This document shows positions 1-64,000 of a DNA stretch of 64,000 nucleotides, piece after piece. The number at the start of each line of letters is the position of its first letter. Positions within the stretch are counted from its first letter, which is position 1. A program made the position numbers and the translations under genes. The stretch is taken from the IMG/VR virus record IMGVR_UViG_3300027734_000039; one strand, given 5' to 3'. This DNA is from a virus. The notes under the pieces were generated by a model, which had not been told where the DNA came from, did no database searches, and saw nothing but the letters and a program-made list of their open reading frames with translations.

Positions 1-1
1 T

Positions 2-295
2 TATGACCCAAAGGTCGAATGGGCACTCCCTCCTGGAGTTCCTCCTTATAAGCCAAATGAATTGGTTGATCAGGAAAACGTTCTTATTAGAGAATGTCAA
101 AAGCTAACATATTACATCAAGGGGTTTCACCCCGATCTTCCGCAACTCAAGCGCGAAACTATGTTCGTTAATTTGCTTGAAAACGTTGCTCCAAAAGATG
201 CAGAACTTCTTTGCCATATCAAAGACAAAAAGCCAATTAAAGGCATTACCCTTCAACATGTAACAGAGGCGCTACCAGGGCTTATTCAAGAATGA
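2..295 (+). CDS. Conserved T4-like phage hypothetical protein, 5'-truncated by the window edge
   Basis: Frame is open from position 2 (YDPKVEWALPPGVPPYKPNE...) into the listed 62..295 ORF; resembles small proteins found upstream of phoH in T4-like phages. Confidence 0.6.
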   Translation, partial: YDPKVEWALPPGVPPYKPNELVDQENVLIRECQKLTYYIKGFHPDLPQLKRETMFVNLLENVAPKDAELLCHIKDKKPIKGITLQHVTEALPGLIQE

Positions 296-498
296 GTAAA
301 CAACAAATTAAAAAGTTTCGTAAAAATGATTATTCGTATGATGATGAAGAGGCAGAATCATACAATCCTAAAAATTTTGTAAATAAGCATAAAGAGCGTA
401 GAGTCGAGCGAGCCCTCCGCACCAAGGATATCTCGGCTCTAACTGAAGATGAAGATGATGATTGGGATGATGATCATATGTTCGAGGTTAGACAATAA
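292..498 (+). CDS. Hypothetical protein, acidic C-terminus
   Basis: 68 aa ORF coupled to both neighbours (ATGA and TAATG overlaps). Confidence 0.6.
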   Translation: MSKQQIKKFRKNDYSYDDEEAESYNPKNFVNKHKERRVERALRTKDISALTEDEDDDWDDDHMFEVRQ

Positions 499-740
499 TG
501 CCCACATATAAATTTCTTAATAATGAAACTGGCGAAGAGTTCGAGGACTTTATGACTATCTCGGCTCTAGATGATTACTTGAAGTTAAATCCACATTTAG
601 TTCAACTTGTAAATGGTGCACCAATGATCTCTTCTGGTCGCGGTATGGGCAAACCTGATCAGGGGTTCAGAGATATCTTGAAAAATATTAAAGATAAAAA
701 TTCAGGAGGTCTTACGAAGAGCACCATTAATACTTTTTAA
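498..740 (+). CDS. FmdB-like small protein
   Basis: MPTYxF...GEEFE start typical of phage FmdB-like proteins; usual position before phoH. Confidence 0.6.
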   Translation: MPTYKFLNNETGEEFEDFMTISALDDYLKLNPHLVQLVNGAPMISSGRGMGKPDQGFRDILKNIKDKNSGGLTKSTINTF

Positions 741-749
741 AGGGTAATA

Positions 750-1493
750 ATGGAACACGTTAAGAGACTAACAAGAAAAGAAAAACGTATTCTTAGGCAA
801 AATAACGAGAAGGTAGATAATCAAGAAAAATTAAATTTTAAACTCAAAAATGTAGAACCTTTAACGCAAAACCAAAAGCTATCTTTTGAAGCATATCATA
901 ATGGTAAAAATTTGATGCTTCATGGAATCGCTGGTACTGGTAAAAGTTTTATTTCTATGTATTTGGGATTGAATCAAATACTTGGTGAAAATAGTCAGTA
1001 TAAAAAACTTGTTATTGTTAGAAGTGTTGTTCCAACTAGAGATATGGGATTCCTTCCAGGTAACTCTAAAGAAAAGGCAAAAGTGTATGAAGCACCCTAC
1101 TACGCAATCTGTACAGAGCTCTTTGGTCGCTCGGATTCTTACGAGTATCTTAAATCCAGGAATGTGGTTGAATTTATCTCCACATCTTTCATACGCGGCA
1201 TTACTCTTAATGATTGTATCATTGTGGTGGATGAAATTGCCAACATGACATTACACGAGCTAGACTCGGTAATTACTCGCGTTGGTAAAAATTGTAGAAT
1301 TATTTTCTCTGGGGATTTCCGTCAATCAGACTTCACCAAAGAACATGAAAAAAATGGGTTGATTGATTTTATGCGAATTATTGAACGTATGAAGTCCTTT
1401 ACCTTTATTGATTTTAATGAACATGATATTGTCCGAAGCTCCATGGTGAAAGACTATATTATTCAAAAGGACAAATTGAGAATTGTCGCGTAA
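750..1493 (+). CDS. phoH: PhoH-like ATPase
   Basis: Walker A GIAGTGKS, MGFLPG, FIRGITL, DEIAN, GDFRQSD and DIVRS motifs. Confidence 0.95.
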   Translation: MEHVKRLTRKEKRILRQNNEKVDNQEKLNFKLKNVEPLTQNQKLSFEAYHNGKNLMLHGIAGTGKSFISMYLGLNQILGENSQYKKLVIVRSVVPTRDMGFLPGNSKEKAKVYEAPYYAICTELFGRSDSYEYLKSRNVVEFISTSFIRGITLNDCIIVVDEIANMTLHELDSVITRVGKNCRIIFSGDFRQSDFTKEHEKNGLIDFMRIIERMKSFTFIDFNEHDIVRSSMVKDYIIQKDKLRIVA

Positions 1494-2148
1494 AACATTT
1501 ATTCATAAGTTCGTTCCAACTGTTGAGCTGGCCACTGAAAATATCGGTGGCCAGCGTTATTACGTTTTGCCTGATGGCTTAACAAAGCTAAAGTCCGTCA
1601 CAACTATTCTTGGCGAGCGTACTGATAAAACTGCTTTATTAGAATGGAGAGCAAGGGTTGGCGAAGCTGAAGCTCAAAAGATATCCGTGCAGGCTGCTCG
1701 TCGTGGGACAGCTATTCATTCTATTGCTGAACGATATATTTTGAATGAAGAAAAGTATTACAGCGATAAAGAGATGCCCATTAACATAGAATCTTTTAAA
1801 CCTATTAAAGAGATTTTAGATGAACATGTTAATACTGTTCTTGGCGTTGAGATACCCCTTTATTCAAAAGCTCTTGGTTGCGCTGGTAGAACCGATCTAG
1901 TTGCTGAATATGATGGCGTTGTATCTATTATCGACTTTAAAACTTCAAAGAGAATGAAAAAAGCTGAATGGATCGAAAACTACTTTATACAAGCTACTTG
2001 CTATGCTATGATGTTTGAATGGATTTATAAAATTGCAGTTCCTCAAATCGTTATCATCATAACAGTTGACGACGAAAAAACGCCCCAGGTATTTAAGCTG
2101 GAGCGTTCTCAGTATGTTAATCGTGTGTTGGAAATTTTTAGAACTTAA
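1483..2148 (+). CDS. PD-(D/E)XK (Cas4/RecB-like) exonuclease
   Basis: SVTTIL, RGTAIH, AGRTD, IIDFKTS and YFIQATCY motifs; canonical phoH neighbour. Confidence 0.9.
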   Translation: MSRKTFIHKFVPTVELATENIGGQRYYVLPDGLTKLKSVTTILGERTDKTALLEWRARVGEAEAQKISVQAARRGTAIHSIAERYILNEEKYYSDKEMPINIESFKPIKEILDEHVNTVLGVEIPLYSKALGCAGRTDLVAEYDGVVSIIDFKTSKRMKKAEWIENYFIQATCYAMMFEWIYKIAVPQIVIIITVDDEKTPQVFKLERSQYVNRVLEIFRT

Positions 2149-4006
2149 AGTTTAATCCTACCATAGCAGAAACACCTTTATAACCATTGCCGCCATAATC
2201 GCCCCCTAACGATACAAAGGCAGAGGTAGTTTCATTTATTTTCTTATCATACTTTACACGAACTTGACCAACTGTTTTGAAATCTTTAGATTGAGTAACT
2301 CTAGTTTCAACAGAAAAATCTTGGTCAAGTTGATAACGCACACCTGCATATGGACGAACTTCTGTTCTATCTTTCTTTTCAGGGAGAGTAGATAACAAAG
2401 GAGAACCAAATTCTTTTGATGAATATATATCGCTATAGTTTAACGTCGCGCCGAATAAAGGTCTAAACCCGAAATAGTCTTTTCCGGAATAAACAGTAAT
2501 ATCCGTATATGCGGTATTTTGACTTACCTTATTTGAATTGCTTAAATTGAAACCAGTGAGGTTTACTGCTGAGTTATAATTTGTATTACTATAACCAACA
2601 GAAGTTTTTACCAAAGCAAGATCTTGTTTAGTTAACCAATAAGCAGTTCCGGAACCAGTTTTGAATAATGAATTTGAATTATTATATACATAAGATTCTA
2701 CTTCTTCATAAGCACCAGCAATACCATAAGTGTTTTTACCGATAGTATTTTGATAACCGAAGCTTAAACCAGATGATCTTAAACCACCATTTATTCTAGT
2801 AAATCCTAAAATTGGCTGTGCCCACTGACCGTCTTTGATAGATAAAGCGTCGACGATAAATGGATTAAAGTTTCTATAATCTAAAGAATTTTTCAAAGCA
2901 ACAGCTGAAGCAGTTTTGTTTGCTGAAGTTGAATCACCAAACTGATAAGCAGTTCCAGTTTGTGTTGTTGTAGTTGCAGGATTGTTTGGATCAGCAACGG
3001 TTGTGGTTGTATTGTTACTCCATGTCTGAATCACCTTCGGTGTTGTAACCGTTGTGACTGTATATGGCGTAGCAGTTACAGGAGTTGTTGTCTGAGTTAC
3101 ATTAAACTTAGATCCTGTATTCGTGCTAGATGTTGTAACCAACGTTGGTGCTGCTGTTGGTGTCCCTAAAGTCGTTGTCGAAGTAACAGTTGGTGTTGTT
3201 GGTGTTGTGCTTACAACTGTTGGGTTCGATGGAGCTGGTGTAGGATCAACCGTTGGCATGTTTGGATTGTTAGGAGCAACAGCACCGAACGTCTGACCGT
3301 TCTTAGTTACAGATCCAAGACCATCGTTCACATACAGAACTGGCGAAAGAGCAGTATCACCCTGATTGAATGAAGCGAAACCAAGACGATACGTTCCAGC
3401 ATCTACAGTTTCGTAGTTGACGATCTGCCAACCAGTTGAACCGTATGAACCAGTCGAATAGTTACCTGTTCCTGGATTTGTAGCACCGAGCAGAATGTAT
3501 TGTGTAAGAACGTTATTGATCTTACCAAGAGCAGCTGCGTTGCCTGTGTTCACGAATGTTGTGATAGAACCGTCATTGAACGGAACGTAGTCAGTCGATG
3601 TGTAAACCCAATACATCGAGAACTTAGTAGCAGCTGCAAGTGGGAAATCTTTATAGACCCATGCTGCGTTGGTAATGTTACCACCACCTTGTGGATTTTG
3701 TGCAGCGATTTCACCAGAAAGAGCAGATACAGAAGCGGCACTCATACCGAGCGCATTTGTCATATTGGTATATGTTGCTGTTGGATTAGTTGGTGTGAGA
3801 CCAACCATCGTCGATCCCGTGTATGGGCTGATTGCCCATGCATTCATGCCAGCTTGAATTGTTTGTGTGCCAGTCTTTGTAGCTGTCCCAGCAGGACCAT
3901 TTGTCCATCCACTGGCGCTTAGTGAGTAATCTTGTGAAAACGCTACCGATGTAAATGCAAATAGGGCGATTGTCGCCGCTAGAATCTTTTTCATTTTTGG
4001 CTCCAT
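2138..4006 (-). CDS. Autotransporter-like outer-membrane protein
   Basis: Signal peptide (MKKILAATIALFAFTSVAFS), beta-rich N-domain, Pro/Thr-rich linker, C-terminal amphipathic beta-strands ending VGLNFKF. Confidence 0.7.
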   Translation of the reverse strand: MEPKMKKILAATIALFAFTSVAFSQDYSLSASGWTNGPAGTATKTGTQTIQAGMNAWAISPYTGSTMVGLTPTNPTATYTNMTNALGMSAASVSALSGEIAAQNPQGGGNITNAAWVYKDFPLAAATKFSMYWVYTSTDYVPFNDGSITTFVNTGNAAALGKINNVLTQYILLGATNPGTGNYSTGSYGSTGWQIVNYETVDAGTYRLGFASFNQGDTALSPVLYVNDGLGSVTKNGQTFGAVAPNNPNMPTVDPTPAPSNPTVVSTTPTTPTVTSTTTLGTPTAAPTLVTTSSTNTGSKFNVTQTTTPVTATPYTVTTVTTPKVIQTWSNNTTTTVADPNNPATTTTQTGTAYQFGDSTSANKTASAVALKNSLDYRNFNPFIVDALSIKDGQWAQPILGFTRINGGLRSSGLSFGYQNTIGKNTYGIAGAYEEVESYVYNNSNSLFKTGSGTAYWLTKQDLALVKTSVGYSNTNYNSAVNLTGFNLSNSNKVSQNTAYTDITVYSGKDYFGFRPLFGATLNYSDIYSSKEFGSPLLSTLPEKKDRTEVRPYAGVRYQLDQDFSVETRVTQSKDFKTVGQVRVKYDKKINETTSAFVSLGGDYGGNGYKGVSAMVGLNFKF

Positions 4007-4062
4007 TATGGTTTGATAATTTCATCAATCATCAGACACATAACGAAACAACATCTCTACTC

Positions 4063-4074
4063 TATTTATAAATA
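4063..4074. promoter_or_regulatory. Bidirectional T4-type late promoter (TATAAATA on both strands)
   Basis: Palindrome TATTTATAAATA between divergent genes. Confidence 0.65.
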
Positions 4075-4095
4075 ATAAAAAAGGTGGAGGTTTTT

Positions 4096-4377
4096 ATGGA
4101 TACTTGGTTTAAATTAATCGCCGATGTCGGCTTTCCTATCGCTGCTGCATGCGCAATGGGATACTTTATTTTCTTAACGATTAAATTCATCCTTGCTGGT
4201 GTTATGAGTAGCGTCCAAGGACTCAGTGGAATCATTACTGCTCTCGATAACAGAGTTAAGACGATGAACCACGACGTCATAAGAATCGACACTCTCGTCT
4301 CCAACGCCATGGGTGTTAAACCTGACATTGACCGTATCGCCCGTGCGGACGGCAAAAACGATGCAAGAAGGGACTGA
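4096..4377 (+). CDS. Small membrane protein (one TM plus coiled coil)
   Basis: GGAGG then ATG at 4096; DVGFPIAAA TM segment; paralogous to next gene. Confidence 0.75.
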   Translation: MDTWFKLIADVGFPIAAACAMGYFIFLTIKFILAGVMSSVQGLSGIITALDNRVKTMNHDVIRIDTLVSNAMGVKPDIDRIARADGKNDARRD

Positions 4378-4379
4378 CC

Positions 4380-4733
4380 ATGGGTGATATTGCTCAATTA
4401 ATTTCAAAGTATGGGTTTCCTATTGTCGCTGCGGCAGGTATGGGTTATATGATTTTTTATGTGTGGACTTGGGCTACACAGGAAGTTAAGCCAGTACTCT
4501 CAGAGGCTAATAAAGTTTTGATTGCGCTTATTGATCGTATTCGCATGTTAGATAATGACCTTATTCGTTTAAATCAAAAAGTTAATATTGTTCTTCAACT
4601 ACGTAAAATGGAACATGACGAGTTAACAAAGCAAGCTCATCAGTTTTTGATCGAAGAAAATAACAGGTCCGTATCTGTACCAGAGCAAAAGACCGAGGAA
4701 AAGCCAGACGAATCCAATAAGAAAGTAAAGTAA
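4380..4733 (+). CDS. Small membrane protein (one TM plus coiled coil)
   Basis: KYGFPIVAA TM segment and LIDRIRMLDNDLIRL, similar to LDNRVKTMNHDVIRI in previous gene. Confidence 0.75.
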   Translation: MGDIAQLISKYGFPIVAAAGMGYMIFYVWTWATQEVKPVLSEANKVLIALIDRIRMLDNDLIRLNQKVNIVLQLRKMEHDELTKQAHQFLIEENNRSVSVPEQKTEEKPDESNKKVK

Positions 4734-4735
4734 TA

Positions 4736-5707
4736 TTACTTCCTTAGATTGTCTATGAACATTTTCGCTGTTTTCTTCCAATCGTAATTTTCCTTAATAA
4801 AGTTAGAGCAGTCAGACGATTTAAGTTTGACTGCTTTTTCGCAAGCAACTTTAAGATCCCAATTCATAGCCCCAACTTTTTTATTGAGGATATCGATTGG
4901 ACCAGTTACTGGATAAGCAGCAACTGGTGTTCCGCAAGCAAGAGCTTCAATAATAACTATACCGAATGTATCTGCCTTTGATGGGAATACAAACACATCA
5001 GCATTTTGATAAACAAATGCTAAATTATTACCTGTTAATTTGCCCATAAAATTTACATACGGATATTTTTTTCTTAATCTTTCAAGTTCTGGACCATCGC
5101 CAACAACAACCTTTGTTGATTTAATATCTAAATCAAGAAAAGCTTCGATGTTTTTTTCTACCGAAACTCTACCAACATAAAGAAGCATTGGTATCTGCCC
5201 CTTTAATCTTTTCGGCTTCGGTGGTTTAAATAGATTAGTATCTACACCACGAGTCCATTTAACAAGATTAACAAACCCACGTCTTTCAAGATCTAATTTC
5301 AAACTATCAGTCGTCACCATCACAGCTGAACTTTTAGAATGAAACCACTTCATATATTTGTATGTAAACTTAGCTGGAAACTTAATCATTGCTTCTAAAA
5401 ATTCAGGAAACTTTGTGTGATAGCTCGTTGTAAAGTTTCTTTTGTTTTTTACACACCAGTTTCTTACAGCTAACCCGATCGGTCCTTCTGTAGCGATATG
5501 AATATACTTTGGATTTAGTTTCTTTATCTTTTCATCTATGCCAAAAGGTATGGCTAAACTAATCTCATTATATAATGGACATGGAAATGATTTGAAATCG
5601 TTCGGTGTGATGAAAATAACATCATCACACTCTTCTTGTATTTTCTTTAAGGTCATAACAACGCCGTTAACTTGTGGTTCCCAAGCGTCAGTTGCGATAA
5701 GAATCAT
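4736..5707 (-). CDS. GT4 glycosyltransferase, Agt-like diacylglycerol glycosyltransferase
   Basis: TDAWEPQVNGVV, HIATEGPIG, FTTSYHTKFPE, WTRGVD, VGRVSVEKN and DTFGIVIIEA motifs. Confidence 0.85.
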   Translation of the reverse strand: MILIATDAWEPQVNGVVMTLKKIQEECDDVIFITPNDFKSFPCPLYNEISLAIPFGIDEKIKKLNPKYIHIATEGPIGLAVRNWCVKNKRNFTTSYHTKFPEFLEAMIKFPAKFTYKYMKWFHSKSSAVMVTTDSLKLDLERRGFVNLVKWTRGVDTNLFKPPKPKRLKGQIPMLLYVGRVSVEKNIEAFLDLDIKSTKVVVGDGPELERLRKKYPYVNFMGKLTGNNLAFVYQNADVFVFPSKADTFGIVIIEALACGTPVAAYPVTGPIDILNKKVGAMNWDLKVACEKAVKLKSSDCSNFIKENYDWKKTAKMFIDNLRK

Positions 5708-5835
5708 TTTACAGCTTGTGTTTTCTTATTTTTCAAAGACTTCTTAAGAATTTTAAACCAAACTTTCTTTTCTTTATCCTTATTTTTTTCAAGGATAGCT
5801 TTGTAAAGTTTAGAAACTAACTTATTTACTTTCAT
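5704..5835 (-). CDS. 43-aa Lys-rich peptide (not in ORF track)
   Basis: MKVNKLVSKLYKAILEKNKDKEKKVWFKILKKSLKNKKTQAVK; overlaps upstream stop and downstream start (ATGA). Confidence 0.6.
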   Translation of the reverse strand: MKVNKLVSKLYKAILEKNKDKEKKVWFKILKKSLKNKKTQAVK

Positions 5836-6583
5836 CGTTCCACCTTATTAGTTCGAATTTACCATCATAGTGTTCAACAATAGCAGTACAAGATTCTACC
5901 CAGTCACCACAGTTATAGTATTTAATACCGTTGAAATCGCCAATGTTAGCGTGATGGATATGACCACAAACAACACCGCTAACTTCTTGTGTTTTAGCAA
6001 AAGAAGAAAGGGTCTCTTCATAATTGCCAATAAAGTTTACAGCTTCTTTTACTTTGTACTTAGCCCATGCACTCAATGACCAATATGGCAACCCAAACCA
6101 GTTTCTAACTTTAGTAACAAGAGTGTTAAGCGCCATCGCTACATCATACGCCCAAGAACCTAGATGAGCTAACCACTTTGCATTTCTAATTACAGCATCA
6201 AACTGGTCGCCGTGTATGACAAGTATAGGTTTACCATCAACTGTAATATGAACGAAACGTTCTAATACGTGAATGTTACCAAAGAACTGATCACCAAACG
6301 TTCTTAGTATTTCGTCGTGATTGCCTGACACATATATGATATCAGTACCTTTACGACCTTTTCTTAATATCTTTTGTACAACGTCATTGTGACTTTGTGT
6401 CCAATACATATTTTTTGACATAGCCCAGCAGTCAATAATATCGCCTACCAAATAAAACTTTTCACATTCAAACGTTTTCATAAACTCTAATAGAGCATCA
6501 GCCTGTGACGCTTTTGTCCCAAGGTGAACATCTGATATGAATACAGAACGATACTTATTTACTATTGGTTCTGAAGACGCCAT
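5822..6583 (-). CDS. Metallophosphoesterase, PlcP/LpxH2-like phospholipase C
   Basis: SDVHLG, LVGDIID, HNDVVQKILRKGRKG, GNHDE, HGDQFD, GHIH and GDWVESCTA motifs; adjacent to Agt-like GT4. Confidence 0.85.
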   Translation of the reverse strand: MASSEPIVNKYRSVFISDVHLGTKASQADALLEFMKTFECEKFYLVGDIIDCWAMSKNMYWTQSHNDVVQKILRKGRKGTDIIYVSGNHDEILRTFGDQFFGNIHVLERFVHITVDGKPILVIHGDQFDAVIRNAKWLAHLGSWAYDVAMALNTLVTKVRNWFGLPYWSLSAWAKYKVKEAVNFIGNYEETLSSFAKTQEVSGVVCGHIHHANIGDFNGIKYYNCGDWVESCTAIVEHYDGKFELIRWNDESK

Positions 6584-8618
6584 CCCAATTTTCTCCTGGT
6601 GGGTTTATTTTATATTCTTTTACTCTTTCCATCATCATATCATAATATTCTTTCATTTCACCATCAAATGCATTTTGAAGCGTTTTATAATAATCTTTTA
6701 GCTTATCCCACTTTTGACCTCTATAAAACTTTATAAAGTCCGCATGAGTACGAGAATAAGCAATGTTGATGCTATTCCTATCAACAATCGTGTAAATGTT
6801 AACACCTTCAGTTTTTCCTTTCACAGCAAGACAATCAAGCTCCAAGCATAGATATTCATCTTTAACTAACTCGTAAGTACGTTGACCTATAATCAGTTTT
6901 ACATGATACGGTTTTGATTGACCTTCTAGTCTAGAGGCCAAGTTAACAGAATCACCGAGGCAAGTATAATCGAAACGCTGAGAGCTACCCATATTTCCGA
7001 CAACAACAGAACCAGTATTGATACCAAGACCCATACCGAAAGCAGGAATACCTTCGTTGGCGATTTCAGCATTGAAGCGATCCAAGTCGCCAAGCATTTC
7101 AAGAGCTGTTTTAACTGCATGTTTAGCGTGATCCTTATCGTCTAGTGGTGCGTTCCAAAAAGCCATTTGAGCATCACCAATATATTTATCAAGCGTTCCT
7201 TCATTTTCAAGTATTTTCGCAGTCATCGCTGTCATGTAGCGATTCATAATCTCAGTAAGACCTTGAACGTTAGATCCATAATGCTCACTAATAGTAGTGA
7301 AACCCCTAACATCAGTAAACATAATTGAAAGTTCTCTGGTTTCTCCGCCAAGGCGTAATAACTCCGGATTCTTTTGTAGTTTTTCTACAAGAGCTGGTGA
7401 AAGATAAGTTCCAAACTGCTTTTTAATTTGTTGTTTTAATCTGAATTCACGAGCGAAATTATTAAACGTCAATTGAAAAAATATTGCGATGCAACTAAGT
7501 AATATGTAGCTCGGATCCCACAGCTGCATATAATTTAAAAACATATAATACGAACCGCCGACAATGGAAACGACAAATGTTATCAAAACAGGTATGGTCC
7601 AAAAGACCGAAGTACGAGGTATTAGAATTAGCAATGTGCCTAATAGCAATACTAGCAGCGCTGTCTCTAGTAGCTTACTCTCTGGTAAACGGCTTATAGA
7701 AGTTCCGTCAATTAAAGTTTGAAGTGCTTGACCTTGCACTTCATGTGCCCACTTCTCCCCGATAGGTGTTGCAACTATACCACCAACACCTTCGATGGTC
7801 AATCCTAAGATAACAATTTTCCCTTCGACGGTTTCTTTTGTAATTTCAGTTGCTTCAATCTTGCTGAAGTTGTTGTTCCATCCGAGCCAGATGCGACCGT
7901 TTTTATCTGTAGAGATGGCGGGGAACTGTGGGATGCGGACGGCTTCGACACCCGCTTCACCTGTTTTGATTTGGTAAGAGGGATCGCCAGCAGCTGTTCG
8001 TAAGGTTTCCAATACAAAAGAAGGATACAGTGTATCGCCAATCCGAGCCAACATAGGCATACGACGGACAACGCCATCGCGCTCGGGAGCAACTGCCAAA
8101 AGCCCAACACCATCCGCATTTCCTGCCAATGTTGGTAAAGGAGCCACAGCCCCCCTCCAAGTATACAACCATGGATCAGGAGCATTACCGATACTAGCAA
8201 ACCCTCTGCGAGCAGCATCTGCTGGTCTTGATTGAGATGTAGGAGTTTGAGAAATGACAACGCTACCACCTCCTAAACTTTTTGCGAGCTCTTGGTCGCC
8301 ACCAGCTCTATCTTTTTCAGAAAATAAAATAGGAACTGAAATAACTGCTGCACCTGAATCGCGGAGCGTATCAATCGTTTGAGCAATATCCCTTCGGTCA
8401 AATGGCCATTGACCAAATTTTTGAACTGACTTTTCGCCAAACTCAACGAAAACAACTTCATCCGACTGTTTCTTTTCTAGTGTTCCTATCAGATAGTCAA
8501 AGGTTTTCAGCTGTAGTGTTTCGATAGGACTTGGATTGATAACATACAATGTCAACAGGAGAAAGGCGCTGATAGCAGCTGCCCACGTACTTGTAAGATA
8601 TTTGCCCAGATTTTCCAT
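6555..8618 (-). CDS. CHASE2-domain class III adenylate cyclase
   Basis: N-terminal TM, CHASE2 (GQWPFDR, DGVVRR), 3 TMs, catalytic FTDVRGFT, DKYIGDA, YTCLGDSVNLASRLE. Confidence 0.92.
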   Translation of the reverse strand: MENLGKYLTSTWAAAISAFLLLTLYVINPSPIETLQLKTFDYLIGTLEKKQSDEVVFVEFGEKSVQKFGQWPFDRRDIAQTIDTLRDSGAAVISVPILFSEKDRAGGDQELAKSLGGGSVVISQTPTSQSRPADAARRGFASIGNAPDPWLYTWRGAVAPLPTLAGNADGVGLLAVAPERDGVVRRMPMLARIGDTLYPSFVLETLRTAAGDPSYQIKTGEAGVEAVRIPQFPAISTDKNGRIWLGWNNNFSKIEATEITKETVEGKIVILGLTIEGVGGIVATPIGEKWAHEVQGQALQTLIDGTSISRLPESKLLETALLVLLLGTLLILIPRTSVFWTIPVLITFVVSIVGGSYYMFLNYMQLWDPSYILLSCIAIFFQLTFNNFAREFRLKQQIKKQFGTYLSPALVEKLQKNPELLRLGGETRELSIMFTDVRGFTTISEHYGSNVQGLTEIMNRYMTAMTAKILENEGTLDKYIGDAQMAFWNAPLDDKDHAKHAVKTALEMLGDLDRFNAEIANEGIPAFGMGLGINTGSVVVGNMGSSQRFDYTCLGDSVNLASRLEGQSKPYHVKLIIGQRTYELVKDEYLCLELDCLAVKGKTEGVNIYTIVDRNSINIAYSRTHADFIKFYRGQKWDKLKDYYKTLQNAFDGEMKEYYDMMMERVKEYKINPPGENWDGVFRTNSK

Positions 8619-8620
8619 TT

Positions 8621-8884
8621 TCAGTACTGGTTGATGATATATGGACTATTAGGGCAGCTGCTACCACATACAACGCTAAGGCTAAAAGACTGTGCATTAA
8701 TTCCAGACTGAGTGACTGAAACGCTAATCCCGTCGCCTGAAAGTTGCAAATTAGCAGAATGACCAGAAGCAGACTGAGTAATAATAACATTTTGATTTGC
8801 TCCTTGAATGTTCACGATTGCATTATTAATATTCTGCGAATAAGCAGCAGTAGTCATAAAAAGTAAAGCTAAAAGTGTTTTCAT
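8621..8884 (-). CDS. Small secreted curlin-like protein
   Basis: Signal peptide, N-x-A-x-V/I-x-Q repeats, CxxxC, ends IINQY. Confidence 0.65.
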   Translation of the reverse strand: MKTLLALLFMTTAAYSQNINNAIVNIQGANQNVIITQSASGHSANLQLSGDGISVSVTQSGINAQSFSLSVVCGSSCPNSPYIINQY

Positions 8885-9996
8885 CAGTTACCCTGCTTTA
8901 TATTGATAGTTGTTGTTCCTCTACTATTTACAATTTGAGAAATAGTAATGTTTTCTTGGGTAATGTTTACGGTTAAACTGTTATTAGTAGATACCGTTAC
9001 TTCTGCATATGCACCACTTACTTCGCGATATAATGTAACATAGTCATTTTCAACGAAATACTTCAATCCAGTTGCAGCATTATACTTAGGCAATAGAGCA
9101 TTATATTCAGTTAATTCGTTACCTAGTAATTGAGAAGATGCTATATCCAAAAGGTTCATAAGGTAATCTGAATCGAGATAATTTCTATCTAACTTATTAT
9201 ACTCTGATAGGTAATTTTTACTTAACTCGGTATATATTAATAGGTCTTTTCCAAGTAGATCTTCATCAAGAAAATTGTAAGCTTTAGTTACTATATTTTC
9301 TTGAACTGCCACCTGTTTCGGTGGGGTAACAATAATTAGGTTATTGATTTGATCTAAATTGAGATTAAGGATAGCTGACTTCGGTGTAGTCATTCTACTA
9401 CCAACTGCAACTGATTCGAATGGCTTTGTTAACCAAACCGTACCCATATCAGTCGTTACGGATATAGATCCTGTGATACAATCGCGTTCAACATTTCTCC
9501 ACCCAACAGGGCAAGAAGGTAAAAGAATAACAGTACTGCGACCGATCTCGTCAACAGTTCCAGAAAAGTCAGTTCCTCTGACACCGATTGTAGCTGTGGG
9601 CGTCTCAACAACAACCTGTTGCGGATCAGATTTAGCGATTTGACCTGATGCATATTTAATAGTTCCCAAAGCCATCTTGATTCCAAGCTTACCAGTTTTC
9701 TTAGAATCATCGTAAACAAAGTTATCAATTACAAGTTTAGAATGCTCGGTTATTTGAACCTTAGTATCATCCTGAAATGTAATGCCAGCTTTACCATTAG
9801 CAGTTGTGATTGTATCTCTCATCTCAATGCCACTTTGAATGGCGCTTGAAATCACAGCTGTATTACGTTTAATTTCAGTTGGACCTGTTTGCTCTGTTAC
9901 TTTACCAACGTCAGCTTTAGTTGTGGTTGGATCTAATAGTAAGAGTGTTGCCAGAACCAGTGATTGTAGAAATGACCTTTGAATCAACGCCGCCAC
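8884..9996 (-). CDS. FecR-domain protein
   Basis: Signal peptide; DTITT, ITFQDDT...ITEHSKLVID, TPTATIGVRGTDF. Confidence 0.85.
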   Translation of the reverse strand: MAALIQRSFLQSLVLATLLLLDPTTTKADVGKVTEQTGPTEIKRNTAVISSAIQSGIEMRDTITTANGKAGITFQDDTKVQITEHSKLVIDNFVYDDSKKTGKLGIKMALGTIKYASGQIAKSDPQQVVVETPTATIGVRGTDFSGTVDEIGRSTVILLPSCPVGWRNVERDCITGSISVTTDMGTVWLTKPFESVAVGSRMTTPKSAILNLNLDQINNLIIVTPPKQVAVQENIVTKAYNFLDEDLLGKDLLIYTELSKNYLSEYNKLDRNYLDSDYLMNLLDIASSQLLGNELTEYNALLPKYNAATGLKYFVENDYVTLYREVSGAYAEVTVSTNNSLTVNITQENITISQIVNSRGTTTINIKQGN

Positions 9997-10600
9997 CTTG
10001 CTTAATATCTACCGTATTAGTAGCGCCCAGGATATTCACGTCTGCTTCATGTCCATTTATACCTGCTACACCAGTTTGTTTAATTGCTACTTCATTACCG
10101 CCGCCGCCATCGATAAGCACAGTGCTTTTTGCACCAGCAACTGATGATGAATCGTTCTGAATGTTTACTGTGTTATTATCTGTATTGATTGTAACTGTTG
10201 AAAGTGTAAAACCTTCGGCATTTTGAGTAACAGTATTGTTATCGCCTGTAATTGTATTAACTAGAGACGAACCTGAACAAGATCCGCCAGAACCACAGGA
10301 AATACCTACTGCGTTGTTATCGCCAGTTACCAAAGAGTTTATAGTAACGCCATCACCAAAAACAACTACGTTGGCAACGTTAGTGTTACCTATTTGGTCG
10401 ATTGTTACGATATTGTTTTGTCCGTTAAAAGTCGCTTTATTCGTTGCATTACCAATAGAATTAGTGTTACCAGTTTGGGTCATACTGATCGTAGAACCAT
10501 CGCCTATCTGATCAACGTATACACTATTTCCTGCTGCGTTTGCATAATTTACCATAACCAAGAATGACAATAACGCCATCATTCTTGTTAATAGTTGCAT
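9917..10600 (-). CDS. Curlin-repeat (CsgA/CsgB-like) secreted protein
   Basis: Signal peptide followed by repeated N-x-V-x-I-x-Q-x-G-x-x-N units. Confidence 0.8.
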   Translation of the reverse strand: MQLLTRMMALLSFLVMVNYANAAGNSVYVDQIGDGSTISMTQTGNTNSIGNATNKATFNGQNNIVTIDQIGNTNVANVVVFGDGVTINSLVTGDNNAVGISCGSGGSCSGSSLVNTITGDNNTVTQNAEGFTLSTVTINTDNNTVNIQNDSSSVAGAKSTVLIDGGGGNEVAIKQTGVAGINGHEADVNILGATNTVDIKQGGGVDSKVISTITGSGNTLTIRSNHN

Positions 10601-11425
10601 TTATTTTCCCTTCTTAAAGCTCCATAAGTTTTTCTTAGCGCCTTCTTTAATCATCTCTGTAACTGCCGCCTCAATCGCGATTCTAACGGCATACGTTGTC
10701 GGTTCGTTGACAGAAGAACCAGCTTCGAACTCTACTGATTTAGTTCCAGCATCAACAAACTTAAATACGTTAGCATTAACACCTGTACTGAATACGGTTT
10801 TAGTAACGCCAGTAGATAAAAGTATCTCACCTGTATTTATAGAAATTAACCTTAACATTATAGTAACTTCGTCTTTTCTATACTCCTGAGTAGCTCCTAC
10901 GCCAAGGAATCTAGCACCGATACCGCCAGTACCGATGTTAGAGTCATACCCGACGATACCACCATCAATCATAATACCAGCAACGATGAGAGGCGTCAAA
11001 GGCTTTGCCTGATCCTTCTCATAAAGCTCTCTCTGTGAACGAATAAGCTGTCTTTCTTTTACAAGGTTTTCAAGAGCAACACGTTCAACGGGCATAAACC
11101 ATTGACCCTTGCCAGCATCCTGTAAAGCTTTAATTAAAAGAACTTCGCCGCCCTGCGTTACTGCAGAACTGAACGAAGCATAGTTTTGCGATGGTTTTCT
11201 TTGGCCAGTTAAGTCAGCAAACTTATAAACAGCAATAGGAACCTTTGGCCCATCTACAGGAGCAAGGTTCGCTAATTCATTAAATCTCTTAGAAGTTTTA
11301 ATTACTTCTGGGGAATCAACTTGCGGCTCTACATGCCTTGCGCTTGTTATTTCTTTACCTGTGCAACTTGCAACAAGTAAGCCAGCAAATATAGCAATCC
11401 ATAATTTTTTTATCGTTTTTACCAT
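10601..11425 (-). CDS. csgG: Curli secretion pore lipoprotein CsgG/HfaB family
   Basis: Lipobox LLVASC; IAVYKFADLTGQRKP, SSAVTQG, VERVALENLVKERQLIRS, GGIVGYDSN. Confidence 0.92.
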   Translation of the reverse strand: MVKTIKKLWIAIFAGLLVASCTGKEITSARHVEPQVDSPEVIKTSKRFNELANLAPVDGPKVPIAVYKFADLTGQRKPSQNYASFSSAVTQGGEVLLIKALQDAGKGQWFMPVERVALENLVKERQLIRSQRELYEKDQAKPLTPLIVAGIMIDGGIVGYDSNIGTGGIGARFLGVGATQEYRKDEVTIMLRLISINTGEILLSTGVTKTVFSTGVNANVFKFVDAGTKSVEFEAGSSVNEPTTYAVRIAIEAAVTEMIKEGAKKNLWSFKKGK

Positions 11426-11856
11426 GCTAAACTCCCATACGGAACTACCACTTCAGTAACGCTACCAGCAGCATCTGTTATTCTTAATGTTATATTAGAA
11501 CCATCAGATGACCAAGCAACGTTATTAGATGCAATATCAAAAGACCCAGAAGTTTTGCCGTCGTCGCTAAAAAGCTGTTCGGCTATCTTCTGGGATAAGG
11601 TCGCATAGACGCGACTTTCTAAATTGTTTAGAAACTTGGCTAGGTTTGTATTTTTAGCATCCGAAGCTGCTTTAGCTGCCTCGGCTTTTTTATCATCTAA
11701 TAACTTTTGTTTTCTTGTTTGTTCTAAATTTTCTATCGTAAGAACATGAGAAGAAAACCCTACGCCGTTAAAAGCAGGACTTCTAAACTGAAATTGAATT
11801 TCATTAGCATATGAAACAGAAGAAAATAAACAAAATAATGCGACTAACTTTTTCAT
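11419..11856 (-). CDS. csgF: Curli assembly protein CsgF family
   Basis: Signal peptide then EIQFQFRSPAFNG; FLNNLESRVYATLS; adjacent to csgG. Confidence 0.88.
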   Translation of the reverse strand: MKKLVALFCLFSSVSYANEIQFQFRSPAFNGVGFSSHVLTIENLEQTRKQKLLDDKKAEAAKAASDAKNTNLAKFLNNLESRVYATLSQKIAEQLFSDDGKTSGSFDIASNNVAWSSDGSNITLRITDAAGSVTEVVVPYGSLAW

Positions 11857-11878
11857 TACTTATTTTTCCCTATCTAAA

Positions 11879-11952
11879 TGGCACCAGTGGAAGGAGTCGA
11901 ACCCTCGCCTAGATTTTTGGAGAATCCCGTGCTACCGTAACACTTCACTGAT
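11879..11952 (-). tRNA. tRNA-Trp(CCA)
   Basis: Cloverleaf, loop CTCCAAA, encoded CCA. Confidence 0.85.
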
Positions 11953-11968
11953 ATATAACTATTTAGGG

Positions 11969-12058
11969 TGGTGGAGAGTGTGAGATTCGAACTCACGGAA
12001 CCTGTTAGGGTTCGAGCATTTAGCAAACGCTTGCCTTAAGCCTCTCGGCCAACTCTCC
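11969..12058 (-). tRNA. tRNA-Ser(GCT)
   Basis: Loop TTGCTAA, long variable arm, CCA. Confidence 0.9.
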
Positions 12059-12062
12059 GTAA

Positions 12063-12147
12063 TGGTGGAAGAGGATGGATTCGAACCAACTCACCGTACA
12101 GAATCGATTTACAGTCGACCGCGACTCTCCAACTTCGCCGCTCTTCC
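12063..12147 (-). tRNA. tRNA-Tyr(GTA)
   Basis: Loop CTGTAAA, CCA. Confidence 0.9.
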
Positions 12148-12153
12148 AATTCT

Positions 12154-12227
12154 TGGTACCATCTACTGGTTACGATCCAGTGCTAAGAGTGCCACAAACT
12201 CTTGTGCTACCATTACACTAAGATGGC
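12154..12227 (-). tRNA. tRNA-His(GTG), no G-1, A73
   Basis: Loop TTGTGGC; G1.U72 pair, A73, T at -1. Confidence 0.88.
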
Positions 12228-12228
12228 A

Positions 12229-12304
12229 TGGTGCTGCCTGAGAGGTTCGAACTCCCGACATCTCGATTACTAATCGAGTGCTCTACCAACTGAGCTAAGG
12301 CAGC
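12229..12304 (-). tRNA. tRNA-Thr(AGT)
   Basis: Stem CTCGA/TCGAG, loop TTAGTAA, canonical D and T arms, CCA. Confidence 0.88.
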
Positions 12305-12309
12305 ATATT

Positions 12310-12386
12310 TGGTGCGCTTGGAGGGAGTCGAACCCCCAAAACTTGGTTTCTAAGACCAATACGTATACCAATTCCGTCACAAGCGC
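12310..12386 (-). tRNA. tRNA-Leu(TAG), short variable loop
   Basis: Loop CTTAGAA, CCA. Confidence 0.85.
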
Positions 12387-12392
12387 ATTTAT

Positions 12393-12467
12393 TGGAGCGG
12401 ACGATGAGATTCGAACTCACGACAACTTGCTTGGCAAGCAAGGACTCTACCACTGAGCTACATCCGC
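12393..12467 (-). tRNA. tRNA-Gly(GCC)
   Basis: Loop TTGCCAA, CCA. Confidence 0.9.
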
Positions 12468-12472
12468 ATTAA

Positions 12473-12547
12473 TGGAGTTGCCTCCCAGAATCGAACTGGG
12501 TTCTCAAGGATTTGCAGTCCCGTATATTACCATCCTACTCAGGCAAC
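12473..12547 (-). tRNA. tRNA-Cys(GCA)
   Basis: Loop CTGCAAA, U73, CCA. Confidence 0.85.
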
Positions 12548-12550
12548 AAT

Positions 12551-12624
12551 TGGCGATCCTGAAGGGACTCAAACCCTCCTTTTCCCGTAGACAGCGGGAA
12601 GCCTTCTCTGACGGCAACAGGATC
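12551..12624 (-). tRNA. tRNA-Asp(GTC)
   Basis: Loop CTGTCTA, G73, CCA; T-loop TTTGAGT. Confidence 0.8.
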
Positions 12625-12626
12625 AG

Positions 12627-12704
12627 AACTCGTGATAGGACTTGAACCTATATGCTCCCGAATACTGCCGTAGACAAGAGAACTTACGCTTAGTTGACAC
12701 GAGT
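12627..12704 (-). ncRNA. tRNA-like element lacking a canonical anticodon loop and CCA
   Basis: Acceptor ACTCGTG/CACGAGT, D-like AACT/AGTT, T arm ATAGG-TTCAAGT-CCTAT; anticodon arm extended. Confidence 0.6.
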
Positions 12705-12710
12705 ATAAAC

Positions 12711-12786
12711 TGGTGCTGTTGGAGAGAATCGAACTCCCGACCTGATGATTACAAATCAACTGTTCTACCAATTGAACTACAACAGC
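12711..12786 (-). tRNA. tRNA-Thr(TGT)
   Basis: Loop TTTGTAA, CCA. Confidence 0.9.
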
Positions 12787-12792
12787 GAATAA

Positions 12793-12880
12793 GTGGGAGC
12801 TAACCTTGGCTCCCGTCGGATCTATTTGTCGCGATCAACCGTTTGAGGGTTCCATGCATAAACGCTGTCTACCCACACCC
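12793..12880 (-). ncRNA. Structured RNA candidate between tRNA-Ala and tRNA-Thr
   Basis: Three helices: CGTTT/AAACG, GTTG-ATC/GAT-CGAC, GGGAGC/GCTCCC. Confidence 0.4.
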
Positions 12881-12884
12881 ATTT

Positions 12885-12960
12885 TGGTGGAGACATGCGG
12901 GATCGAACCGCAGACCTGAAGCTTGCAAAGCTACCGCTCTCCCAACTGAGCTATGTCCCC
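12885..12960 (-). tRNA. tRNA-Ala(TGC)
   Basis: GGGG start, G3.U70, loop TTTGCAA, CCA. Confidence 0.92.
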
Positions 12961-12962
12961 AA

Positions 12963-13045
12963 ATTCATCCGCGTCTTTTATAGTGGCTAAGTTATCGCAG
13001 CCCCACTACTGGTACGCACATCATCAGATCTAGAAACCGATGAAT
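12963..13045 (-). ncRNA. Structured RNA candidate between tRNA-Val and tRNA-Ala
   Basis: Closing ATTCATC/GATGAAT, inner TGCGT/ACGCG and TAGTGG/CCACTA helices. Confidence 0.4.
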
Positions 13046-13060
13046 AGTAATCCAGCGACT

Positions 13061-13135
<75 letters not shown>

Positions 13136-13141
13136 ATATAA

Positions 13142-13220
13142 TGGCTCCCAGTGCCGGAATCGAACCGACCTAACCATTGCTTAACAGGCAAGTCCATGCA
13201 CCATGCTCGGATTTCTGGGA
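13142..13220 (-). tRNA. tRNA-Asn(GTT)
   Basis: Loop CTGTTAA, G73, CCA. Confidence 0.85.
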
Positions 13221-13348
13221 ATAGAATTACTTTCCTCGTCTTTTACCGTTTTGCGGTTTAAATTCTGGAAGTAATTTTTTAAATCTTTGAACTAAATTTG
13301 GCTTAGATTTATCATAACCTGTTTGTTATAATTAACAGTATATAAACT

Positions 13349-13624
13349 TTAGTTACAAACTCGTTCTTGACGAATGCCGTAAGGAGTGCGGCGATCGACG
13401 ATATAGCAATGAGGACGACGAGGATAAACAGGAACATAACGTTCCTGATAAACTACTGGACGTCGCTCAACGTATACTGGACGGGGCTGAGACGCTTCAT
13501 TAGCTACAACTGCACCAGCAGCAGCACCAACAACACCAGCAGCTACAAGTTGCTGTTCGCGTGCTGTACAGCCAGCCAATCCGAGAGCAATAAGTGGAAC
13601 TAATAGAATCTTACGCATTGTCAT
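13349..13624 (-). CDS. Small lipoprotein with glycine-zipper-like segment
   Basis: Lipobox LAGC; AAGVVGAAAGAVV; Pro/Arg/Tyr-rich tail. Confidence 0.75.
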   Translation of the reverse strand: MTMRKILLVPLIALGLAGCTAREQQLVAAGVVGAAAGAVVANEASQPRPVYVERRPVVYQERYVPVYPRRPHCYIVDRRTPYGIRQERVCN

Positions 13625-13632
13625 TCCCCAAA

Positions 13633-14160
13633 TTAGAACTTATAATTTAAGCCAAGCGTGACAACGTTCTCATCGCGATCACGCTTACGGTCAGTGATAT
13701 AACGGTAACGAACATCTGCTTCAATATCGCTTGTGATGTCATAACGGACACCAGCACCAGCAACGTAGATAGGCTCGCGCTTAAGATCAGACCAACGATA
13801 ACCAACGCCAGCAAGAGCATAAGGAACAACAGGAACGAAACCAATCTTATACTGACCGATTACGTTTGTAGTTGCTGTATGTGAACGAAGCTTTGATGAT
13901 TCATTCCAAGCATAATCATAATCAGCTTCTACACGAGCAAACTCTGAAAATTCCCAACCAGCGCGAGCATTAACGCGAAGAGCGTCGTACCAAGGATTGA
14001 TATTTGTTACAGCCTTCGAACCCAAAGAACCGCCAACATAAAATTCAGCCGACTCTTGTGTAGGAGCAGGAGGTGCTGCTGGGGTCTTAGCAGGAATATC
14101 GCTAGCCGAAGCAGCGGTAGCAAAAATCAAACCAACAAATGTTACAACATACTTATTCAT
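13633..14160 (-). CDS. Small outer-membrane beta-barrel (Omp25/RopB-like porin family)
   Basis: Signal peptide then ASDIPAK-PAAPP; FYVGG, PYALAGVGY, GAGVRYDIT, YRY, ends LGLNYKF. Confidence 0.85.
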   Translation of the reverse strand: MNKYVVTFVGLIFATAASASDIPAKTPAAPPAPTQESAEFYVGGSLGSKAVTNINPWYDALRVNARAGWEFSEFARVEADYDYAWNESSKLRSHTATTNVIGQYKIGFVPVVPYALAGVGYRWSDLKREPIYVAGAGVRYDITSDIEADVRYRYITDRKRDRDENVVTLGLNYKF

Positions 14161-14190
14161 ACTTTTTACTCCATTTCAAGTTATACACCT

Positions 14191-14219
14191 ATTATATAGG
14201 TGATAGGTTTAAAAGTCAA
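14191..14219 (-). promoter_or_regulatory. Sigma70-type promoter for the omp gene
   Basis: TTGACT-17 nt-TATAAT. Confidence 0.8.
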
Positions 14220-14220
14220 G

Positions 14221-14310
14221 TGGAGGAAGCGGTGGGATTCGAACCCACGGGAGACTTTCGCCCCCGCTAGTTTTCAAGACTAGAACCTTAAACCACTCGG
14301 TCACACTTCC
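14221..14310 (-). tRNA. tRNA-Ser(TGA)
   Basis: Loop CTTGAAA, long variable arm, CCA. Confidence 0.9.
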
Positions 14311-14316
14311 ATTAAT

Positions 14317-14393
14317 TGGTCGGAGTGGCAAGACTCGAACTTGCGACCTCTGGTACCCAAAACCAGCGCACTACCAGGCTGTGCTACACTCCG
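14317..14393 (-). tRNA. tRNA-Pro(TGG)
   Basis: CGGAGTG start, loop TTTGGGT, CCA. Confidence 0.92.
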
Positions 14394-14404
14394 TTATTCT
14401 TATT

Positions 14405-14480
14405 TGGTGATCTCTGTGGGATTCGAACCCACGACAATTCGATTAAAAGTCGAATGCTCTACCAACTGAGCTAAGAGATC
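14405..14480 (-). tRNA. tRNA-Lys(TTT)
   Basis: Loop CTTTTAA, CCA. Confidence 0.92.
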
Positions 14481-14483
14481 TAA

Positions 14484-14558
14484 TGGTTGGCACAGGTGGT
14501 TACGATCCACCGACCCCTGTCTTATCAGGACAGTGCTCTACCGCTGAGCTATGCGCCA
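14484..14558 (-). tRNA. tRNA-Ile(GAT)
   Basis: Loop CTGATAA, T-loop ATCGTAA, CCA. Confidence 0.88.
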
Positions 14559-14613
14559 ATATTAAAAAAGTCCCCATCCTAGATCGCCAGTTATTCCCCT
14601 GCTAGGGCGATTC

Positions 14614-14662
14614 CACGCGACACCGAAGTGTTTCATGCCATTACAGGCAATCATCAGGCGTA
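14614..14662 (-). ncRNA. Hammerhead ribozyme (type I topology)
   Basis: UACGC-CUGAUGA-U-UGCC(UGUAAU)GGCA-U-GAAA-CAC(UUCG)GUG-UC^GCGUG. Confidence 0.85.
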
Positions 14663-14722
14663 TAAGTGCAGGGCTAGATGTCCACAAGTTCGATGGGGTG
14701 GTGGACCACACGCCTCTTATAA

Positions 14723-14861
14723 TTGTCTCTTCAAGGATGCACCAGCTATCTAACTTCTGTCACCACCGTCGATTACAGCTGATTATACGGACTGAGAAGG
14801 CTACCTCTGCGTTAAATATTCTGCAGACGCTTCGGGCTCTGATGCACCCATGAAGAGACAA
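14723..14861 (-). ncRNA. Rod-like structured RNA candidate (~140 nt)
   Basis: 22-bp closing helix with one U.U mismatch and two G.U pairs that are valid only on the minus strand. Confidence 0.6.
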
Positions 14862-14904
14862 CCGAAGTTGCCTCAACAAGTTTCTAACAATTTCAAACAA
14901 CAAT

Positions 14905-14930
14905 AAAAAAGGCGGGATTTTAGTCCCGCC
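14905..14930 (-). terminator. Rho-independent terminator
   Basis: GGCGGGA-CTAAAA-TCCCGCC-TTTTTT downstream of HTH gene. Confidence 0.8.
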
Positions 14931-14953
14931 TCTTGAATCTTATATTAAGACTC

Positions 14954-15205
14954 TTAGACGAGACCAAGCTGCATGGCTTTGTAACCTGCAGCAATATGCT
15001 TGCGTGTTGGAGTACCCATACGGTACTTAGCAACAACTGTACCCTTCGAGTTACGCTTCTCGTTGAGATAGATGCAGTAACCCTGTTCACGAAGATAATG
15101 AACTACGCGATGCGGGTTGCCAGCACCGAAACGTGCAGCAATCTGCTTTGCAGTAAGTTCTTCGCCATTCTTAAATGCTTCCAAAACGCGATTAGTCATA
15201 GTCAT
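14954..15205 (-). CDS. Small winged-helix/HTH DNA-binding protein
   Basis: GEELTAKQIAARFG...VHYLREQGYCI pattern. Confidence 0.7.
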   Translation of the reverse strand: MTMTNRVLEAFKNGEELTAKQIAARFGAGNPHRVVHYLREQGYCIYLNEKRNSKGTVVAKYRMGTPTRKHIAAGYKAMQLGLV

Positions 15206-15236
15206 TAATGTTCTCCTAGATTCACTTTATTTAGTC

Positions 15237-15265
15237 ATTATACCGTAGTTTGGATTTAAAGTCAA
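15237..15265 (-). promoter_or_regulatory. Sigma70-type promoter
   Basis: TTGACT-17 nt-TATAAT upstream of HTH gene. Confidence 0.8.
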
Positions 15266-15273
15266 CGCTTTTT

Positions 15274-15447
15274 TTAAAGAATGTCAACAATTCGTCCAAC
15301 CATATCCACAGCTCTTACTCTTTGTTCAGGAAAGCGAGAAGAGAGCAGTTTCATCTCAGAAAGGATCATCTGAGAATTGTTTAGAGTAATTTGGTATGTG
15401 CGCCAATTACCCGTAATATCTTGAAGTTGAATTTCAACTTGGTTCAT
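15274..15447 (-). CDS. 57-aa hypothetical protein (not in ORF track)
   Basis: MNQVEIQLQDITGNWRTY...VDIL; TAATG coupling to upstream ORF. Confidence 0.65.
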   Translation of the reverse strand: MNQVEIQLQDITGNWRTYQITLNNSQMILSEMKLLSSRFPEQRVRAVDMVGRIVDIL

Positions 15448-15644
15448 TATCGTTTCTCGATACCGTCGAGTTCTTTTATGAAGGAAGTCAAGTCTTTAAG
15501 ATCAGTGAAAACGATCTTAGAGCTAATCCAATCATCGTTAGAATCATTGCCGCTAATGTCAGCGACATAACCATTTTCACAAAGAGTGATTGTCAAGTTA
15601 TCATTGATCTTTGTAAATCGAGCAAGATGCTTATTATCAGCCAT
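15447..15644 (-). CDS. Hypothetical protein
   Basis: 65 aa, GAGG RBS. Confidence 0.65.
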   Translation of the reverse strand: MADNKHLARFTKINDNLTITLCENGYVADISGNDSNDDWISSKIVFTDLKDLTSFIKELDGIEKR

Positions 15645-15645
15645 A

Positions 15646-16017
15646 TTAACCTCTCCTCATGCGAGCGATATCTTCAGCGTCGCTCTTAGCAAAAACAGGA
15701 ACCATATTAGATTTATGCATAGTAGCGATACCAAGAAGTTTACGTTCGCCGCTATACACTTTTTCTGCAGGTTTAGAAGTAGAACCGTTACCGAACCCTG
15801 CGGAAACATAATCGCTTCGATCAACCTTTATATCATCATTATACCGCGATTTCCATTTAAAGTCAAGTGCTTTTTTATCGGCTTTTTTACCGCCAGTCAT
15901 AGACTTAACCCAAGCTTCGTGTTCGGCTTGAGATTTAGCTAACCGCTTGTTGCTACTTGCTTTACGTTTACGGGTAGAAGTTGTAGTGTAGAATACTGGA
16001 AGAAGATGCATCGTCAT
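15646..16017 (-). CDS. Conserved basic T4-like hypothetical protein
   Basis: GIATMHKSNMVPVF motif; GGGAG RBS. Confidence 0.7.
   Translation of the reverse strand: MTMHLLPVFYTTTSTRKRKASSNKRLAKSQAEHEAWVKSMTGGKKADKKALDFKWKSRYNDDIKVDRSDYVSAGFGNGSTSKPAEKVYSGERKLLGIATMHKSNMVPVFAKSDAEDIARMRRG
15838..15866 (-). promoter_or_regulatory. Sigma70-type promoter inside a CDS
   Basis: TTGACT-17 nt-TATAAT, nearly identical to the 15237-15265 promoter. Confidence 0.65.
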
Positions 16018-16060
16018 TGGCTACTCCCCTATTATTACAATAGTATACTATACTATCGTT

Positions 16061-16282
16061 TTAAAACCAAGGAGTTTCGTCTATATCTTTCGAGAGGGTT
16101 TCTTCTATTACTCTCTTTAAACAAGAACGAACTAGTTCTTTAGCTGGAAGATATCTTTCTTCTTCTATCTTCATTTGCTTCTTATAATTATGATGCTGCT
16201 CTTCTTCCCACATATCATCGCGAGCATCTATCATCTCTTCGAGAGCTTCGATAAACTTATCAATCGTCTGCTGCTGTGACAT
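16061..16282 (-). CDS. Hypothetical protein
   Basis: Probable start MSQQQ. Confidence 0.55.
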   Translation of the reverse strand: MSQQQTIDKFIEALEEMIDARDDMWEEEQHHNYKKQMKIEEERYLPAKELVRSCLKRVIEETLSKDIDETPWF

Positions 16283-16616
16283 CTTTATCGCGCTCCATAT
16301 TATCGACAATTATATATTTTGCCTCGTCGTCGATTTGAGCATATGCTTCCAACATACGACGAACATTATTCAATCTTTCAATAACATTATTAATCGTCTT
16401 ATGGGCTACTTCGTCGTTATGACCTTCTTGAAGGTCGATCAAAGCAGCGTCTAGATTAGAATCAGCAGAATAATCGATGTGATACTTCATCACGGAACCA
16501 TCTTTTGCCAACTCTTGTTCTAACTTAAGAGGAGGGAAAAGCATAGCCTTGATTTGTTCAATCTTTTCTTCGGCTGGGGTATTAATTTTCTTTTGAACTG
16601 TCCACGGGAATTTCAT
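16260..16616 (-). CDS. Hypothetical protein
   Basis: 118 aa, AGGA RBS, follows regA. Confidence 0.65.
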   Translation of the reverse strand: MKFPWTVQKKINTPAEEKIEQIKAMLFPPLKLEQELAKDGSVMKYHIDYSADSNLDAALIDLQEGHNDEVAHKTINNVIERLNNVRRMLEAYAQIDDEAKYIIVDNMERDKDVTAADD

Positions 16617-16632
16617 TACAAATAATCCTTAG

Positions 16633-17034
16633 TTACTTCTTTTTACGACCCATATTATACTTAGCCTCAAGAGTCCACTCGTGCTTTTCTTTATGATTGA
16701 TGATCTTAATTTGACTCATCGAAGCTAGAGGGTCTTTTATCTTTTCGGATTCTACGACCTTTAGTAGACCCCAATCCTGAAGAAGCTCAATTATCTTATT
16801 ACGGCGACCCATGTCTTCGTCGGAAAAGTTAGAAGGTTTGCCGTCGATTGTAAACATTTCTTTGAAATGAACGATATAATACTTACCCTGTTTATGAAAG
16901 ATATGGCAAGATTGATAGAGTTTTTTTTCTTTGCGGGAGGCGACACCGATTCGGGTAAGGGTTTCTTTAATCTTTAGAAAGTCCTCTTCTTCCGCTATTC
17001 TCACCTCAATTAGCGTATCTAATAAATCATTCAT
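16633..17034 (-). CDS. regA: Translational repressor RegA
   Basis: DFLKIKETLTRIGVAS, LYQSCHIFHKQGKYYIVHFKE. Confidence 0.96.
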   Translation of the reverse strand: MNDLLDTLIEVRIAEEEDFLKIKETLTRIGVASRKEKKLYQSCHIFHKQGKYYIVHFKEMFTIDGKPSNFSDEDMGRRNKIIELLQDWGLLKVVESEKIKDPLASMSQIKIINHKEKHEWTLEAKYNMGRKKK

Positions 17035-17504
17035 TTACTTCCACCTTTTTCTTGTTTTTTTCTTATAATATCAAGTTGCTCCTTGGATAGGAGCTTAAGC
17101 GCCTCTTTTGCTCGTACAACATTATATTTATAATATTCTTGAACTAAGGCGATAAGCTCCTGTTCCTTCTTAAGCTCCCTTTCCATCTTCTTTTCTTGTT
17201 CGGTTTTTTTCTTTCCATAACGATTTATCTTACGGACCGAATAGAAAAGGTAATGATAATGAAGCTTATCGGGCAGGTGGTAGTTTAGGTTCATATCCTG
17301 AACATTAGAAAGCGTATCGGTATGATTCGATAACGAAAGGTTAGTTCTCCACTGGCTATACTTGAACTCCTGTGGATTGTCCAAGTCGATTAACTGTTTT
17401 CCGGAATTAATGTTATTTTCAAACCTCCAATCGTATTGGGGCTTGACTACTTCTTGTTCTTTCTTTTCTTCCTTTCGTGGCTTTAGCGTAACGTCGAGAA
17501 ACAT
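17031..17504 (-). CDS. gp62: Clamp loader small subunit gp62
   Basis: Synteny; NLSLSNHTD, EYYKYNVVRAKEAL. Confidence 0.85.
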   Translation of the reverse strand: MFLDVTLKPRKEEKKEQEVVKPQYDWRFENNINSGKQLIDLDNPQEFKYSQWRTNLSLSNHTDTLSNVQDMNLNYHLPDKLHYHYLFYSVRKINRYGKKKTEQEKKMERELKKEQELIALVQEYYKYNVVRAKEALKLLSKEQLDIIRKKQEKGGSK

Positions 17505-18442
17505 TACGCGAACTCCAAAGTCAACATTGCTTCTACTAGAAAAGCTACAAAGTTGATTTCGGCATTAGCAGCGAAAGCGTTTTGATATTGATAACGGGCA
17601 ACCAGAAGCACCAGTTCCGGAATACTTTTCTTATCAAAGAAGTCAGAAGCAGTTTCATAAAACTGGGTGTAGAGTGAATTAACATCTGTGTCGATATTAT
17701 TCTTTGCCCACTTACGAACTTCAGTAAAGTTTTTATCTTTCATAAAGGCAATAAGTTCGCGAATACTAGTTTCCTGAATGTTAGCTAGGATACCAGAATC
17801 GATCTTACCTGTAGCTGAATAACGCTGAAGCTCATTAAGAACACGACGCCAGTCAGGGAAATGCTTTTGAATAACTTCGGCAATTACAGCTTTGTCATAC
17901 TCAACGTTTTCAGTTTCAAGAATTACACCAATCCGCTTCATAAACTGCATAGCGAGCTTGGCCATATCCTTCTTGCTGATCTTAAAGTCAACTACGGAAC
18001 AACGACTATGTAACGGCTCAATGATTCTGTTTTTGAAGTTACAAGTGAGAATGAAGCCACAGTTCCGCGAGAACTCTTCCATAAAGTTTCTGAGTGCGGG
18101 TTGTGTAGAGTTAGCATTAAGGTAGTCTGCCTCATCAAGGATGACGTACTTTCGTCCACCTGATAGGGAAACAGAGCTAGCGAAGTTTAGGATTTCATTT
18201 CGGAGTGTGTCAATGTTGCCATTCATAGATCCGTTGATGACGATGTAGTCTGCTTTGACTTCTTCCAGCATGGCCATAGCCACTGTAGTTTTACCAACAC
18301 CAGCACTACCACTGAGAATAAGATTTGGAATATTACCATTTTTAACAAACTCCTGAAAAGTTGTTTTCAATTCTACAGGAAGGATAGTTTCTTCAATAGT
18401 TTTCGGGCGATACTTTTCTACCCAGAGAAATTCTTCATTCAT
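17504..18442 (-). CDS. gp44: Clamp loader AAA+ subunit gp44
   Basis: LWVEKYRP, GSAGVGKTT, DEADYL, LHSRC. Confidence 0.96.
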   Translation of the reverse strand: MNEEFLWVEKYRPKTIEETILPVELKTTFQEFVKNGNIPNLILSGSAGVGKTTVAMAMLEEVKADYIVINGSMNGNIDTLRNEILNFASSVSLSGGRKYVILDEADYLNANSTQPALRNFMEEFSRNCGFILTCNFKNRIIEPLHSRCSVVDFKISKKDMAKLAMQFMKRIGVILETENVEYDKAVIAEVIQKHFPDWRRVLNELQRYSATGKIDSGILANIQETSIRELIAFMKDKNFTEVRKWAKNNIDTDVNSLYTQFYETASDFFDKKSIPELVLLVARYQYQNAFAANAEINFVAFLVEAMLTLEFA

Positions 18443-18782
18443 TTACAGTTACCTCGTCAGTAAGAAACTTTTCAATAGTATTAGAGTTTTGTTTTTCTAA
18501 AACTTCTCTATCCGTCAACCAACCAAATCCATTACGTTGATTTTTGGTCATCTGATCCCATATCTCGATACAAACATTTCTAAAATCTGATTCTTTTAGA
18601 TGTTCTCTTTTGATATGTTGACGGTCGCTTCTTACATAAAAATTTACAATAGGCTCGAACGCTTGATGATAATCACACCACTTTACTCTTGGAGCCGATG
18701 TACCGAAAACTGTATTAGAAAATGCATCTCCGATGTGCCTAGAAACAACAGGAATTACATCTTCCCTCTTCACTTGTTCCAT
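18435..18782 (-). CDS. Hypothetical protein
   Basis: 115 aa inserted between g45 and g44, GGAG RBS. Confidence 0.65.
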   Translation of the reverse strand: MEQVKREDVIPVVSRHIGDAFSNTVFGTSAPRVKWCDYHQAFEPIVNFYVRSDRQHIKREHLKESDFRNVCIEIWDQMTKNQRNGFGWLTDREVLEKQNSNTIEKFLTDEVTVNE

Positions 18783-18801
18783 AATATATACTCCATAATA
18801 T

Positions 18802-18846
18802 AAAAGTGGGAGGAACCATTATAGCTCCTCCCGAGTCAAAAGTCAA
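18802..18846 (-). promoter_or_regulatory. Sigma70-type promoter overlapping a terminator-like hairpin
   Basis: TTGACT-17-TATAAT; GGGAGGAGC(TATAATG)GTTCCTCCC-ACTTTT. Confidence 0.7.
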
Positions 18847-18847
18847 C

Positions 18848-19501
18848 TTAGAAAGTTGAGCTGGATTCAACAGCAATCCAGTATTCAGCCTCACTTCCCT
18901 TGAAGTGAGAGATACCACGCGAACAAATGCTTACATCGTAATCGCCTGGAATGATCTTAATATTTTCAGACTTAAAGATTGCCTTGAAGGTCTTATCAGT
19001 TTCGCCGATAGCGATAGAATAGATATCGCCAGAAGGATTCTTTGTATCAGCAGCCTGAAGATAAACCTTGCTACCGTCACCAGAAACAACGATCTCAGGA
19101 AGCTGAAGAACGCCAGAAGCCTTTTCGACATCCTTAAGATTTTCGTTGGTGAGACGGAAAGAAACGTCAACCGAAGGAAGTGTGATTTCCTTTTCGGGAA
19201 CCTTAGTAATAGTAGACTCATCAGCATAGGTGTAATGAGTGCTCTTATTATTGTCACCGATATCAACAAACTTTTCGCTGAACTTCAACTCAGGCTCATT
19301 GAAAAGGCTAAGAGTTGAAATGAAACGATCAAGGTTGTAGATAGCGAAACGCTGACCAAACTGAGTTGGGACGTTTGCCTTTGCCATGATTGTCTTTGAA
19401 GGAGAAATGGTCTTCAAAGTATTACCTTCCTGGATAACGATGGAAGGATTAATCTTAGCGAAGTTCTTAAGAACACTAATTGTATTCGCATCAATTTTCA
19501 T
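18848..19501 (-). CDS. gp45: Sliding clamp gp45
   Basis: LKNFAKINPS, FAIYNLDRF, IIPGDYDV, YWIAVE. Confidence 0.95.
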   Translation of the reverse strand: MKIDANTISVLKNFAKINPSIVIQEGNTLKTISPSKTIMAKANVPTQFGQRFAIYNLDRFISTLSLFNEPELKFSEKFVDIGDNNKSTHYTYADESTITKVPEKEITLPSVDVSFRLTNENLKDVEKASGVLQLPEIVVSGDGSKVYLQAADTKNPSGDIYSIAIGETDKTFKAIFKSENIKIIPGDYDVSICSRGISHFKGSEAEYWIAVESSSTF

Positions 19502-19740
19502 TATACATTTCCTTTCGCAGTATTCATAATTTTAGATACAAGGTCCATAATTTGAGTAGGGGTTTCCTTGCAAGACATAATTTTACCAGACTTAAGAACC
19601 AATGCAGTAACATCGGGACGATCATCACTAGCTGTAATGATAATAGACTTTGGCTTAGTATATCTTTCCATAACAATAATTTCAGATGGATCGACCCAAA
19701 AATCGTAGTTTGGTTCTGGATGTGTCAGCGGAATCATCAT
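19501..19740 (-). CDS. FlbD/SwrD-like small protein
   Basis: MIPLT...FWVDPSEI...PDVTALVLKSGK...KETPTQI pattern. Confidence 0.5.
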   Translation of the reverse strand: MMIPLTHPEPNYDFWVDPSEIIVMERYTKPKSIIITASDDRPDVTALVLKSGKIMSCKETPTQIMDLVSKIMNTAKGNV

Positions 19741-19751
19741 AATATATTACC

Positions 19752-20603
19752 TCACTTCTTTTTCTTAAGAGCACCAGGATCGGCAGTTGCTGCTGCTCCG
19801 ATAGCGGCCAAGTCAGCAAGCGAGCCACCAAAGATATAGCTACCGACATGCTGAAGCTTCATCCATGGGCAAAACCAAGTTTTGATTTGAGCAGCCTGTG
19901 CCTTCTGACAGAACCAATAATCTTCCGAAAGATAACGCTTTGACTCTGGATCAACTTCAGCCTGGAAGAACATCATAATTTCACGTGTACCATCGAAATG
20001 TTCTGTACGAACGTGATCAGGCTTGTACATATACTGATCCTTGTAGTGTTCGTAGAACTTTTGCATTGCCTTCTTTGTAACCATCATGAAGCCAGTTCCA
20101 ATTTCAAGAACTTCACAAGGCTCGCTGATAGCGATGCTCTGCTGGCCACCCTTTGGATTGAAAACGTAATCGCCAACAAACTTTTCAAGGACGTTAGGAT
20201 TTTCATCAGCAAGACCCTTATCAACGGCAAGCTTAATCTTTTCCCAAGAGATACACTTCTTAGGATAAGGACCGCCAATGATCTCGTACTTTTCTTCTTC
20301 CTGTGCCTGAAGCGCCATCATTGCGATAACGTCCTGAGGATTAAATCCAATATCAGAGTCAATGAAAATCATATGACTTGCATCTGAACGCATAAACTCG
20401 TCGCAGCAATAGTTACGAGCACGAGTAATCAACGATTCGTTGAAAAGAAAATACATTTGAAGAGGAATGCCATACTGAGTGCAAAGAGCAGACAAATCTG
20501 CAACAGACTTAGCAAACATACCTGCGCACTGACCGCCATACATTGGGGTAGCGATAAAAAGCTTACGCTGACGTAGTTCTTCGATTGGGATATTAATTTC
20601 CAT
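19752..20603 (-). CDS. GT-A fold glycosyltransferase-like protein
   Basis: IATPMYGG, ESLITRARN, FIDSDI (DxD), GTGFM, SEDYWFC. Confidence 0.75.
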   Translation of the reverse strand: MEINIPIEELRQRKLFIATPMYGGQCAGMFAKSVADLSALCTQYGIPLQMYFLFNESLITRARNYCCDEFMRSDASHMIFIDSDIGFNPQDVIAMMALQAQEEEKYEIIGGPYPKKCISWEKIKLAVDKGLADENPNVLEKFVGDYVFNPKGGQQSIAISEPCEVLEIGTGFMMVTKKAMQKFYEHYKDQYMYKPDHVRTEHFDGTREIMMFFQAEVDPESKRYLSEDYWFCQKAQAAQIKTWFCPWMKLQHVGSYIFGGSLADLAAIGAAATADPGALKKKK

Positions 20604-20968
20604 TATTTACCATCCTTATAGTGATCGTTATACAGACACATTATTGTGTAATGCAAGACCTTCATCAAGTCATCTTTGTTATTGCCATTCTTTTTACCAT
20701 AACGCCATAGATACTTTATAGCGGTGTTACGGAAAGTAGGAGTGGCATCATCGAGAGCAATCCAAGCATCAAAACATTGAACGTTATTTTCTGTTTGGTA
20801 ATGCTGCCCGTATGTCTTATCTATATAGGCATGAAAGTCAGCGATAATTCGACCTTCGGCATATTTATACTTAATTTCTTTTTCCTTATCAACTTTAGGA
20901 AGCCCCATCAACCAACTCCTTAATCTTATCAAATACTTTCTGCTGTTCGCAGAGGGCATTGTTGTCAT
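20603..20968 (-). CDS. DUF3310/T7 gp1.7-like nucleotide-associated protein
   Basis: TYGQHY...NTAIKYLWRYGKKNG...DLMKVLHY; start may be the later Met (MGLPK). Confidence 0.7.
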   Translation of the reverse strand: MTTMPSANSRKYLIRLRSWLMGLPKVDKEKEIKYKYAEGRIIADFHAYIDKTYGQHYQTENNVQCFDAWIALDDATPTFRNTAIKYLWRYGKKNGNNKDDLMKVLHYTIMCLYNDHYKDGK

Positions 20969-21437
20969 ATTTTTCTATGTTAAACATTAAAGAAAAATTA
21001 GTTAGAATGTTAGCGATCTTAGTTTCACGACCCTGTAACCAAGTTTCGTTTTGTTCGCTACCACGTTCTTTATAGCGTTCTTTTCTCACCTCTTGTTTTG
21101 TTCCTAGATATATGATCTGGGTGTCGAACTTTTCAACACAGTTTTCTAGGAAAGAAGAGGTAAACAAACGATCACCCTCAAATAATAGTATACTATCATT
21201 TGGCAAAGAGTCAAGGAATTTTATTGCCTCTGGCTGAACCGCCATAGACATTCTATCAGTTCCTGAAAAGACCTCGCCTTCTTCATACTTACCAAGAACA
21301 TAAACATTGTTCTTTTGCATATAAGGAACGAGCTTAACTTCGTTATACTTCGGTTCAAGTTCGTAAAAAGAGATAATACGTTTCATAAGTGTGGTTTTAC
21401 CGCTTCCAGGTTCACCACCAATCGCAATAACTTTCAT
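20895..21437 (-). CDS. P-loop kinase (hydroxymethyl-base kinase-like)
   Basis: GGEPGSGKTT, FSGTDRMSMAVQP, FEGDRL. Confidence 0.8.
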   Translation of the reverse strand: MKVIAIGGEPGSGKTTLMKRIISFYELEPKYNEVKLVPYMQKNNVYVLGKYEEGEVFSGTDRMSMAVQPEAIKFLDSLPNDSILLFEGDRLFTSSFLENCVEKFDTQIIYLGTKQEVRKERYKERGSEQNETWLQGRETKIANILTNFSLMFNIEKYDNNALCEQQKVFDKIKELVDGAS

Positions 21438-21439
21438 AA

Positions 21440-22627
21440 TTACTCCATAAAGCTTTCAATGCCTTTCGGCTTATTAAAGTCGTTAGTAAAACAATCCCAC
21501 TCTTTATCCATCATTATAACTTGACCTGTATGAAGATAGTGGTTTTGCTTTTCTTTCGTAAGTCCTGGATCTCCTGGCGTATCTTCTTGTCGTAGATGAA
21601 CGGGTAAACAGTCTTTTCGCATTTGCCAGAATAGATCAAAGTTCGAACCCCATTCCGACTCTGCATATCTAATACGATCATGAAACATATCCATATAAAC
21701 GTTTGGGTAACGGCGGTTGGGTCTGTGCCACGACTTGTAGCAACAGAATGTTGATTCTAGTGTAAAGAAACTTACATCTTCATGCTTAATGCGAGCTTTA
21801 GCTTCTTCAAAAAGAATATCTGCTTCTCGTTCAAGCCATTGAATTGTTTCTGGCTTATACTTTAGTTCTTGCTTCCACCAGTCTAAGTCGTCTCTTCCTA
21901 GGACTTTACAAAGACCATTTCTATGACTACGAGAGCCATCAATATCCCCAAGAAAGAGACTATTGCAATCGAGATCGAGTCCTTGGATACGAAGATATTC
22001 CAAATATGAAAAAGTAGAAAGGCGACCGAAGCTAAGAAAATTAGTTCTGACATAATCCCAAGTCCTTTCGAAATTTTTGTATTTATCTCCAGTGTTTTGA
22101 AGATGTTCAAACAAAGCAGCTTGGGAGCCGAACTTATCAACTTGATTCTTATAAGCTTGAACGCATGCAGGGAAACCTGTTTTGCCAATCTTAAAGTATT
22201 TACGATCTGTATCCCAACCAGAACCAGCTTTAAACTTCTGATGATTATCATTCCACCAAGAGTCTAGTTTATCAATATCAAGATCTTTGATAGTCGGAAA
22301 CTTTTGTAGGATCATATAAGTCGTAACGATGTTTTGCGAACAACCATTAACGAAAGCGGTCCAAAGTTTCTGCTCTTTATCCATATTAAAATGTTTAGCG
22401 AGCCAAGGCATAGCAAAATACACAGCACCTGGATGCGACTTATTTTTCAAATGAAATTCATAAAAACGAAGGAAAACTTCGCGACGATAAATCGGTCGGC
22501 GAAAATCCATTCCTTTTTCTAAATTAGATATTTCTGGTTGATTGTTTAGTTCGGACCAACGTCCAATAATTTGATCAGAAGAAGTTGTCAAGAGTACTCT
22601 TTTCCTCGCCCATGAAATAAAACCCAT
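21440..22627 (-). CDS. aGPT-Pplase / amino-acid:DNA transferase-like (HhH glycosylase fold)
   Basis: WDTDRKY, SFGRLSTFSYLEYL, SHRNGL, TLESTFCCYK, RRYPNVYMD. Confidence 0.72.
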   Translation of the reverse strand: MGFISWARKRVLLTTSSDQIIGRWSELNNQPEISNLEKGMDFRRPIYRREVFLRFYEFHLKNKSHPGAVYFAMPWLAKHFNMDKEQKLWTAFVNGCSQNIVTTYMILQKFPTIKDLDIDKLDSWWNDNHQKFKAGSGWDTDRKYFKIGKTGFPACVQAYKNQVDKFGSQAALFEHLQNTGDKYKNFERTWDYVRTNFLSFGRLSTFSYLEYLRIQGLDLDCNSLFLGDIDGSRSHRNGLCKVLGRDDLDWWKQELKYKPETIQWLEREADILFEEAKARIKHEDVSFFTLESTFCCYKSWHRPNRRYPNVYMDMFHDRIRYAESEWGSNFDLFWQMRKDCLPVHLRQEDTPGDPGLTKEKQNHYLHTGQVIMMDKEWDCFTNDFNKPKGIESFME

Positions 22628-23354
22628 CTAGATTATCAGCAACAGGAAACTCTTTTGTTTCAGTTTCGTGCTTACCAGGAATAGCAGCAAAGTAAACAGC
22701 ATTCCTAGCTCTAAATGCAGCTCTAATTATACTATAACCAAAACGATTATACAACCAGTTTGAATAAGCACTTACATAATCATACTTATCATTAACTTGA
22801 GCCGAGAGAATTTCACCATACTTTTTGCCATGAATAGTCATAGGATAAGTTACTGATGTATCTGTCCAAACAACAAGCTTAGGATTAGATTCGAACATTT
22901 TATCGAAACCATTTTTCCACTTAGTTGTTATTTGAAGAATACTCGAGTTAGGCAAATCAAGAAACTTTAAATCGCTTTCGTCGTTTTTCTCAAGAGCCTT
23001 TTGAGCATCTTCAAGATCAACTGTAATAGGGCAATCCCATCTTGTGCTAAGAAGATGTTCTACGCACCCAGCATCAAGTTCGCCAACATTATGCTTAGAA
23101 ATTTTAAACAGTTTTTGAATTAAAAGAGTTTGAACTCCGATACCAGCCATATATTCTCTAACAGAATAATTTTCATCTGGCTGTATAACATTTTGCAAAA
23201 GCCACTTTGTAGCCCAGCACTTGGCGGCTACTAGATCCGTGTGCTGGGCTGCATAGTGAATATACGAACGATTGTGGAGGCTTACGCTATCTTCTGACTT
23301 AACATCAATGTTAAACGGAAGGTCCCACTCATTACAAATTTTAGCAATTTTCAC
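22575..23354 (-). CDS. Class I SAM-dependent transferase-like protein
   Basis: EYMAGIG (motif I), ELD, DA, DLKFLDLP. Confidence 0.55.
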   Translation of the reverse strand: MKIAKICNEWDLPFNIDVKSEDSVSLHNRSYIHYAAQHTDLVAAKCWATKWLLQNVIQPDENYSVREYMAGIGVQTLLIQKLFKISKHNVGELDAGCVEHLLSTRWDCPITVDLEDAQKALEKNDESDLKFLDLPNSSILQITTKWKNGFDKMFESNPKLVVWTDTSVTYPMTIHGKKYGEILSAQVNDKYDYVSAYSNWLYNRFGYSIIRAAFRARNAVYFAAIPGKHETETKEFPVADNLDGFYFMGEEKSTLDNFF

Positions 23355-24673
23355 GCAAAGAAATCCTCAAGAGTAGATGTTTCATCCTTACCATAAGGAT
23401 CCTTCATATCATGCTTATGAAGGTAATCATACCACTCTTGATCTTCCCACATTCCTGGGGAAACGCCATTCCAAAGAGGACGCCAAAACTTATGTTCCTT
23501 ATTCATGCGACGTTCGTCAACGTACTGCTTACGAAGCATTTCATAATCATATGACTTAAGTTCGAGCATCTTTTCGCGGAAATAACAAACCAACGAAATA
23601 CGTTCTGCCTTATCGTGGTTTAAAACGATAGGAGTGTTACCGTGAATAATTTCATGATTGTTAACAAGAAGCAGATCGCCTGGACGAACGTTCACAGCAA
23701 CGCGAACTTCTGGAAATACAAGATAGCCACCAGTATACTCGCCATCCCCAAGAACAAGAAGATTAGAAAGACCTTCATTCAAGTCACCAGCATCTCGGTG
23801 ACAAGCAGTACGGAATGACTTATTAACTGTGATTGTAGTAAACACAGTTTCAGGAACAAGGAAACGAGGATCAATTTTATCGGCAGCTGCCTTCTGATTG
23901 CTCCAACGCCAGTTGAGAAGCTCCTTGAAACCTTTATTCAAAGTTTGCATGAAAGGATAGCAACCCTTGAACTTTTCAAAGTTCTTTTCAGTATAAGAAG
24001 TTGCGCGACCATAAGGGATACGAGGATAACGATCGTACCAACCAGCAACGCCAGACATAACAGACTTCGCATAGTTAGTTGTTGATGCCCACTTTTCAGC
24101 AACCATCTTCGCTTCATCACGAACTGTTTCTTGTGGCTTGTTTGCGAGACCATCAACCCACTTATCGAACCAACCATGATACTCAGGATAAACCTTTTCA
24201 ACTTCTGAACGAAGCCAAACTGTTCCGCGAGTTTCGTCGCTATCCTTAGGATTGCCGTTCTTATACTTCTCACGAATGCTTTCGATTGAAACGTCATCAA
24301 TCAAACGTGCGCCATCATCCATAAGGAAGTCAAGCACTTCATGCTGATAAGCAGTTACCCAATCACGACCACCACGACCTTCAACAGCTAGCATATCCCC
24401 ACGAGGACCAGCGGCGATACCACGGTTTTGAGATTCAGTTGCTGCTTCGCGCAGAGCTTCATAAGCTGAATTTTGTTCTTCTTTACTAAAGTAATTTTTA
24501 CGGAACTTAAAAGCAATACGAAGTTCTTCGTTATCAGAATCGTCTAAGCTTGATGCAGCTAGAAAACAATCAGTATCTTCTTCAACCAGAATATCATAAT
24601 GCGACTCGTCAGGAAACTGACCGAGCATATCTTCTCTGTTAAACTTTTCTTTAGCTACAATTACCTTAACCAT
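23351..24673 (-). CDS. TET/JBP-family 2OG-Fe(II) dioxygenase
   Basis: FTTITVNK...TACHRDAGD (HxD), HGNTPI (H), ERISLVCYFRE (R). Confidence 0.82.
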   Translation of the reverse strand: MVKVIVAKEKFNREDMLGQFPDESHYDILVEEDTDCFLAASSLDDSDNEELRIAFKFRKNYFSKEEQNSAYEALREAATESQNRGIAAGPRGDMLAVEGRGGRDWVTAYQHEVLDFLMDDGARLIDDVSIESIREKYKNGNPKDSDETRGTVWLRSEVEKVYPEYHGWFDKWVDGLANKPQETVRDEAKMVAEKWASTTNYAKSVMSGVAGWYDRYPRIPYGRATSYTEKNFEKFKGCYPFMQTLNKGFKELLNWRWSNQKAAADKIDPRFLVPETVFTTITVNKSFRTACHRDAGDLNEGLSNLLVLGDGEYTGGYLVFPEVRVAVNVRPGDLLLVNNHEIIHGNTPIVLNHDKAERISLVCYFREKMLELKSYDYEMLRKQYVDERRMNKEHKFWRPLWNGVSPGMWEDQEWYDYLHKHDMKDPYGKDETSTLEDFFA

Positions 24674-24749
24674 TTCACTTCTCCTGTACTAGAATCGTCT
24701 TATTATATATACGACAATTATAGCTCGATTCATACATAATGTAAATATA

Positions 24750-25125
24750 TTATTCTTGTGACTTTTTTAATACGCCTTCGATATCAGGCGGTGTCCAGCT
24801 AGCTGGTTTTTGAATTTTACCATCTTCACGAAGAAGAACTTTACCGTCAACTAGCTTGGCCATGTTGCTGCGATGAACTTCTTCGAATACTTTATCAAGA
24901 GGAATACCATATGACACAGCAGTACCACATGCAATGTAGATAATATCAGCCAAGGCATCTGCGATTTCAATAAGATCATTTTCGTTTTCCGCAATAGTAT
25001 ATTCATACATTTCTTCAGAAAGAAGTCTCATCCTTAGTGTTCGTTCGGCAGTATCAGGAATCTCTGGCTTTTCGCCGATGCGCTGACCGAAAGCCTTATG
25101 AAATTCTTTTACGTCTGTAAACATT
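24750..25125 (-). CDS. MazG-like (PRA-PH/DR2231-type) NTP pyrophosphohydrolase
   Basis: VKEFH, LLSEEMYE, DALADIIY, EVHRSNMAK, REDGKIQKP; start approximate (listed ORF extends to 25166). Confidence 0.85.
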
Positions 25126-25126
25126 G

Positions 25127-25681
25127 TCATTGTGTAATCCATTCTGGTGGTTGGCGTTTTTTCCAATTATGCATCCTAGCTTTACCAATCTTATAATAAT
25201 TTCGGTAATTAGTCAAGGGGTCGTCTGAAATAATATATTCCTCTGCCATGCAAGAAGGCATGGGAGTCCAATCATACTCTTGAAGATTCTTAGGAGGAGA
25301 CTGCAGCATATAAGAAAGCTCGCCATTACACTTATGAACTTTTTCGTATCTGTGGATATACTCGTTCATAAGTGCAAAAAAATGTTCTACGAGCCAATTA
25401 TAGTTTTCAACAGAAGTTCGACACCAAACAGCCGAAGGATGATTGACATGAGTTGCCGAATACATTACTGAATCGCGAGCATCGGGAAGGATATATGCTT
25501 TTGTTTTACGAGTTTTGCCCGTTTCAAAATTTACTTTAACAGCATCAACAAGCTCGCCATCTAGAACACGGTGAGCGGTCGAGAGCAACTGTGCGCTCTC
25601 GAGAATCATTTTTACAACATGTTTATCGACCATCCATTCAGCAGCTTGAACAGGGTCATGACTGATGTAGAAGATATTCAT
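25127..25681 (-). CDS. Pyrimidine-dimer glycosylase (DenV-like) family protein
   Basis: MNIFY, DKHVVKMILESAQLLSTAH, HVNHPSAVW, YRNYY. Confidence 0.75.
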   Translation of the reverse strand: MNIFYISHDPVQAAEWMVDKHVVKMILESAQLLSTAHRVLDGELVDAVKVNFETGKTRKTKAYILPDARDSVMYSATHVNHPSAVWCRTSVENYNWLVEHFFALMNEYIHRYEKVHKCNGELSYMLQSPPKNLQEYDWTPMPSCMAEEYIISDDPLTNYRNYYKIGKARMHNWKKRQPPEWITQ

Positions 25682-26198
25682 AGGAACCTAGATCTACCTT
25701 TGTTTTGTTAACAGTTTTGACGCCTTTGCGCCATTTTTCCAAAGCACGATCTCGATGAACACGATTAGCTTTGTTATAAAAAACAATACCGTTTAGATGA
25801 TCTACTTGTTGTTGAAAGACACGAGCAGTCATACCAGTGAACTGTTTAGTAACAGTTTCGCCGTTCGGGTTTGTAAAACGAACACGAACATGTTGAGGTC
25901 TTTTTATTTTAACCGCTAACCCTATAAAAGTCAAGGAGGTTTCTTCAAGAGTAACTTCTTGTTCTGATGGTTGAATTACCTTGGGATTAAAGCATACGAA
26001 GTTTTCAGGAGACCCGCGCATAGCAAATACCCGATAAGGAAGTCCCAGTTGATTGGCAGCAAGGCCAATCCCGTTCCTATCATACATGAATTTAACCATT
26101 TCTTTGGCGAGTTCAATAGGGTCGCAAGGAGGATTGAGAAAGTCAAAATTTGGACATACGCTACTAAGAATTGGATCATTTGGTTTCACTAGTTCCAT
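25656..26198 (-). CDS. def: Peptide deformylase homolog with degenerate active site
   Basis: GIGLAANQLG intact; EGCLS replaced by ETSLT; QHExDH replaced by QQQVDH. Confidence 0.85.
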   Translation of the reverse strand: MELVKPNDPILSSVCPNFDFLNPPCDPIELAKEMVKFMYDRNGIGLAANQLGLPYRVFAMRGSPENFVCFNPKVIQPSEQEVTLEETSLTFIGLAVKIKRPQHVRVRFTNPNGETVTKQFTGMTARVFQQQVDHLNGIVFYNKANRVHRDRALEKWRKGVKTVNKTKVDLGSYEYLLHQS

Positions 26199-26364
26199 TT
26201 TCTTTTTCCTTTATACTAAAAGTTCCATTTTCATTATCGACCCAAAACAATTCTGTTCCCTCAGCCCACCCCATCTGAGAAAGAAGGTCAGGAGGAAAAG
26301 GAAGGAGAAGTTCTCCAGTTTCTAGATCTTGTTCTAATTGCACTGCCCAAGTATTTGCTACCAA
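26176..26364 (-). CDS. AbrB/MazE-like small protein
   Basis: GELLLPFPPDLLSQMGWAEGTEL. Confidence 0.65.
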   Translation of the reverse strand: MVANTWAVQLEQDLETGELLLPFPPDLLSQMGWAEGTELFWVDNENGTFSIKEKENGTSETK

Positions 26365-26507
26365 TGTCTTATAACTCCCGCTACGATAAAGAAGTTAGTT
26401 ATGATATAGCATAGGACAATCGCTGTTCTAATCAAAGCAACTCTGTCTGCTTCTTCATTAGTTTTACCATTTTTTTCACCGAGTGCTTTTGCCCAAAGAC
26501 GCCACAT
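26358..26507 (-). CDS. 49-aa membrane protein (not in ORF track)
   Basis: MWRLWAKALGEK...EADRVALIRT...NFFIVAGVIRHW; TAATG-coupled to g46; resembles a small protein seen in T4-like aquatic phages. Confidence 0.75.
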   Translation of the reverse strand: MWRLWAKALGEKNGKTNEEADRVALIRTAIVLCYIITNFFIVAGVIRHW

Positions 26508-28213
26508 TAAACAACTCTACTGAAATTTTTATGTTTCTCGAACTTGATTACTTTGTTAAACTTATCATAAAGCTGATCTGTCTTATGACTTATTATAAAC
26601 GTATTTGTATCTAAAGTCAAATTATTTAAAATCTTAAGGAACTCTTCTGTTCCATTAGCATCTAGAGAAGAGTCAAAGACTTCGTCCATAATGAGTAGAT
26701 TAGTACTAATTGAATTACGGAGTTTAGCAATAGCACGCCAAGTAAAAAGGATCGCAAGGTTAATACGCATCTTTTCCCCTTCCGAGAAGGAAGCGTAAGA
26801 AAACTCATCGCGGAATCTAGACTTAATTGTTTCGTTGAATTCCTCATCAAGCTCGAACTGGACAAAGAAATCCATAGCACTAAGATACTTATTAATGAGC
26901 TTATTGATAACAGGAACATACTGTTTAATAATCCTTGATTTGATACCGCCGTCTTTCAAAAGAGAAGAAGCTGCAGTAAGAACAACTCTATCTTCGTTCA
27001 ATTCATTATATTTTGTTTTGAGCTCATCTAGCTCTTTTTCAATATCACCAATCTTAGTATCATCTTCAACAAAAGACTTTTTGCTTATGTTTGTTATTTC
27101 ACTTTCAAGCGAATCGCGATATTCAATCAAAGAAGTAATCTTAGTTTTTACTCTATGAATTTCCATACGCTGATCGTTAATAGAAGTTTGAATATCTAAA
27201 ATTTCACTCAAACGAGAGTTAGCTTCTTCGTACTGCTTAATGAGTTCAGAAAGACCGTTTTCAATTTCATCAATTTCACCTTTTTTATTTGAAAGAGTTG
27301 TTTCTTTGAAATCTTCATTAATTTCTTGTTTACATGTTGGGCAGTTATCGTGCTTTTTGAAAAACTCAACATCATTTTCAATCAAAGCTTTCTTAGCTTC
27401 GATTTGATGCCTCAACTTTTGAAGAGTATTAACACGTTTCGAAGTAGCCTCTTCATCTTCAATAGATTCAACTAAACTCTTACGCTTATTTTCAAACTTC
27501 CAAAACTCTTCATTCAAATCGCTGATTTGTTTATTAGTGTCTTCAATACGGGACTTCTTATCAATAACGAGCTGGTCGTTATTGTTTTGCATCTCTTGAA
27601 GATGCTCTTTAATTAACTTGATTTTTTCTTCGGCAATTTTTCGGTTGTTTGTTGACTGAACGATATGCTCGTTGTTAATCATAATCTTTTCTTTTAACAA
27701 CGTATTCATAGTCGTAAAAATTTGAAGGTCCAAAAGGTCTTCAATAATTTCTCTTCTATTTGAAGTACTAAGTTGCATAAAAGGCATGAACGTGGCAGAG
27801 CCAAGAACAACTACTTGAGAAAACGATTTATGATTTACTTTAATAATTTGCTTTTCAAGAACTTCTTGATAGTCTTTCATTTCAGCAGATTGATTTAACA
27901 AGTCACCGTTTTGATAAACTTCAAAAACAGTTGGCTTCACACCACGAACGATTTTATAATTATTAGGTCCGATAGAAAATTCAACTTCTACAACAAGGTT
28001 CTTTTGAGTTATTGAGTTAAGGAGTTGTGGCTTATTGATCTTTCTAAACGCCTTACCGAAAAGAGCGAATGAAAGAGCATCAAGCATAGTTGATTTACCC
28101 GCACCGTTACCGCCAACGATGAGAGTGGTGTTATGCTCGTTTAGAACTATTTCTGTGAAAATATTACCTGTGGAAAGAAAGTTTTTCCAGCGTAGCTTTT
28201 TAAATAAAATCAA
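26507..28213 (-). CDS. gp46: Recombination ATPase gp46 (Rad50/SbcC-like)
   Basis: KNFLSTGN, GAGKST, CPTC hook, FSEGEK, DEVFDSSLD. Confidence 0.97.
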   Translation of the reverse strand: MILFKKLRWKNFLSTGNIFTEIVLNEHNTTLIVGGNGAGKSTMLDALSFALFGKAFRKINKPQLLNSITQKNLVVEVEFSIGPNNYKIVRGVKPTVFEVYQNGDLLNQSAEMKDYQEVLEKQIIKVNHKSFSQVVVLGSATFMPFMQLSTSNRREIIEDLLDLQIFTTMNTLLKEKIMINNEHIVQSTNNRKIAEEKIKLIKEHLQEMQNNNDQLVIDKKSRIEDTNKQISDLNEEFWKFENKRKSLVESIEDEEATSKRVNTLQKLRHQIEAKKALIENDVEFFKKHDNCPTCKQEINEDFKETTLSNKKGEIDEIENGLSELIKQYEEANSRLSEILDIQTSINDQRMEIHRVKTKITSLIEYRDSLESEITNISKKSFVEDDTKIGDIEKELDELKTKYNELNEDRVVLTAASSLLKDGGIKSRIIKQYVPVINKLINKYLSAMDFFVQFELDEEFNETIKSRFRDEFSYASFSEGEKMRINLAILFTWRAIAKLRNSISTNLLIMDEVFDSSLDANGTEEFLKILNNLTLDTNTFIISHKTDQLYDKFNKVIKFEKHKNFSRVV

Positions 28214-28215
28214 AG

Positions 28216-28479
28216 TTATTCACCTGTCAATTCTATGATGTCGATTCTTTTAACCCCAATTAATTCTACATCAGCATATGTTTCAATCCAAAGTTTAGCA
28301 CCACAGGGTCTTGGTTTCTCTGGTCTGTAAATCATATGCGATGGACCATTAATTTGAACTTCCATACAATACTTAACCTTACCATCTTTTTCAACACGAC
28401 ACACTGGTTCATCTTTACCATGTTTTGCGTTTTGCTGAATGATGTTACGATTGATATGTATGATAGTTGGTTTAGTCAA
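28216..28479 (-). CDS. Hypothetical protein
   Basis: IHINRNII...PRPCGAKLWIET. Confidence 0.65.
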   Translation of the reverse strand: MTKPTIIHINRNIIQQNAKHGKDEPVCRVEKDGKVKYCMEVQINGPSHMIYRPEKPRPCGAKLWIETYADVELIGVKRIDIIELTGE

Positions 28480-29536
28480 CGGTCAAAGCCTCGTTATAAA
28501 TCTCAACGATTTTCTTTTCAAGTTTAACCTTATTAACGGTCTTTTCATCAAACCCATTAATATACTTTTTGAAAATATCAATGGTCGATTCCGCTTCATT
28601 AACGATATCAGAATCTTCTTCAAGATTAAGATTCAAATGATCTTCTACGATTTGAATATCAACTGGGTTTTCTGATTCGATATTTTCAATAAATTTATCG
28701 AACCAAAATACGTTACTCTTTTCCTGAACGATAACTTTCAATAGCGTTCCCTTAAACTGAGAGTAATCTATTTCCATATTCAAGAAGTCATCGCTAGAAT
28801 CGTTATACCAAACTTTCTTGAACATCTTATAAGGATTTTCAATGAAGGTTAGTTCCCTCGTTTCCGTATCCAAGATATGAAAGCCTCTGGGATCGTCATA
28901 ATCAGACCAAGTAAACTCACCATGGCTACCCAAATAAAAGATAGTACCATCGCTGGAACGGTGATGATAATGCCCACTAAGAACCATATCGAAACGATCA
29001 AAAGTAGACCGATCGTCACCATGTGATACAATAGATCCTCTATACATTTCGAAACCTTGGATCTCAAGATGACCTGCAGCAATCGACGTGCCGCTGCTCC
29101 TGATTCGCTCGATGCTCTCTTTTCTGTTTTCATCACATATCCATGGAATTAGTGTTATAGGAAGGTTATCAAATTTTACAACTTCTGGAGCCTTATCAAA
29201 AATTTTCATATAAGGATACATAGCAACGAGTTCTCTCAATGAGTTTACTTCATTGGTGTTCTTATAATAAGTATCATGGTTTCCAGCGACCATGTATACG
29301 TCGAGAGACTTTGCTGTGAGTGGTTCGAGAAAATTTTCTCTTAAACGCCGAGCAGTATGTATATTGATATATTTACGACGATCCACAAGATCGCCAAGAT
29401 GAAGAACAGTATCAATACCATTTTTCTCAATATACGGAAAAAAGATCGTGTCCAAAAACTTCTTAGAATTGTCCAAGAACGCAATGTTGTCATTACGAAC
29501 CCCCCAATGTGTATCAGTTATGATAGCAATTTTCAT
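28472..29536 (-). CDS. gp47: Recombination nuclease gp47 (Mre11/SbcD-like)
   Basis: TDTHWG, LGDLVDRRK, GNHD, GHLE, SGHYH. Confidence 0.96.
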   Translation of the reverse strand: MKIAIITDTHWGVRNDNIAFLDNSKKFLDTIFFPYIEKNGIDTVLHLGDLVDRRKYINIHTARRLRENFLEPLTAKSLDVYMVAGNHDTYYKNTNEVNSLRELVAMYPYMKIFDKAPEVVKFDNLPITLIPWICDENRKESIERIRSSGTSIAAGHLEIQGFEMYRGSIVSHGDDRSTFDRFDMVLSGHYHHRSSDGTIFYLGSHGEFTWSDYDDPRGFHILDTETRELTFIENPYKMFKKVWYNDSSDDFLNMEIDYSQFKGTLLKVIVQEKSNVFWFDKFIENIESENPVDIQIVEDHLNLNLEEDSDIVNEAESTIDIFKKYINGFDEKTVNKVKLEKKIVEIYNEALTVD

Positions 29537-29724
29537 CGAAAATTGTTTTTCTTTCTAGTGGAAGGAAATACGACTGGCTTGGTCTTTAGAGCTTGATCTA
29601 CGTAATCTCTAATCGTTTCCAAACGAAGCTGATAGCTCATACGCTCATTTTCCCTAAGATTAGGTTGTCGGTATTTTTCAACCAAATCAATTATATTGAC
29701 TGGTAATAGATGTTCATTCTTCAT
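29533..29724 (-). CDS. Hypothetical protein
   Basis: Probable start MKNEH after GGAG. Confidence 0.6.
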   Translation of the reverse strand: MKNEHLLPVNIIDLVEKYRQPNLRENERMSYQLRLETIRDYVDQALKTKPVVFPSTRKKNNFR

Positions 29725-30261
29725 TGTTACTCTCCGAGAATTTTTCAACTCCACTTAGTTTACTACTTTTTTTAGGTTTAGTCAACTTATTTTCATAGCT
29801 GCGAACAACTTCCGAAGAATACTCGTTAGCCTTAAGATGCATATTTTCCGAATCGCTCCAAAGTTCATTCATAAGAAAGCTGTTTTCGAAATTCTTATGC
29901 TTGATATATGTTTGTTTCTTTTCTTTTTGAATACGTCTAATAAAAGCGTTCCAAGCGATCTGAGTAAAGTAAGCAAAGGATTATTGGTTTTATCAGGATC
30001 AAAGTTATCTACGGCTGCAATACAGTCGATAATACCGTCAGATATCATATCCTGCTTATATGTATAGCCAGAGAAATTAGGCTTCTTTGCCAAATTATTA
30101 CAAATCAAAAGAATAGATTGCCCGATGTAATTCGAAACTTGTGGCTTCGGTCTATCGTTTTTCAACGCTTCATTTAATTTCGTTTTATACTCGATCATTG
30201 AAGTATAAAGCGTTTTATTGTTGATATAATTTTTTGGCTTGCGTGGCTTTGATTCTGACAT
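29714..30261 (-). CDS. gp55: Late sigma factor gp55, interrupted by a 1-nt frameshift at about 29975-29977
   Basis: NYINNK, KPNFSGYTYKQDMISDG, NFDP; adding one T restores NPFAYFTQIAWNAFIRRIQKEKKQ and runs to TGA at 29714. Confidence 0.9.
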
Positions 30262-30313
30262 TTTTTCCCTTTACTTTTTTCTAGAGCACATTATAATCAC
30301 GTTGTGGTTTTGA

Positions 30314-31765
30314 TCAAACATTTAAAGAGACTTTATAGAGCTTGTATGGAAACTTCTCTTCATTGTACATCTTAATACGCTCCATGAAGTGGAGCAATGT
30401 AAAGTTCTTCTTTTGTTTCCAACTCATGTCATCTGCAATGTCATATAACGTAGCGCTATCCTTAGTGTCTGATTTACGTAGTCCGCGACCAATTGACTGT
30501 AAATTTCTAACTTTGGACTTTGAAGGACTTGAAAATATAACGTTATGCAAATTACGAATGTTAACACCTGTGGAGAAAGTTCCGAAAGAAGCAACGATAA
30601 TTGCGTTCGATTCTGTTTCAACAATTTTACGAATTGCTTCACGTTCTTCTCCGTCGACTGAACCAGCAACATAATAAACATTACGATCTCCAGCTTCTTG
30701 TTTCAATTTATCATAAAGCACCTTTCCATGTTTATCGACAAACTGGAAAAGGAGCAAAGTATTACCTTCTAGGGATAATGTTAAATTTCTTATGAATTTA
30801 TTTCTTTCTTCAAGCCGAACGATATAATCCATTTCAGCTTGGTAATCAGCAGCACGTGCAATCATTTTACGAACTTCGTCGGGATATGAAAGAACGATGC
30901 ATTTAATTTTAAATGAAGCTAGATGTTTTTGCTCGATTAGCTCGGCAGTTGTAGTTACTTTTCTAACTGGTCCAAAAAGTCCTTCAAGTACCAGTTTGTG
31001 AGTTTGGGTGCCATCCAAGGTTCCAGTAAACCCAAAACGATACTTACAATTATCCAGCTTAGTAAGAATAGAAGTTAGTGACTTAGCTTTGAAAAGATGC
31101 GCTTCATCGCCTATGACCAAGTCAAATTGGTCGAAATACGTTTTATCCAATTTATAAATCGACTGCCATGTGCTGATTGTAACTTGCTTATCTGATTGTT
31201 TATCTTGACCTGCAAAGATACGGTGTACTCCATTATCAACATTAAAACCGTAATCACCAAAGTCAGAGGCAAGTTGACTAACCAGAGAAGTAGTTGGCAC
31301 AATAATAAGAGTACGGGCATTATAGTATCTCGTAATTAGATAGATGATAAACGATTTACCAGAAGCTGTTGGGGATAGTAATAATGCTCTACGCTCTCTA
31401 ACTGCATGAACAAAAGCCTCAAGCTGGTAATCTCGAGGTTGCATAGTTGGCTTTAATTTTAAAACGAATTCTTTTGCTTCTTTTACTGAAAACTCAGTTG
31501 CTGAAAAATCCGTAATATATTCTACTTCATAGTTTCTAGATTTACAAAACTCTTCGACATATCTATTTAACCCGCTATAGAGAGTGCAGGTCATAGCGTT
31601 GAATAGACGAATCTTACCGTCCCAAAACTTGTTACGGTAAGCTGGCATAAACTTAGCGCCTGGAACATCAAACGTGAAGTAATCGTTTAGTTCGTAAGCA
31701 ACGCTTGGTTCGCAATGTATTTTGTTATAAACTTCGTCAAGTTTTTCAATTTGAATTTTATCCAT
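30314..31765 (-). CDS. uvsW: UvsW helicase
   Basis: WDGKIRLF, SPTASGKS, GDEAH, LQSIGRGLR. Confidence 0.96.
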   Translation of the reverse strand: MDKIQIEKLDEVYNKIHCEPSVAYELNDYFTFDVPGAKFMPAYRNKFWDGKIRLFNAMTCTLYSGLNRYVEEFCKSRNYEVEYITDFSATEFSVKEAKEFVLKLKPTMQPRDYQLEAFVHAVRERRALLLSPTASGKSFIIYLITRYYNARTLIIVPTTSLVSQLASDFGDYGFNVDNGVHRIFAGQDKQSDKQVTISTWQSIYKLDKTYFDQFDLVIGDEAHLFKAKSLTSILTKLDNCKYRFGFTGTLDGTQTHKLVLEGLFGPVRKVTTTAELIEQKHLASFKIKCIVLSYPDEVRKMIARAADYQAEMDYIVRLEERNKFIRNLTLSLEGNTLLLFQFVDKHGKVLYDKLKQEAGDRNVYYVAGSVDGEEREAIRKIVETESNAIIVASFGTFSTGVNIRNLHNVIFSSPSKSKVRNLQSIGRGLRKSDTKDSATLYDIADDMSWKQKKNFTLLHFMERIKMYNEEKFPYKLYKVSLNV

Positions 31766-32199
31766 TATGCCCCATTAGTAAATCTAAACCAATCGATAGC
31801 AGCTTTAATGTTATAACCTCTGTTATTTAAAGACTTAATGATTGATTCTAAAAATTCAACTTTCTCTTGAGCCAAACCAATTTTAAGAGAAAGCTTTATG
31901 ATGTCTTTATCAGCTTCCATATACAATGGCATATCAGCTTTAAGAATAAGACCTTTAGCTGGAAGCTCCCATCCTCTTTCGCGACTTTCTTCGTTCGGAC
32001 CTTGTGTATAGAACTCGTGCTTATCGAGCTTTAGTTGCTTCATTTCAGCTTCTAAAGAACGAAGAGCAAGACGCTCTACTACGAACATCTGATAGTATTT
32101 GCTATGAAGTTTTGCTATCTTAATCGCTTCGTCGCCGAGCTCGGTACGATCGATATCACAGTCTTCTTTCCACAAATCGAAAATATCTTCAATCTTCAT
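31765..32199 (-). CDS. uvsY: Recombination mediator UvsY
   Basis: W..DC.ID, KLHSKY, RGYNIKAAIDWFRF; synteny. Confidence 0.9.
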   Translation of the reverse strand: MKIEDIFDLWKEDCDIDRTELGDEAIKIAKLHSKYYQMFVVERLALRSLEAEMKQLKLDKHEFYTQGPNEESRERGWELPAKGLILKADMPLYMEADKDIIKLSLKIGLAQEKVEFLESIIKSLNNRGYNIKAAIDWFRFTNGA

Positions 32200-32256
32200 A
32201 ATAGTTCTCTCACATGTTAATAATATATAATACTATAGATTTTGAAAGAAGTAAAG

Positions 32257-32790
32257 TTAAATCTTTGTTATATCATAATAAACGTAGCGGAAAGTTGCTG
32301 AAGCGGTTACGTAATTAACGTCCGAATCTGTTGTATTGAAACTCAATCCAGATAAACTTACAGGAAAAGCGTCTGTATACGTAATATCGTAATTAGGAGT
32401 TTTTGTGCTTGCTAAAACAAGTAGCGAAATATCAGAAACGATACCGTCGCCTGTCCATGTAGGAATATCTTGAATATTTTTATATTGTTCAAAATCTTGT
32501 GGTTTACCGAGAGATTTTAACCAATTATGAATTTCAAGATAGTTTTCTAAATTTTCATCTACCTTAAATTCTATATTGAGAATACCGTAATTAATATGTT
32601 CACCAGAATATGGAATCGTAACAAACGGGTTTGTCGATTCGGGAGCTCTAATGCTTATCTCTGGTATATTAACTTTCTGAATAAAAAAGTTAACATGCGG
32701 TGCTTTCTTAATCTGAAAACGAAAGTTCAGAGGCGAAAGAAAGTTTTTATTTTCAGGTGTAGAATCTAAAGCAGTCATGAAATCCTCCAT
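32257..32790 (-). CDS. gp3: Tail completion / sheath stabiliser gp3
   Basis: NFLSPLNF, VDENLENY, AFPVSLSG. Confidence 0.88.
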   Translation of the reverse strand: MEDFMTALDSTPENKNFLSPLNFRFQIKKAPHVNFFIQKVNIPEISIRAPESTNPFVTIPYSGEHINYGILNIEFKVDENLENYLEIHNWLKSLGKPQDFEQYKNIQDIPTWTGDGIVSDISLLVLASTKTPNYDITYTDAFPVSLSGLSFNTTDSDVNYVTASATFRYVYYDITKI

Positions 32791-32796
32791 TGCTAC

Positions 32797-32804
32797 TATT
32801 TATA
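32797..32804 (-). promoter_or_regulatory. Late promoter for g3
   Basis: TATAAATA. Confidence 0.75.
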
Positions 32805-32805
32805 T

Positions 32806-32833
32806 AAAAAAAAGAGGGAGTCGAAGCCCCCTC
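32806..32833 (-). terminator. Terminator after g23
   Basis: GAGGGGGC-TTCG-ACTCCCTC hairpin plus 8 T. Confidence 0.8.
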
Positions 32834-32887
32834 AATTTGCGGTTTGAACCCGTCTTTTTCTTCCCTCCCACGTGGAGGGTTGTAATC

Positions 32888-34291
32888 TTACATGAGGTTG
32901 TTAACGATCACGCGACGATAGTACTTGTTGGTGCTGACGATGTTTGCACGTCCAGAACCCTTAGTAGTACCTTCGGCGAATGGGTTTGCAACCATGCCGT
33001 AACGAGTCTTAAAGCCGATCTTTGGCTGGAAGGTAGCCTGATCAACTGCACGAACCATCTGAAGTGGAACGTATGGGCAATAGAAGAGACCAGCGTCGAA
33101 TGCTGACGAACCCTTATAGCCTACAGTTAAGTAGTTACCGCCGAGAGCGTATGGATCGATATAAACCTTGAGGCGACCATTGAGAACACCAGCGAAAGTG
33201 TTACCAGTATCGTCAACCTGAAGGTTGTTTGAGTTAAGAGCAGGAGCGTAGTCAAGAACACCAGCCATCTGAAGTGCGGAAGCAACGTCCGAAGAACAGA
33301 TAACGATGTTACCCTTACCACGACGAGTCTGCTTGGCAATCTGGTTAGCTTCGCGTTCTAACTGGAACATAAGACCCTTGAACTTTTCAACTGACCAACG
33401 ACCGTTTGAGTCAGTGTCAAGGTCGAATACACCAGCAGTAGTTGTATTGTCCTGAGCACCAGCTTCAGCAGTGATGTTGATAGTACGAACAACTTCACGG
33501 TTGATTTCTGCAAGGATTTCAGCTGAAAGAATGTTAGCAAGTTCTGTCTCAGCGTCAAGACCGTGAATAGCCTTAAGATCCTGAGCGAGTTCCATAGTGT
33601 ACTCAGCCTTGAGTGCACGAGTGTTAGCAGTTACAGTAACCTTCTCGATTGTGAAAGCCATCTGTGGGAATGCATTAGCGGAGTCACCACCAAGACCTTC
33701 AGCCGAAGTAGTCGACATAGCCTTACCAGTGTTATAGTAACCGTATGCAGTGTTGCTTGCTGCTAATGGCGAAGTGTTCGAAGCACCTGGGATAGTACCA
33801 GTGAATGCATTAACAGTAGTGTTACCAACACCGAATGCAGCGTTAGCTGTAGTGTTGTTACCAGTTACTGTCGAGAATGCAGTGTTAACTTCGTTGTAAA
33901 ATGTTTCGTCACCAGTCTGGTTAGCATAGCGCGAACGCATTGCGAAAATGAGACCAGTTGGGCCAGTCATTGGCTGAACGCCGCAGATGTCATAAGCAAT
34001 GAGGTTAGGCATTGCACGACGTACGAGCGAGATCAATACTGGATCGAACGTGTCGATACCACCAGCGCCAGCAGTTGAACTTGATGAACCCATGAAGTTA
34101 ACTGGAGTGCTTGATGTAGTTTCTGTAAGAGTCTGATACTGACCGTGAGCAGCAGATTCTGAGAGAGCCTTTTCAGTGTTCTCAAGCATAACTGCAGTTA
34201 CGGAACGGCGGTGCTGATCCTTGATAACGCCAAGAGCGTCATGGTCGAGAACAGGTGCCCACTTGTTTTGAATTTCCTCAGCTAGATACAT
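32888..34291 (-). CDS. gp23: Major capsid protein gp23
   Basis: KWAPVLDH, DICGVQPMTGPTGLIFAMR, ELAQDLKAIHGLDAE, FQPKIGFKTRYG. Confidence 0.98.
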   Translation of the reverse strand: MYLAEEIQNKWAPVLDHDALGVIKDQHRRSVTAVMLENTEKALSESAAHGQYQTLTETTSSTPVNFMGSSSSTAGAGGIDTFDPVLISLVRRAMPNLIAYDICGVQPMTGPTGLIFAMRSRYANQTGDETFYNEVNTAFSTVTGNNTTANAAFGVGNTTVNAFTGTIPGASNTSPLAASNTAYGYYNTGKAMSTTSAEGLGGDSANAFPQMAFTIEKVTVTANTRALKAEYTMELAQDLKAIHGLDAETELANILSAEILAEINREVVRTINITAEAGAQDNTTTAGVFDLDTDSNGRWSVEKFKGLMFQLEREANQIAKQTRRGKGNIVICSSDVASALQMAGVLDYAPALNSNNLQVDDTGNTFAGVLNGRLKVYIDPYALGGNYLTVGYKGSSAFDAGLFYCPYVPLQMVRAVDQATFQPKIGFKTRYGMVANPFAEGTTKGSGRANIVSTNKYYRRVIVNNLM

Positions 34292-34327
34292 TTGTAGTCC
34301 TTTCGGTTTTGTATTAAGGTTTCAATT

Positions 34328-34335
34328 TATTTATA
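34328..34335 (-). promoter_or_regulatory. Late promoter for g23
   Basis: TATAAATA. Confidence 0.8.
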
Positions 34336-34340
34336 AAAAA

Positions 34341-35420
34341 TTACTTTTTAACTGAACGAGCGATTGCCTGAACGTAACGGCTAACGCTTGGATCTACGTT
34401 AACAGTTGTGGTTCCGATGTCGCCCTCGAAGGTTTCTTCTTCAATGTTTGAAGAATATGAAGTAGTTTCACTACGGAAATAGTTTTCCTTAATGATCATT
34501 AACTTCTTTGCATAAGTGTCGAGATCACCGTCAAATTCAATTCCTTCGGCGAGAGCTGCGAACTTTTCCTGCTGTGTTAGTGCAAGGTCAGAAGAAAGTT
34601 CTTCAAAAATGTCTCTTGCGTTATCTTCTACAAGAGCACCCTTGAGCTGTGCGTTTTCAGAAATTGTTTCGTCGAGTTTTTCTTCTAGGGCAGTTACTTT
34701 GTCAGCAAGAGCTTCTAGAATGTCGATCTTTTCTTGTGGAACATTGATGTAATGTTCTGCGAATAGACCCTTAAGACCATCGATAAATTCTTCCATAATT
34801 TCGTTACGGAGAGTTGATTCGATTGCTACTTCATTTTCTTTCATCCAGTTTTCAACAACATAGTCAAGGTATGTGTCGAGCTTTGATGTAAGTTCTTCGT
34901 TAAATACTTCGAGCTCTTCATTGAGCTTTGTTTCGTATTCTTCTTCGAGGCGAGCAGTTTCAGCGATTAAACGTGCTGAAATTGCAGCTTCAAATAATGT
35001 TGAAGCTTGAACTTTGAAATCTTCTGAAAGGTCTTGACCAGCAAACATAGCTTCAACGTCTTCCTTAACGTTGATCTTTGGCATTGCGTCCTTAGTTTTT
35101 GGACCAGCGCCACCCTTCATGTCGATAGTGGCTGAATTCTTTGCAGAATTGTCACCAACACCGTAATCCTTACCAGGACCGAACTGAGCCATAGTTGCAG
35201 CGAACCAATGTGTAAGGTCGCCCTTTGACATTCCATTCATCTGACCGAGAACAGCTTGCATCATGCCGATTTTTGACTTAGGGTCAGAAATTGCTTTAGC
35301 GGCTGGGTGAAGGGACGAAGCAGCAAGAGTTTCTTCCTCAAGACCGTCTTCTTCTTTTTCGATTTGGTCTGCAGAAAGTTCTGACATATCTTCTAAATCC
35401 TTTTTATATTCGTTAGCCAT
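34341..35420 (-). CDS. gp22: Prohead scaffold gp22
   Basis: Acidic coiled coil, YLDYVVENWM, IKENYF; synteny. Confidence 0.92.
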   Translation of the reverse strand: MANEYKKDLEDMSELSADQIEKEEDGLEEETLAASSLHPAAKAISDPKSKIGMMQAVLGQMNGMSKGDLTHWFAATMAQFGPGKDYGVGDNSAKNSATIDMKGGAGPKTKDAMPKINVKEDVEAMFAGQDLSEDFKVQASTLFEAAISARLIAETARLEEEYETKLNEELEVFNEELTSKLDTYLDYVVENWMKENEVAIESTLRNEIMEEFIDGLKGLFAEHYINVPQEKIDILEALADKVTALEEKLDETISENAQLKGALVEDNARDIFEELSSDLALTQQEKFAALAEGIEFDGDLDTYAKKLMIIKENYFRSETTSYSSNIEEETFEGDIGTTTVNVDPSVSRYVQAIARSVKK

Positions 35421-35448
35421 TAAGAGTCTCCTTAAATAGAATTTAAAT

Positions 35449-35456
35449 TATTTATA
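35449..35456 (-). promoter_or_regulatory. Late promoter for g22
   Basis: TATAAATA. Confidence 0.75.
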
Positions 35457-36126
35457 TAATTTTATTTTTTATTGCTAAAGAAGCAATATAATTTTCAAAG
35501 ATAGCTAAACGCTGCTCTTCAATTTGGTTTATAGACATTTTATGGATTGTCTTTCTTGTTTCATGAAGCTGTTCTTCATGCCAAGTTCCCTTAACAGGGT
35601 CGTAAATCCACTCAACGCCTTCCATGATACCCTTAACAAAGGCATCTGGTGCAGAAGGGTCTGCAACAATATCTGCAGCTGTAGATAGCTTTAAGTCACC
35701 TTGAACTACCATAACACCATTAGATTCCTTTAAAGAACCCATAGCGCGAGAAGAAACGCCTAAATTAGCGCCAGACTCAAGTAAACCACGAGCTATATTT
35801 CCCATTGGTGTTTCTGTAATCTTTGCCTTACCAATGAAATTTTTACCATCTTTTTTAAGTTCTGTAATGATATGTGAAACACGGTCTAAATTGATAGATG
35901 GTCCTGATGGATGACCAAGCTCGCCGTATGCACGGTTCTTTTCAACAGTTTCACGCATATAACGCTTAACTTCGTTTTCTAAAACGTCGATAGGATATAC
36001 ACGACCATTACGGTTTTTAATTTCAGCTTGTAGGAAAATGCCTTCAATGAAGTGCTGCTTTTTTCCGTTTTCTGTAGCTTCTGTAACGTACTGAACGTCT
36101 TCAACTAGTTCTGTAAAAAGTTTCAT
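35452..36126 (-). CDS. gp21: Prohead protease gp21
   Basis: NRNGRVYP, GELGHP, GVSSRAMGS, DIVADPSAPDA. Confidence 0.96.
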   Translation of the reverse strand: MKLFTELVEDVQYVTEATENGKKQHFIEGIFLQAEIKNRNGRVYPIDVLENEVKRYMRETVEKNRAYGELGHPSGPSINLDRVSHIITELKKDGKNFIGKAKITETPMGNIARGLLESGANLGVSSRAMGSLKESNGVMVVQGDLKLSTAADIVADPSAPDAFVKGIMEGVEWIYDPVKGTWHEEQLHETRKTIHKMSINQIEEQRLAIFENYIASLAIKNKII

Positions 36127-36131
36127 TTTCG

Positions 36132-36377
36132 TTAACCTCTGTAAGAAGCAGCTGTTGCTAATACAGCGACGTTAGCAGTAAGCGTATCGGTTGGATTCTT
36201 TTGAACGAAAATGTACTGATTTGCTGGAATAGTAAATGTTCCAGTTACAACTGCTGTATTAGTTGTAACAGTAATCAAAGCTGCAGCAGTTGCTGCAATA
36301 TAAACAACTGGTGAACCATAAATTGTATTCGCAGTTGTTAATGAAATTTGATTTGCGGTTGGCTTAATAAGTTGCAT
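36132..36377 (-). CDS. Small head-module hypothetical protein
   Basis: 81 aa, TAATG-coupled. Confidence 0.65.
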   Translation of the reverse strand: MQLIKPTANQISLTTANTIYGSPVVYIAATAAALITVTTNTAVVTGTFTIPANQYIFVQKNPTDTLTANVAVLATAASYRG

Positions 36378-37058
36378 TATACTCTCCCTGTATCGCCGAC
36401 GTTGCCAGAAGGGAATCTCATAGGAGTATCGCCAGGAGCAGATTCTTTTTTCATTTTCTTTTTCTTGCCACTCTCAAGCATTGGCATAGCAAGATCTTCC
36501 TGAACCTTCTTTGACTTTTCAGGATGCATTGAATAATATGCACCTAAAGCCATTTTAATACGTTCTTTTTTTGATTTGCCTTCGAATTTTGGATTATCAG
36601 AATGAACAAAATCAGAAATAACTTCGCCAGTTGATGTTTTCTTAGTTAAAACTTCTTGAAGTTTTTTCTTATCAGCAATCATTCCTCTTTTACCATTGCC
36701 AGCAGCAGGAACTGATTTACCACAACCACATGACTCGCCTTCATACATAGTACCACAGGATTCACATTTCATGCTTTTAGCTTCATAAACTTTTTTATCA
36801 TCGCCAATCTTATAACCATGGCGCTTTTCTTTTTTAGAATTTAAAACGTAATGTTCTGGGTTACCATTATAAACGTTTTCGCCATTACCTACGCGATCAG
36901 CATGCTTTTCGATTTCATGCTTTTTAGCGAAATCCTGATTACCAGGCGCTGCATTAAAATCAGAAATATCCATAGGTTCTGTTTTGCTTTTTCTTACACC
37001 TGAAAATGCTCCTTCTTTAGGAGCCTTTGGTGCAACGTCTCTTAATGGTTTCGCCATA
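36377..37058 (-). CDS. Prohead core / internal head protein-like
   Basis: Probable start MAKPLRD after GAGG; basic, CxxC..CxC, FEGKSKKERIKMALGAYY; gp68 position. Confidence 0.6.
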
Positions 37059-37061
37059 TTT

Positions 37062-37262
37062 TTATTCCTCTGAGTTATCTTCGTCGCTCGAGTCAGCATT
37101 ATAACCATACATTTGCTGCGCTATTTGAATTTTCTTATCATTGATAGCAGTTGAAATTCTATCAACAATAAGGTCATTAAAAGCGTTTTCAAAATCAAGT
37201 GGTTTCTGCTGGGCAGCGGCGACAACTAAATCTGACATATCGTATTTATAGGTATCGTTCAT
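37062..37262 (-). CDS. Prohead core protein gp67-like
   Basis: Small acidic ORF after portal; TATAAATA at 37243-37250. Confidence 0.65.
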   Translation of the reverse strand: MNDTYKYDMSDLVVAAAQQKPLDFENAFNDLIVDRISTAINDKKIQIAQQMYGYNADSSDEDNSEE

Positions 37263-37273
37263 TTAATATCTCC

Positions 37274-39064
37274 TCACTGTACCTGTTGTTGTTGGTCAAA
37301 TTCCTGATTAATTGCGGAACCTAATTGTTTGGCAATATCTGGATTTTTAGCTACAATTTGAACTGCTTGCTTATACTTAGACTGTTCTTGCATAGACCTG
37401 TTTTGAACACCCTTAAGCTTCATCTGCTTAACTAACAACATAGCCTGACGAACTTCCTCCATCTTATTATCTTGTTCTGTCGGAGGTTGTTGTCCCTGCT
37501 GTTGCTGTTGATCTGCTTCAGCCTGTTGCTGCATCATTTGAGCATTTTGTTCGATTACAGCATTATACCAACGTGGGTCGTTTGTATTTTGTTCTTTCGA
37601 AATTTCGGCATCCTGTTCAGCGATATCCTGATCGGTTTGCTTAAGGATATTTCTACGAACCCACTGATGAGAATAATATTGACCAGCAATAGGTTGGAAA
37701 GAAGCTGCCAACTGAATACGACCCTGAGCAATTTCGTTATCCTTAAGCTCAGTGAAATAGTTATCTTTAGCAAAATCAAATCTAATATCGTTTTGAATGA
37801 CTGCCCAATCTTCCGGAGTCATAATAGACTTTAAAATTAATTGCTTTTCTAACATCTTAGTGAAAAGATGTGTAAATCGTGAACGCAAACGAACAATGAA
37901 ACGACTAAACTTTAGTTCGTCTCTTGTAATTTCAGTTGCACGACCAATAGAAAATACAGCGTCTGAATTCAAACGACTTACTGGAACGTTAAGTGTCTGG
38001 AGAAATTTCTTTTGGAAATATAGAACGTCGTCCATTTGTCCAAGAGTTTGACCACCTGGTAAGGTAGTAACTTCCGTACCTCTACCGCCTTCACGACGAG
38101 GAAGCCAATAGTCTTCCAACATAGTCATGAATTTACGGTCGTCACGAATTTCACCAGACTGCGCATCATAGATCAAGCGGTTTTTATGCTTAACCATGAT
38201 ATCGCGCACATACTGTTCTGCTTTCATCTTAGGCAAGTTACCAACGTCGATATACCAAATACGACGTTCGGGTGCACGAGCAAGACGATAAATTACTAGA
38301 GCATCTTCAAGAGTACGAAGCTGGTTTAGAGCTTTAATACCCTTATGAAGATATGAAAGAACCATGGTTCCTTGGTTATCAGTTAAACCAGAAACAACAT
38401 GTAAAATAGAATCTTTTGCAATCTTTAAGCCAGAGGTCGAAGGACCAACTGCTTTGCTGCCGTAATTGAAACCTTTATCATTGAAAATAAAGTATTCGTT
38501 AGCAACCTTCGACATAATAGCGTCGCCCTGATTGCCGTTTTGAATACGCTTTTTAGCGATTTCTCTAACCTTACGGATCTTACGTGGATCTACGTAACGT
38601 AATTCTTTAATTCCTTCTTTTGGGTTCTTTTCATCAACTACGACATGATAATAAAGACGCCCATCAACATACCAACGACGATATATATCATAAGCATGAG
38701 TTTTGAACTGAAGAATTTTTAAGCAATTATCGAACTCTTCTCTAATTACTTTTTTAATATTTTCGGAAATTTTAAGATCGTCTAAGTTAATAGTTACAAT
38801 ATTTTTTTCATCGATTGAAATAGATTCATTAACAATTTCATCAACCGCCGAATCAGTTTCTGGGTGAAGAGACATTTCACGATATTTTGTAACAAGCTCT
38901 GCTTCTGTTCTTACCGTACCATCAAGATCAACGTATGTACCAAACGCACCACCAGCGGCAACGACAACTGCACCATCATCTGTCTCTTTAGGAGCAAACG
39001 ATGGTGCCGAGTCGACGACCTTTTGATCTTTTCTTTTAAATTCGAAACCGAATAATTCTGCCAT
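37274..39064 (-). CDS. gp20: Portal protein gp20 (Gln-rich C-terminal extension)
   Basis: WYVDGR, IYRLARAPERR, LEDYWLPRREGGRGTE. Confidence 0.97.
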   Translation of the reverse strand: MAELFGFEFKRKDQKVVDSAPSFAPKETDDGAVVVAAGGAFGTYVDLDGTVRTEAELVTKYREMSLHPETDSAVDEIVNESISIDEKNIVTINLDDLKISENIKKVIREEFDNCLKILQFKTHAYDIYRRWYVDGRLYYHVVVDEKNPKEGIKELRYVDPRKIRKVREIAKKRIQNGNQGDAIMSKVANEYFIFNDKGFNYGSKAVGPSTSGLKIAKDSILHVVSGLTDNQGTMVLSYLHKGIKALNQLRTLEDALVIYRLARAPERRIWYIDVGNLPKMKAEQYVRDIMVKHKNRLIYDAQSGEIRDDRKFMTMLEDYWLPRREGGRGTEVTTLPGGQTLGQMDDVLYFQKKFLQTLNVPVSRLNSDAVFSIGRATEITRDELKFSRFIVRLRSRFTHLFTKMLEKQLILKSIMTPEDWAVIQNDIRFDFAKDNYFTELKDNEIAQGRIQLAASFQPIAGQYYSHQWVRRNILKQTDQDIAEQDAEISKEQNTNDPRWYNAVIEQNAQMMQQQAEADQQQQQGQQPPTEQDNKMEEVRQAMLLVKQMKLKGVQNRSMQEQSKYKQAVQIVAKNPDIAKQLGSAINQEFDQQQQVQ

Positions 39065-39124
39065 TTATTTCTCCAAATTGAAGGGGCTTTTTTGCCCCTT
39101 CTTTAATCATAAAGTATATATTAA

Positions 39125-39739
39125 TTAAGCTGGACCCGAAATACCGTCTTGTTCAGCTTGAGCGGCGTAAGTGTTGATACCGCCAGCCTTCTTATCAGAC
39201 GATTCAACAACTGGTACCCAGTAATCGTATGAGAAGTTAACAGAAAATTCTTCAACTGCATTAGCTGCATCCCAGCCAAGGCTGATAGCACCAATTTGAG
39301 TTGGGAAAGCACCAACAAGCTGGTATGAACGAAGAATGCTGCCATCCTTACCGTACTGAATTACTTCAAGGTCAGCCTTGTAGTTTTCAGCAGAAACGTT
39401 AGGATCACGAACGTTAGAAACGAGGCGATTCATTGCGTTTGACCAAGTTTCGAACATTGCACGTACTGAGAAGTCTTCGTCGTTTAGAACAGTTACGCCC
39501 CAATCAGCGAATGTACGCTCACCAGCAACCTTAATTTTACGACCGAAGTAAGGAACTTCGATTGGTGAAATTGTTGACTCTGGAAGTTCCGCAGTCTTAC
39601 ATAGAAAACGGAACTTATCTACTGAAACGTTATCGATACCAAGACCACCAGGAACTGACATGAAAACGTTGAAGAGAGATGGTCTGGCGCCACCGTACAC
39701 CAGACCGTTTGTTTTGAATGCGCTAATATTAAATGGCAT
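39125..39739 (-). CDS. gp19: Tail tube gp19
   Basis: GARPSLF, FGRKIKVAGERTF, AFPTQIG. Confidence 0.95.
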   Translation of the reverse strand: MPFNISAFKTNGLVYGGARPSLFNVFMSVPGGLGIDNVSVDKFRFLCKTAELPESTISPIEVPYFGRKIKVAGERTFADWGVTVLNDEDFSVRAMFETWSNAMNRLVSNVRDPNVSAENYKADLEVIQYGKDGSILRSYQLVGAFPTQIGAISLGWDAANAVEEFSVNFSYDYWVPVVESSDKKAGGINTYAAQAEQDGISGPA

Positions 39740-39772
39740 TTATTGTACTCCTTTTGAGCTTTTATCTATTTA

Positions 39773-42064
39773 TTAGAACTTGCCAACCACTTCGGAGAAT
39801 TGAACGCCAGTTGGTACAGCTACGAAGTTCAACTGGATGAAGTTGATCGAACGAGCTGGCTTAATATAGATATCGCCAACAAACTGGTTAGAATCAATTA
39901 CCTGAGCGGTGTTATTTGTGTCGTCACAAATAACAAGGAAGTCAGTAATACCACGACGACCCTTGATAGTTCTAAGGTAAGGAGTTACAAGGTTTTTAAA
40001 CTGTGCTCTAGTGAACGCATCGTTAAACTCGAATAGCGAGTACTTAGCAGCAGTCGAAATAGCCTTTTCAAGAACAATAAACAATCTGCGAACGTTAATA
40101 TGATCGAATGCAGATGGTTTTGTTTGCATTGTTTTATCACCATAAAGAACAGTTCCCTGACCAGGGAAAGTAACAACTGGGTTGATATTATTGCTGAAAA
40201 GAATATCGCGTTCTGACTTGCGTGGATTAAATGCAAGCTTAACAAGGTTCTTAATTTGACCACGGTTGAAACCAGCTGGTGACCACCAAGCATCGTTTGT
40301 CTGGTCTGTACGAGCACATAGACCGCCGATATCGCCGTTTAGAGGGATCCAACGATATACGTCGTTATAACGATCGTACTGATACTTGTAACCAGAGTCA
40401 AGAACTGCATAAGAAGTCGAACGAGTTGCGCTTCTCCAATTCTTAAGACTTACGGCTTCGTTACCAACGTTATTTAATACCATGCTCTTATCAGGTGAAA
40501 TTAATGCAACGCAATCCTTACGAATTTCGCAAATATTGTCGATGATGTAATTTGCAAGCTGGAAGTTAGTTACAGTTTGACCGCCTTGTGTACTAGTGCC
40601 GCCAAGTGGACGACCCTGAAGAACAAGAGAAATATCTACGTCTTCTGCAGAAGCAAACATGTCATAAGCAGCGCCGAGGATACCTAATGTTGCATTAGTT
40701 TCGTCGAGACCATCAGCACCAAGAGACATAGTTAAATTCAAAGGAGCTGTAGCAGTTGAACTTGTAAGACGAACTGCTGTATTCGAAACTGCAGTTGTGC
40801 GATCGTTTGCCCACCAGATATATTCTGATGCATCATTGATCACAGTCTTATAATAATTTACAGTATTATCATCGTTCTTAGCATTAGTAGCTCTTGAAAG
40901 ACCCTTATAAACTTCAAGAACAGTTCCTGGAGTACCAGTAAATGCGCCACCATTATCAACAACTACAACGTGCATTTCGTCCTGAGCCGAAGTATTACCG
41001 TTGTTTAACTGATAATTTGACTGACCAGGAGCAGAGTCAACAACGTTGAAGAATTCCCAATAACGGGAAATCGTGTTAGATGAATATGCAGTATGAAGTC
41101 TGTATGGGTCTTCGAAACCGAAGCTTACAATAGTAGATGTTGCATTCGAAACAGTATTAACAGATTTAATTTGCATATACTGTAAGCCGATAGTAGAATT
41201 ACCAGCTAGAATTTGGTCACCAATAGAGAAATTAGCTTCTAATGCAACACCAGCAACGTTAGCAGCACCAGAATATACTGCAGTTGCATTCGCAGAGCCG
41301 ATAGTAAAATCTAAATTTGCAGTAGCATTTACATTTGATGTATACGAATTAGCATTATCGCAAACGCTGATTCTTAAAGAGTTACCGAGCTGTCCTGGGA
41401 ACTTAGCAACATAATAAACGTCAGAGTCGAAACTACCATCTAATGAAGAATACTGGTTTTCGTTTTTAACGATTTGATTTATAAGGTTAGCAACGAAAGA
41501 AGTAGAATCTTTAGCAACAGCAGTATAAGAAGTTTCTGGACGACCGAAATATAGGGTTACTGTGTTACCAGAACCAGTATTCGCAGCTGTTGAAGTTGAA
41601 AGAGTAACAATGCTATGAGTTGCATTTGTAGTTATAGTAGAAACAGTTACGTTATTACCAGTGCCAACGATAGTAGCATTAGAAGTTTGTGTTACATACA
41701 TACCAGCTATAATACCAGTAGCTACGTTTGCAATTACGTATTGGTTATTTGCTACTGTTGAATTTGAAGAAGAAACAGCAGCAAAAGTTGGGGTAGCGCC
41801 GCTAGTGTTAGCTGCACGAGAAACCCAAAGACGGTTTGTATATGAAAGGAAGTTAGCAGCAGTAAAAAATGTTTCGGCGTTAAAGCTTGTTGGCTTTCCG
41901 TATCTTGCAACAAGATTTGTTTCGCTATCGATTAAAAGTCTCTGTCCAATTGGACCCCAACGAAATACACCGCCAATAGCGCCGTCCGAAGTAGCAACTG
42001 CAGGTACAACTGTTGTAAGATCAATTTCCGAAACGTTTACGCCTGGACTTAGTTGAAATGCCAT
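39773..42064 (-). CDS. gp18: Tail sheath gp18
   Basis: LSPGVNVSEID, SPAGFNRG, INVRRLF, KPARSINFI. Confidence 0.97.
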   Translation of the reverse strand: MAFQLSPGVNVSEIDLTTVVPAVATSDGAIGGVFRWGPIGQRLLIDSETNLVARYGKPTSFNAETFFTAANFLSYTNRLWVSRAANTSGATPTFAAVSSSNSTVANNQYVIANVATGIIAGMYVTQTSNATIVGTGNNVTVSTITTNATHSIVTLSTSTAANTGSGNTVTLYFGRPETSYTAVAKDSTSFVANLINQIVKNENQYSSLDGSFDSDVYYVAKFPGQLGNSLRISVCDNANSYTSNVNATANLDFTIGSANATAVYSGAANVAGVALEANFSIGDQILAGNSTIGLQYMQIKSVNTVSNATSTIVSFGFEDPYRLHTAYSSNTISRYWEFFNVVDSAPGQSNYQLNNGNTSAQDEMHVVVVDNGGAFTGTPGTVLEVYKGLSRATNAKNDDNTVNYYKTVINDASEYIWWANDRTTAVSNTAVRLTSSTATAPLNLTMSLGADGLDETNATLGILGAAYDMFASAEDVDISLVLQGRPLGGTSTQGGQTVTNFQLANYIIDNICEIRKDCVALISPDKSMVLNNVGNEAVSLKNWRSATRSTSYAVLDSGYKYQYDRYNDVYRWIPLNGDIGGLCARTDQTNDAWWSPAGFNRGQIKNLVKLAFNPRKSERDILFSNNINPVVTFPGQGTVLYGDKTMQTKPSAFDHINVRRLFIVLEKAISTAAKYSLFEFNDAFTRAQFKNLVTPYLRTIKGRRGITDFLVICDDTNNTAQVIDSNQFVGDIYIKPARSINFIQLNFVAVPTGVQFSEVVGKF

Positions 42065-42108
42065 TTTAATCTCTCCTTATTTGCGAGAATAGTTTAAATA
42101 TTTTTTAT

Positions 42109-42116
42109 TATTTATA
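42109..42116 (-). promoter_or_regulatory. Late promoter for g18
   Basis: TATAAATA. Confidence 0.75.
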
Positions 42117-42128
42117 GAATGCTGGTGC

Positions 42129-43784
42129 TTAGAAATTTTGAGGAGAGTTCCACATCCAGCTGTCTGGCACGTATTTTTCTATGTTTTCGTCATAGTCTTC
42201 GTCGCGACGCCCATCGTCCATAAACCCAAACGGAGACATATCTTGCTCCATATCTTCTTCGGTTTTTTCTCGAAGGGACATAAGGGTATTTATGTTCGTA
42301 TAGTCCTTGAAATATTGCTGCTCGGACAACCAAGCAAAAAGCACAAGACACATAACCAAGTCATCATGTTTACCTGACTCTGCCTCGTATGAAGTTCCCT
42401 TTTTAGAAAAAGTAGAAAGCTCATTGATTGTATGAAAATCGTTAATGATTAACTGGTTTTGTTCAATAAGAAGCTTCATAATCGAACAACCAACAGACTT
42501 AACAATTTTAGTTGTTCTAATACCTTTATCTACGCTACCCCCACCGAAACCACCTGTAATCCTTTTACCAGAACGACCAGCATTTTCTGTAAACAGAACG
42601 TTTTCATAACCAAAATCATAATGAAGGGAATGTGAAACCTGCTCGCCGATATCGTTTACTTCAACCAAAACGGAAGCGTTATTATACGCCTTTGCTAATC
42701 TATGAATAGTGTCGGCATAATCTATAGGAGCAATCGCATTATTCCTATAGACACAAACCTGATTGTAAGGCATCTGAGTTACGTCTAATAACTGGAACGC
42801 TGAATAGTCTAATCCCTTACCTCTAGAAACGTCGCAAATCATAATGTAAACATGGTTTTGAAGAGGAGGAGCATATTGAACTAACCCCTCGCGCTCGACC
42901 ATCGGAGCTTGGTGAACGAGCTCTTTAAGTTTCCAACCAGCGATAAGCGTACCAGAGCTACCAAGGAATTCACAGTTATATTCCTGATCGAACTTCTCGA
43001 TATCGAAGTTCATAGCAGCTAGAGTGTCTTGTTTCCACTTTTCATTTCGACCAGGAACATTTTGCCATAAAACTTTGATAGCTTTATATTGGTTCCTTTG
43101 TTCTACAGCATTTACCCAAATACTATAGAAATGGTTCAACCCATTAGGAGTTGAAACTAGAATAATTTTAGATTCTTGACCTGACGAAATCGTAGGATAA
43201 ACCGAAGTGAAAAACTCGTCCCAGTTTTCGATAAAGGCAGATTCGTCGATGAAAAGAAGGTTGATAGAATAACCACGGATAGAATCAGTACTTGTAGCAG
43301 CAGCGATAACACGACTGTTGTTTTCAAGTTCGAATGAACCCTTATTCCATTCTTTGACGCCTTGCTGGAGCCATTTAGGAAGATGCTGGTAAGCCAACTG
43401 GACACGACCAAGAATTTCTCTTGCCGTGTCGCCTTTGTTAGCGAGTAAGGCTACGGTTTTATCTGGATTAAAAATAATATACCAAAGAATAAAAGCGCAC
43501 GTAGTAGTTGACTTACCAGCCTGACGAGCAGTCGTCACAATATTAAAACGATTATTAGCAAAAGATTGTAACATCTCTTTTTGATAATCGTAAAGTTTGA
43601 AGTTAATCAAACCTTTATCAATACTAATAATTTTCATATATTTTTCTGTAAAATACACAACGTCCTGTGAGCATCTTACATATTCATTAACTAGATCGGG
43701 CGTCCACTCAATCGATTGGTTTTCTCGTTTGAGGTTTGCGTTTCCGTTGTACCCTTTAAGGTTATTAAACTGCTGATCCACCAT
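42129..43784 (-). CDS. gp17: Terminase large subunit gp17
   Basis: ARQAGKST, FIDESAF, STPNG, DVSRG..DYS, HDDLVM. Confidence 0.97.
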   Translation of the reverse strand: MVDQQFNNLKGYNGNANLKRENQSIEWTPDLVNEYVRCSQDVVYFTEKYMKIISIDKGLINFKLYDYQKEMLQSFANNRFNIVTTARQAGKSTTTCAFILWYIIFNPDKTVALLANKGDTAREILGRVQLAYQHLPKWLQQGVKEWNKGSFELENNSRVIAAATSTDSIRGYSINLLFIDESAFIENWDEFFTSVYPTISSGQESKIILVSTPNGLNHFYSIWVNAVEQRNQYKAIKVLWQNVPGRNEKWKQDTLAAMNFDIEKFDQEYNCEFLGSSGTLIAGWKLKELVHQAPMVEREGLVQYAPPLQNHVYIMICDVSRGKGLDYSAFQLLDVTQMPYNQVCVYRNNAIAPIDYADTIHRLAKAYNNASVLVEVNDIGEQVSHSLHYDFGYENVLFTENAGRSGKRITGGFGGGSVDKGIRTTKIVKSVGCSIMKLLIEQNQLIINDFHTINELSTFSKKGTSYEAESGKHDDLVMCLVLFAWLSEQQYFKDYTNINTLMSLREKTEEDMEQDMSPFGFMDDGRRDEDYDENIEKYVPDSWMWNSPQNF

Positions 43785-44193
43785 TTTTCATATTCTCAAT
43801 TACTTTTTGAAGTTCTGCAGTCGAGCCAACAAACAAATTATTATTAATTGTTTTGGCATGCTCGTTCGTAGGAGCATCTACAGCACTAATTTCACGAATT
43901 TTAGTTTGAAGTTCGAGCAGGTCTTTATTAGCCTGGAGCATAGTGTCCATAAGTTTAGCTAAAACTTCGAATGCTCTTGGGTTTTGAGACTGATCGGCAA
44001 TTTGAGCCAAATTATATAAAGCTTCTTGACCGTTTTGTATAACTTCATAAACGTTTGATCTAGCAGCTTCGAAATCGTTTCTCGCGCTATCGTTATGAGC
44101 TTCAGCCATTATAGTTGCAACTGCTGTAGAATTAGTTTGTGTTTCTAAACCTAAAGCTTTGCCAATCGGATCATTATCTGAATTGTCTGTCAT
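43765..44193 (-). CDS. gp16: Terminase small subunit gp16
   Basis: DFEAAR, NPRAFEV, LFVGSTAELQK. Confidence 0.92.
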   Translation of the reverse strand: MTDNSDNDPIGKALGLETQTNSTAVATIMAEAHNDSARNDFEAARSNVYEVIQNGQEALYNLAQIADQSQNPRAFEVLAKLMDTMLQANKDLLELQTKIREISAVDAPTNEHAKTINNNLFVGSTAELQKVIENMKNGGSAV

Positions 44194-45053
44194 TCTATCT
44201 CATCTTCGTTGTAAACTTGAGTTATAAACCCATAGTCATCACTTATTTCGATTTCAGCATATGGGACAGAACCTGTATTCGAATTAGGACCGCCAAAATA
44301 ATTTACAGGTAACCCATTAGCAGTTAATCCTGGTTGAACCGTTACACGTTCAGAAACAGGAAGTTCTCCCTTGACGCTCGATATTTTACCATCTTCAACA
44401 TTAGATAGATAAAAGTTCGTTTCGACAAATTTAATAATTCCAGCTTTTTTAACTGGACCGTATATATAGCCTTTAAGAGTAAAGTCTAATGTCCAAATGA
44501 TAGCTCGTCTCTTTTGAAACTGGCCGTCATAATTATCGCTGTATGATATATTATTTAATATGATTGGAATATCCATAACAACTTCAACTTCTGGAATTAA
44601 GTTTACTGTTGTTGTCCAATCAGGAGTAAAATAAGGAAGTATTTGTTCAATAATTTTAGTTCCATCTTCTGCATTTTTAGCATAGATGTAAACCTTAAAT
44701 TCGATATTATAAGGAACAGGGTTATACTGATATTTGAATTTATTAACATCATCAGCATTTTTTACTGAAATTTTATTGATGGTTGGAAGTTTTCTTGAAC
44801 CATCATATGTCATTTTTCCCATTTCAAAAGAAATAAGAGGCAACGGCGCTGTTGCTGTTGGGCGGTCGATAGCAGGATCCTGCGTAACTCGAGCAAGCAT
44901 CTTATCTTTTGGGGCGTAAGTTACAGGAACTTTAAGGAGAGCTGTTACATTACCGTCTTTATCGGTTCTTGTAATACGAATATTATTGACGAGTGTTCCC
45001 ATCAAAATAACATATTTGCGGATAAGGCTAAAATAAAACGGTTGACCAAACAT
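44190..45053 (-). CDS. gp15: Tail sheath stabiliser gp15
   Basis: VPVTYAPKDK, PVPYNI, EQILPYF. Confidence 0.92.
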   Translation of the reverse strand: MFGQPFYFSLIRKYVILMGTLVNNIRITRTDKDGNVTALLKVPVTYAPKDKMLARVTQDPAIDRPTATAPLPLISFEMGKMTYDGSRKLPTINKISVKNADDVNKFKYQYNPVPYNIEFKVYIYAKNAEDGTKIIEQILPYFTPDWTTTVNLIPEVEVVMDIPIILNNISYSDNYDGQFQKRRAIIWTLDFTLKGYIYGPVKKAGIIKFVETNFYLSNVEDGKISSVKGELPVSERVTVQPGLTANGLPVNYFGGPNSNTGSVPYAEIEISDDYGFITQVYNEDEIE

Positions 45054-45775
45054 TAAATTGTTCTTTCGCTAAATGGGTCAAATGCCGTGAAATCGACAAA
45101 TAGATCTGACTCTGTTTGTATTTCGTCGTTATCTGCAGCCGCAATAAGATCGTTCAATGACGAACCTTCGAGAGTAAGGTAATCGCTATCTTCTGTTAGG
45201 ATGTTATCGCCTTCTTCTGAAATAACAGTCCAATCGAGAATATTAGTGCTGAACTTTTTTTGAAGGACGTCTATTTCTGGTATACCAGTATTCATAGTTT
45301 CGCCAGAATACTCAAACAACTCACAAGTCATTTCCCAAGTTTGTAATGCACCTAATTGATAGAACATCTCAAACTTGTTAACATACTTAATTTGAAAACA
45401 TTTATTATTAAGCGGAAAGAAAATAAGGTCACCTTCGTTTGGTCTAACCTTAGTCGTGTAGTTTCCAACGTCTTCATTAAAACGTCTTTGAGCAACAGAA
45501 AAGATAACTTGGTCACGAATTTCAAGACCAAACTTAGACATAAAATTGCCGTCGCCAGCAAACCCATCAACAGATTTAATGTAAATTTCAATAGGGTAAG
45601 CGTTTTCATAACTTGACTGATCGTCAGCGCCATAAACGTCATCGTAATTGTTTAACTTACGAGGAATGTAAAACATATCTTCACCATAGATGCGAATAGC
45701 CTCTATGATTAAATTTTCAAGTAAAAGTTGTTCTTGAGAAGCTTGAAAATTATTGAAGAAAAAATTAGTTGCCAT
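45053..45775 (-). CDS. gp14: Neck protein gp14
   Basis: MSKFGLEIRD, RPNEGDLI, FYQLG. Confidence 0.92.
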   Translation of the reverse strand: MATNFFFNNFQASQEQLLLENLIIEAIRIYGEDMFYIPRKLNNYDDVYGADDQSSYENAYPIEIYIKSVDGFAGDGNFMSKFGLEIRDQVIFSVAQRRFNEDVGNYTTKVRPNEGDLIFFPLNNKCFQIKYVNKFEMFYQLGALQTWEMTCELFEYSGETMNTGIPEIDVLQKKFSTNILDWTVISEEGDNILTEDSDYLTLEGSSLNDLIAAADNDEIQTESDLFVDFTAFDPFSERTI

Positions 45776-46515
45776 TAGCCTATCATGTCCGTAACTGGAA
45801 GTGAATAGCTATAAACCATTTCTTTTTCTAATTCTTCTCTTTCTTTTGTAGCTTCGTTATAAATTTGCTGACCATTGAAAGTTAAGCCTCCAGGCATTTT
45901 CATACCTTCGAACTTTTTTAAGTTTGTTCCCCACTGCTGTTTAATTAAGCAAGCGGTATAACGTAGCAACCAACGATCCGACCAAGCATCTGTATATGTT
46001 GTAGGATCAAGAACTTCATAAGCTTCTACAATTAAATAATTACCTGTTTCTAATCTTTCCCAATCCATATCTAGATATAATTTGTTAACGTGACGATTAT
46101 ATCTCAATGGTTGCTGACCAACAAGCATCTGTTCAAGAAATTGAATATGGTTCATGGCCATATAGTATGGTACCATCGAAACAGATGTAAGGGTATAAAG
46201 ATCGTTCAATGCGATCTGATAGCGGATATTAAAAAGGTTATTTGTATTGAGAGCATTTCCGATAGGGAAAATATTAACAGCGCCAATAATGTTTTCTGGT
46301 AAAGTTATATATTTGTTAGTTTTATCTGTATCAGTTACTAAATGTTTATAATATATTTTCGACGAGCCGTCAAAGTGATAATCCCAAAAATAACGTAGAG
46401 CTTCGTCAATACGATCTTCTACTTGATCGTCATCAACGTTAATTTCGATAACTGGTTTACCTAAACGACGTAAGCAATTTTCTTTAAAGTCGGCTCTAGT
46501 TGTTGGCGTTGCCAT
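45775..46515 (-). CDS. gp13: Neck protein gp13
   Basis: LRRLGKPVIEINVDDDQ, WGTNLKKF. Confidence 0.92.
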   Translation of the reverse strand: MATPTTRADFKENCLRRLGKPVIEINVDDDQVEDRIDEALRYFWDYHFDGSSKIYYKHLVTDTDKTNKYITLPENIIGAVNIFPIGNALNTNNLFNIRYQIALNDLYTLTSVSMVPYYMAMNHIQFLEQMLVGQQPLRYNRHVNKLYLDMDWERLETGNYLIVEAYEVLDPTTYTDAWSDRWLLRYTACLIKQQWGTNLKKFEGMKMPGGLTFNGQQIYNEATKEREELEKEMVYSYSLPVTDMIG

Positions 46516-46543
46516 TTTATAATCCTTAAAACGTTTTTATTAT

Positions 46544-46693
46544 TTATTCAGGTATCTCGACCCAATTTTTAATGGATTCGTCCCAATGATAAGTTTTACC
46601 GTCAGTAGGATATGGAACTGGGGGGTCCCATGCACCGTTTACGAAAATCCAGCTATCATATGGTTTTGGAACACTAGCCTGGGAAACTGCCAT
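46544..46693 (-). CDS. 49-aa Trp/Pro-rich tail-associated protein (not in ORF track)
   Basis: MAVSQASVPKPYDSWIFVNGAWDPPVPYPTDGKTYHWDESIKNWVEIPE; AGGA RBS. Confidence 0.7.
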   Translation of the reverse strand: MAVSQASVPKPYDSWIFVNGAWDPPVPYPTDGKTYHWDESIKNWVEIPE

Positions 46694-46704
46694 TTTATGG
46701 TCCT

Positions 46705-46735
46705 TATAAATATATATGATTTTTTAGTATTTATA
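46705..46735. promoter_or_regulatory. Face-to-face late promoters
   Basis: TATAAATA on + (46705-46712) and on - (46728-46735). Confidence 0.6.
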
Positions 46736-46749
46736 AAACTAGGAAGCTG

Positions 46750-47242
46750 TATGAATTTTGATTTTCTTTACAATAAACGTTTTTTACAAGCTCGAAACGC
46801 CAAAAAATCCTATTTTTTCGATTCTATTGATATACCTGTTTTATCTTGGGAAACAGTTTTAGAAGAACTCGAAACCCATATAACTGGTGGGCTAGATTAC
46901 GAGAGCAAAAACAACTTAAGGTTTATTTTGTTCGAAATGCGTAATAAAACCGTTTCGCAGTTCGTAAAACAATACTCAAAACTAGACCCGAAATTACACT
47001 GTGGTGCTCATTGTTATGTAAACCTGATGTCTAAGTCGGGGGAAAACGGAAGGCATAAAGACCCAGCCGATGTTTTATTTTGGCAAGTTGTTGGTTCTAC
47101 ACAATGGTCTATAGAAGACGATAATATAAAAACATATATACTAGAGCCAGGTAAAGCTGTATATGTTCCAGCTGGAATGTATCATAGCGTTACTTCATTA
47201 TCCCCTCGTGCTGGCATTTCTTTTGGATTAGATTATGAGTAA
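46750..47242 (+). CDS. JmjC/cupin 2OG oxygenase
   Basis: HKD...VLFWQVVG...LEPG..YVPAGMYH; start MNFDF after AGGA. Confidence 0.75.
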
Positions 47243-47750
47243 TATGTTTCATAAAATATTTACGCTCGAAAACCACAACGAGCTAAAACCTAAAATCATA
47301 AAATCAATTAAAGAGTTTTCAGCGAAATCTTTAACCAACTCGACAGATTCTATAACTAGAACTGATTGGAATATACCTGAAAACGTTCCAAGACCGTACT
47401 TCGATTATATCAAACCTTTTATCGAAAACGAGTATATGGATTATGTAAGATACCTTGGTGGAAAAAGCGCAGAGATTCATAACTTATGGTTTCAGCAATA
47501 TTATAAAACAGACACCCATACAACGCACTGCCATCCAGGTTCTCATTTCAGTAACATCTATTATGTAGAACTTCCTCATAAGTTTCAACGAACGGAGTTT
47601 TATAATCCGTTTGAAAAAACATTTTTTCAATTTAATGCCGAAGAGGGAGATATATTAACTTTCCCTGCTTACTACGCTCACAGGTCGCCAGTAAATAATA
47701 GCGACGATAGGAAAACTGTTGTTGTTTTCAATAGTTCGATAGAGGTTTAA
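47235..47750 (+). CDS. 2OG-Fe(II) oxygenase (HxH type)
   Basis: HCH, FPAYYAHRS, RKTVVVFN. Confidence 0.8.
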   Translation: MSNMFHKIFTLENHNELKPKIIKSIKEFSAKSLTNSTDSITRTDWNIPENVPRPYFDYIKPFIENEYMDYVRYLGGKSAEIHNLWFQQYYKTDTHTTHCHPGSHFSNIYYVELPHKFQRTEFYNPFEKTFFQFNAEEGDILTFPAYYAHRSPVNNSDDRKTVVVFNSSIEV

Positions 47751-47751
47751 T

Positions 47752-48384
47752 ATGAACGTTGTTGGTCTATTTCCTACGCCATTTTATGTTGAAAATATAG
47801 AACAAAAATTAGACATGAAAGAGATCGATCTATTAGTCGAGCTTTCAACTCAAAAAGAAAACCTTATAGAAAATATAGGAAACGGTAATTCTTTTTATAA
47901 AGATACTAAAATATTGAAATCGTTACCAAACCTTAACTTAGAACTAACAAAAAAAGTTAATGAGTTTCTCTCAAACATTTTTGGCGAACATAATTCTAAA
48001 TTAACAATAACTCAATCTTGGTTGAATATAAACCCTACAGATACGTATCATCATATGCATTCCCATAAGAATAGCATAGTAAGTGGAGTTTTATATATCG
48101 AATGCGATGAAAATAGCGGAGCTTTCAAATTATATAAACCAGAAGCTTTGTGTCGAAACGTAGGAGGGATTATAAACGAACATAATCCATTTACATATGA
48201 TTTTGTAAAGTTCGTCCCTAATAAATTTGATCTTTATTTATTTCCAAGTAACTTGAAGCATTCGGTTGATACTAACAAATCAACTACAAGTAGACTTTCG
48301 CTAGCGTTTAATACGTTTTATATCGGAGAAGTTGATTCAGTATACGATTCTTTATCGCAGCTTACTATTACTGAATGTTCATAA
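47752..48384 (+). CDS. 2OG-Fe(II) oxygenase (TIGR02466-like)
   Basis: LFPTP, HSHKNSIVSGVLY, LFPSNLKHSV, RLSLAFN. Confidence 0.85.
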   Translation: MNVVGLFPTPFYVENIEQKLDMKEIDLLVELSTQKENLIENIGNGNSFYKDTKILKSLPNLNLELTKKVNEFLSNIFGEHNSKLTITQSWLNINPTDTYHHMHSHKNSIVSGVLYIECDENSGAFKLYKPEALCRNVGGIINEHNPFTYDFVKFVPNKFDLYLFPSNLKHSVDTNKSTTSRLSLAFNTFYIGEVDSVYDSLSQLTITECS

Positions 48385-48967
48385 ACTGACTTAAACAGTA
48401 ACGACCGTTTCCTTTGTAACCGCAGTATTCGGGATCCATTTTAACTTCCGTAACTTCGTGTTTTACATGAGAAGGAAACATAATCATCATATTGTTTTCT
48501 ATTTCAACAGTTTCGTTATATTTCGTAAAAATAAGGTTACCACCAGTGAACTTTTTAGGCTCTTTAAACACCCATTGAAGCGCCGTTATAGAAGCTACAT
48601 CTCTGTGTGATTTGTAATAACCACTATTTTCATAATAACTTAATAACGTAGAATCATTATTAATCATAAAAATGTTTTCATACATTTCATGTAAGTTGCT
48701 ATAGAGTTTAAAAATATCTGCAGAAAATGTTTTTCTATTTATTTTTAAAATATTAGAAAAAGATCTATCGCAATAAACTTCGTCAATAAAAACACCATGA
48801 TTGTGTTTCATATCAATTTTCTGTTGACCAGTTTTTTGAGGAGGTTGTAGCTTATTTTGGTAAGTTAAGAAATCTAACTCTTGCCATATTAATTTAAGCT
48901 CTTCTTCTGTATAATAATTTTTAATTTTCAAATATGGAAATGATTTTTTATCGTTACATACGTCCAT
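48368..48967 (-). CDS. 2OG-Fe(II) oxygenase (prolyl-hydroxylase-like)
   Basis: HRD, FTGGNL, FPSHVKHEV, RYC. Confidence 0.85.
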   Translation of the reverse strand: MDVCNDKKSFPYLKIKNYYTEEELKLIWQELDFLTYQNKLQPPQKTGQQKIDMKHNHGVFIDEVYCDRSFSNILKINRKTFSADIFKLYSNLHEMYENIFMINNDSTLLSYYENSGYYKSHRDVASITALQWVFKEPKKFTGGNLIFTKYNETVEIENNMMIMFPSHVKHEVTEVKMDPEYCGYKGNGRYCLSQFMNIQ

Positions 48968-49488
48968 TAAATAATTTCCTTCAACTTAAACGCAATCGTA
49001 ACTCTAAGTTCAGGGCAGTATCTAGTAGGTTCTAAACCAACATGATTCAATGTACTATTAAACAATATACCTGTATTTTTAATAGGAATGATTGTATCTA
49101 TTTGGCCATTTGTTTGTACAATTTGAGTTACACCTCCCCAATTTAAATCCCAAATCGGGTTAGCATAATAAACAAACGTATAATATAGTTCTGGAGCATA
49201 ATCTGTATGTACGTCTGTATGTAGATTTCCAGGCTGGCCATATGTTTGGCCATTTGCATAAACTCTTTTTATTTCAAATTTTTTATCAGATATTGTTTCG
49301 ATAATTTTTAAAAAGTCGTTTTTAAAAAAAAGATCGTTTTCTAAATCCATATACCAAAATTTATAATCGGATGGGTTTTTGCTATAACCGATATATTTCC
49401 ACTGACCGTTTAAAATTGTTTTTTCTAAAACGTAATTATATTGTTCGTCATTTAATACATTATAAAAGTATTTCACATTAAACTCCAT
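48967..49488 (-). CDS. 2OG-Fe(II) oxygenase (prolyl-hydroxylase-like)
   Basis: HTD, WGGVT, HVG, RVTIAFK. Confidence 0.85.
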   Translation of the reverse strand: MEFNVKYFYNVLNDEQYNYVLEKTILNGQWKYIGYSKNPSDYKFWYMDLENDLFFKNDFLKIIETISDKKFEIKRVYANGQTYGQPGNLHTDVHTDYAPELYYTFVYYANPIWDLNWGGVTQIVQTNGQIDTIIPIKNTGILFNSTLNHVGLEPTRYCPELRVTIAFKLKEII

Positions 49489-49491
49489 AAA

Positions 49492-50364
49492 TTAAATATT
49501 ATTTTGAGACCCGTAAATTGTTCCTACTTGAGCAAACTGAACATAATTCGAACCTAATATAGAAGCACCACCTTCTCCTGGAGTTGTTGAAGAACCCTGT
49601 TGCCCCGCTCCGCCCGCTTGACCTAAACCGCCACCAGAACCACCTTGGCCACCACTATTAAACGCTTGACCGTTTGTGCCACCTGGTAAACCACCAGCAG
49701 TTAACGAACCCACTTGACCTTCACCACCACCAGCGTGCTGACCACCAGAACCAACTACATAACCTGCACCACCGCCACCGCCAGCACCACCGTGACCTCT
49801 TCTTGGTCGTTGGTTGTCTTCATAACCACGACCTCCGTTACCACCGCCTCCGCCTCCGCCAATAACGCCAACGTTATAAAGGATAGTTGGTGCACCATTT
49901 ATTAAAAGCGCAGTACCACCTGCTTGACCTTGACCGCCTTGTGATGGTCCTGGGTTTGAATAAGTTCCTGTACCACCATTACCGCCTTTGCCGACGATAT
50001 AACCAGCATTTTGTATAGTTATAAGATCGCCTGTAGCACCTTGTATGTTTAAACCATAATTAGAAGTAGTAGTTGCTCCTAATACAACTTCAGAACCAAT
50101 ACTAACAACTCCATATGTTTTCCCTGGGGATGGAGATGTAAATACGTAATCTGTTTGATTAGTATTAAGCGTTGTTATTAAAGCTGCATGACTTAGCAAA
50201 TTATTTGATGATATAATAGTTCCGGAATTTGTTTGAACACCAGTTCCGCCAACTGATGCAAGGTTTCTTACATCAGCATCATTGAAAGACAAGGTTGCTG
50301 TAGCTTGTCTCCCTAATTCCGTATTAATAGCCGAAAAACTTAGTGAACTTGCGGGTAAAGTCAT
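49492..50364 (-). CDS. Gly-rich receptor-recognition / tail-tip protein
   Basis: MTLPAS..LS.SAINTELG start; poly-Gly loops as in gp38-like adhesins. Confidence 0.7.
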   Translation of the reverse strand: MTLPASSLSFSAINTELGRQATATLSFNDADVRNLASVGGTGVQTNSGTIISSNNLLSHAALITTLNTNQTDYVFTSPSPGKTYGVVSIGSEVVLGATTTSNYGLNIQGATGDLITIQNAGYIVGKGGNGGTGTYSNPGPSQGGQGQAGGTALLINGAPTILYNVGVIGGGGGGGNGGRGYEDNQRPRRGHGGAGGGGGAGYVVGSGGQHAGGGEGQVGSLTAGGLPGGTNGQAFNSGGQGGSGGGLGQAGGAGQQGSSTTPGEGGASILGSNYVQFAQVGTIYGSQNNI

Positions 50365-51695
50365 TTAGACTCTAACTCCTTAACTCTGTTTTCTAGTTCT
50401 TTAATTGCTTCGATAAGAAGAGGTACAAGCTTTTCGTAACGAACAGTAAGATACTTATCGTCAATAGGAGCTGGTACGACAATCTCTGGCATAACAGCTT
50501 GAACTTCTTGAGCCGATACACCAACTTCTGGAGTTGCTTCATACCCTAATGACTGAGCTAATTCGTTTGCTTCGTAATAAAAGCCAGAGAGTGCCTTGAC
50601 CTTTTCAAGAGCATTTTCGATATTGCCCTTACGAATCTTAAGACGTTCGTCTGAATAGTAAGCAGTAATGTTACCAGTTGCGTAAATAGCGCCAGCGCCT
50701 GGATCGGCAGTCGTTCCAACAGAAAAACCACCACCAGCAGGAAGACGTGCACGTTCAGAACCACCAGTAAATAATGCCATAGCGCCAGATGCAGGTCCAA
50801 CACGACAAACTGCAGAGCTTACGCCAGGAGCAACAATAAAATCTGAAGTAGATGAATCAGTTACAACTAAACCGTTATTTCCTGCGCTAGCAACTACTTT
50901 TAATTTTGAATCTGTTGCTGTTGAGCCGATACCAACGTTACCAGTTGCAGTAATACGCATACGTTCTTGAAAGCTATCAGAACCGTTGCCTGTATTGAAT
51001 CGGATAGAACCTAAATCGGTTCCTTCCATAACACCATCGATACTAGCAACCTTTTCAGCAGTATTTGCACCAGTCCATTTAATGTAACTACCATCGCCAG
51101 ATGCGCCAGCCGCTGTTTGTAAATTGATACCAGATGTAACACCAGAACCAGCCGAACGGTTGATTATTAACACATCTGACAAAGTGTTACTTGCAGTAAT
51201 AGAAACTTGACCATTAGCAACAACAGTCATACGAGCAGCATTATTACTAAACAAAACTAAACTATCAGCTGTTTGTGTACCAACAGCAAACCCACCTAAA
51301 TCAGATGGACCAATAAAGCCATTGAGCGTACCGCCGCTTTGATTGATTTTCAAACCACCATTAAGCGCTGGGGTTATTTTTACGTTTCCGTTTACTTCTA
51401 ATTTTTCACTTGGACTATTGTTAGCAATACCTAAATTACCATTAGCAACGAAATAAGAAGCAGTGCCTACAGTAAATGTATTACTTACTGTAGCAGTAAC
51501 TGCTGAAGTTCCGGAAAATGCTGTTGAGTTGATTGTAGCGTTTACAGAAGAATTACCGATGGTAATTAATGACGGGGTAAACACAATACCATTTGAAGTA
51601 GAATTGATAGTCCCTAAACCAACTACAGTTGAGTTAGCTACGAAACTTGTGTTTACTATCAGACCGTTTTTTACTACGAAATCTTTACCTGCCAT
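50361..51695 (-). CDS. Tail fibre with C-terminal S74 intramolecular chaperone
   Basis: GNVGIG repeats; YSDERLK...GVSAQEV...YEKLVPLLIEAIKEL. Confidence 0.85.
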   Translation of the reverse strand: MAGKDFVVKNGLIVNTSFVANSTVVGLGTINSTSNGIVFTPSLITIGNSSVNATINSTAFSGTSAVTATVSNTFTVGTASYFVANGNLGIANNSPSEKLEVNGNVKITPALNGGLKINQSGGTLNGFIGPSDLGGFAVGTQTADSLVLFSNNAARMTVVANGQVSITASNTLSDVLIINRSAGSGVTSGINLQTAAGASGDGSYIKWTGANTAEKVASIDGVMEGTDLGSIRFNTGNGSDSFQERMRITATGNVGIGSTATDSKLKVVASAGNNGLVVTDSSTSDFIVAPGVSSAVCRVGPASGAMALFTGGSERARLPAGGGFSVGTTADPGAGAIYATGNITAYYSDERLKIRKGNIENALEKVKALSGFYYEANELAQSLGYEATPEVGVSAQEVQAVMPEIVVPAPIDDKYLTVRYEKLVPLLIEAIKELENRVKELESK

Positions 51696-51729
51696 TGTGG
51701 TTCCCTTTCCCCTGGCTTTTTATTTTTAT

Positions 51730-51972
51730 TTAGGTGTTTAAAACTTCTGGCCACACAGCTTTAAGTTCTTCTACTGTTTGAGCAGCTTCAATAGCTGGAT
51801 CAGATGTTACATCCCTAAGAGCTTGTTTTTGAGCCACAATTGTAGCAGTATTTGCATTTTGTTCTAGTGCTCGTTGAAAAGCTACATCTAATGCAGCAAG
51901 TAATGGTGCACGAGCAGCACGCATTTTTTCACGATGAATATTACGAGCTTTTTCCATATTAACAGTAATCAT
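51730..51972 (-). CDS. Tail fibre assembly chaperone-like
   Basis: RAPLLAALD...KQALRDVT...LKAVWP. Confidence 0.7.
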   Translation of the reverse strand: MITVNMEKARNIHREKMRAARAPLLAALDVAFQRALEQNANTATIVAQKQALRDVTSDPAIEAAQTVEELKAVWPEVLNT

Positions 51973-52217
51973 TGACTATTTCCCTGTTTTGCAAACCAAG
52001 CTTCGTGACCGACACCATATCCATCAGGCGTGGTAAAGTCGGCTTCCCATGCATTAAAAAAACTATCGTCAGGAAGTTCTACGGTGTCTTCTACAAACAA
52101 ATAAGGTATACCAGCTGGAACATCTTTGCGAGCAACTTCTTCAATTGCAAGTTCGCCAGTTGGTATAATCATTGCAATACCACCAGTATCATTTGGAAAA
52201 ATAATATATTTTCTCAT
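51969..52217 (-). CDS. Tail-associated hypothetical protein
   Basis: Probable start MRKYII after GAGG; KDVPAG, FFNAWE. Confidence 0.65.
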   Translation of the reverse strand: MRKYIIFPNDTGGIAMIIPTGELAIEEVARKDVPAGIPYLFVEDTVELPDDSFFNAWEADFTTPDGYGVGHEAWFAKQGNSQ

Positions 52218-52224
52218 ATTTGCC

Positions 52225-52644
52225 TCATCTAATAACAGCAGCGTTAAAGGTGTAAATATCGTTTGTAGCGTAAACAACCAAACGAACTTGTGTAGTTGAC
52301 ATTAAAGTCGGAGCTGCTGTGATAGCTGATGCTAAAATACGAGCATTAACAGTACCACCAGCAACATCTCCAATTATAGCGCTTACGCAATAACTTGTAT
52401 CGGGCATAGCAGTAGTAAAATTAAGCGTGTAATCACCTATACCGTTTCTAGTAACAGATGAAATATTTCCACTAGCGTTAACAGCTACTGTAGCAGTACC
52501 TTTATAACTTACCCATGCACGGCAACCATAAGCAACAGCAGCTGAACCAAAACCAGAGTTAAAAGAACAGTTAGCACCAACACTAAGATTGGTGTCGACA
52601 GTAGCCGTTCCATATACTCTTGTTCCACTTAAAAGTTTTGCCAT
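52225..52644 (-). CDS. Short tail fibre-like protein
   Basis: CRAWV..G, NISSVTRNGIGDYTLNFTTAM. Confidence 0.7.
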   Translation of the reverse strand: MAKLLSGTRVYGTATVDTNLSVGANCSFNSGFGSAAVAYGCRAWVSYKGTATVAVNASGNISSVTRNGIGDYTLNFTTAMPDTSYCVSAIIGDVAGGTVNARILASAITAAPTLMSTTQVRLVVYATNDIYTFNAAVIR

Positions 52645-52814
52645 TATAGTCCTCTTTAAATTATTATTTATTACTTAATTCTTTTATTTGATTATCAAGA
52701 TCTGTTATTATAGATTTTAATGCTTCATTTGCAGCCATATAAATGACTAGCTCATCAACACACTGCGAAAGCAATACCTTTGGATCCCAGTTATCAACAT
52801 CAGTACCACCAAGT

Positions 52815-55199
52815 TTATACTGTAACTTCATCAAAAGAACCATTTACAGATAATGTACCATCTGAAAACAATTTTTGAACTACACCATCTGTTGATGCAA
52901 CTGGTGCAAAATGCTTATAAAGAGCAGTGTTATTATTTGTTATTGTAAGCGAATTAGTACTAGAATCTGTGACAATTGCAGAACTATTAGCAACTTTAAG
53001 AAGTAGTGCTGTATTAGTTATTGCTTGCAACACATCTGTCGGTGGTGTAAAACTTGTAGTATAAACTGCTGTGCCTTTTACCCAACGAATATTAGTAAGA
53101 TAGCCAGTAAAATATGGTGTGCCTGAAGTATCCCATCTTCTTCCAATATTCCAACCATCGCCATTGCTGTTTAATGTACCATCCCAAGTACTAGCAGCCC
53201 CCGCTGCAGTTGAATCAACCCCATTTATATAAATTTTAAACGTGCTACCAGTAAAAACAAAAGCAATATGATACCAAGTATTAAGTGCAAGTGCTGAAGT
53301 AGACACTGCAGATCTTACCCATGCAGATCCATTATAATATCCAATATATGGAAATAATCCAAGTACTTGTGGATCAGTTCCACCATCATTTAACCCTATA
53401 TAAAGATTTACTGGATTACTAGTACCTGTAAAAGTTTCAGAAAGTATAGAGGCTTGTGTTGCTGAAGAACCAACATTTATCCAACATTCAAAAGTAAACG
53501 GTGTTGTATTTGTTGGAATAGAAAATGCGGAAGTAGCGGCAAAAGACAGATATTGAGATAATCCGTTAAACAATATACTGCCGCATGTAGTAGTAGTAAA
53601 TGGGCTTATTTTATTAAAACCTGTATTACCAGGATTTGTTACTAAAACTCTAGTGTTTGCACCACCAGAAGCTGTAATACTATTTGCTTCAGCAGTTTCT
53701 AATAATAAAATTGTATTTGCTGTTGCGCCTAAATTATATTTTGATGGAGTAAAATTTGTTGTATATAGAGCAGTATTTGTTAATCTAAGATTACTTATAC
53801 TACCATTCCAAAAAGTACTTGTTTGGTTTCTTCCAATATAAGCAGTTGAAACAGTTGTATTACCAGAAATAGTAGCAGAACCATTAGCAGTACCATTAAG
53901 ATACTGAGTTAATGTTGTACCATTTCTTACAAGAGCAACGTGATACCAAGTATTATTAGCTAATGCTGTACCAGTTATTGTTGCAGAACCGCTATTATAA
54001 TATGCAGAGAGGACGTTATTAACTAATCTAATTTCATAGTTGTTAGTACCAGAGTTGTATGCTTTAAAAACTGGCCCTTCAGCTACCGATGTAGCAGGAT
54101 TAATCCACGCTTCGAGTGTAAAATTGCTACCAGTTAAAGATGGTAAAGTTGTTGTTGTAAAATAATTATTAACACCATTGAAATAAGCACTACCACCATT
54201 TAATGTTACTTCATCAAAACCTTTAACTACTTGCACCGAATTATTTGAATATATTCTTTGTGTTGGTGTATAACTATTAGTAACAAATGTACCATTAGAT
54301 GTAAATGTATGGACTTGATATGTACCAGAAGAATTTGAAAATGATGTTATTGTTCCACCAGTTGCAGCAGGTCCAAAAGCTTTGTATGCAATAATAACAG
54401 CGCCGTTTGAACCAGCTTTACCTGGACCATCGGCACCACCTGCGCCAGCACCGCCACCACCACCAGAACCAATGCCTGTACCAACTGTTGCTGCTTTATT
54501 ATTTTGCGATGTAGCGCCTTCACCACCACCGCCTGTTCCACCAGTACCAATTGTTGTGGAGCTACTACTGAAGTTACCACCACCACCACCAGCGCCGTAA
54601 TAAACAGTAGCACCAGTTATGGTAAGTGGAATACCAGCACCACCATTTAACGTACCTACAGCACCACCACCACCACCGCCACCGCCTCTGCTGCCGTTAC
54701 CAGCGCCACCTCTGTTGCCATAACCGCCAGTTGCAGAAGAAGCTTGTTGATCGTTACTAGGTGCACCTGTCGCATTATCACCGTTACCACCACCGGAACC
54801 ACCAGATCGACCAACAGCACTAGATAATCTATTGATACCGCCACCACCACCGCCAATAGCAGTATAAGTTGTTGCACCAATAGTTACTGTAGTATTTGAA
54901 CCATCACCGCCCTGTGTATAGGTAGTACTTGAAGTAGATACACCACCACTACCAGATGTTCCGACAACAATCGGTATTGAACAAGCAATTGGAATTGTTA
55001 CGTCTGTTAAGTAAAATACACCACCGCCGCCACCACCACCGCCAGCGTTACCATAACCTGCACCACCACCACCGCCACCGCCAGCACCTAATATATCAAA
55101 AATTGTTGCATTATATACACCATTTATAGTATACTCATCAAAATCGCCACTACCACCAGTAGTTAAAATACCTACATTACTAATACTAACGTTAGCCAT
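52815..55199 (-). CDS. Virion protein with Gly-rich domain and two LamG/ConA-like domains
   Basis: FTLEAWINP/WYHVALVR and FTFECWIN/WYHIAFV; poly-Gly. Confidence 0.8.
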   Translation of the reverse strand: MANVSISNVGILTTGGSGDFDEYTINGVYNATIFDILGAGGGGGGGAGYGNAGGGGGGGGVFYLTDVTIPIACSIPIVVGTSGSGGVSTSSTTYTQGGDGSNTTVTIGATTYTAIGGGGGGINRLSSAVGRSGGSGGGNGDNATGAPSNDQQASSATGGYGNRGGAGNGSRGGGGGGGGAVGTLNGGAGIPLTITGATVYYGAGGGGGNFSSSSTTIGTGGTGGGGEGATSQNNKAATVGTGIGSGGGGGAGAGGADGPGKAGSNGAVIIAYKAFGPAATGGTITSFSNSSGTYQVHTFTSNGTFVTNSYTPTQRIYSNNSVQVVKGFDEVTLNGGSAYFNGVNNYFTTTTLPSLTGSNFTLEAWINPATSVAEGPVFKAYNSGTNNYEIRLVNNVLSAYYNSGSATITGTALANNTWYHVALVRNGTTLTQYLNGTANGSATISGNTTVSTAYIGRNQTSTFWNGSISNLRLTNTALYTTNFTPSKYNLGATANTILLLETAEANSITASGGANTRVLVTNPGNTGFNKISPFTTTTCGSILFNGLSQYLSFAATSAFSIPTNTTPFTFECWINVGSSATQASILSETFTGTSNPVNLYIGLNDGGTDPQVLGLFPYIGYYNGSAWVRSAVSTSALALNTWYHIAFVFTGSTFKIYINGVDSTAAGAASTWDGTLNSNGDGWNIGRRWDTSGTPYFTGYLTNIRWVKGTAVYTTSFTPPTDVLQAITNTALLLKVANSSAIVTDSSTNSLTITNNNTALYKHFAPVASTDGVVQKLFSDGTLSVNGSFDEVTV

Positions 55200-56122
55200 T
55201 ATCCAAAAACCGTATCAAGAGAACCTGTTGTTGCGTTATATATTTGATAAACAACACTACTAGTTGTGTTAGCAAAACCAACACGACCGCCAACATATAA
55301 ATTATTTGCTACACCAAGACCACCAGCAGTTGTAATTGCACCAGAAGTAGCATTAGCGGAAGCTGTTACATTGGTAAATGCATATGACGAAGCAAGGTTA
55401 ACACCACCACCGGAAACAGTTGACCAATACACATTACCAGAAGCACCAGAGGTTAATACTTGACCTGCAGTACCAACACTAGCATTAGCTGTGATGGTAG
55501 TAGATATTACTACGTTACCAGAGAACGTAATAGTATTTGTAAACGATTGAGTATTAGACCACGTATACTGTGCAGCAGTATTAACACCTGCAGCAGCTGC
55601 AGCCCAATATGGCGAACCTGTTGTGCCATTCGAGGTTAACACTTGTCCAGAAGTTCCCGAACCGCCATTAGAAATAAGCGGCGTAGTTAATACAATATTA
55701 GCATTATGAGTATAAACACCAGATATAGTAAATGAACCAGTGCTATTAACAACGTTAACGCCTAATTGAGCATAAGGCAAAGTGCCAGTAGTAATATTAG
55801 TAGCGTTCGTATAATATGCTGGTAATTGTCCACCAAGGTTGTTAGCATTATTAGCTGTACCATTAATTACTTGAGAAAATGTAATAGTATTAGAAAATGT
55901 TTGGGTATTTGACCAAGTATATTGCGCAGCTGTGTTAGTACCAACAATAGTAGACCAGTAAACAGCAGATCCATTAGTTGTTAATGCTTGCCCAGATGTA
56001 CCAAGAGTACCGTTAGCCGAAACTGTTGTAACTGCAAGCGTATTTGCAATCGACACAGTACCTGATGCTGTGTTAACGGTTACATACTGTCCAAATAAAC
56101 TTAACTGTTGATTCTGTGCCAT
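55199..56122 (-). CDS. Tail fibre-like protein
   Basis: GTSGQVLTSNG..YW and NTAAQYTWSNTQ repeats. Confidence 0.75.
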   Translation of the reverse strand: MAQNQQLSLFGQYVTVNTASGTVSIANTLAVTTVSANGTLGTSGQALTTNGSAVYWSTIVGTNTAAQYTWSNTQTFSNTITFSQVINGTANNANNLGGQLPAYYTNATNITTGTLPYAQLGVNVVNSTGSFTISGVYTHNANIVLTTPLISNGGSGTSGQVLTSNGTTGSPYWAAAAAGVNTAAQYTWSNTQSFTNTITFSGNVVISTTITANASVGTAGQVLTSGASGNVYWSTVSGGGVNLASSYAFTNVTASANATSGAITTAGGLGVANNLYVGGRVGFANTTSSVVYQIYNATTGSLDTVFG

Positions 56123-56141
56123 TGGTTGCCTTTTTAACTAT

Positions 56142-56315
56142 TTATTCGTTTGGCGTATCGGCAGGTAACGGTTCGTTGCCTTCAGCAAGCCAGCGCACAT
56201 ACTCTTCAGCAGTCACAAGGCACGACTCTTGATGACCATCAGGCCACTCGCGCCAAACGACTTGAATAGATTGCATAGGTCGAATAGGTAAAAGTTTCCA
56301 AATTGGTTCGCTCAT
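56142..56315 (-). CDS. 57-aa tail fibre assembly-like protein (not in ORF track)
   Basis: ...EYVRWLAEGNEPLPAD; ATGA overlap with upstream gene. Confidence 0.7.
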   Translation of the reverse strand: MSEPIWKLLPIRPMQSIQVVWREWPDGHQESCLVTAEEYVRWLAEGNEPLPADTPNE

Positions 56316-57418
56316 AATTCACACCCTGTAAAATACATTAATGCGCCGGAATTGCTCATATAAATCATAGTTGCATTACCAGCAACTAGTCCGCTCATAC
56401 CACTAAGTAAAATAAACGCAGCTGAATCATTCGAACCACCAAAAGTAACACCTGTTGAATTGCTAGTTGCTGTAGAAGCTAAAAAACCAGCAAAATGAGA
56501 AGCACTACTTACAAAAATGCCAGTAGCTGGAATACGCGGGCGAACCATATATGGTATAACATAATAAGCGGAAGTGGTTGAACCAGCCATTCCGGAACCA
56601 ATATATGGGTTTGCTCCACCAGCGTAGGAAAATGATGGAAGATATCTCTGACACTTTGCCAGCGTATTGGAATAAATCTCCCGCTCAAACGGCGTTGCCA
56701 CAGAGCCAACTTCAAGCTGGACGCCTGTAAGATACCAAGTAGCACCATTGTTAGCAACAATATTTTGCGAACCCGATACACTTAATGCGCCGCCAGCACC
56801 CCATACGTTTGCCGTAGAATTAAAATTTGAACCAGATCCAAGACTAAACCAAAAACCAAAACCACGACCATTTGTTGTTCCAAATGTTCCAGTTGTTGGT
56901 CCTGGAATCGTAATTGTTTTCTTTTCCCAAGTATTTGCCGCGTTGATTGTATAGGTGGCTGGATATGCCGCATCATCACTACCAGAACGAACTGCAACAA
57001 CAAATGTTCCTGTCAAACTGGAACGTATCCAAAACGATAATGTTGCACTTAATGCACTAGATGTTCCCCACATTAAATCGGCAGCATTAAATCCTTCCAC
57101 ATATTGAACCATATAGAAGTAATCACTCGCACCAATAGTATAAGCAGACAAAGAAGTCACAAGAAGACTATTGGAAAAACCCTGACCAGATGGAACAGTG
57201 CTAGATTGTTGCACTGAATACTTAGATGACTGAGCATTGGTTGCAACCCAACGATCAAGAGTATATGTTGAACCAATAGTGGTTGGCGTAACACTTGCCC
57301 CCGCATTACGCTGGTCAATGACCATCGCGCCGTTGATGATGCGATTGCGCATGAATCCGCCAGTGTTAACACCACCAGCACCACCAGCAAGGACAGCAAG
57401 ATCGTTAGTAATTGTCAT
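56312..57418 (-). CDS. Tail fibre protein with carbohydrate-binding-like domain
   Basis: RNRIINGAMVIDQR, GVQLEVGSVATPFE, CQRY. Confidence 0.8.
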   Translation of the reverse strand: MTITNDLAVLAGGAGGVNTGGFMRNRIINGAMVIDQRNAGASVTPTTIGSTYTLDRWVATNAQSSKYSVQQSSTVPSGQGFSNSLLVTSLSAYTIGASDYFYMVQYVEGFNAADLMWGTSSALSATLSFWIRSSLTGTFVVAVRSGSDDAAYPATYTINAANTWEKKTITIPGPTTGTFGTTNGRGFGFWFSLGSGSNFNSTANVWGAGGALSVSGSQNIVANNGATWYLTGVQLEVGSVATPFEREIYSNTLAKCQRYLPSFSYAGGANPYIGSGMAGSTTSAYYVIPYMVRPRIPATGIFVSSASHFAGFLASTATSNSTGVTFGGSNDSAAFILLSGMSGLVAGNATMIYMSNSGALMYFTGCEL

Positions 57419-57448
57419 TTATTGTTTCCCCTCTGTCTACCAGTTATT

Positions 57449-57730
57449 TTAATCAAGAATGCTTATATTTTTTACAATATTGAGAAACCTAGAGTTTGGC
57501 TCTAAGGCTACAAACTCATGAGCTTGACCAGGCTTCCAATCAAGGAAATTCCCAGCCTTTGCTATAATCTCCCATCCAGCACCATGAACGCGAATACAAC
57601 CTTCAAGAACGAAGGAAACATGAGCGGATGCTTCATCGTGGTTGTGCATGGGAAGCTTATCCCCGACATCCTCAAGCGTGTACAAAGCACCTTTTAGACC
57701 ACCAAATGTTTTTGGTTCTGCTTGTAGCAT
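57449..57730 (-). CDS. Small cupin protein
   Basis: LPMHNH...H, HEFVALE. Confidence 0.75.
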   Translation of the reverse strand: MLQAEPKTFGGLKGALYTLEDVGDKLPMHNHDEASAHVSFVLEGCIRVHGAGWEIIAKAGNFLDWKPGQAHEFVALEPNSRFLNIVKNISILD

Positions 57731-58068
57731 CAGATCACCACCGGAGGTTCGCCAACGACAGGCTCAACTTTTACCCAGCGATAGGTCGTTGTATCCAAAT
57801 ACCAGCCGCGACCAGGATACGGTGGAATAAAAGCACCACTTGGTGCTGCTGACGCATCAAACGTATAATCAATTCCGGCATAGTTATACCGGAAGTTGGC
57901 GTTATAGCTTGTCTGCGCCCAGATCGTGTCAATGCCAAAAATGCTTTGCAGATATGCAATTCCGACAGGTTCGCTATCTGGAAACGGCAAATTTCCAATA
58001 GAACTATTGTCCACGACAAGCACTTGTTTCACGACGTTGTTCTGATCAAGTTCAGCAAAATTTGCCAT
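57730..58068 (-). CDS. Tail-associated protein
   Basis: MANFAELD.NN.V, WAQTSYN..FRYNYAG. Confidence 0.75.
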   Translation of the reverse strand: MANFAELDQNNVVKQVLVVDNSSIGNLPFPDSEPVGIAYLQSIFGIDTIWAQTSYNANFRYNYAGIDYTFDASAAPSGAFIPPYPGRGWYLDTTTYRWVKVEPVVGEPPVVI

Positions 58069-58076
58069 GTTTCACC

Positions 58077-58941
58077 TTATTGATACAGATAGCGGATGAT
58101 GACAACACCGGAACCGCCGTTACCACCGACAGAGCCACAGCAGCCAAAGTCTTGCCCACCGCCGCCGCCGCCAGAGCCTGTATTGGGAGACCCAGAACCA
58201 CCGCTAGGTGATCCTGCGTTTCCACCCGCACCAGCTCCGCCCCCGCCGCCTGACCCACCAAAGTTTGCTCCACCGCCGCCTCCGCCGCCAGCATATGCAA
58301 CGGATGACCCGCTAATAGAGTTTGATGTAGAGGAGCCGCCATTGGCTCCACCCTTTATCGTTACACCAGATGCCGTAATAGATGCGCCTACAGAACCGCT
58401 ACCGCCGCCGCCAGCAGCGCCGTTGACATTGTCTGTTCTTCCGTTGCCGCCATTATTGCCTTGCCCTGATGTTCCAGCGCCCCCAGTAGTAGTTCCGGCT
58501 CGTGGATTACCGCCACCACCTGACCCGCCAGATTGAGCAGCAACAGCGTTCCAATTGTCGCAACCAGCACCGCCGCCTGTTGATGTAGTAGAAATAGCTG
58601 AAGAGTTAGAACCATTACTGTTTTGTGATCCACCACTACCAACTGTGACAGTATAGCCCTGAACAGAAACTGATTGTCCTGTCGTGTACTGATAACCACC
58701 AGCGCCACCCCCGCCAGCGGGCAGGGCGGCACCGCCGCCGCCTTGCCCACCACCACCGCCGCCAGCGATGACAAGATAATCAACAGCCTGACCAACAGGA
58801 GCATTGGTTACTGTAAACGTGCCTGTGCCAGTAAACGTATGGATTTTGTAATTACCGCTAGTCGTGATTGTGCCACCCGTTGCTTGGATAAACGGACTAG
58901 CAGCCGCAGCCGCGCCAAGCAGCATTGAATAAGCAGTCATT
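58077..58941 (-). CDS. Gly-rich virion protein
   Basis: Probable start MTAYSM; ATGGTIT..GNYKIHTFT, GGSGVVIIRY. Confidence 0.75.
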
Positions 58942-61468
58942 AGGTTAGTCCCCCGCCTGTGATGACGTAAGTATTGGAACCAACGCAAAGAATTGTGCAG
59001 AGGCCATACTGAGCTAATGTACGGTTGCCAGTATTAGCTGTGCCAACCTGACGAAGCGTGACAGAGCTGCCTTGCGTGATCGTTTGATTGGAGCCGCTAT
59101 CGTTGTAGATTGAAACAGACTGGCCAGCCGTCAAAGCAGTTGATGTCGCAACTGTAACTCCACCCGTTGTAATGCTGATGTATTTACCAGCATCGCCTGA
59201 GGTCAACGTGTAAGCGCCTCCTTGGCTGTTTAGCGGAACAGTGCGAACATTGCCAAGTGCATCACTTACACTGCCATAAGTAGTACTAATATCAAAATTA
59301 GCAGTTAACGTCCCAGAAACTGTTAAAGTATTTGACGTTAAAGTCACGGCGGTTTGATAACCGTAAACGTCAATAATATAGTTATTAGCTGGAGTTACAG
59401 TAAAGTTAACATTGCTACCAGAAGTAATAATTACGTCAGTTCCAGGTATCTGCTTAACACCGTTTAAGAATACTTGAACAGCATTAGCAATATAACCACC
59501 AGTAATAGCGAAACTATTAGCAGTACCGTTTGCAGTAATTTGCTGAGATACAAGCGTATTAACACCATTGGCCATTAACCCAGAAAGCGCATACGTATCA
59601 ATAACAGCATTAGTTGGTGGCGTTGTGACGAACTGGAATGTAGAACCGTTCAATCCTGTAATTTCAGTATTGGTAGCAAGCACACCATTCATAAACACAA
59701 GCAATGCATTTGACTGATAACCAGCGGTAAACGTAAAGGTGTTTTGTGTTCCATCAGCAGTAAATGTCTGACGCGACATTAAACCACTAGTTGTTCCACC
59801 ACCAGCAGCAGTAGACCAATAAACAGACGAGCCATTAGAAGTTAATACCTGACCCGATGTACCGTTTGAACTATTGGCAGTCATTGCGCCAGTAATTACA
59901 AAATTATTTACTGATATTGACTGACCATTAGTAAACCCACCGCTAGCGCCAGTAGTCCAATATACCGAAGTACCATTAGAAGCCAAATATTGGCCAGCAG
60001 TACCAAAACCGCCATTAGCAGAAACGCCAGCTGTTGTGCCGATTACTAAATTACCGCTATGGGTGTGAACCCCAGATATTGTATATGAGCCAGAAGTATT
60101 AACATAAGAAGCAGCTGCAACACCACCTAGATATGATGTATTGTTAGCGGTTAATGCGTTATTTACATTAAGATTAGATTCTGTTTTACCATTGAGGTAA
60201 GTTGCAGCATTAGCAGTTAATGTAGCAACGTTTGACGAGAGCCCAGCAGTCGTTTGATAGTTTGCTAAATTGTTCGTTAGGTTTGTAGCCGTTACGTAGT
60301 TAGAAAGATTACCTGATAGCTGTGCATTAGATACAACGTTAGCAGCGGATACTGTTCCTACAAAAGAAGTATTGTTAGCTGTCAATGTAGCTACGTTTGC
60401 AGACAATCCAGCAGTAGTTTGATAGTTGGCTAGATTGTTTGTTAAATTAGTTGCTGTAACATAATTTGCTAGGTTACCAGATAGTTGAGCATTAGAAACA
60501 ACATTAGCAGCTGATACAGAACCAACAAAACTAGTGTTATTTGAAGTCAGTGCATTGTTAACGTTGAGATTAGATTCTGTTTTACCATTGAGATAAGTTG
60601 CAGCGTTTGCAGTGAGGGTAGCAACGTTTGCTGATAAGCCAGCGCTAGTTTGGTAATTAGCTAAATTGTTCGTTAGGTTTGTAGCCGTTACGTAGTTAGA
60701 AAGATTACCTGATAGCTGTGCATTAGATACAACGTTAGCAGCGGATACTGTTCCTACAAAATTAGTATTGTTTGATGTAAGAGCTTGACCAGAAAAATAT
60801 GTTGAATTTGCTACTAAAGAACCGTTAATTGAAATAGCGCTACTATTAGCAACAACATTTTGAGATGTGTTACCAATTGTTACAAAAGTGTTTACTGTAA
60901 TTTTACCAGTAAATGCTGGGTCAGATATTGTAGCATAATTAGCTAAGTTATTAGAAAGATTAAACGATGTTACGTAATTAACGAGATTACCAGATAGTTG
61001 CGCATTAGATACAACGTTAGCAGCTGATACTGAACCAACGAATGATGTATTATTAGCAGTATCTGACCAATACGGAGTTGAACCATTTGAAACTAATACT
61101 TGACCAGTATTACCTGGTAGCCCATTTGCATTTAATTCACCATTTAATATAAGACCATTATTAGCAGTAACAATTCCGGAAAAAGTTGCTTCATACGCAT
61201 CGATATATGTGTTTGATCCGCCATAAGAAGTAACACTGAATGCTGTAGAATTTATATTAACATTTGTATTTAAATTACCAACGCTAATTGCTGGTGTTAT
61301 AATAACATCTGGTGCTATTGTAGTTAAAACTTGTGTATTTCCAACAGTAATGCTACTAGTATTAGCAAACAATGCGTTTGCGTTTGAATCCACTGCACCA
61401 TCAAGCTCTTGAAGAGTTTGTATAGTCAAATATTCGGATGTTAAAAATGATACTTGATTTGTAGTCAT
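58940..61468 (-). CDS. Long tail fibre protein with internal repeats
   Basis: Repeated NNTSFVG.VSAANVVSNAQLSGNL and VF.NGV modules. Confidence 0.8.
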   Translation of the reverse strand: MTTNQVSFLTSEYLTIQTLQELDGAVDSNANALFANTSSITVGNTQVLTTIAPDVIITPAISVGNLNTNVNINSTAFSVTSYGGSNTYIDAYEATFSGIVTANNGLILNGELNANGLPGNTGQVLVSNGSTPYWSDTANNTSFVGSVSAANVVSNAQLSGNLVNYVTSFNLSNNLANYATISDPAFTGKITVNTFVTIGNTSQNVVANSSAISINGSLVANSTYFSGQALTSNNTNFVGTVSAANVVSNAQLSGNLSNYVTATNLTNNLANYQTSAGLSANVATLTANAATYLNGKTESNLNVNNALTSNNTSFVGSVSAANVVSNAQLSGNLANYVTATNLTNNLANYQTTAGLSANVATLTANNTSFVGTVSAANVVSNAQLSGNLSNYVTATNLTNNLANYQTTAGLSSNVATLTANAATYLNGKTESNLNVNNALTANNTSYLGGVAAASYVNTSGSYTISGVHTHSGNLVIGTTAGVSANGGFGTAGQYLASNGTSVYWTTGASGGFTNGQSISVNNFVITGAMTANSSNGTSGQVLTSNGSSVYWSTAAGGGTTSGLMSRQTFTADGTQNTFTFTAGYQSNALLVFMNGVLATNTEITGLNGSTFQFVTTPPTNAVIDTYALSGLMANGVNTLVSQQITANGTANSFAITGGYIANAVQVFLNGVKQIPGTDVIITSGSNVNFTVTPANNYIIDVYGYQTAVTLTSNTLTVSGTLTANFDISTTYGSVSDALGNVRTVPLNSQGGAYTLTSGDAGKYISITTGGVTVATSTALTAGQSVSIYNDSGSNQTITQGSSVTLRQVGTANTGNRTLAQYGLCTILCVGSNTYVITGGGLT
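60140..61055. repeat. Intragenic coding repeats
   Basis: Five SAANVVSNAQLSGNL units; identical 102-nt copies at 60264-60365 and 60660-60761. Confidence 0.85.
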
Positions 61469-62877
61469 TATACTTTAACCGTTCTTGGGCCAGTTTGATC
61501 GAATATTGTACCAATGCTTGTATTACCAACATAAATTAAAGTATCCGTAACTCTAATTAAAGTATTACCATTATTAATAGATATACCAACTGGGTTATTA
61601 ATTGTAAACCCACCAGTTATTGAAGTATTTGTTGGCAATAATTGTCCAATATGAGAATCAAATATTCCTCCATTAAAGGGTCCTTCATTAGAAGATCGTT
61701 TAATAGTTCCTGCACTAAATGTGCCTGATCTAGCGTTTACAGCACTGGTGTTTAATTTTTTAAATCCAAGGATAGTTGTAAACGATGTACTTGGTACTAC
61801 AGAAGCTATTAAAAATTTCCCATTTATTGTAAATGTTTGCGTACCACAAATAAACGAGTTTGGAGTTAACCCAGTTATATCAACAGTATCACCAACTGAT
61901 AATGTATGACCAGGATAAGTAAACGTCATTGAAATACTACCTTGGAAATAAAATTCGATACCAGGTATCGAATAACTTTTGTTAAACATATTTAAAGTTA
62001 AATCCGATGGTCCATTAGTGTAAGAAAACGCTGTTGAATTAATCACATTTGCGGTTGAACCAGTAGTAGAAAAAGGAATTATTGTAGTGCCTTTAGTAGG
62101 AGTAAATTTAGGAATAAAAATTTGCGTTCCGTTTGCAAATTCATGTGATCCAGTAGTAACAACTGTTGCAACACCATTTGCTCTTTGAATTGTCTTAATA
62201 TTACGATCTCCTGTAGATGCTTTATAATTACCAATCGGGATAGTAAAAGATACAGTATTTGCAGTTGGTATATCTAAAATATTAAACCCACTCTTATAAC
62301 TAACACTATAATTTTCTGTATTAAGAGTGTTAAGCGAACTATTAATAATAATTTTAGAATTTAAAATTTTCGTAAGCCCATGCGCAGTCGTTGTTTGTAT
62401 TGTAGCTTTACCAGTTGAATCTATATTTGCACTATAAATTGTAAATGTCGAAGTTCCACCTGTTGTATCAATAAGGGTATTAACAGTAGAATTACCAACA
62501 AATATGATTCTTGGCGAAAGGCTAGAATTACTAATTGTATTTGAAACAGAGATATATGTCGTATTAACAACAGTATTTACTGCACTGTTACCAGCAAACA
62601 AAGATGTTGAATTAATAGAAGCATTTACTGTAGAGTTACCAACGGAAATACCATTGGCAATAGTAACGCTATTTGCTGCAAGCGTTTCTGCTGAAAGGTT
62701 TTTTTGAGACGCACCAACAATAATTGAGCTCGTACCATTTGACGTGTAAAGAAGTCCATCTGCCATATTAAGGGCAAACTCACCTGGGGCGATATACGAG
62801 GTGTTTGATGGATTCGAAACGTTAGGTGTACGTCCAGAAACGGAAGAACGCTTCACCTGAATTCTAGTATTGGCCAT
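61468..62877 (-). CDS. Tail fibre/virion structural protein
   Basis: IQVKRSSVSG.TP...GEFALNMADG.LY N-terminal module. Confidence 0.75.
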   Translation of the reverse strand: MANTRIQVKRSSVSGRTPNVSNPSNTSYIAPGEFALNMADGLLYTSNGTSSIIVGASQKNLSAETLAANSVTIANGISVGNSTVNASINSTSLFAGNSAVNTVVNTTYISVSNTISNSSLSPRIIFVGNSTVNTLIDTTGGTSTFTIYSANIDSTGKATIQTTTAHGLTKILNSKIIINSSLNTLNTENYSVSYKSGFNILDIPTANTVSFTIPIGNYKASTGDRNIKTIQRANGVATVVTTGSHEFANGTQIFIPKFTPTKGTTIIPFSTTGSTANVINSTAFSYTNGPSDLTLNMFNKSYSIPGIEFYFQGSISMTFTYPGHTLSVGDTVDITGLTPNSFICGTQTFTINGKFLIASVVPSTSFTTILGFKKLNTSAVNARSGTFSAGTIKRSSNEGPFNGGIFDSHIGQLLPTNTSITGGFTINNPVGISINNGNTLIRVTDTLIYVGNTSIGTIFDQTGPRTVKV

Positions 62878-62909
62878 ATGGCTCCTTTACAGCTCAGTAT
62901 ATACTGAGA

Positions 62910-63389
62910 TTAAAAAATATCTTCTTCGGTCATTTTAGCCTCATTTGGGCGTTTAACAACCTTTTTCTTATTTATAGTTTTTAAAGATTCGTTTTCATCG
63001 TTTATTATTTTCATTTCAGCGTTTTGGCGCTCAATTTCTCGTTCTAAATCTTTAATACGAGAATTAGCATTATTTAATTCGTTTTGAACTTTTGTTTTTT
63101 CATTAAAAACATTATGGTGTTCAGAAGTTTTTCTATTCGAATCTTCTATAGCTCTATCGAGTTGACTACTCAACGATTTATTTTCAATACTAAGTTTTTC
63201 TAAACTACTCAAAACTTCGTTCTTTAAGTTTTCAGAAGCTTCTAATTGACTTGTAATCAATTCAAGTCGATCGGAAGTTATTTTATTTCTAACTTCCAGA
63301 TCGATCGTTTTCCTAACATACTCGATGAATAAAAACTCTTGACGTTGTGCAAATAATAGGTTATAATTAGACTGTTCGTTTGAATCCAT
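62910..63389 (-). CDS. Coiled-coil hypothetical protein
   Basis: Heptad-rich 159 aa. Confidence 0.65.
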   Translation of the reverse strand: MDSNEQSNYNLLFAQRQEFLFIEYVRKTIDLEVRNKITSDRLELITSQLEASENLKNEVLSSLEKLSIENKSLSSQLDRAIEDSNRKTSEHHNVFNEKTKVQNELNNANSRIKDLEREIERQNAEMKIINDENESLKTINKKKVVKRPNEAKMTEEDIF

Positions 63390-63407
63390 AATATAGTAAC
63401 CTTATCG

Positions 63408-64000
63408 TTAGAACGTACCGCCATCCAATGCATCATACACCAATGCAGTGCCGTTAGATTGTAGGACGTAACCAGTGGTTCCTAGAGTTAATTCATTATA
63501 ACCATTTGTCGAATTCCCAACAAGAATAGCATTATTAGTTACAGTAGCTTTACCAGTACCGCCAGAAGTTCCTGGTAGTGCAGTCGACAGCGATAATGTG
63601 TTAGCTACGAAATTAACACCAACTGAGCTATTTGCAGTAATTTGAACATTAGAGCTATTAGCAACGAACCCTTTACCGCTATTAAGATATGCTTTTAATG
63701 TGCCTTGATTAGTAAAATCAACAGTTGTTGTTGGTTCAGTCGTGGTTGTGAAGAGCTTGAATAAGCCATCAGCATGGTCACGAGCAAGACCAGCAAAGTT
63801 TGTTGTGCCGTATGTTGCATAGAAACCAGAGTCAAGAGTATCTGCAGAGTTATTAGCGGCAACAGCAATCATGTTGTCCTTAACAACTAGATTGTTTGTA
63901 TTAACAGTGCTTAGTGTACCATTAATTGTCAAATTACCAGAAATAACAGCATCAGCAACTTTAAGCGTTGCAGATGTTGCATCGATATTAGCACCAGTAA
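63408..64000 (-). CDS. Tail fibre protein C-terminus, truncated by the window edge
   Basis: Frame open to window end; ends LDGGTF. Confidence 0.7.
   Translation of the reverse strand, partial: TGANIDATSATLKVADAVISGNLTINGTLSTVNTNNLVVKDNMIAVAANNSADTLDSGFYATYGTTNFAGLARDHADGLFKLFTTTTEPTTTVDFTNQGTLKAYLNSGKGFVANSSNVQITANSSVGVNFVANTLSLSTALPGTSGGTGKATVTNNAILVGNSTNGYNELTLGTTGYVLQSNGTALVYDALDGGTF

Follow-up and report, generated by a model that had tools for sequence, protein, structure and literature searches.

The viral DNA analyzed here (the window, 64,000 nt; IMG/VR record IMGVR_UViG_3300027734_000039) carries nine consecutive minus-strand ORFs at positions 4736-11856, which raises the question of whether curli-type secretion, cAMP synthesis, and lipid remodeling are combined in one device. 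The first-pass annotation had described them as a single coupled operon on one strand, with every junction overlapping or within 2 nt, and this layout was found as described: all nine ORFs are present, and the junctions counted from csgF are -7, 0, -71 (TTG start at 9987) or -80 (GTG start at 9996), -1, +2, -29, -14, and -4 nt (range -80 to +2). The overlapping junctions make co-transcription of the nine genes likely, and site counts within the nine-gene run equaled those of shuffled sequence, with no convincing terminator or promoter inside it. As overlapping junctions are common along the whole T4-like window and not peculiar to these genes, they say little about functional unity. On balance, the evidence leans toward two modules that happen to share one probable transcript: a viral type VIII secretion module (Module 1, 6555-11856, minus strand), consisting of csgF, csgG, a curlin-repeat gene, a FecR-domain gene, a small curlin-like gene, and a CHASE2 class III adenylate cyclase gene, and a PlcP-Agt-type pair (Module 2, 4736-6583, minus strand) of a metallophosphoesterase and a GT4 glycosyltransferase, with a 43-aa ORF. 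The six-gene core is already published, and the locus combines two separate modules instead of representing a novel machine of nine genes.

Secretion and curlin-type genes

The product of csgF (11419..11856, minus strand; 145 aa), which starts 22 nt past a tRNA-Trp gene, shows a signal peptide followed by a CsgF-type N-terminal motif, QFQFRSPAF. Judged by bit score against the curated cut-off, as all Pfam matches here, it belongs to PF10614 (64.4 versus 25.8 bits, E 1.6e-17), and its residues 2-49 align weakly with E. coli CsgF. The predicted outer-membrane lipoprotein pore encoded by csgG (10601..11425, minus strand; 274 aa; lipobox VASC) matches PF03783 (181.6 versus 20.8 bits, E 1.5e-53), and residues 38-271 align to the solved E. 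coli CsgG (E 1.6e-47). As judged from these assignments, CsgG and CsgF belong to types forming an outer-membrane pore. The following gene (9917..10600, minus strand) codes for a 227-aa protein with a signal peptide and four stretches matching Curlin_rpt (27.7 versus 20.7 bits), which is likely the fiber subunit. The 87-aa exported protein (8621..8884, minus strand), initially annotated as curlin-like, stays under the Pfam threshold (9.3 bits) but is related to the 227-aa curlin family by hhalign (96%, E 2.8e-9, signal peptides included in the comparison). Its gene is detectable in 33 of 54 complete cassettes, and the counterpart at this position in phage HTVC008M is a 441-aa protein with PA14 and Curlin_rpt domains. 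Both exported curlin-type proteins are likely cargo or fiber. With the E. coli CsgBAC-CsgDEFG system the phage shares a CsgG aligning end to end, the N-terminal CsgF motif, and curlin-repeat cargo, whereas it lacks CsgE, CsgC, and CsgD, has an altered constriction loop in CsgG (NYASF instead of YPASNF), and adds the FecR-domain protein and the cyclase.

FecR-domain protein and CHASE2 adenylate cyclase

The FecR-domain gene (8884..9996, minus strand; product of 367-370 aa) probably starts with TTG 9987, behind AAGGTGG and within the 3'-terminal part of the curlin gene. The FecR domain is assigned by PF04773 (43.7 versus 24 bits, E 3.9e-11), and the protein is probably exported, as judged by eye from an N-terminal signal-peptide-like segment. 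In its AlphaFold model (pLDDT 85-91 over residues 30-210), an N-terminal FecR/PupR-like beta domain is joined through a low-confidence linker to a beta meander at the C-terminus; the best fold match is the PupR C-terminal signaling domain (6ovk; Z 15.0, rmsd 2.6, 135 residues aligned). The C-terminal meander, which ends with an NSGG...IxIxQ motif conserved in the alignment, has no Pfam match, resembles curlin only weakly (hhalign P about 1e-3), and gives generic beta-meander fold matches (Z 5-7).

The receptor adenylate cyclase (6555..8618, minus strand; 687 aa) is composed of an N-terminal hydrophobic segment, a periplasmic CHASE2 domain (PF05226, 135.5 bits, 3.1e-39), a hydrophobic block at about residues 313-362, and a class III cyclase domain (Guanylate_cyc PF00211, 73.1 bits, 2.8e-20), for which P. 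aeruginosa CyaB is the top match among solved structures (E 2.4e-32). Residues D436, K478, D482, T552, N559, and R563 are kept in the phage homologues; by alignment, the catalytic residues are intact and of the adenine-specific type, which supports the cyclase part of the original assignment.

In all three alphaproteobacterial replicons checked (Paracoccus pAMI5, Ruegeria THAF33, and Shinella), the gene immediately before that of a CHASE2 cyclase codes for a FecR-domain protein. These cyclases are 28-34% identical to the phage cyclase over its full length, and no csg genes are annotated in the shown flanks of these loci. In S. meliloti, we take SMc02177 to adjoin cyaD1. A FecR domain is known from SMc02177 (PMC5498481), and a Burkholderia LysM-FecR protein is associated with a CHASE2 histidine kinase (PMC5192318). 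Like the phage locus, the bacterial pairs have a gene for an exported FecR-domain protein upstream of one for a membrane protein that combines CHASE2 in the periplasm with an output domain in the cytoplasm. They differ in that extra parts such as LysM or long C-terminal regions take the place of the short beta meander in the bacterial FecR-domain proteins, and in that their genes are directly adjacent, while an 87-aa gene separates them in the phage.

Conservation of the cassette and relation to known phage modules

Linkage of csg genes, FecR gene, and CHASE2 cyclase gene is real and deeply conserved. Among the IMG/VR cyclase loci whose upstream flank reaches 5.5 kb or more, csgF, csgG, curlin, and FecR genes lie upstream on the same strand in 54 of 54, the Curlin_rpt gene always holding the same position, and even FecR relatives of only 32-33% identity are still found within csg-FecR-cyclase cassettes. 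The identity of the FecR N-domain tracks that of CsgG (Spearman 0.87) more than that of CHASE2 (0.77) over 59 loci, values which are only indicative because these loci are related to one another. Moreover, in four mosaic loci (L013, L029, L030, L038) the csg-FecR half is distant (45-50% identical) but the cyclase is close (62-66% identical in CHASE2 and 87-93% in the cyclase domain), indicating that FecR and CHASE2 are not strictly co-inherited. As far as these comparisons go, the FecR-domain protein may partner CsgG instead of the CHASE2 cyclase.

The first reading had further suggested that the combination matches no known system. This does not hold for the six-gene core, since CsgF, CsgG, CsgA/B, FecR, a second CsgA/B, and an adenylate cyclase were described in podo- and myo-pelagiphages by Wittmers et al. 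(2022; PMC9599517), where the module is expressed in metatranscriptomes; viral curli modules were first noted by Zaragoza-Solas et al. (2020; PMC7029224) and also occur in the OM43 phage Melnitz (PMC9004378). Gene set and order are the same as in the present phage (identical in HTVC008M), CsgC, CsgD, and CsgE are lacking in both, and both modules lie in a variable region of a T4-like genome. In contrast to the pelagiphage module, the present one has a tRNA array instead of an upstream histidine kinase, its second curlin-type protein is just 87 aa long, its sequences are distant (cyclase identity of 44% with Melnitz and of 42% with HTVC008M), and a PlcP-Agt-like pair is attached downstream. Neither the CHASE2 domain nor the bacterial FecR-CHASE2 pairing is mentioned in PMC9599517, PMC7029224, or PMC9004378; the present work adds CHASE2 as the sensor domain of the cyclase and the intact state of its catalytic residues. 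A rhizobial host, the kind suggested at first for expressing the operon, finds no support here: the best major-capsid matches (62-66% identical) are spread over Stenotrophomonas, Synechococcus, Pelagibacter, and Sinorhizobium phages.

Phosphoesterase and glycosyltransferase genes

The PlcP-like (LpxH-like) phosphoesterase gene (5822..6583, minus strand; 253 aa; Pfam Metallophos) shares 29 nt with the 3' end of the cyclase gene. NCBIfam LpxH models match its product under their cut-offs, and an S. meliloti LpxH-like gene product encoded near annotated AHL-synthase and LuxR-type genes shows 55% identity to it over 98% of the phage protein; SMc00171 of S. meliloti, listed as a Pho-regulon phospholipase C, is counted for the PlcP-Agt reading. 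The Agt/GTcp-like GT4 glycolipid glycosyltransferase (4736..5707, minus strand; 323 aa; Pfam GT4/Glycos_transf_1) contains the motifs GRVSVEKN and FPSKADTFG, matching GRVAXEKN and FPSXTDTFG of the SAR11 GTcp clade (PMC8231724). The best bacterial homologues are 51-56% (phosphoesterase) and 45-48% (GT4) identical and adjacent in two genomes, the GT4 gene directly following in Methylobacterium and Sphingomonas. Order and GTcp motifs thus agree with the PlcP-Agt operon found in marine and soil bacteria (PMC4796936, PMC8231724), so the two phage proteins look like a lipid-renovation pair, in line with the lipid-remodeling role first assigned to them. In contrast to the bacterial operon, the putative pair is phage-encoded and interrupted by a 43-aa lysine-rich ORF (5704..5835, minus strand; GC 23.5%), which has no family match in profile searches; its sole detected relative directly follows the phosphoesterase gene in L082 (91% identity), and it is absent from L005, L013, and L106, where GT4 abuts the phosphoesterase. 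No report of PlcP as a phage gene was found in the literature searched. Module 2 would convert phospholipids to glycolipids and free phosphate, acting as an auxiliary metabolic gene pair that stands behind the cyclase in few phages only.

Proposed function and alternatives

The FecR-domain protein and the CHASE2 cyclase would act as a sensor pair, because their counterparts are neighbors in Alphaproteobacteria without csg genes. The phage would have joined this pair to the genes for secretion, letting the condition of the envelope or the progress of curlin export determine how much cAMP is produced in the infected cell. The cAMP would act on host receptors, since no cNMP-binding domain occurs in five related phage genomes (four at least 90% complete). 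We infer such secretion-linked cAMP signaling, including fiber formation, cyclase activity, and FecR-CHASE2 contact, from sequence comparisons. A precedent for an outer-membrane protein acting on a CHASE2 cyclase is the characterized trans-envelope route NsrA-CyaK/CyaD1/CyaD2-Clr of S. meliloti, in which NsrA is needed for signaling with cAMP output (PMC7529298, PMC13001267); it differs in that NsrA is a reported beta-barrel receptor and not CsgG, the signal is from the plant, output runs via Clr, and no secretion system is involved.

It has been considered for these phages (PMC7029224, PMC9004378, PMC9599517) that CsgG and CsgF may serve as a pore only, for uptake of solutes or cofactors or for gated timing of lysis, without the curlin-like proteins building fibers. 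Family-profile searches detect no CsgE-like gate among the nine genes, which agrees with this idea, as do the divergent constriction loop, the lack of clumping in Melnitz cultures (PMC9004378), and the weak holin-like N-terminus of a pair of small membrane proteins that is always encoded nearby. We nevertheless regard it as unlikely, because a Curlin_rpt protein above the Pfam threshold adjoins csgG in every one of the 54 loci, a second curlin-type gene is common and has an adhesin-type PA14 domain in HTVC008M, CsgF, the fiber anchor and nucleator of E. coli, is always retained, and a pore alone leaves the FecR-domain protein and the cyclase unexplained.

Similarly improbable seems a curlin coat that aggregates hosts ("sibling capture") or blocks superinfection, with the FecR-cyclase pair as an unrelated traveling sensor. 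Curli do aggregate other bacteria, this role was proposed in PMC7029224 and PMC9599517, and the PA14-curlin protein of HTVC008M would fit it. However, the FecR gene is placed between the curlin genes and shares about 70 nt with the first of them, an arrangement kept in close relatives, the linkage seen in every one of the 54 loci speaks for a functional connection, and no aggregation was seen with Melnitz (PMC9004378).

A single trans-envelope device built from all nine genes, with cAMP as the output that drives lipid remodeling by the phosphoesterase and the glycosyltransferase, appears quite doubtful. The tight junctions speak for it, but such junctions are general in this genome. Whereas the Module 1 linkage postulated in the first-pass annotation is conserved, the nine-gene unit is not: the phosphoesterase gene stands directly behind the cyclase gene in 4 of 77 loci (not in 73), together with GT4 in 3 (missing there in 74). 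It lies further downstream in 7 loci, is found beside a GT2 gene far from any cassette in other T4-like phages, and is near a phosphate-transporter gene in phage Mosig; in addition, bacterial PlcP-Agt works without a cyclase (PMC4796936). On the other side, L055 has the phosphoesterase inside the cassette, Paracoccus pAMI5 encodes a cNMP-binding patatin-like phospholipase two genes from its FecR-CHASE2 cyclase pair, and the 29-nt cyclase/phosphoesterase overlap recurs in L005, L013, L035, L082, and L106, so that a functional tie between the two modules may exist in this sub-lineage. Finally, despite its FecR domain and its fold match to a siderophore-signaling domain of PupR, the exported protein is very unlikely to be an iron regulator of the ferric citrate type in a module importing or sensing iron compounds (the reading of PMC9599517), because its signal-peptide-like segment leads at once into the FecR domain without a cytoplasmic anti-sigma domain, Pfam detects no ECF sigma factor or TonB-dependent transducer among the nine genes, and such proteins partner CHASE2 sensors in bacteria.

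Flanking genes

Convergent with the cassette, two tandem paralogous genes for the small GFPI-motif membrane proteins mentioned above (4084-4377 and 4380-4733, plus strand; 33% identical, E 1e-12; phrog_18771, 4e-31) are preceded by a TATAAATA late-promoter motif at 4067-4074 (plus strand). With the minus-strand 111-aa ORF, an antisense reading of the first GFPI gene, as probe, the pair was found in 52 of 57 distinct cassette loci, directly upstream and co-directional in 13 and downstream and convergent in 39, the remaining 5 having cut flanks. On the other side, an array of 16 tRNA genes (11879..14558, minus strand; ARAGORN and Rfam) lies directly upstream of csgF and includes a gene for an OmpA-like beta-barrel protein (13633-14160, minus strand; Pfam OMP_b-brl), and a sigma-70-like site with 11 of 12 matches is present at 14219-14191 on the minus strand.

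Results

The nine minus-strand genes at 4736-11856 comprise a conserved six-gene cassette (csgF, csgG, a curlin-repeat gene, a FecR-domain gene, a small curlin-like gene and a CHASE2 cyclase gene, 6555-11856) and an accessory three-gene tail (a metallophosphoesterase of 253 aa, a 43-aa ORF and a GT4 of 323 aa, 4736-6583), because the core is constant across related loci, while the placement of the phosphoesterase and GT4 genes is sporadic. The observation made in the first-pass annotation, nine consecutive ORFs with junctions that overlap or lie within 2 nt, is confirmed by the ORFs, by the computed junctions (-7, 0, -71 or -80, -1, +2, -29, -14, and -4 nt), and by the Pfam domains, of which seven calls lie above the curated thresholds (CsgF, CsgG, Curlin_rpt, FecR, CHASE2 plus Guanylate_cyc, Metallophos, and GT4/Glycos_transf_1); the 43-aa ORF matched no family. 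Overlapping junctions are common throughout the window, which is derived from a T4-like myophage (as judged from PHROG matches to major head protein, portal, tail sheath, large terminase, and replicative helicase), and are therefore weak evidence for functional unity.

Using the cyclase and CsgG as queries, 112 IMG/VR loci were retrieved and every protein of the window was located on them. The cyclase has at least 598 viral matches, and 86 distinct cyclase loci are represented among the 112 fetched. In each of the 54 loci whose upstream flank spans 5.5 kb or more, the cyclase gene is preceded on its own strand by csgF, csgG, the curlin gene and the FecR gene, which bears out the proposed co-conservation for the csg-FecR-cyclase part; the small curlin-like gene could be detected in 33 of these 54 complete loci. 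FecR relatives of just 32-33% identity also sit within such cassettes, and the gene order was altered once. The same survey speaks against the unity claimed for all nine genes, since the phosphoesterase gene directly follows the cyclase gene in 4 of 77 loci and is accompanied by the GT4 gene in 3 of 77. It is found further downstream of the cyclase gene in seven loci, within the cassette in one (L055), and beside a GT2 gene, away from any cassette, in other T4-like phages. In phage Mosig, it lies near a gene annotated as phosphate ABC transporter, with no cassette at that site. Among such T4-like phage contigs, L124 and L125 carry a 64% identical phosphoesterase at 4303-5735, coupled to a GT2 instead of a GT4 and far from any csg cassette.

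A profile search of genome contigs with the cyclase alignment gave three matches, all on Bacteroidota-labelled MAG contigs (L115-L117). The csg and FecR genes adjoin the cyclase gene on L116 and L117, and L115 contains the cyclase gene only; all three look like binned phage contigs and were rejected as bacterial or host context. A 622-aa ORF located at 2138-4006 on the minus strand of the window shows no Pfam or PHROG match; in L006 and L025 its relatives occur shortly before csgF, and in L116 they lie between the FecR and cyclase genes.

Within the nine-gene stretch, neither promoters nor terminators of convincing quality were detected. The motif TATAAATA occurs inside csgG (10834-10841), but a single match in 7 kb does not exceed the chance expectation, and it was rejected as an internal promoter. 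The csgF gene starts only 22 nt behind the last gene of a same-strand array of 16 tRNA genes in two blocks (11879-14558, minus strand), so the cassette transcript probably starts upstream of the tRNAs; a sigma-70-like site is present at 14219-14191. An OmpA-like outer-membrane beta-barrel gene (13633-14160) is inserted between the two tRNA blocks, and the array contains a tRNA-Thr with anticodon AGT beside a tRNA-Thr with TGT.

The motif TATAAATA also precedes two tandem paralogous genes on the plus strand (4084-4377 and 4380-4733; element 4067-4733), which code for small proteins of 97 and 117 aa sharing a GFPI motif, each with one membrane span and a likely coiled coil. This GFPI pair is a constant companion of the cassette, accompanying it in 52 of 57 distinct loci, with the flanks being cut in the remaining five. 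It is located downstream in convergent orientation in 39 loci and directly upstream in co-directional orientation in 13, where it heads the operon, separated by a median of 14 nt; it is also present in phage HTVC008M and on L116. The pair may belong to the system itself, or it may lie at the border of the variable island. A 111-aa ORF on the minus strand (4062-4397) was rejected as a gene, as it represents an antisense reading of the plus-strand gene at 4084-4377.

The type VIII secretion components are recognizable by sequence. CsgG scores 181.6 bits against its Pfam model (cut-off 20.8), aligns over residues 38-271 to the solved CsgG structure (E 1.6e-47), and carries the lipobox VASC of a CsgG-family outer-membrane lipoprotein. 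CsgF gives a full-length Pfam match (64.4 bits, cut-off 25.8) and contains, directly behind its signal peptide, the sequence QFQFRSPAF, which corresponds to the N-terminal segment entering the CsgG barrel; direct comparison with the CsgF of E. coli yields just a weak match (E 0.097). The 227-aa protein contains Curlin_rpt in four stretches (27.7 bits, cut-off 20.7), as expected for a putative secreted subunit, and the 87-aa protein encoded by the small curlin-like gene is sub-threshold in Pfam (Curlin_rpt, 9.3 bits) and is matched to the 227-aa curlin family by hhalign at 96%. In HTVC008M, a gene annotated as hypothetical between the FecR and cyclase genes (7032-8357) codes for a PA14 domain and five Curlin_rpt stretches, which makes its product a protein of the curlin type bearing an adhesin-like head.

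The FecR-domain protein starts with about 25 hydrophobic, signal-like residues, followed from about residue 28 by a beta domain that is modelled well; in the predicted structure, a linker of low confidence then leads to a six-stranded meander at the C-terminus. The domain exceeds the Pfam cut-off of 24 with 43.7 bits, in agreement with a periplasmic FecR domain, and matches the fold of the PupR signalling domain (Z 15.0, rmsd 2.6, 135 residues). The protein lacks an N-terminal cytoplasmic anti-sigma domain with its adjoining membrane span, and no second Pfam domain was detected in it. A function as FecR-type (Fec/Pup) anti-sigma regulator is dismissed because the anti-sigma domain is missing; neither an ECF sigma factor nor a TonB-dependent transducer was detected among the nine genes or the scanned flanks. 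A motif conserved at the C-terminus within the FecR family resembles curlin by eye, but not significantly by profile or fold comparison (hhalign probabilities of 29% and 12.5%, nothing in Pfam), and the fold matches of residues 298-365 are generic beta meanders (Z 5-7). The Foldseek match to the 'cell surface anchoring domain' of an adhesin (5ix9, Z 6.8) was rejected for this region, as residues 24-119 are the part covered by it.

The cyclase begins with a hydrophobic segment, which is followed by the CHASE2 domain, a further hydrophobic stretch (about residues 313-362) and, lastly, the class III catalytic domain. Assigned by alignment with CyaB and CyaC, the metal-binding residues D436 and D482, the substrate lysine K478 with its partner T552, and the transition-state residues N559 and R563 are all retained by the window cyclase and are invariant or nearly so in the two phage alignments of its homologues (A1 and A3). 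Outside of phages, a FecR-domain gene immediately precedes a CHASE2 cyclase gene in all three alphaproteobacterial replicons checked, with no csg genes annotated in the flanks shown. These bacterial pairs are directly adjacent, whereas the 87-aa gene lies between the two genes in the window, the order being otherwise alike. In S. meliloti, SMc02177 presumably adjoins cyaD1. SMc02177 carries a FecR domain (PMC5498481), the same type of FecR-CHASE2 pairing has been published for Burkholderia (PMC5192318), and an outer-membrane protein signalling to CHASE2 cyclases has been characterized in S. meliloti (PMC7529298). On pAMI5 of Paracoccus aminophilus (215-8115), the gene for a cyclic-nucleotide-binding patatin-like phospholipase is located two genes from a FecR-CHASE2 cyclase pair, a hint that lipid turnover may be under the control of such cyclases in some bacteria.

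The phosphoesterase of the tail belongs to the Metallophos family. Over 98% of its length, it shares 55% identity with the product of the only LpxH-like gene in S. meliloti; this gene has annotated AHL-synthase and LuxR-type genes in its vicinity, and we take it to be SMc00171 (PlcP). SMc00171 appears among the Pho-regulon genes as a phospholipase C. In Methylobacterium bullatum and Sphingomonas parapaucimobilis, the best-matching bacterial relatives of the phosphoesterase and the GT4 are encoded side by side, again with the phosphoesterase first, and in marine bacteria plcP is most commonly found with agt behind it. The corresponding SAR11 enzymes have been studied by expression in E. coli and lipid analysis (PMC4796936). 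The GT4 is encoded downstream of the phosphoesterase and contains the motifs GRVSVEKN and FPSKADTFG, compared to GRVAXEKN and FPSXTDTFG in the SAR11 GTcp/Agt clade (PMC8231724), and is thus a putative member of this clade as judged from motifs and gene order. As far as sequences can tell, the tail appears to be a phage version of the phosphate-sparing PlcP-Agt lipid pathway.

Discussion

The first-pass annotation regarded the gene combination as matching no characterized system, a view that no longer holds for the six-gene core, which has already been published. Phage curli genes were first noted by Zaragoza-Solas et al. (2020; PMC7029224) and are also present in the OM43 phage Melnitz, for which a lysis-timing pore was proposed (Buchholz et al., 2022; PMC9004378). 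The full module of CsgF, CsgG, CsgA/B, FecR, often a second CsgA/B, and adenylate cyclase was described in podo- and myo-pelagiphages by Wittmers et al. (2022; PMC9599517), who detected its genes at 65 of 65 ocean stations examined and its expression in metatranscriptomes, and inferred an alphaproteobacterial origin. The window shares this order including the second CsgA/B, as does the GenBank record of HTVC008M. The podovirus form of the module is reported to contain a histidine kinase gene before csgF, whereas the window has the tRNA array at this position and no kinase gene among the scanned neighbours of the cassette. With a cyclase only 44 and 42% identical to those of Melnitz and HTVC008M, respectively, the cassette is a distant member of this published phage module, which ranks with the most widely distributed unexplained gene sets of aquatic T4-like and podo-type phages. 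No close cultured relative was found for the capsid protein, and nothing in the analysis supports a rhizobial host.

What is new is that the FecR gene is better read as one half of a FecR-CHASE2 sensor pair than as an iron regulator. Of the earlier interpretation of a nine-gene trans-envelope device, the FecR-CHASE2 association finds support in the pairing on each of the bacterial replicons; the unity of all nine genes finds none. The best reading, in which we infer every mechanistic step, is that the cassette couples curli secretion to FecR-CHASE2 cAMP sensing: a curli secretion unit would be joined to the sensor pair, and an envelope or secretion cue would set cAMP. The cAMP receiver is probably a host protein, because a cNMP-binding domain (PF00027) was matched in none of five related phage genomes.

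Alternatively, FecR may be a partner of CsgG no less than of CHASE2, since it tracks CsgG more closely: over 59 loci, the identity of its N-domain correlates better with that of CsgG (Spearman 0.87) than with that of CHASE2 (0.77). Moreover, the csgF-csgG-curlin-FecR half is 33-50% identical to the window in four mosaic loci (L013, L029, L030, and L038) and the cyclase 70-74%, implying recombination between the FecR and cyclase genes. The predicted complex of CHASE2 (residues 28-318) and the FecR N-domain (27-235) scored 0.00 twice, a result that is uninformative either way. A more elaborate and rather unlikely version of the coupling of secretion to cAMP sensing is that the FecR protein replaces CsgE at CsgG and also binds CHASE2, so that curlin export or fibre assembly would be read as cAMP, with the same transcript adding phosphate-sparing lipid renovation in this sub-lineage; if true, the phage would have imported a secretion-coupled second-messenger switch.

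The association of the GFPI pair with the cassette is likewise new, as is the attachment of a PlcP-Agt-like pair to it in a phage; no paper reporting PlcP as a phage gene was found in the literature searched. If the phosphoesterase-GT4 pair is active, membrane lipids would join the phosphate sources tapped by phages. A PhoH-like gene is located 3 kb from this pair (750-1493, plus strand) and fits, together with the phosphate-transporter neighbour in Mosig, a phosphate-stress theme.

Follow-up and report, generated by a model that had tools for sequence, protein, structure and literature searches.

A predicted plcP-agt operon for converting host phospholipids to glycolipids in the genome of a T4-like phage

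We analysed a 64,000-nt stretch of viral DNA (hereafter the window; IMG/VR record IMGVR_UViG_3300027734_000039), with positions counted from its first letter. Genes for a tail sheath protein, large terminase, portal, major head protein, UvsW-type helicase and gp46-like nuclease lie within the same 64 kb, together with 16 tRNA genes, and the window belongs to a contiguous genome of a T4-like phage. Two minus-strand genes were found at exactly the coordinates given in a preliminary description of this DNA. The upstream one, plcP (5822–6583, −), encodes a 253-aa Mn-type metallophosphoesterase of the PlcP (LpxH2) family, a predicted phospholipase C. The downstream one, agt (4736–5707, −), encodes a 323-aa GT4 (GT-B fold) glycosyltransferase, a predicted diacylglycerol glucosyl/glucuronosyl transferase. 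The motifs pointed out earlier are present in both translations: HNDVVQKILRKGRKG (residues 65–79), GNHDE (87–91), WLAHLG (137–142) and GDWVESCTA (226–234) in the phosphoesterase, and TDAWEPQVNGVV (6–17) and HIATEGPIG (70–78) in the glycosyltransferase. The phoH gene (750–1493, +; Pfam PhoH, phrog_170), previously placed about 3 kb away, lies 3.2 kb from the end of agt. When the region was compared with isolated phages by megablast, no match was returned.

The start of plcP is overlapped by 29 nt by the 3′-end of a gene for a CHASE2-domain class III adenylate/guanylate cyclase (6555–8618, −; Pfam CHASE2 and Guanylate_cyc, full-length match to phrog_35576). Upstream of the cyclase there are co-directional, abutting genes for CsgF, CsgG, a curlin-repeat protein, a FecR-domain protein and an 87-aa ORF (8621–11856, −; Pfam CsgF, CsgG, Curlin_rpt and FecR). 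The plcP and agt genes close this conserved abutting block, which runs csgF, csgG, curlin, fecR, cyclase, plcP, agt. The cyclase gene is syntenic upstream of plcP in six related loci (L011, L012, L013, L027, L031 and L085), and the csgF-to-FecR block also precedes plcP in a partly different six (L011, L013, L027, L031, L104 and L110). The immediate context of the pair is thus an envelope/signalling gene block and not a phosphate regulon. The two genes lie inside a long operon.

The 114-nt gap between plcP and agt is filled by a putative lysine-rich ORF of 43 codons (5704–5835, −), read and translated from the sequence, whose status is uncertain. It bridges the two genes, starting inside the 3′-end of plcP and ending with a stop that overlaps the agt start (ATGA). 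No homologue of it was found in the related loci, in which plcP directly overlaps agt, and we therefore make no claim that the ORF is a gene.

The phosphoesterase matches Pfam Metallophos/Metallophos_2 and aligns without gaps to the PlcP orthologues of Sinorhizobium meliloti (55% identity) and Pseudomonas aeruginosa (PA3219; 49% identity). The S. meliloti reference gene adjoins sinR/sinI, a neighbourhood that we take to be the SMc00171 locus, and the P. aeruginosa reference pair is located between azoR3 and cyaB, which identifies it as PA3219/PA3218. The two reference proteins are 47% identical to each other, so the identity of the phage protein to named PlcPs falls within their own mutual range. 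The published value for PA3219 and S. meliloti PlcP is 46–47% (PMC8528852), and the agreement of the computed 47% with the published 46% supports the identity of the S. meliloti reference as SMc00171.

Public records and virome surveys label such genes UDP-2,3-diacylglucosamine hydrolase/lpxH. If this annotation were correct, the pair would consist of the LpxH of lipid A synthesis and an LPS-core glycosyltransferase, i.e. an LPS-biosynthesis pair. The solved structures closest to the PlcP model are indeed those of LpxH (TM 0.55–0.58), and LpxH (PDB 5K8K, 5B49; PMC5016852) shares with the phage protein its fold, the place of a helical insert and the seven metal ligands. These ligands are D18, H20, D48, N88, H124, H208 and H210 in the phage protein, aligned with D8, H10, D41, N79, H114, H195 and H197 of LpxH. 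Yet the phage protein is only 21% identical to E. coli LpxH, and in its GNHDE motif His89 occupies the position of Arg80, an invariant residue of LpxH according to the same study that lists the LpxH metal ligands (PMC5016852) and an arginine in 4/4 LpxH sequences aligned here. Of the alignment columns that 95% or more of the PlcP sequences conserve, 25 are absent from LpxH. The insert, 76 aa long in the phage protein and in both reference PlcPs, has residues unrelated to those of the LpxH insert and is rich in aromatic residues (17% F/W/Y, compared with 5.5–8% in four LpxH), in agreement with the insert described for PaLpxH2. In the AlphaFold model of the phage protein this lipid-binding insert has a pLDDT of 49–68, and substrate binding therefore cannot be read from the model.

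Scores against the LpxH equivalog models were far below their cut-offs (NF003743, 50.9 bits with a cut-off of 134; TIGR01854, 41.2 bits with a cut-off of 190.35). Moreover, three gammaproteobacterial genomes encode a true LpxH (254–299 bits) and hold this PlcP-type protein (45–61 bits) as a second paralogue. In a maximum-likelihood tree built quickly from 77 sequences, with a short search and branch support from SH-aLRT alone, LpxH formed a long separate branch (99% support). The phage protein fell into an all-viral clade of 29 members (99%), whose sister group comprises 28 cellular sequences, S. meliloti PlcP among them; P. aeruginosa PlcP branched more basally, leaving the phage protein between the two references. 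The outcome named beforehand as speaking against a PlcP, a grouping with lipid A LpxH, did not occur. On these comparisons, and since the accompanying GT4 shares 43% identity with an enzyme that makes monoglucosyldiacylglycerol (MGDG), we rejected the LpxH/LPS pair, which has hardly any chance of being correct. We conclude that the first gene product is a predicted PlcP, wrongly labelled LpxH in databases.

The second gene product carries the Pfam domains Glyco_transf_4 and Glycos_transf_1. With the P. aeruginosa PA3218 (Agt1) orthologue it aligns from end to end (43% identity over 324 residues, E-value 3e-95), while characterised Agts are 41% identical among themselves (PMC8528852). Its identity to GT4 proteins encoded directly 3′ of cellular plcP genes is 40–49%. 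The AlphaFold model (pLDDT 91.9) has its best structural matches among GT4 enzymes (SPS, MshA, BshA, PimB′). The protein is thus an Agt1-type GT4 with a GT-B fold, predicted to glycosylate diacylglycerol. In E. coli, PA3218 (Agt1) suffices for the synthesis of MGDG, and PA3219 has been named as the phospholipase of the pathway, a predicted PlcP (PMC8528852). The same roles have been shown for Phaeobacter plcP and SAR11 agt (PMC4796936). The assignment of the pair to the PlcP and Agt families, proposed in the preliminary description, is upheld by the identities to named proteins, the tree, the His/Arg residue, the LpxH cut-offs, the cellular gene order and purifying selection, and we consider it very probable.

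The gene order of the pair recurs in cells and viruses. An agt gene lies directly 3′ of plcP in 19 of the 30 cellular loci examined and in 36 of the 113 viral loci. In 36 other viral loci a GT2 gene, start/stop-coupled to plcP, takes the place of agt, and plcP has no adjacent glycosyltransferase gene in 32/113. The last arrangement, seen also in Pelagibacter phage Mosig and Synechococcus phage S-SRM01, would fit a PlcP that mainly degrades or weakens the host inner membrane (lysis timing, host shut-off), with the glycosyltransferase acting on LPS or DNA. In the present lineage, however, plcP and agt are coupled to each other and have been conserved together by strong purifying selection, they follow the cellular operon order, and the GT4 is an orthologue of Agt1. 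The recurrent coupling of a GT2 gene to plcP further argues that sugar transfer is wanted after the lipase. A mainly membrane-weakening role is therefore improbable.

Both genes have dN/dS values of 0.03–0.09 in comparisons with four phage orthologues, with synonymous change saturated, and their GC3 is similar to that of other genes of the phage. Relatives are encoded by at least 565 IMG/VR stretches, and proteins at 62–67% identity occur on long contigs. An in-frame stop at plcP codon 49 in one related contig (L035) might suggest a host fragment that was captured recently or is decaying and does nothing for the phage. Against this stand the low dN/dS, the monophyly and deep divergence of the viral clade, the phage-like GC3, and reading frames that are intact and retain all catalytic residues. 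We rejected this explanation on the grounds of selection, clade, GC3 and intact frames, and regard it as extremely unlikely. The pair thus represents phage auxiliary metabolic genes, carried by a bona fide phage genome and maintained by selection, and it is fairly probable that the operon has long been held by a lineage of aquatic T4-like phages.

The layout with plcP followed by agt corresponds to the ‘type 2’ arrangement of bacteria (PMC4796936). Compared with the bacterial PlcP-Agt operon (PA3219/PA3218, Phaeobacter MED193 PlcP, SAR11 HTCC7211 PlcP/Agt and S. meliloti PlcP), the phage pair matches in family (at 55%/49% and 43%), gene order, close coupling, metal ligands and the aromatic-rich 76-aa insert. 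It differs in being part of a lytic-type T4-like phage, where it forms one chain with a CHASE2 cyclase gene and a curli/FecR block, in having no detected Pho box and in the 43-codon ORF between the genes. The phage proteins are also slightly shorter (253 aa compared with 270–281, and 323 compared with 351), and their activities are predicted ones.

If the two proteins act like their bacterial relatives, the phage PlcP, with its two-metal site and aromatic-rich lipid-binding insert, would cut the glycerol-phosphate ester of host PE, PC and/or PG, leaving diacylglycerol in the membrane and releasing a soluble phospho-head group into the cytoplasm. Agt would then move glucose or glucuronate from a UDP-sugar to the diacylglycerol, yielding a phosphorus-free glycolipid (MGDG and/or GADG) and keeping the bilayer intact. 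Lipid phosphorus would thereby shift to the soluble pool during infection and might pass through a host phosphatase or glycerol-3-phosphate metabolism into phage nucleotide synthesis. Since PlcP frees phospho-head groups and not free phosphate, host enzymes would still be required. By a rough estimate that uses assumed values for the size of the cell, the lipid area and the phage genome size, membrane phospholipid phosphorus amounts to about 6–16 genome equivalents of a 200-kb phage. The enzyme activities, the sugar used, the timing of expression and the phosphorus benefit are all inferred. The two-step conversion of phospholipid to glycolipid by the phage pair is probable, and we hold it with good confidence. 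That phosphorus supply is its main benefit seems to us an even call. Overall, a phage-borne plcP-agt lipid-renovation operon is the best explanation of the locus, with a probability of about 0.6.

The preliminary description suggested that the phage may obtain phosphate for DNA synthesis by stripping host membranes, or may change the receptor context, and both proposals are plausible predictions. In the second case, the enzymes would act as PlcP and Agt, and the benefit would be a changed envelope: a block to superinfection, altered receptor or porin display, or a membrane made ready for the curli-type secretion module. The position of the pair at the tail of the conserved csgF-csgG-curlin-fecR-cyclase block is in line with this, and the translational chaining of plcP and agt to the curli-secretion/FecR/CHASE2-cyclase block points to envelope biology and counts against the phosphorus benefit. 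No sign of phosphate-responsive control was seen at the operon, because the scans gave results at or below chance. A search of the whole window with the Pho box consensus CTGTCATNNNNCTGTCAT, which may not be that of the host, at 3 mismatches gave 2 matches compared with 5.35 expected by chance, none of them near the operon. A scan for promoters and terminators between 4000 and 9200 remained at chance level. Searches for TTAACA repeats in the window and for a Pho box in Mosig found nothing.

Published observations also point to the envelope. Lipid make-up alters phage attachment in Ruegeria (PMC9938194), P. aeruginosa that has lost plcP shows altered abundances of membrane proteins (PMC9804370), and phage glycosyltransferases were read as surface modifiers in a pelagimyophage study (PMC7029224). 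On the other hand, the cassette also occurs outside the curli block, which indicates a function independent of that block. It is found as gp43-plcP-agt-uvsX, in two loci it lies directly between phoH and an exonuclease gene, and in Mosig plcP adjoins pstS. A long-term surface change would, furthermore, be of little gain to a lytic T4-like phage. A purely envelope-directed benefit thus appears rather unlikely, though clearly less so than the other alternatives. The envelope and phosphorus benefits are compatible with each other.

In many lakes and ocean gyres phage production is limited by phosphorus, a limitation that phages are known to answer with uptake genes (pstS and phoA, for example). 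Like plcP-agt, the pstS, phoA and phoH genes of marine phages are host phosphate-starvation functions carried by aquatic T4-like phages. In contrast to plcP-agt, which would mobilise an internal membrane pool, they acquire or act on external or soluble phosphorus. The lipid-renovation operon would accordingly make the membrane an added internal source of phosphorus for phages. The broader proposal that aquatic bacterial viruses mine host membrane phosphorus by their own lipid conversion, wired here with a periplasmic-sensor cyclase, FecR and a curli-type channel, is tentative, and we put it at somewhat less than even odds. With such wiring the pair would belong to an envelope programme directed by the phage and would not be a stand-alone nutrient gene.

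The virome surveys consulted do not list the pair among phosphorus genes and file it under LPS biosynthesis. No report of a phage PlcP came up in our literature searches, in agreement with the earlier remark that such a pair was not known for a phage. If the interpretation is true, the relatives in at least 565 IMG/VR stretches, at present catalogued under ‘lpxH / LPS biosynthesis’, would constitute a widespread unrecognised class of auxiliary genes, and infected as well as starved cells would add non-phosphorus lipids to seawater. Where surveys of phosphorus-poor surface waters tally ‘lpxH’ among LPS genes (PMC10653327), the gene counted is probably plcP.

Homologues annotated as UDP-2,3-diacylglucosamine hydrolase are encoded by Mosig EXVC030M (Mosig_00120; 47% identity) and S-SRM01 (33% identity). 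They fall on the PlcP side of the tree as separate, more divergent lineages, and neither has an adjacent agt. Their genome announcement contains no discussion of the gene. The hypothesis is open to methods already applied to the bacterial enzymes, and Pelagibacter phage Mosig, which carries plcP only, provides a cultured system.

Two adjacent minus-strand ORFs were found exactly where the preliminary description had placed a phage-encoded, PlcP-Agt-like pair for phosphate-sparing lipid remodelling, and all motifs it quoted are present in their translations. These are plcP (5822-6583 (-), 253 aa), a metallophosphoesterase matching the Pfam calcineurin-like family, and agt (4736-5707 (-), 323 aa), a glycosyltransferase matching Pfam GT4. 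Genes for a tail sheath, large terminase, portal, major head protein, UvsW-type helicase and gp46-like nuclease, along with 16 tRNA genes, mark the 64-kb window as a T4-like phage genome. The major head protein shares 62-66% identity with its counterparts of Stenotrophomonas, Synechococcus and Sinorhizobium phages and of Pelagibacter phage Mosig; judging by this similarity, its relatives are very different T4-like phages and point to no particular host.

We considered whether the first enzyme could be a true LpxH acting in LPS synthesis; model scores, paralogy, identity, tree position and residues all contradict this reading. NCBI LpxH equivalog models match the window PlcP over its full length with 50.9 bits (cut-off 134) and 41.2 bits (cut-off 190). 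Three gammaproteobacterial genomes with a homologue also have a true LpxH (254-299 bits vs 45-61 for the homologue); the homologue is a distinct paralogue. The window protein aligns without gaps to the S. meliloti and P. aeruginosa proteins (55% and 49% identity, respectively), compared with 21% identity to E. coli LpxH. The two reference proteins are 47% identical to each other, in agreement with the published 46% for PA3219 and S. meliloti PlcP (PMC8528852).

Both references come from PLSDB records that look misnamed: a 3.7-Mb replicon of S. meliloti, and 'plasmids' of P. aeruginosa that seem to be pieces of its chromosome. The S. meliloti gene adjoins the quorum-sensing genes sinR/sinI there, and the P. 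aeruginosa pair, PA3219/PA3218, sits between azoR3 and cyaB. The S. meliloti record (CP090106.1) is titled pSymB, yet carries the chromosomal genes sinR/sinI and plcP. Three P. aeruginosa 'plasmids' (NZ_CP042268.1, NZ_CP137508.1 and CP075839.1; 96-167 kb) match plcP, and NZ_CP042268.1, the one examined, contains the azoR3-PA3219-PA3218-cyaB region of the chromosome.

In a maximum likelihood tree of 77 sequences (quick search, SH-aLRT support only) LpxH stood apart on a long branch (99% support), and the window protein grouped on the PlcP side, as the preliminary description had anticipated. It belongs to an all-viral clade of 29 members (99% support) whose sister is a cellular clade that includes S. 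meliloti PlcP. P. aeruginosa PlcP branches off deeper, and the phage protein thus falls between the two PlcP reference proteins. The activity of S. meliloti PlcP has reportedly been assayed. In P. aeruginosa, PA3219 is named as the phospholipase that acts in glycolipid synthesis (PMC8528852).

All seven metal ligands (as listed in PMC5016852) are kept in the window PlcP. Its GNHDE motif retains the general metallophosphoesterase His, in contrast to LpxH, the one family with Arg at this position in all known sequences (PMC5016852). On the PlcP side, 25 alignment columns reach at least 95% conservation and set it apart from all four LpxH. Between the HGD and GH motifs lies an insert of 76 residues, the same length as in both reference PlcPs, with an aromatic content of 17% vs 5.5-8% in LpxH; Okada et al. 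noted an aromatic-rich insert in P. aeruginosa 'LpxH2' and predicted a substrate other than UDP-diacylglucosamine. In the AlphaFold model, confidence is high for the catalytic core and low for the insert. The nearest solved fold is LpxH (TM 0.55-0.58), and we found no PlcP structure in PDB.

The window Agt shares 43% full-length identity with the orthologue of PA3218 (Agt1), which alone makes monoglucosyl-diacylglycerol in E. coli; identity among characterised Agts is about 41% (PMC8528852). In SAR11, the product of the agt gene that follows plcP forms MGDG as well as GADG (PMC4796936). The modelled protein has a high-confidence GT-B fold with GT4 structural neighbours. In the Agt tree (quick search, SH-aLRT support only) the cellular genes linked to plcP, Agt1 among them, fall into a single clade, and the viral genes into several neighbouring ones.

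Of the 30 best cellular loci, 19 have an Agt homologue directly downstream of plcP, the layout that Sebastian et al. call 'type 2' (PMC4796936); the phage pair has the same order. By profile scan, relatives are encoded in at least 565 IMG/VR stretches. Among 113 viral loci (a few fetched in both scans), agt is directly downstream of plcP in 36, and in another 36 a 233-aa GT2 is coupled directly upstream, e.g. at 5303-6004 (+) of viral locus L019. Neither partner was seen in 32, although several of these do have agt elsewhere in the locus, and a contig end cuts the remaining 9. The best NCBIfam match of the GT2 is the arsenosugar-biosynthesis glycosyltransferase family TIGR04283 (85 bits vs cut-off 182). 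In one viral contig (L035:6001-6723) codon 49 of plcP is an in-frame TAA, so that this copy is either broken or misread in sequencing.

Compared with four phage orthologues, both plcP and agt have dN/dS of 0.03-0.09 with near-saturated synonymous change, and in GC3 they are similar to the structural genes of the phage. Phages have kept and used the pair for a long time; a decaying passenger is contradicted by the sequence evidence.

Other phage contexts include gp43-plcP-agt-uvsX-gp41 and phoH-plcP-agt-exonuclease (loci L127 and L134). In Mosig (L001), plcP is divergent from pstS across a shared 150-nt intergenic region (L001:5851-6000). Three candidate TTAAC(A) repeats lie in it, at 5906, 5926 and 5937 (20 and 11 nt apart), and nothing in it matches the enterobacterial Pho box.

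The reading with most support is a three-step conversion in which PlcP would split host phospholipids into diacylglycerol and a phospho-head group, Agt would add a sugar cap to the diacylglycerol, and lipid phosphorus would pass to the soluble pool with the bilayer intact. The chemistry is predicted from orthology; analogy with pstS/phoA and the phoH and pstS neighbours in other phages suggest the phosphorus benefit. By a rough estimate, in which the sizes of cell and genome and the lipid area are assumptions, membrane phospholipid phosphorus amounts to about 6-16 genome equivalents of a 200-kb phage, a pool large enough to matter.

Our literature search found no work linking PlcP to viruses, to pelagiphages or to auxiliary metabolic genes; its coverage was incomplete, and an earlier description is possible. 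Neither a pelagimyophage survey nor the Mosig genome announcement mentions plcP. Virome studies count viral 'lpxH' as an LPS-biosynthesis gene, and in one of them it ranks with the most common surface genes of the phosphorus-poor eastern Mediterranean. The pair is still named LpxH and RfaG in a 2023 paper on the phosphate islands of HIMB59 bacteria.

The window copy has features of its own: a curli/FecR/cyclase operon context, no Pho box found and a small bridging ORF. Every gene from csgF (11856) down to agt (4736) abuts or overlaps its neighbour on the minus strand, in the order csgF, csgG, curlin-repeat, FecR-domain, 87-aa ORF, CHASE2 adenylate/guanylate cyclase, plcP, 43-codon ORF and agt, the part from csgF to the class III cyclase (6555-11856 (-)) running directly into plcP. 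This context favours the main rival, in which the same chemistry would instead benefit the phage through a changed envelope, by exclusion of other phages or support of a curli-type module. The block is conserved in loci L011, L013, L027, L031, L104 (without cyclase) and L110 (cyclase after plcP), and precedes plcP in several related contigs with GT2 or agt as partner; the variety of other plcP contexts speaks against dependence on it.

No Pho box was found in the window with a consensus that may not be the host's, and no promoter or terminator signal near the operon rose above chance; phosphate-responsive control is therefore unsupported for this copy. The lysine-rich 43-codon ORF (5704-5835 (-)) fills the plcP-agt gap, starting inside the plcP 3′ end and overlapping the agt start with its stop (ATGA). 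None of the fetched loci yielded a homologue, and in the close relatives L011-L014 the ORF is absent and plcP and agt overlap directly. The class III cyclase (6555-8618) lies immediately upstream of plcP, and in P. aeruginosa cyaB, a class III adenylate cyclase (L082:6819-8210), adjoins agt1 convergently, overlapping its 3′ end. The catalytic domains are 32% identical, and the shared neighbourhood may be coincidence. Directly upstream of the csgF-to-agt block lies the array of 16 tRNA genes (11879-14558 (-)), interrupted by an OmpA-like beta-barrel ORF (13633-14160).

Follow-up and report, generated by a model that had tools for sequence, protein, structure and literature searches.

A predicted hammerhead ribozyme inserted in a conserved, pseudoknotted RNA domain of phages

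Results and discussion

We analyzed a stretch of viral DNA of 64,000 nucleotides (IMG/VR record IMGVR_UViG_3300027734_000039), hereafter referred to as the window. Judged from its sequence and from those of its homologs, the region 14713-14572 on the minus strand encodes one RNA domain, in which a hammerhead ribozyme is inserted in the loop of a scaffold of about 95 nt. Many phages that are unrelated to each other have this scaffold, either together with the ribozyme or by itself. Throughout the text, the coordinates of the element, of its helices and of the hammerhead refer to the minus strand. The explanation that we favor, and that we regard as on balance probable, is that of a hammerhead housed in a widespread knotted scaffold that braces its stem I, with a predicted cut ahead of the tRNAs and with no conserved switch. 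The function of bacterial and phage hammerheads is a long-standing question, and here the ribozyme appears as an optional insert of a widespread and conserved RNA that lies outside Rfam 15.

A family of 95 homologs

Megablast of phage records returned no match for the element. Sensitive blastn of phage records matched positions 14687-14578 at 72-73% identity over about 105-110 nt, in the Arthrobacter phages Karkharias and Constance and in Mycobacterium abscessus prophages, and Klebsiella and Escherichia phages matched at 85% over the hammerhead part only. The match in the mycobacterial phage phiGD24-3 sits between tRNA-Ser and tRNA-Trp. Compensatory changes were visible in every helix already in a four-way alignment. 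The version found in Klebsiella and Escherichia phages, as read from locus L003, has the same topology with other sequences, and the covariance model R1 described below matches only its hammerhead part. A blastn search of complete E. coli genomes with the window element and with the Klebsiella-phage variant gave no match.

We collected the members of the family through sequence patterns. The pattern GGGGAATAACTGNNNNNCTAGG identified 89 loci in IMG/VR and 23 loci in GTDB genomes, the latter being MAG contigs and prophages from many phyla, including those of Asticcacaulis endophyticus and Marinibaculum pumilum. An independent pattern that relies on the other half of the element, ACATCTNGCCCNNC...CGTGGAG, identified 45 loci. 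Parsing of these three pattern scans and removal of duplicates left 95 distinct members. The search motifs owe part of their invariance to this selection of members through conserved motifs, although the second pattern also picked up departures from the first motif, namely GAAUAAAU and CUAGA. We discarded another pattern, CTGAYGA...GAAACAC...GTGT, which was unspecific in IMG/VR and matched a recurring protein-coding stretch as well as ordinary hammerheads.

In a structure-blind MAFFT alignment of 56 members, where the window aligns end to end with the 55 others, 98.0% of the cells were paired and 21 out of 32 pairs showed compensatory changes. The covariation score of this alignment was 0.588, compared with 0.159 in shuffles (none out of 500 reached 0.588), and it was at most 0.10 when the partners were slid. 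The same alignment was used to build the covariance model R1, with which the window, whose sequence was in the seed, scores 147.7 bits. We then relied on R1 to align all 95 members. With the pseudoknots included, 98.8% of the cells were paired and compensatory changes affected 29 out of 41 pairs. Hairpin H1, helix Pb and the long-range pair, which are outside the covariance model, still had 99-100% of their cells paired. The original prediction, made from the window sequence, had placed the hammerhead within a larger fold and had listed four additional helices; the family bears out both claims, since the scaffold is conserved in all 95 members and the four helices covary.

Architecture of the scaffold

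The scaffold is composed of these four helices, of a fifth helix between two CUAG strands, and of one long-range G-C pair. At its 5' end lies the motif NCGUG(U)G, which reads GCGUGUG in the window (14707-14713) and starts with the same base as an internal copy of the motif. Together with the AG at 14715-14714, it makes up the 5' arm of a 9-bp anti-helix that is discussed below. The motif has its place also in the native fold, because its fifth base covaries with the conserved GAAUAAMU loop. In the window, G14709 (base 5 of the motif) and C14590 (base 7 of the loop) form this long-range Watson-Crick pair, which covaries perfectly among the 95 members (G-C in 86 and U-A in 9, with zero exceptions).

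The hairpin H1 (14680-14706) follows, with GUCCAC at 14706-14701 paired to GUGGAC at 14685-14680; its positions are paired in 99-100% of the cells and five of its six pairs are compensatory. The H1 loop contains CCCCAU (14698-14693), which pairs with AUGGGG (14577-14572) in the pseudoknot helix Pc and closes the whole domain. All six Pc pairs show compensatory changes, and 97.5% of the cells are paired. This helix had been predicted as the 7-bp CCCCAUC/GAUGGGG, which is present in the window and corresponds to the 6-bp CCCCAU/AUGGGG plus one C-G pair. The base after Pc, at position 14571 in the window, is an A in 82 of the 95 members. Helix Pd, the fifth, pairs CUAG at 14677-14674, inside the conserved ACAUCUAG, with CUAG at 14582-14579; 97.4% of its cells are paired, and the third pair changes on one side only, between G-U and A-U. 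Helix Pa, formed by CCCUGC (14673-14668) and GCAGGG (14602-14597), surrounds the hammerhead and seals stem I at its far end. It is paired in 100% of the cells, with compensatory changes at three pairs.

On the 3' side of the insert lies the internal copy of the motif, NCGUGGA (GCGUGGA at 14612-14618 in the window), whose first four bases are the 3' strand of stem I. Helix Pb pairs AUCGCC (14611-14606) with GGCGAU (14588-14583); it is paired in 99.8-100% of the cells, with five out of six pairs compensatory, and by crossing Pa it forms the second pseudoknot (14583-14611). Within the span of Pb, on the two sides of the Pa 3' strand, are the linker CUA (14605-14603) and the conserved loop GAAUAACU (14596-14589). 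Base 2 of the linker and base 5 of AUCUNG covary (mutual information of 0.46 bits).

Since H1 crosses Pc and Pa crosses Pb, the domain contains two pseudoknots. The order of the parts in the 5' half is NCGUG(U)G, H1 with its loop engaged in Pc, ACAUCUNG engaged in Pd, the 5' strand of Pa and the insertion point. The 3' half continues with NCGUGGA, the 5' strand of Pb, the 3-nt linker, the 3' strand of Pa, GAAUAAMU and the 3' strand of Pb, and the element ends with CUAGG (engaged in Pd), the 3' strand of Pc and the A. The full set is found in the window, with both pseudoknots, Pd, NCGUGG twice, ACAUCUNG, GAAUAAMU, CUAGG and the long-range G-C pair.

The hammerhead insert

By every sequence criterion, the insert at 14619-14661 is a hammerhead of type I topology, though no curated model scores it. 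Stem I is formed by ACGC (14661-14658) and GCGU (14618-14615) and is followed by the core CUGAUGA (C3 to A9; 14657-14651), by stem II (14649-14646 with 14639-14636), by the GAA of G12 to A14 (14634-14632) and by stem III (14631-14628 with 14623-14620), where A15.1 is 14631 and U16.1 is 14620. Stems II and III covary. C17 is at 14619, and the cut is predicted between 14619 and 14618.

Throughout the family, the core CUGANGA...GAAA is invariant except for N7 (CUGAUGA in 36 members, CUGACGA in 27, CUGAAGA in 5 and CUGAGGA in 1) and except for a single member with UUGAUAA. The latter is a paired double change, U3/A8, and agrees with the covariation from C3-G8 to U3-A8 that is seen in natural hammerheads (Perreault et al. 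2011, PMC3088659). A15.1-U16.1 is A-U in 70 out of 70 members, and N17 is C in 51, A in 17, U in 2 and G in none. Compensatory pairs amount to two out of four in stem I, four out of four in stem II and three out of four in stem III, all of them paired in 97-99.6% of the cells; the closing pair of stem I is G-C 37 times and C-G 30 times. Six members have a long insert, with a total of 82-95 nt compared with 38-58 nt in the others, and on our reading the extra length lies in stem III.

The insert shares with the type I hammerheads of Rfam (RF00163, hammerhead clan) the core, the A15.1-U16.1 pair, the non-G base at the cleavage site and the loop-closed, covarying stems II and III, and in both the strand enters and leaves through stem I. 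It differs from them in three respects. Stem I is 3-5 bp long (in 56 of the 70 members), its far end is closed by a scaffold helix, and in many members a U-U or A-A mismatch stands at the start of stem II. None of the Rfam hammerhead models matched at the gathering score, nor at E ≤ 10 on 551 nt. Stem I contributes only -0.8 kcal/mol to the nested fold of the window, and because it is so short the activity of the hammerhead plausibly depends on the larger fold. Since the scaffold closes the far end of stem I, the predicted cut would leave a nicked RNA rather than two free RNAs.

The ribozyme as an optional part

The hammerhead occupies the insertion point in 70 of the 95 members, and the remaining 25 have the scaffold alone, with an insert of 1-29 nt. 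One contig from run X1, which is recorded as a wastewater metagenome, carries a ribozyme-less relative from the window's own subclade. When mapped on a tree of the scaffold only, which is poorly resolved, the presence and absence of the ribozyme require 18 changes, at least three of which are forced by well-supported branches. Because it survives without the ribozyme, in many cases probably cut out from between tRNAs, the scaffold must have a function of its own, and for the same reason its role as a clamp of stem I can be at most a secondary use. From these comparisons, the ribozyme appears to be an optional accessory of the scaffold, predicted to be self-cleaving and thereby self-nicking. 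Nature therefore offers matched pairs with and without the ribozyme, and culturable systems exist in the Arthrobacter phages Constance and Karkharias and in the Mycobacterium abscessus prophages.

In the explanation that we favor, the scaffold would fold once the element is fully transcribed and would hold the short stem I in place. The ribozyme would then cut between C14619 and G14618, generating a 2',3'-cyclic phosphate and a 5'-OH. After the cut, the two pieces would stay joined by the 16 scaffold base pairs of Pa, Pd and Pc. The upstream transcript would thus be parted from the tRNA precursor, and the RNA would stay as a nicked, knotted domain.

The anti-helix

The original prediction described a conditionally active ribozyme. 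It relied on a 9-bp complementarity, inclusive of two G-U pairs, between AGGCGUGUG (14715-14707) and UAUACGCCU (14664-14656), which covers stem I and the first core bases. This complementarity is indeed present in the window, and its 3' arm includes the 5' strand of stem I (14661-14658) as well as C3 and U4 of the core. According to such a model, the segment 14715-14707 would capture these bases, and a later refolding would time the cleavage at the head of the tRNA array. We consider this unlikely, although some features of the window speak for it. The anti-helix is much stronger than stem I (-11.7 and -3.4 kcal/mol, respectively), and during transcription it emerges ahead of the 3' strand that competes with it. 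A nested fold that contains the anti-helix reaches -33.0 kcal/mol, compared with -27.6 kcal/mol for H1, Pa and the hammerhead, a comparison in which the energies of the pseudoknots have no part. The best anti-helix duplex has -14.2 kcal/mol, compared with -8.8 ± 2.2 kcal/mol in mononucleotide shuffles; about 2% of the shuffles reach -14.2 kcal/mol, so that the anti-helix of the window is only moderately unusual. Moreover, the closest relatives of the window (L131, L133 and L147) keep 7-9 bp, with a swap between G and C at the first base that preserves the pairing.

The rest of the family argues against a switch. The versions of 7-9 bp are limited to the subclade of the window, and across the family only the central four of the nine pairs hold (NCGY with RCGN'). 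The flanking pairs fail, one being paired in 12 out of 56 members and another in 18 out of 40. The persistence of the central 4 bp is explained by the two NCGUGG motifs starting with the same base, as they do also in 25 out of 25 ribozyme-less members: since these bases are identical, any strand complementary to the internal motif is able to pair with the 5' copy too. When the closing base is held fixed, cognate duplexes between the 5' motif and the stem I strand have no advantage over non-cognate ones (-7.04 and -7.02 kcal/mol, respectively; P-value = 0.91, Wilcoxon test). In addition, G14709 is committed to the conserved long-range pair with C14590, and no trigger is known. A conformational switch requires a conserved and independently covarying alternative helix, and the anti-helix is neither. 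Covariation in homologs had been proposed as a check; it confirmed the four helices and left of the anti-helix only the central 4 bp. Nor are the extra helices alternatives to the active ribozyme. All scaffold helices and the long-range pair can form together with the active hammerhead, with Pa closing the far end of its stem I.

The comparison of sequences thus provides no evidence that the anti-helix is under selection. Its 9-bp version appears to be a lineage-specific extension of a 4-nt likeness that the scaffold keeps for reasons of its own. A strong anti-helix could nevertheless slow folding in the lineage of the window.

Two parallel modules

When the consensus is read by eye, the two halves of the scaffold run in parallel. 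Each has the motif, a 6-bp stem, 3 nt and a 6-nt strand that pairs outside the stem, and each continues with a loop of 7-8 nt, the 3' strand of the stem and then AUCUGG or CCUAGG. On this reading by eye, the two halves may derive from an internal duplication. The first bases of NCGUGG in the two modules are identical in 67 of the 70 ribozyme-bearing members and in all 25 ribozyme-less ones, where they are C in 12, U in 7 and G in 6. The mutual information between the two first bases is 1.32 bits, and no other column exceeds 0.3.

The two first bases covary by identity, not by complementarity. This poses a structural puzzle, with two look-alike modules whose first bases are nearly always identical and not complementary. 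The two bases might form a symmetric homo-pair on a pseudo-dyad axis, or a single dimeric partner might recognize both modules.

Such a partner would fit a natural allosteric hammerhead, in which the scaffold senses a small ligand or a protein, maybe a dimeric or symmetric one given the look-alike modules. By stabilizing or breaking the scaffold, the partner would toggle a ribozyme whose stem I is too short by itself. The parallel layouts of the modules, with the same starting motif and the same first base, are in line with this idea, and so are the many conserved unpaired bases of the scaffold, its fold with long-range pairs and the very short stem I; the occurrence in hosts from many phyla points to a universal partner. 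On the other hand, the resemblance between the modules was assessed by visual inspection, neither a ligand nor a protein partner nor an expression platform has come to light, and the ribozyme-less members that are closely flanked by tRNAs have nothing obvious to regulate. Overall, we regard an allosteric hammerhead as improbable.

The glmS ribozyme and the c-di-GMP-II riboswitch with its group I ribozyme are natural tandems of sensor and ribozyme. As in these tandems, a structured domain is here physically coupled to a ribozyme, and the folding of one could govern the other. Unlike in the tandems, the coupling occurs by insertion in a pseudoknot loop, the scaffold is found also alone, and no ligand is known. 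A bolder version of the same idea would make the scaffold a new class of sensor or catalytic RNA, where folding of the pseudo-symmetric scaffold, or binding of its partner, would be needed for a ribozyme with a deliberately weak stem I to fire, and where the 9-bp anti-helix would add a further kinetic lock in the lineage of the window. We view this proposal with considerable doubt.

Genomic context

In phages that infect many bacterial phyla, the scaffold RNA is found within tRNA arrays or at the head of the packaging operon. Within 3 kb of the members there are 205 tRNAs, and every one of them shares the strand of the element. A tRNA is found within 3 kb of 16 out of 70 ribozyme-bearing members and of 13 out of 25 ribozyme-less ones (P-value = 0.011, Fisher test). 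The proposed timing of tRNA release is therefore not a general role of the ribozyme, as only those 16 of the hammerhead-bearing members have a tRNA at this distance. In members without tRNAs, the first downstream genes encode HNH endonucleases, small and large terminase subunits, portal and head proteins, and this tRNA-free context is the head of the packaging operon.

Within the arrays, the gap can be of 1 nt between the element and the preceding tRNA and of 3-6 nt to the following one. There, tRNA processing presumably sets the element free as a separate RNA. Roughly half of the members have flanks that form a variable closing helix (-12.5 kcal/mol, compared with -8.6 kcal/mol for non-cognate flanks; P-value = 1.5 × 10-7), which is negligible in the window (-3.7 kcal/mol). 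We also considered whether H1 and Pc might imitate the acceptor end of a tRNA, with a CCA, and rejected this candidate: CCA occurs one base past Pc in 5 of the 95 members, three of which are near-identical, and the window reads ACUUUU after Pc although its tRNAs encode CCA.

Termination was the other event that the ribozyme had been suggested to time, on account of a U-run after the helices. The run exists in the window, where six U occupy positions 14569-14564, but a run of at least five U is found after the element in just 10 of the 95 members. The terminator scan called no terminator-like site at 14570, and the helix that precedes the U-run is long-range. For these reasons we rejected an intrinsic terminator, and the timing of termination is not supported.

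The proximity to tRNAs bears also on the possibility that catalysis is a property of the scaffold itself, as a new class of self-cleaving RNA or with another activity, and that the hammerhead is merely its neighbor. Self-cleaving ribozymes are enriched near each other in bacteria and phages (PMC10085705), which agrees with this possibility, as do the compact, doubly pseudoknotted fold with invariant unpaired bases and the fact that in several arrays the element starts 1-2 nt past the 3' end of a tRNA. However, the spacing from the upstream tRNA ranges between -1 and 31 nt, and cleavage at the 5' end of the element is therefore not needed for tRNA release. In addition, no Rfam ribozyme family matched, and the order of the strands is unlike that of HDV-like ribozymes. 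We find a catalytic scaffold very unlikely.

Known systems

Pseudoknot-stabilized hammerheads of bacteria and prophages (PMC3088659) resemble the element in their intergenic setting in phages or prophages and in the tertiary brace that aids the ribozyme. There the pseudoknot joins the ribozyme's own loops, whereas the knots of the element are part of a distinct RNA, about 95 nt long, which occurs also free of the ribozyme.

Theta ribozymes, which are HDV-like, are co-transcribed with phage tRNA genes and have a nested pseudoknot (Kienbeck et al. 2024, PMC10879173). They share with the element the setting beside phage tRNAs, the small ribozyme and the nested pseudoknot architecture; they differ from it in ribozyme class and strand order, and most hammerhead-bearing members of our family are not beside tRNAs. 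The HDV-type families of Rfam did not match the element.

Species 1 and 2 of T4 (rnaC and rnaD) are likewise small, stable RNAs, and the annotation places them on the strand of the tRNA array in a T4-type phage. They are not homologous to the element: with filters off, no part of the T4 tRNA region exceeds 3.7 bits against the family model. The freely accessible literature gave no description of the scaffold.

The window locus

On the minus strand of the window, the terminator scan detected a Rho-independent-type terminator at 14934-14907, and about 190 nt of non-coding sequence separate it from the element. The non-coding stretch 14723-14905, upstream of the element, is common to none of the fetched loci. 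Downstream, the first tRNA, a tRNA-Ile, starts at 14558, which is 14 nt past the last scaffold helix, and 15 more co-oriented tRNAs lie beyond it in the window. The spacer between the element and the tRNA-Ile contains a C and the six U (14564-14570) and is not conserved in the family.

The case from the window sequence alone would be weak. The minimum free energy fold of the whole stretch is no better than those of shuffled sequences (z = +0.55), as expected of a pseudoknotted RNA, and for this reason the value carries no weight either way. Over the window element, Rfam 15 returned only tRNA families, both at the gathering score and at E ≤ 10, and no family matched the scaffold in the window or in 18 member loci. 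The z-score and the lack of an Rfam match are what one would expect of complementarities that arose by chance around a non-functional look-alike of a hammerhead, a reading that is refuted by the 95 homologs, the compensatory changes in every helix and the invariant catalytic core, and to which we assign a negligible probability.

Two RNA runs, as Logan contigs only, contain 4% of the sampled words, and their matches are mostly tRNAs and relatives of the element.

Correlated positions in the scaffold

The double-pseudoknot scaffold consists of two modules, each opened by an NCGUGG motif, and the first bases of the two motifs (14713 and 14618 on the minus strand of the window) are tied to each other across the family. 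In 92 of the 95 distinct members they are identical (C, G or U) rather than complementary, and the identity is kept in all 25 members lacking the inserted hammerhead (25/25). No third column of the family alignment covaries with them. The identity may come from symmetric homo-pairing of the two bases or from recognition by a partner that is dimeric.

The same alignment links two other positions. One is the fifth base of AUCUNG, the variable position of ACAUCUNG, where either G or A stands. It covaries with linker base 2, the central nucleotide of the three that separate helices Pb and Pa, with a mutual information of 0.46 bits. Because these two positions covary, the aligned sequences suggest a base triple on helix Pd.

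Variant members of the family

A diverged version of the cassette lies in Klebsiella phage vB_KoxiM_BaqKoxi (locus L003, 1455-1625), within an unannotated gap approximately 700 nt past a tRNA cluster. Its hammerhead shows 85% identity; the flanking helices differ in sequence, and the order of the double pseudoknot is unchanged. This diverged version is also found in Escherichia phages PD205 and VTCCBPA_322.

Six members (loci L124, L135, L142, L175, L256 and L274) have inserts much longer than usual, totaling 82-95 nt, and their extra sequence appears to be located in hammerhead stem III. In three IMG/VR contigs (L138, L148 and L184), the element is bordered not by an inverted closing helix but by direct repeats with a unit of around 21 nt, AAUUCGCCCGAUGGGCAACGA, which forms a small GCCC/GGGC hairpin.

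Genomic surroundings and ordinary hammerheads

A 266-kb viral contig (L159) carries both a ribozyme-less scaffold and a full-length tmRNA gene (3523-3882, 116 bits) within one large tRNA array. In the window, a non-coding stretch (14723-14905, minus strand) separates the element from the upstream terminator (14934-14907). It had no blastn match among the approximately 270 fetched loci and therefore does not travel with the element. The original prediction had separately flagged this stretch as a rod-shaped RNA.

Three of the contigs that the first pattern scan drew from IMG/VR (L040, L105 and L120) bear two or three ordinary hammerheads in tandem, each with a Shine-Dalgarno-like sequence and start codon immediately downstream, resembling the multi-hammerhead prophage arrangements described by Perreault et al. 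2011 (PMC3088659).

Follow-up and report, generated by a model that had tools for sequence, protein, structure and literature searches.

Hammerheads are the best-known self-cleaving RNAs, and the locus studied here raises the question of what one of them would be doing at the head of a block of phage tRNA genes. The window, a stretch of 64,000 nucleotides from IMG/VR virus record IMGVR_UViG_3300027734_000039, carries the genes of a clamp loader and of a sliding clamp, and its source phage was thus called a T4-like myovirus, the closest isolate being Stenotrophomonas phage DLP6 (63% identity in the clamp loader). An earlier note had proposed that its minus strand carries a hammerhead just before the tRNA genes, and that this ribozyme separates an upstream non-coding RNA from the tRNA precursor.

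The hammerhead and its locus

The features of the locus, apart from those of the RNA that surrounds the ribozyme (see below), are as follows.

15265-37, minus strand: near-consensus promoter
15205-14954, minus strand: small winged-helix ORF
14907..14934, minus strand: intrinsic terminator, an 11-bp stem followed by a U run, 3' of the winged-helix ORF
14714..14906, minus strand: leader of 193 nt with a long imperfect stem (about 14863-38 with 14746-21)
14614..14662, minus strand: type I hammerhead ribozyme, identified by sequence, fold, covarying stems and a core intact in homologues chosen by the surrounding RNA
14662-14658 with 14618-14614, minus strand: stem I, 5 bp, open-ended
14657-14651, minus strand: core CUGAUGA, with all its catalytic bases
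14650-14646 with 14639-14635, minus strand: stem II, a U.U at 10.1/11.1 (14650/14635) and then 4 pairs
14634-14631, minus strand: GAAA, in which G12-A14 are 14634-14632
14631-14628 with 14623-14620, minus strand: stem III, a hairpin closed by a UUCG loop
14619, minus strand: C17, followed by G1.1 at 14618, with the predicted cut between the two
14569-59, minus strand: U-rich spacer of 11 nt between the ribozyme-bearing element and tRNA-Ile
14484..14558, minus strand: tRNA-Ile(gat), called by ARAGORN and Rfam, the first of four tRNAs (order tRNA-Ile-Lys-Pro-Ser)

All the stems, the core, the GAAA and the UUCG that the earlier note had listed at 14662-14614 are present in the sequence. C17 and G1.1 fall where it had put the cut, and the distance from G1.1 (14618) to the start of tRNA-Ile (14558) is 60 nt, in agreement with its approximate figure. 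The bases required in a hammerhead core (C3 U4 G5 A6 N7 G8 A9, G12 A13 A14, the A15.1-U16.1 pair and an H17 other than G) are all found (14657-14651, 14634-14631, 14620 and 14619), and the minimum free energy (MFE) structure of 14666-14610 is the hammerhead three-way junction, with a fold energy that is not unusual compared with shuffled sequence (z = -0.56). A type I descriptor of equal stringency gave a single match in the 64-kb window and matched in 2 of 300 simulated, dinucleotide-matched 64-kb windows, meaning that a chance origin is improbable for one window, yet this figure is inconclusive in a large scan.

One position departs from the usual pattern. Where a Watson-Crick pair, usually G-C, is expected at 10.1/11.1, the window copy has a U.U mismatch. 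Across the family of homologues described below (n = 89), this position is G-C in 48 copies, U.U in 19 and A.A in 14; the pair is thus usual and not absolute. G10.1 helps to bind the metal of the catalytic site, and the activity of the window copy may therefore be lowered by the replacement of G10.1-C11.1. The mismatch lowers the certainty on the rate of cleavage, not on the fold.

The earlier note had proposed a search with the Rfam hammerhead models. When Rfam 15 was run on slices of 421 nt and 81 nt around this copy, neither a hammerhead nor any other family matched the copy, at the gathering score or even at E<=10. Ten family loci compared with Rfam gave tRNAs only, with no hammerhead at threshold, and a canonical member (L016) matched RF02275 with the core aligned correctly (E = 2.8e-5) at 26.5 bits, to be compared with a threshold of 52. 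The Rfam models do not reach this large phage hammerhead lineage.

As for the upstream non-coding RNA, the 193 nt in question do fold unusually well (-62.3 kcal/mol, z = -4.16, none of 200 shuffles being equally stable), but they are not conserved: the corresponding sequence is unrelated in the three closest relatives (L056, L019 and L032). No convincing promoter was found between the terminator, a strong one about 190 nt upstream, and the ribozyme-bearing element. The terminator itself (14934-14907) was also matched as the terminator-like tail of sRNA models.

The RNA around the ribozyme

BLAST of the non-coding stretch showed that about 110 nt around the motif have matches in unrelated phages. 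Among actinophages these are Arthrobacter phages Constance and Karkharias, Mycobacterium phage Gaia and prophages of M. abscessus, and on the enterobacterial side Klebsiella and Escherichia phages and Enterobacter phage EhYP. A position between tRNA genes is shared by the copies of Gaia and phiGD24-3. In the first alignment each of the three stems already had compensatory changes, and Gaia carried a U3/A8 double change. A pattern scan of IMG/VR retrieved 114 contigs, about 89 of them unique. In bacterial genomes, 17 of 47 pattern matches were true members and 30 were chance matches, as estimated beforehand; the carriers belong to Alpha-, Beta- and Gammaproteobacteria, Mycobacterium, Microbacterium, Planctomycetota and Bdellovibrionota. 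In all, more than 150 viral contigs have a homologue, as do isolated phages and the prophages of bacteria from several phyla.

Compared with the closest relatives (L056, a 99%-complete contig of 164 kb, L019 and L032), the similarity begins at about 14713 and ends at about 14570, abruptly on both sides. Since the edges are sharp and the flanks unrelated, the element is a discrete cassette, made of the following parts.

14570..14713, minus strand: whole cassette, about 145 nt, a double-pseudoknot scaffold with the hammerhead between P3a and the internal N-CGYGGAG motif
14707..14713, minus strand: 5' motif N-CGUG-(U)-G (GCGUGUG here), invariant in 55 of 55 aligned homologues
14706-01 with 14685-80, minus strand: helix P0, whose loop contains the 5' strand of P1, forming pseudoknot 1
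14698-14692 with 14578-14572, minus strand: helix P1, 7 pairs, with an AC tail (14571-70) after its 3' strand
14677-74 with 14582-79, minus strand: helix P2, 85-86% paired
14673-68 with 14602-597, minus strand: helix P3, 99.4% paired
14583..14611, minus strand: 3' domain, with the pseudoknot-2 helix (14611-06 with 14588-83), which crosses P3
14596-89, minus strand: invariant loop GAAUAACU, enclosed together with the 3' strand of P3 by the pseudoknot-2 helix
14611..14618, minus strand: internal motif N-CGYGGAR (GCGUGGAA here), whose first five bases double as the 3' strand of stem I

The scaffold was defined by the 5' N-CGUGG, a P0 with a loop that forms P1 together with the 3' end, P2, P3, the internal N-CGYGGAR and a hairpin with a GGGGAAUAACUG loop that pairs with P3a. 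Every helix of this definition is present in the window. A covariance model built from the nested helices only (R1) found a single copy there, at 131 bits over the full length; it recovered Gaia, which was outside the seed, at 117 bits, rejected both chance pattern matches, and found no cassette in DLP6, Melnitz or T4.

Covariation was measured on 55-57 non-redundant sequences. The score was 0.50-0.54, as against 0.16-0.17 after column shuffling (0 of 500 shuffles reached it) and 0.05-0.16 with slid partners, and 88-89% of the cells were paired (32-46% with slid partners). All helices were supported, both pseudoknots included. P0 is 99.1% paired with compensatory changes in 5 of its 6 pairs; P1 has changes on both sides in 7 of 7 pairs, its percentage of pairing being lowered by MAFFT misalignment of a variable region; and in the pseudoknot-2 helix, where pairing reaches 97-98%, compensatory changes occur in 5 of 6 pairs. 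All three stems of the ribozyme show two-sided changes in the same set (n = 55-57), the 2.1/1.1 pair being C-G in 28 copies, G-C in 21-23 and A-U in 5. About 30 bases of the scaffold are invariant.

The geometry of the composite RNA is particular. Stem I meets a conserved junction and the second pseudoknot after 5 bp, so that this pseudoknot sits directly atop it, with a 5-bp stem II opposite whose loops are conserved by subgroup. At that position of stem I, natural hammerheads usually have a tertiary contact with loop II; no covarying partner for loop II was found in the family alignment.

The first family set had been chosen by the core itself, and we thus rescanned IMG/VR with a pattern for the scaffold only, which gave at least 117 contigs and, among the matches listed, 106 unique copies. 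The consensus core is complete in 99 of these 106 copies among the matches listed, which bears out the claim that it matches the hammerhead consensus. In the same listed copies, position 7, known to be free, varies (U49 C40 A9 G1), and the cleavage-site base H17 is never G (C67 A36 U3 G0). The seven exceptions among the matches listed comprise two U3/A8 double changes, one insertion, one parsing artefact and three copies that are probably disabled (G5C in L218, U4C in L219 and a degenerate core in L198). The U3/A8 double change, carried by Gaia and L190, is natural and active in hammerheads (PMC3088659). Active hammerheads are conserved in this way, and the catalytic bases are under purifying selection; as these are strongly selected, cleavage matters wherever the ribozyme is present. 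It is these comparative data, covariation together with conservation of the core in copies chosen without it, that decide for a hammerhead. In our estimate, the window element is very probably a real, selected hammerhead fold, and its U.U copy probably cleaves in vivo.

The family comes in more than one architecture. In a third one (the type of L015 and of the E. coli prophages), the hammerhead and the 3' domain are present without the 5' domain. It was found in EhYP and in lambdoid prophages, and 108 of 5,426 complete E. coli genomes (about 2%) carry it, unannotated, between the Q antiterminator and holin genes. For the family as a whole, the interval that separates the Q antiterminator from the lysis genes is a recurrent setting (12-14 loci), as is the position directly upstream of terminase or HNH genes.

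What the cut would do

The reading that we favour, with a probability of about 0.72, is that the window carries a type I hammerhead, an optional module of a double-pseudoknot cassette, which would cut ahead of the tRNA genes. For the 3' strand of stem I, the ribozyme uses the N-CGYG of the scaffold motif N-CGYGGAR. Once the cassette has been transcribed as the first part of the tRNA block, cleavage is predicted between C14619 and G14618. The known hammerhead mechanism would leave the ends that the earlier note had named: a 5' piece, comprising the leader and the 5' domain as well as the ribozyme core, would end in a 2',3'-cyclic phosphate, and a 3' piece would start with a 5'-OH and contain the 3' domain, the spacer of 11 nt and the four tRNAs (tRNA-Ile-Lys-Pro-Ser). 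Release of tRNA-Ile from this piece would be the work of RNase P, with a 3'-domain fragment of about 60 nt left over.

The role of a free-standing separator does not fit this arrangement. The ribozyme is an insert in an RNA of about 145 nt (14713-14570), and after the cut the two halves can remain joined by the 17 base pairs of P1, P2 and P3, meaning that cleavage alone separates nothing. The likely product is thus a nicked, folded small RNA with new ends, not a simple release. We tentatively propose that these products are themselves the purpose of the cut, namely new ends where the tRNA transcript begins (a 5'-OH precursor and a cyclic-phosphate leader) plus the nicked folded RNA.

About equally likely, and compatible with that purpose, is a reading in which the double-pseudoknot RNA is the functional unit, a stable small RNA found in tRNA arrays and late-operon leaders that would serve as a decoy, a mimic, a sensor or a protein-binding RNA, and the hammerhead nicks or trims it, any tRNA processing being incidental. 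This possibility gains from scaffolds that have no ribozyme. A short-gap pattern retrieved 28 contigs (compare with about 3 expected by chance), 22-23 of which are genuine. At least 19 to 23 copies are without the ribozyme. They retain the 5' motif, P0, P1, P2, P3, the pseudoknot and the internal N-CGYGGAR, and they have 2-5 nt or a small hairpin in the place of the hammerhead. Their five helices covary (0.53 as against 0.18, with 0 of 500 shuffles reaching it), P0 being 99.2% and P3 100% paired; the scaffold is therefore a structured RNA in its own right. The hammerhead is an optional insert between P3a and the internal motif, and because the scaffold functions without it, cleavage cannot be essential to the scaffold's own job.

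The link to tRNA genes leads in the same direction. A same-strand tRNA lies within 1 kb in 39 of 117 ribozyme-bearing loci, that is, in 39 of the 40 loci with any tRNA. Within 300 nt, however, a tRNA is found beside 12 of 23 ribozyme-less scaffolds and beside 24 of 105 ribozyme-bearing ones. Since the ribozyme-less copies adjoin tRNAs more often, the association, which the earlier note had tied to self-cleaving ribozymes, is a property of the scaffold. Within an array, the cassette takes up about as much room as a tRNA would, with neighbouring tRNAs 0-2 nt from its edges (spacing calculated from the length of the element). The invariant bases of the scaffold also speak for its being the functional unit, as does the lack of a conserved protein partner, the largest flanking family occurring in 15 of 101 loci. 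On the other hand, at least four fifths of the scaffold copies found carry the ribozyme, with the strong selection on catalytic bases described above, and the third architecture retains the ribozyme and the 3' domain while it is the 5' domain that is dropped.

A further feature of the cassette suggested that the ribozyme might be gated.

14715-07 with 14664-56, minus strand: potential ribozyme-off helix, 9 bp, hiding the 5' strand of stem I plus C3 and U4

In such a scheme the 5' motif (14715-14707) would mask the stem I strand and C3/U4 until the 3' domain has been made or a signal received, and after cutting the same pairing could trap the product and block religation. For the window sequence, the alternative helix is part of the MFE structure of all nascent transcripts up to the 3' strand of the pseudoknot, and the two states have similar energies (-33.0 kcal/mol for OFF, -32.3 for nested ON). 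Moreover, N7 (here the N of the 5' motif) and N2.1 covary and can pair in 51 of 55 copies (G-C 27, C-G 21, U-A 3). Across the family, though, the helix occurs in the nascent MFE of 19 of 55 members, to be compared with 18 of 55 for a mutated control. The identity of N gives a similar answer. The N of the 5' motif is the same base as N1.1, the first after the cut, in 52 of 55 aligned copies and, in a larger set, in 108 of 119 ribozyme-bearing copies, but also in 19 of 19 insert-less copies and, by a separate count, in 22 of 22 ribozyme-less scaffolds. As this identity holds without the ribozyme strand, it is a rule of the scaffold, and the alternative helix may be a by-product. A closing helix between the 5' motif and the 3' tail is not a general feature, being no commoner than in a swapped-tail control, except for long stems in 7 of 108 copies, and the window copy has none; mutual information across the columns revealed no other cis partner tracking N. 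In insert-less scaffolds N is a pyrimidine in 18 of 19 copies, as against G in about half of the ribozyme-bearing ones (Fisher p = 3e-4), and this frequent G fits pairing with N2.1 and not pairing of motif with motif. A pyrimidine N would permit mutual pairing of the two quasi-palindromic motifs. The pattern of N is compatible with three mutually exclusive pairings among near-identical or complementary strands (5' motif, inserted stem I strand, internal motif), but is no proof of a switch. We regard a gated ribozyme as doubtful and gating by an external signal as unlikely. A bolder version, in which the scaffold is a sensor and the hammerhead a natural allosteric ribozyme that reads its state and reports the double-pseudoknot conformation, seems to us improbable; if it were true, the scaffold would bind a ligand, a protein or a tRNA and the ribozyme-less copies would be the bare sensor.

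Next, the window copy could be an inactive look-alike that no longer cleaves, leaving the scaffold as the one functional part. The mismatch at 10.1/11.1, the lack of an Rfam match and the disabling core changes of some relatives go in this direction; yet all other catalytic bases are intact in the window copy, the U.U subgroup to which it belongs (with L056, L019, L032, L017 and others) retains the core, and close U.U relatives show compensatory changes in stems I and III, which makes such a decay quite improbable. The formation of a circle of about 95 nt, in which the 5' motif would replace the 3' product in stem I after the cut and be ligated to C17, is more improbable still. The 5' motif does copy the first six bases of the 3' product, and upstream tRNAs end right at the motif in some arrays; but ligation needs a 5'-OH on the motif, no cleavage site (stem III followed by UH) precedes it, the bases before it are not conserved, and the identity rule holds without the ribozyme. 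Lastly, the idea that the conservation is due to a small protein, prompted by a 49-codon ORF spanning the element on the same strand (14562-14711) and by hypothetical proteins annotated over parts of it in Constance and Gaia, is hardly credible in view of compensatory substitutions in seven to nine helices, of stem II and III segments that differ in length by non-multiples of three, and of a ribozyme module that is either there as a block or missing altogether.

Relation to known systems

With the favoured reading of a hammerhead built as an optional module into a double-pseudoknot cassette, the locus gives access to a hammerhead lineage that escapes standard annotation, although T4-like, lambdoid, T7-like and actinobacterial phages all have members of it. 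The ribozyme forms one physical unit with a second structured RNA, which is uncatalogued and has its own invariant bases and two pseudoknots, and this scaffold sits in tRNA-like slots of phage tRNA arrays and in late-operon leaders. The family makes it possible to test what bacterial and phage hammerheads are for, whether they are under conformational control, and what non-tRNA RNAs do in phage tRNA clusters. Cultivable carriers exist in Mycobacterium phage Gaia, Arthrobacter phage Constance, Enterobacter phage EhYP and the lambdoid prophages of E. coli.

The element shares with the type I hammerheads of Rfam (clan CL00010: RF00163, RF02275 and relatives) the core, the three-helix junction, the open stem I and an H17 that is C, A or U. 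It differs from them in its scores, which stay below gathering even for the canonical member, and, unlike usual hammerheads, about a third of the members have U.U or A.A at 10.1/11.1.

Ribozymes under conformational control are known: viroid hammerheads masked by alternative folds, glmS, and the tandem of c-di-GMP-II and a group I ribozyme. The likeness is that another pairing can displace the catalytic fold, or that this fold is linked to a structured domain of its own kind; the difference is that selection for the alternative pairing is not established in the phage family. The T4 tRNA cluster, for its part, contains two stable non-tRNA small RNAs, species 1 and 2 (rnaC and rnaD). They resemble our cassette as non-tRNA small RNAs in tRNA-like slots of a T4-type phage. 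A kinship was looked for with model R1, which found nothing in the T4 tRNA region or genome.

The phage and prophage hammerheads of Perreault et al. 2011 share the setting, and for them the cutting of long phage transcripts was proposed (PMC3088659). A pseudoknot between stem I and loop II was described there (PMC3088659), whereas here stem I is built on a motif of a separate double-pseudoknot RNA. The PaP3 and Bcep176 hammerheads, whose biochemical testing in that study could have served as validation, are not of the same family, and the family signature is absent from the supplements examined, a set that is possibly incomplete. The pipeline used in 2011 rejected mispairs at 10.1/11.1 (PMC3088659), which may explain the absence of the lineage from the models. 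In the literature searched we found no paper linking hammerheads to phage tRNA arrays, mycobacteriophages or lambdoid late leaders, and none that describes the lineage or contains the scaffold signature, although one may still exist.

The published link between ribozymes and phage tRNAs, on which the earlier note had relied, concerns the HDV-like theta ribozymes, which lie 3' of tRNAs; hammerheads are unmentioned there (Kienbeck et al. 2024, PMC10879173). A theta ribozyme has the nested double-pseudoknot fold of HDV and cuts at its own 5' edge, right behind a tRNA. We considered a theta identity for the window element and rejected it: no HDV-type Rfam match was obtained, the fold is a hammerhead and it lies upstream of the tRNA. 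The two remain alike as small self-cleaving ribozymes beside phage tRNA genes, and the maturation of tRNA transcripts independently of host RNases, which was proposed for theta (PMC10879173), may be a role of the window hammerhead as well. They differ in place and in expected product: theta is 3' of the tRNA, with a proposed precise removal of the trailer, while the window hammerhead is 60 nt 5' of it and would leave a fragment for RNase P. They also differ in distribution, theta being found in gut phages of Bacteroidota and Bacillota, and the hammerhead family in T4-like, lambdoid and T7-like phages and in actinophages.

Matching bases and flanking RNA of the cassette

The scaffold (window 14713-14570, minus strand) carries a 5' motif, N-CGUGG, and an internal motif, N-CGYGGAR, whose N is the first base after the predicted hammerhead cut. 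The N of the 5' motif (14713 in the window) and that of the internal motif (14618) are the same base in about 91% of the ribozyme-bearing copies and in all scaffold copies that lack the ribozyme, the combinations being C/C, G/G and U/U. No base pair within the element accounts for the covariation of the two positions.

About 7 of the 108 cassettes are enclosed by long outer stems of 13-24 bp that take in the 5' motif and are specific to each locus (L024, L079, L108, L074, L064, L239 and L249, among others). Such predicted stems may offer sites to RNase III or act as insulating clamps; none was found around the window's own cassette. The window has a leader between terminator and cassette (14714-14906, minus strand) that is much more stable than its shuffled versions (-62.3 kcal/mol, z = -4.2) and folds into an imperfect long-range stem of about 24 bp, which could form an RNase III-type site. 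The leader also holds a perfect TATAAT at 14787-82, lacking a matching -35 element, and is not conserved in the window's closest relatives, L056, L019 and L032.

tRNA genes and their neighbours

ARAGORN placed 16 tRNA genes in three blocks at 11879-14558 on the minus strand of the window, whereas Rfam at the gathering score recovered 14; the two that it missed are listed first below. The array is broken by a gene for an OmpA-like protein, followed by a putative lipoprotein gene.

12063-12147, minus strand: tRNA-Tyr (ARAGORN)
12551-12624, minus strand: tRNA-Asp (ARAGORN)
14219-14191, minus strand: promoter-like site, near-consensus sigma-70, ahead of the two protein genes
13633-14160, minus strand: OmpA-like outer-membrane beta-barrel protein, 175 aa (PF13505, E = 2e-13)
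13349-13624, minus strand: putative lipoprotein, 91 aa, after the OmpA-like gene

The protein gene pair looks like a phage moron lodged in the tRNA cluster, perhaps with a role in surface modification or exclusion. At another locus, L034, ARAGORN predicts a Pyl-labelled tRNA (anticodon CUA) about 2 kb downstream of the cassette; it could be an amber suppressor tRNA of that viral contig.

Apparent loss and exchange of ribozyme and scaffold domains

In the scaffold copies L218, L219 and L198 the hammerhead core carries G5C, U4C or is degenerate, changes that are probably disabling, which suggests that the hammerhead occasionally decays while the scaffold is kept. Two Klebsiella phages have hammerhead cores about 85% identical to that of the window, U.U mismatch included.

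L002, 1506-1554: window-like hammerhead core, phage BaqKoxi
L005, 1002-1049: window-like hammerhead core, phage 05F01

Their peripheral domain is unlike the window's and has covarying helices of its own; since the same core is thus joined to a different covarying periphery, one ribozyme module appears to have been grafted onto a second scaffold.

A further form, found at L130, L015, L023, L038 and other loci, consists of the hammerhead and the 3' domain with no 5' domain.

L130, 2501-2637: hammerhead and 3' domain, E. coli EC6622 chromosome

This form is present in 108 of 5,426 complete E. coli genomes, unannotated in every one; in lambdoid prophages it lies between the Q antiterminator and holin genes, and the T7-like Enterobacter phage EhYP has a near-identical copy that separates its capsid and tail-tube genes.
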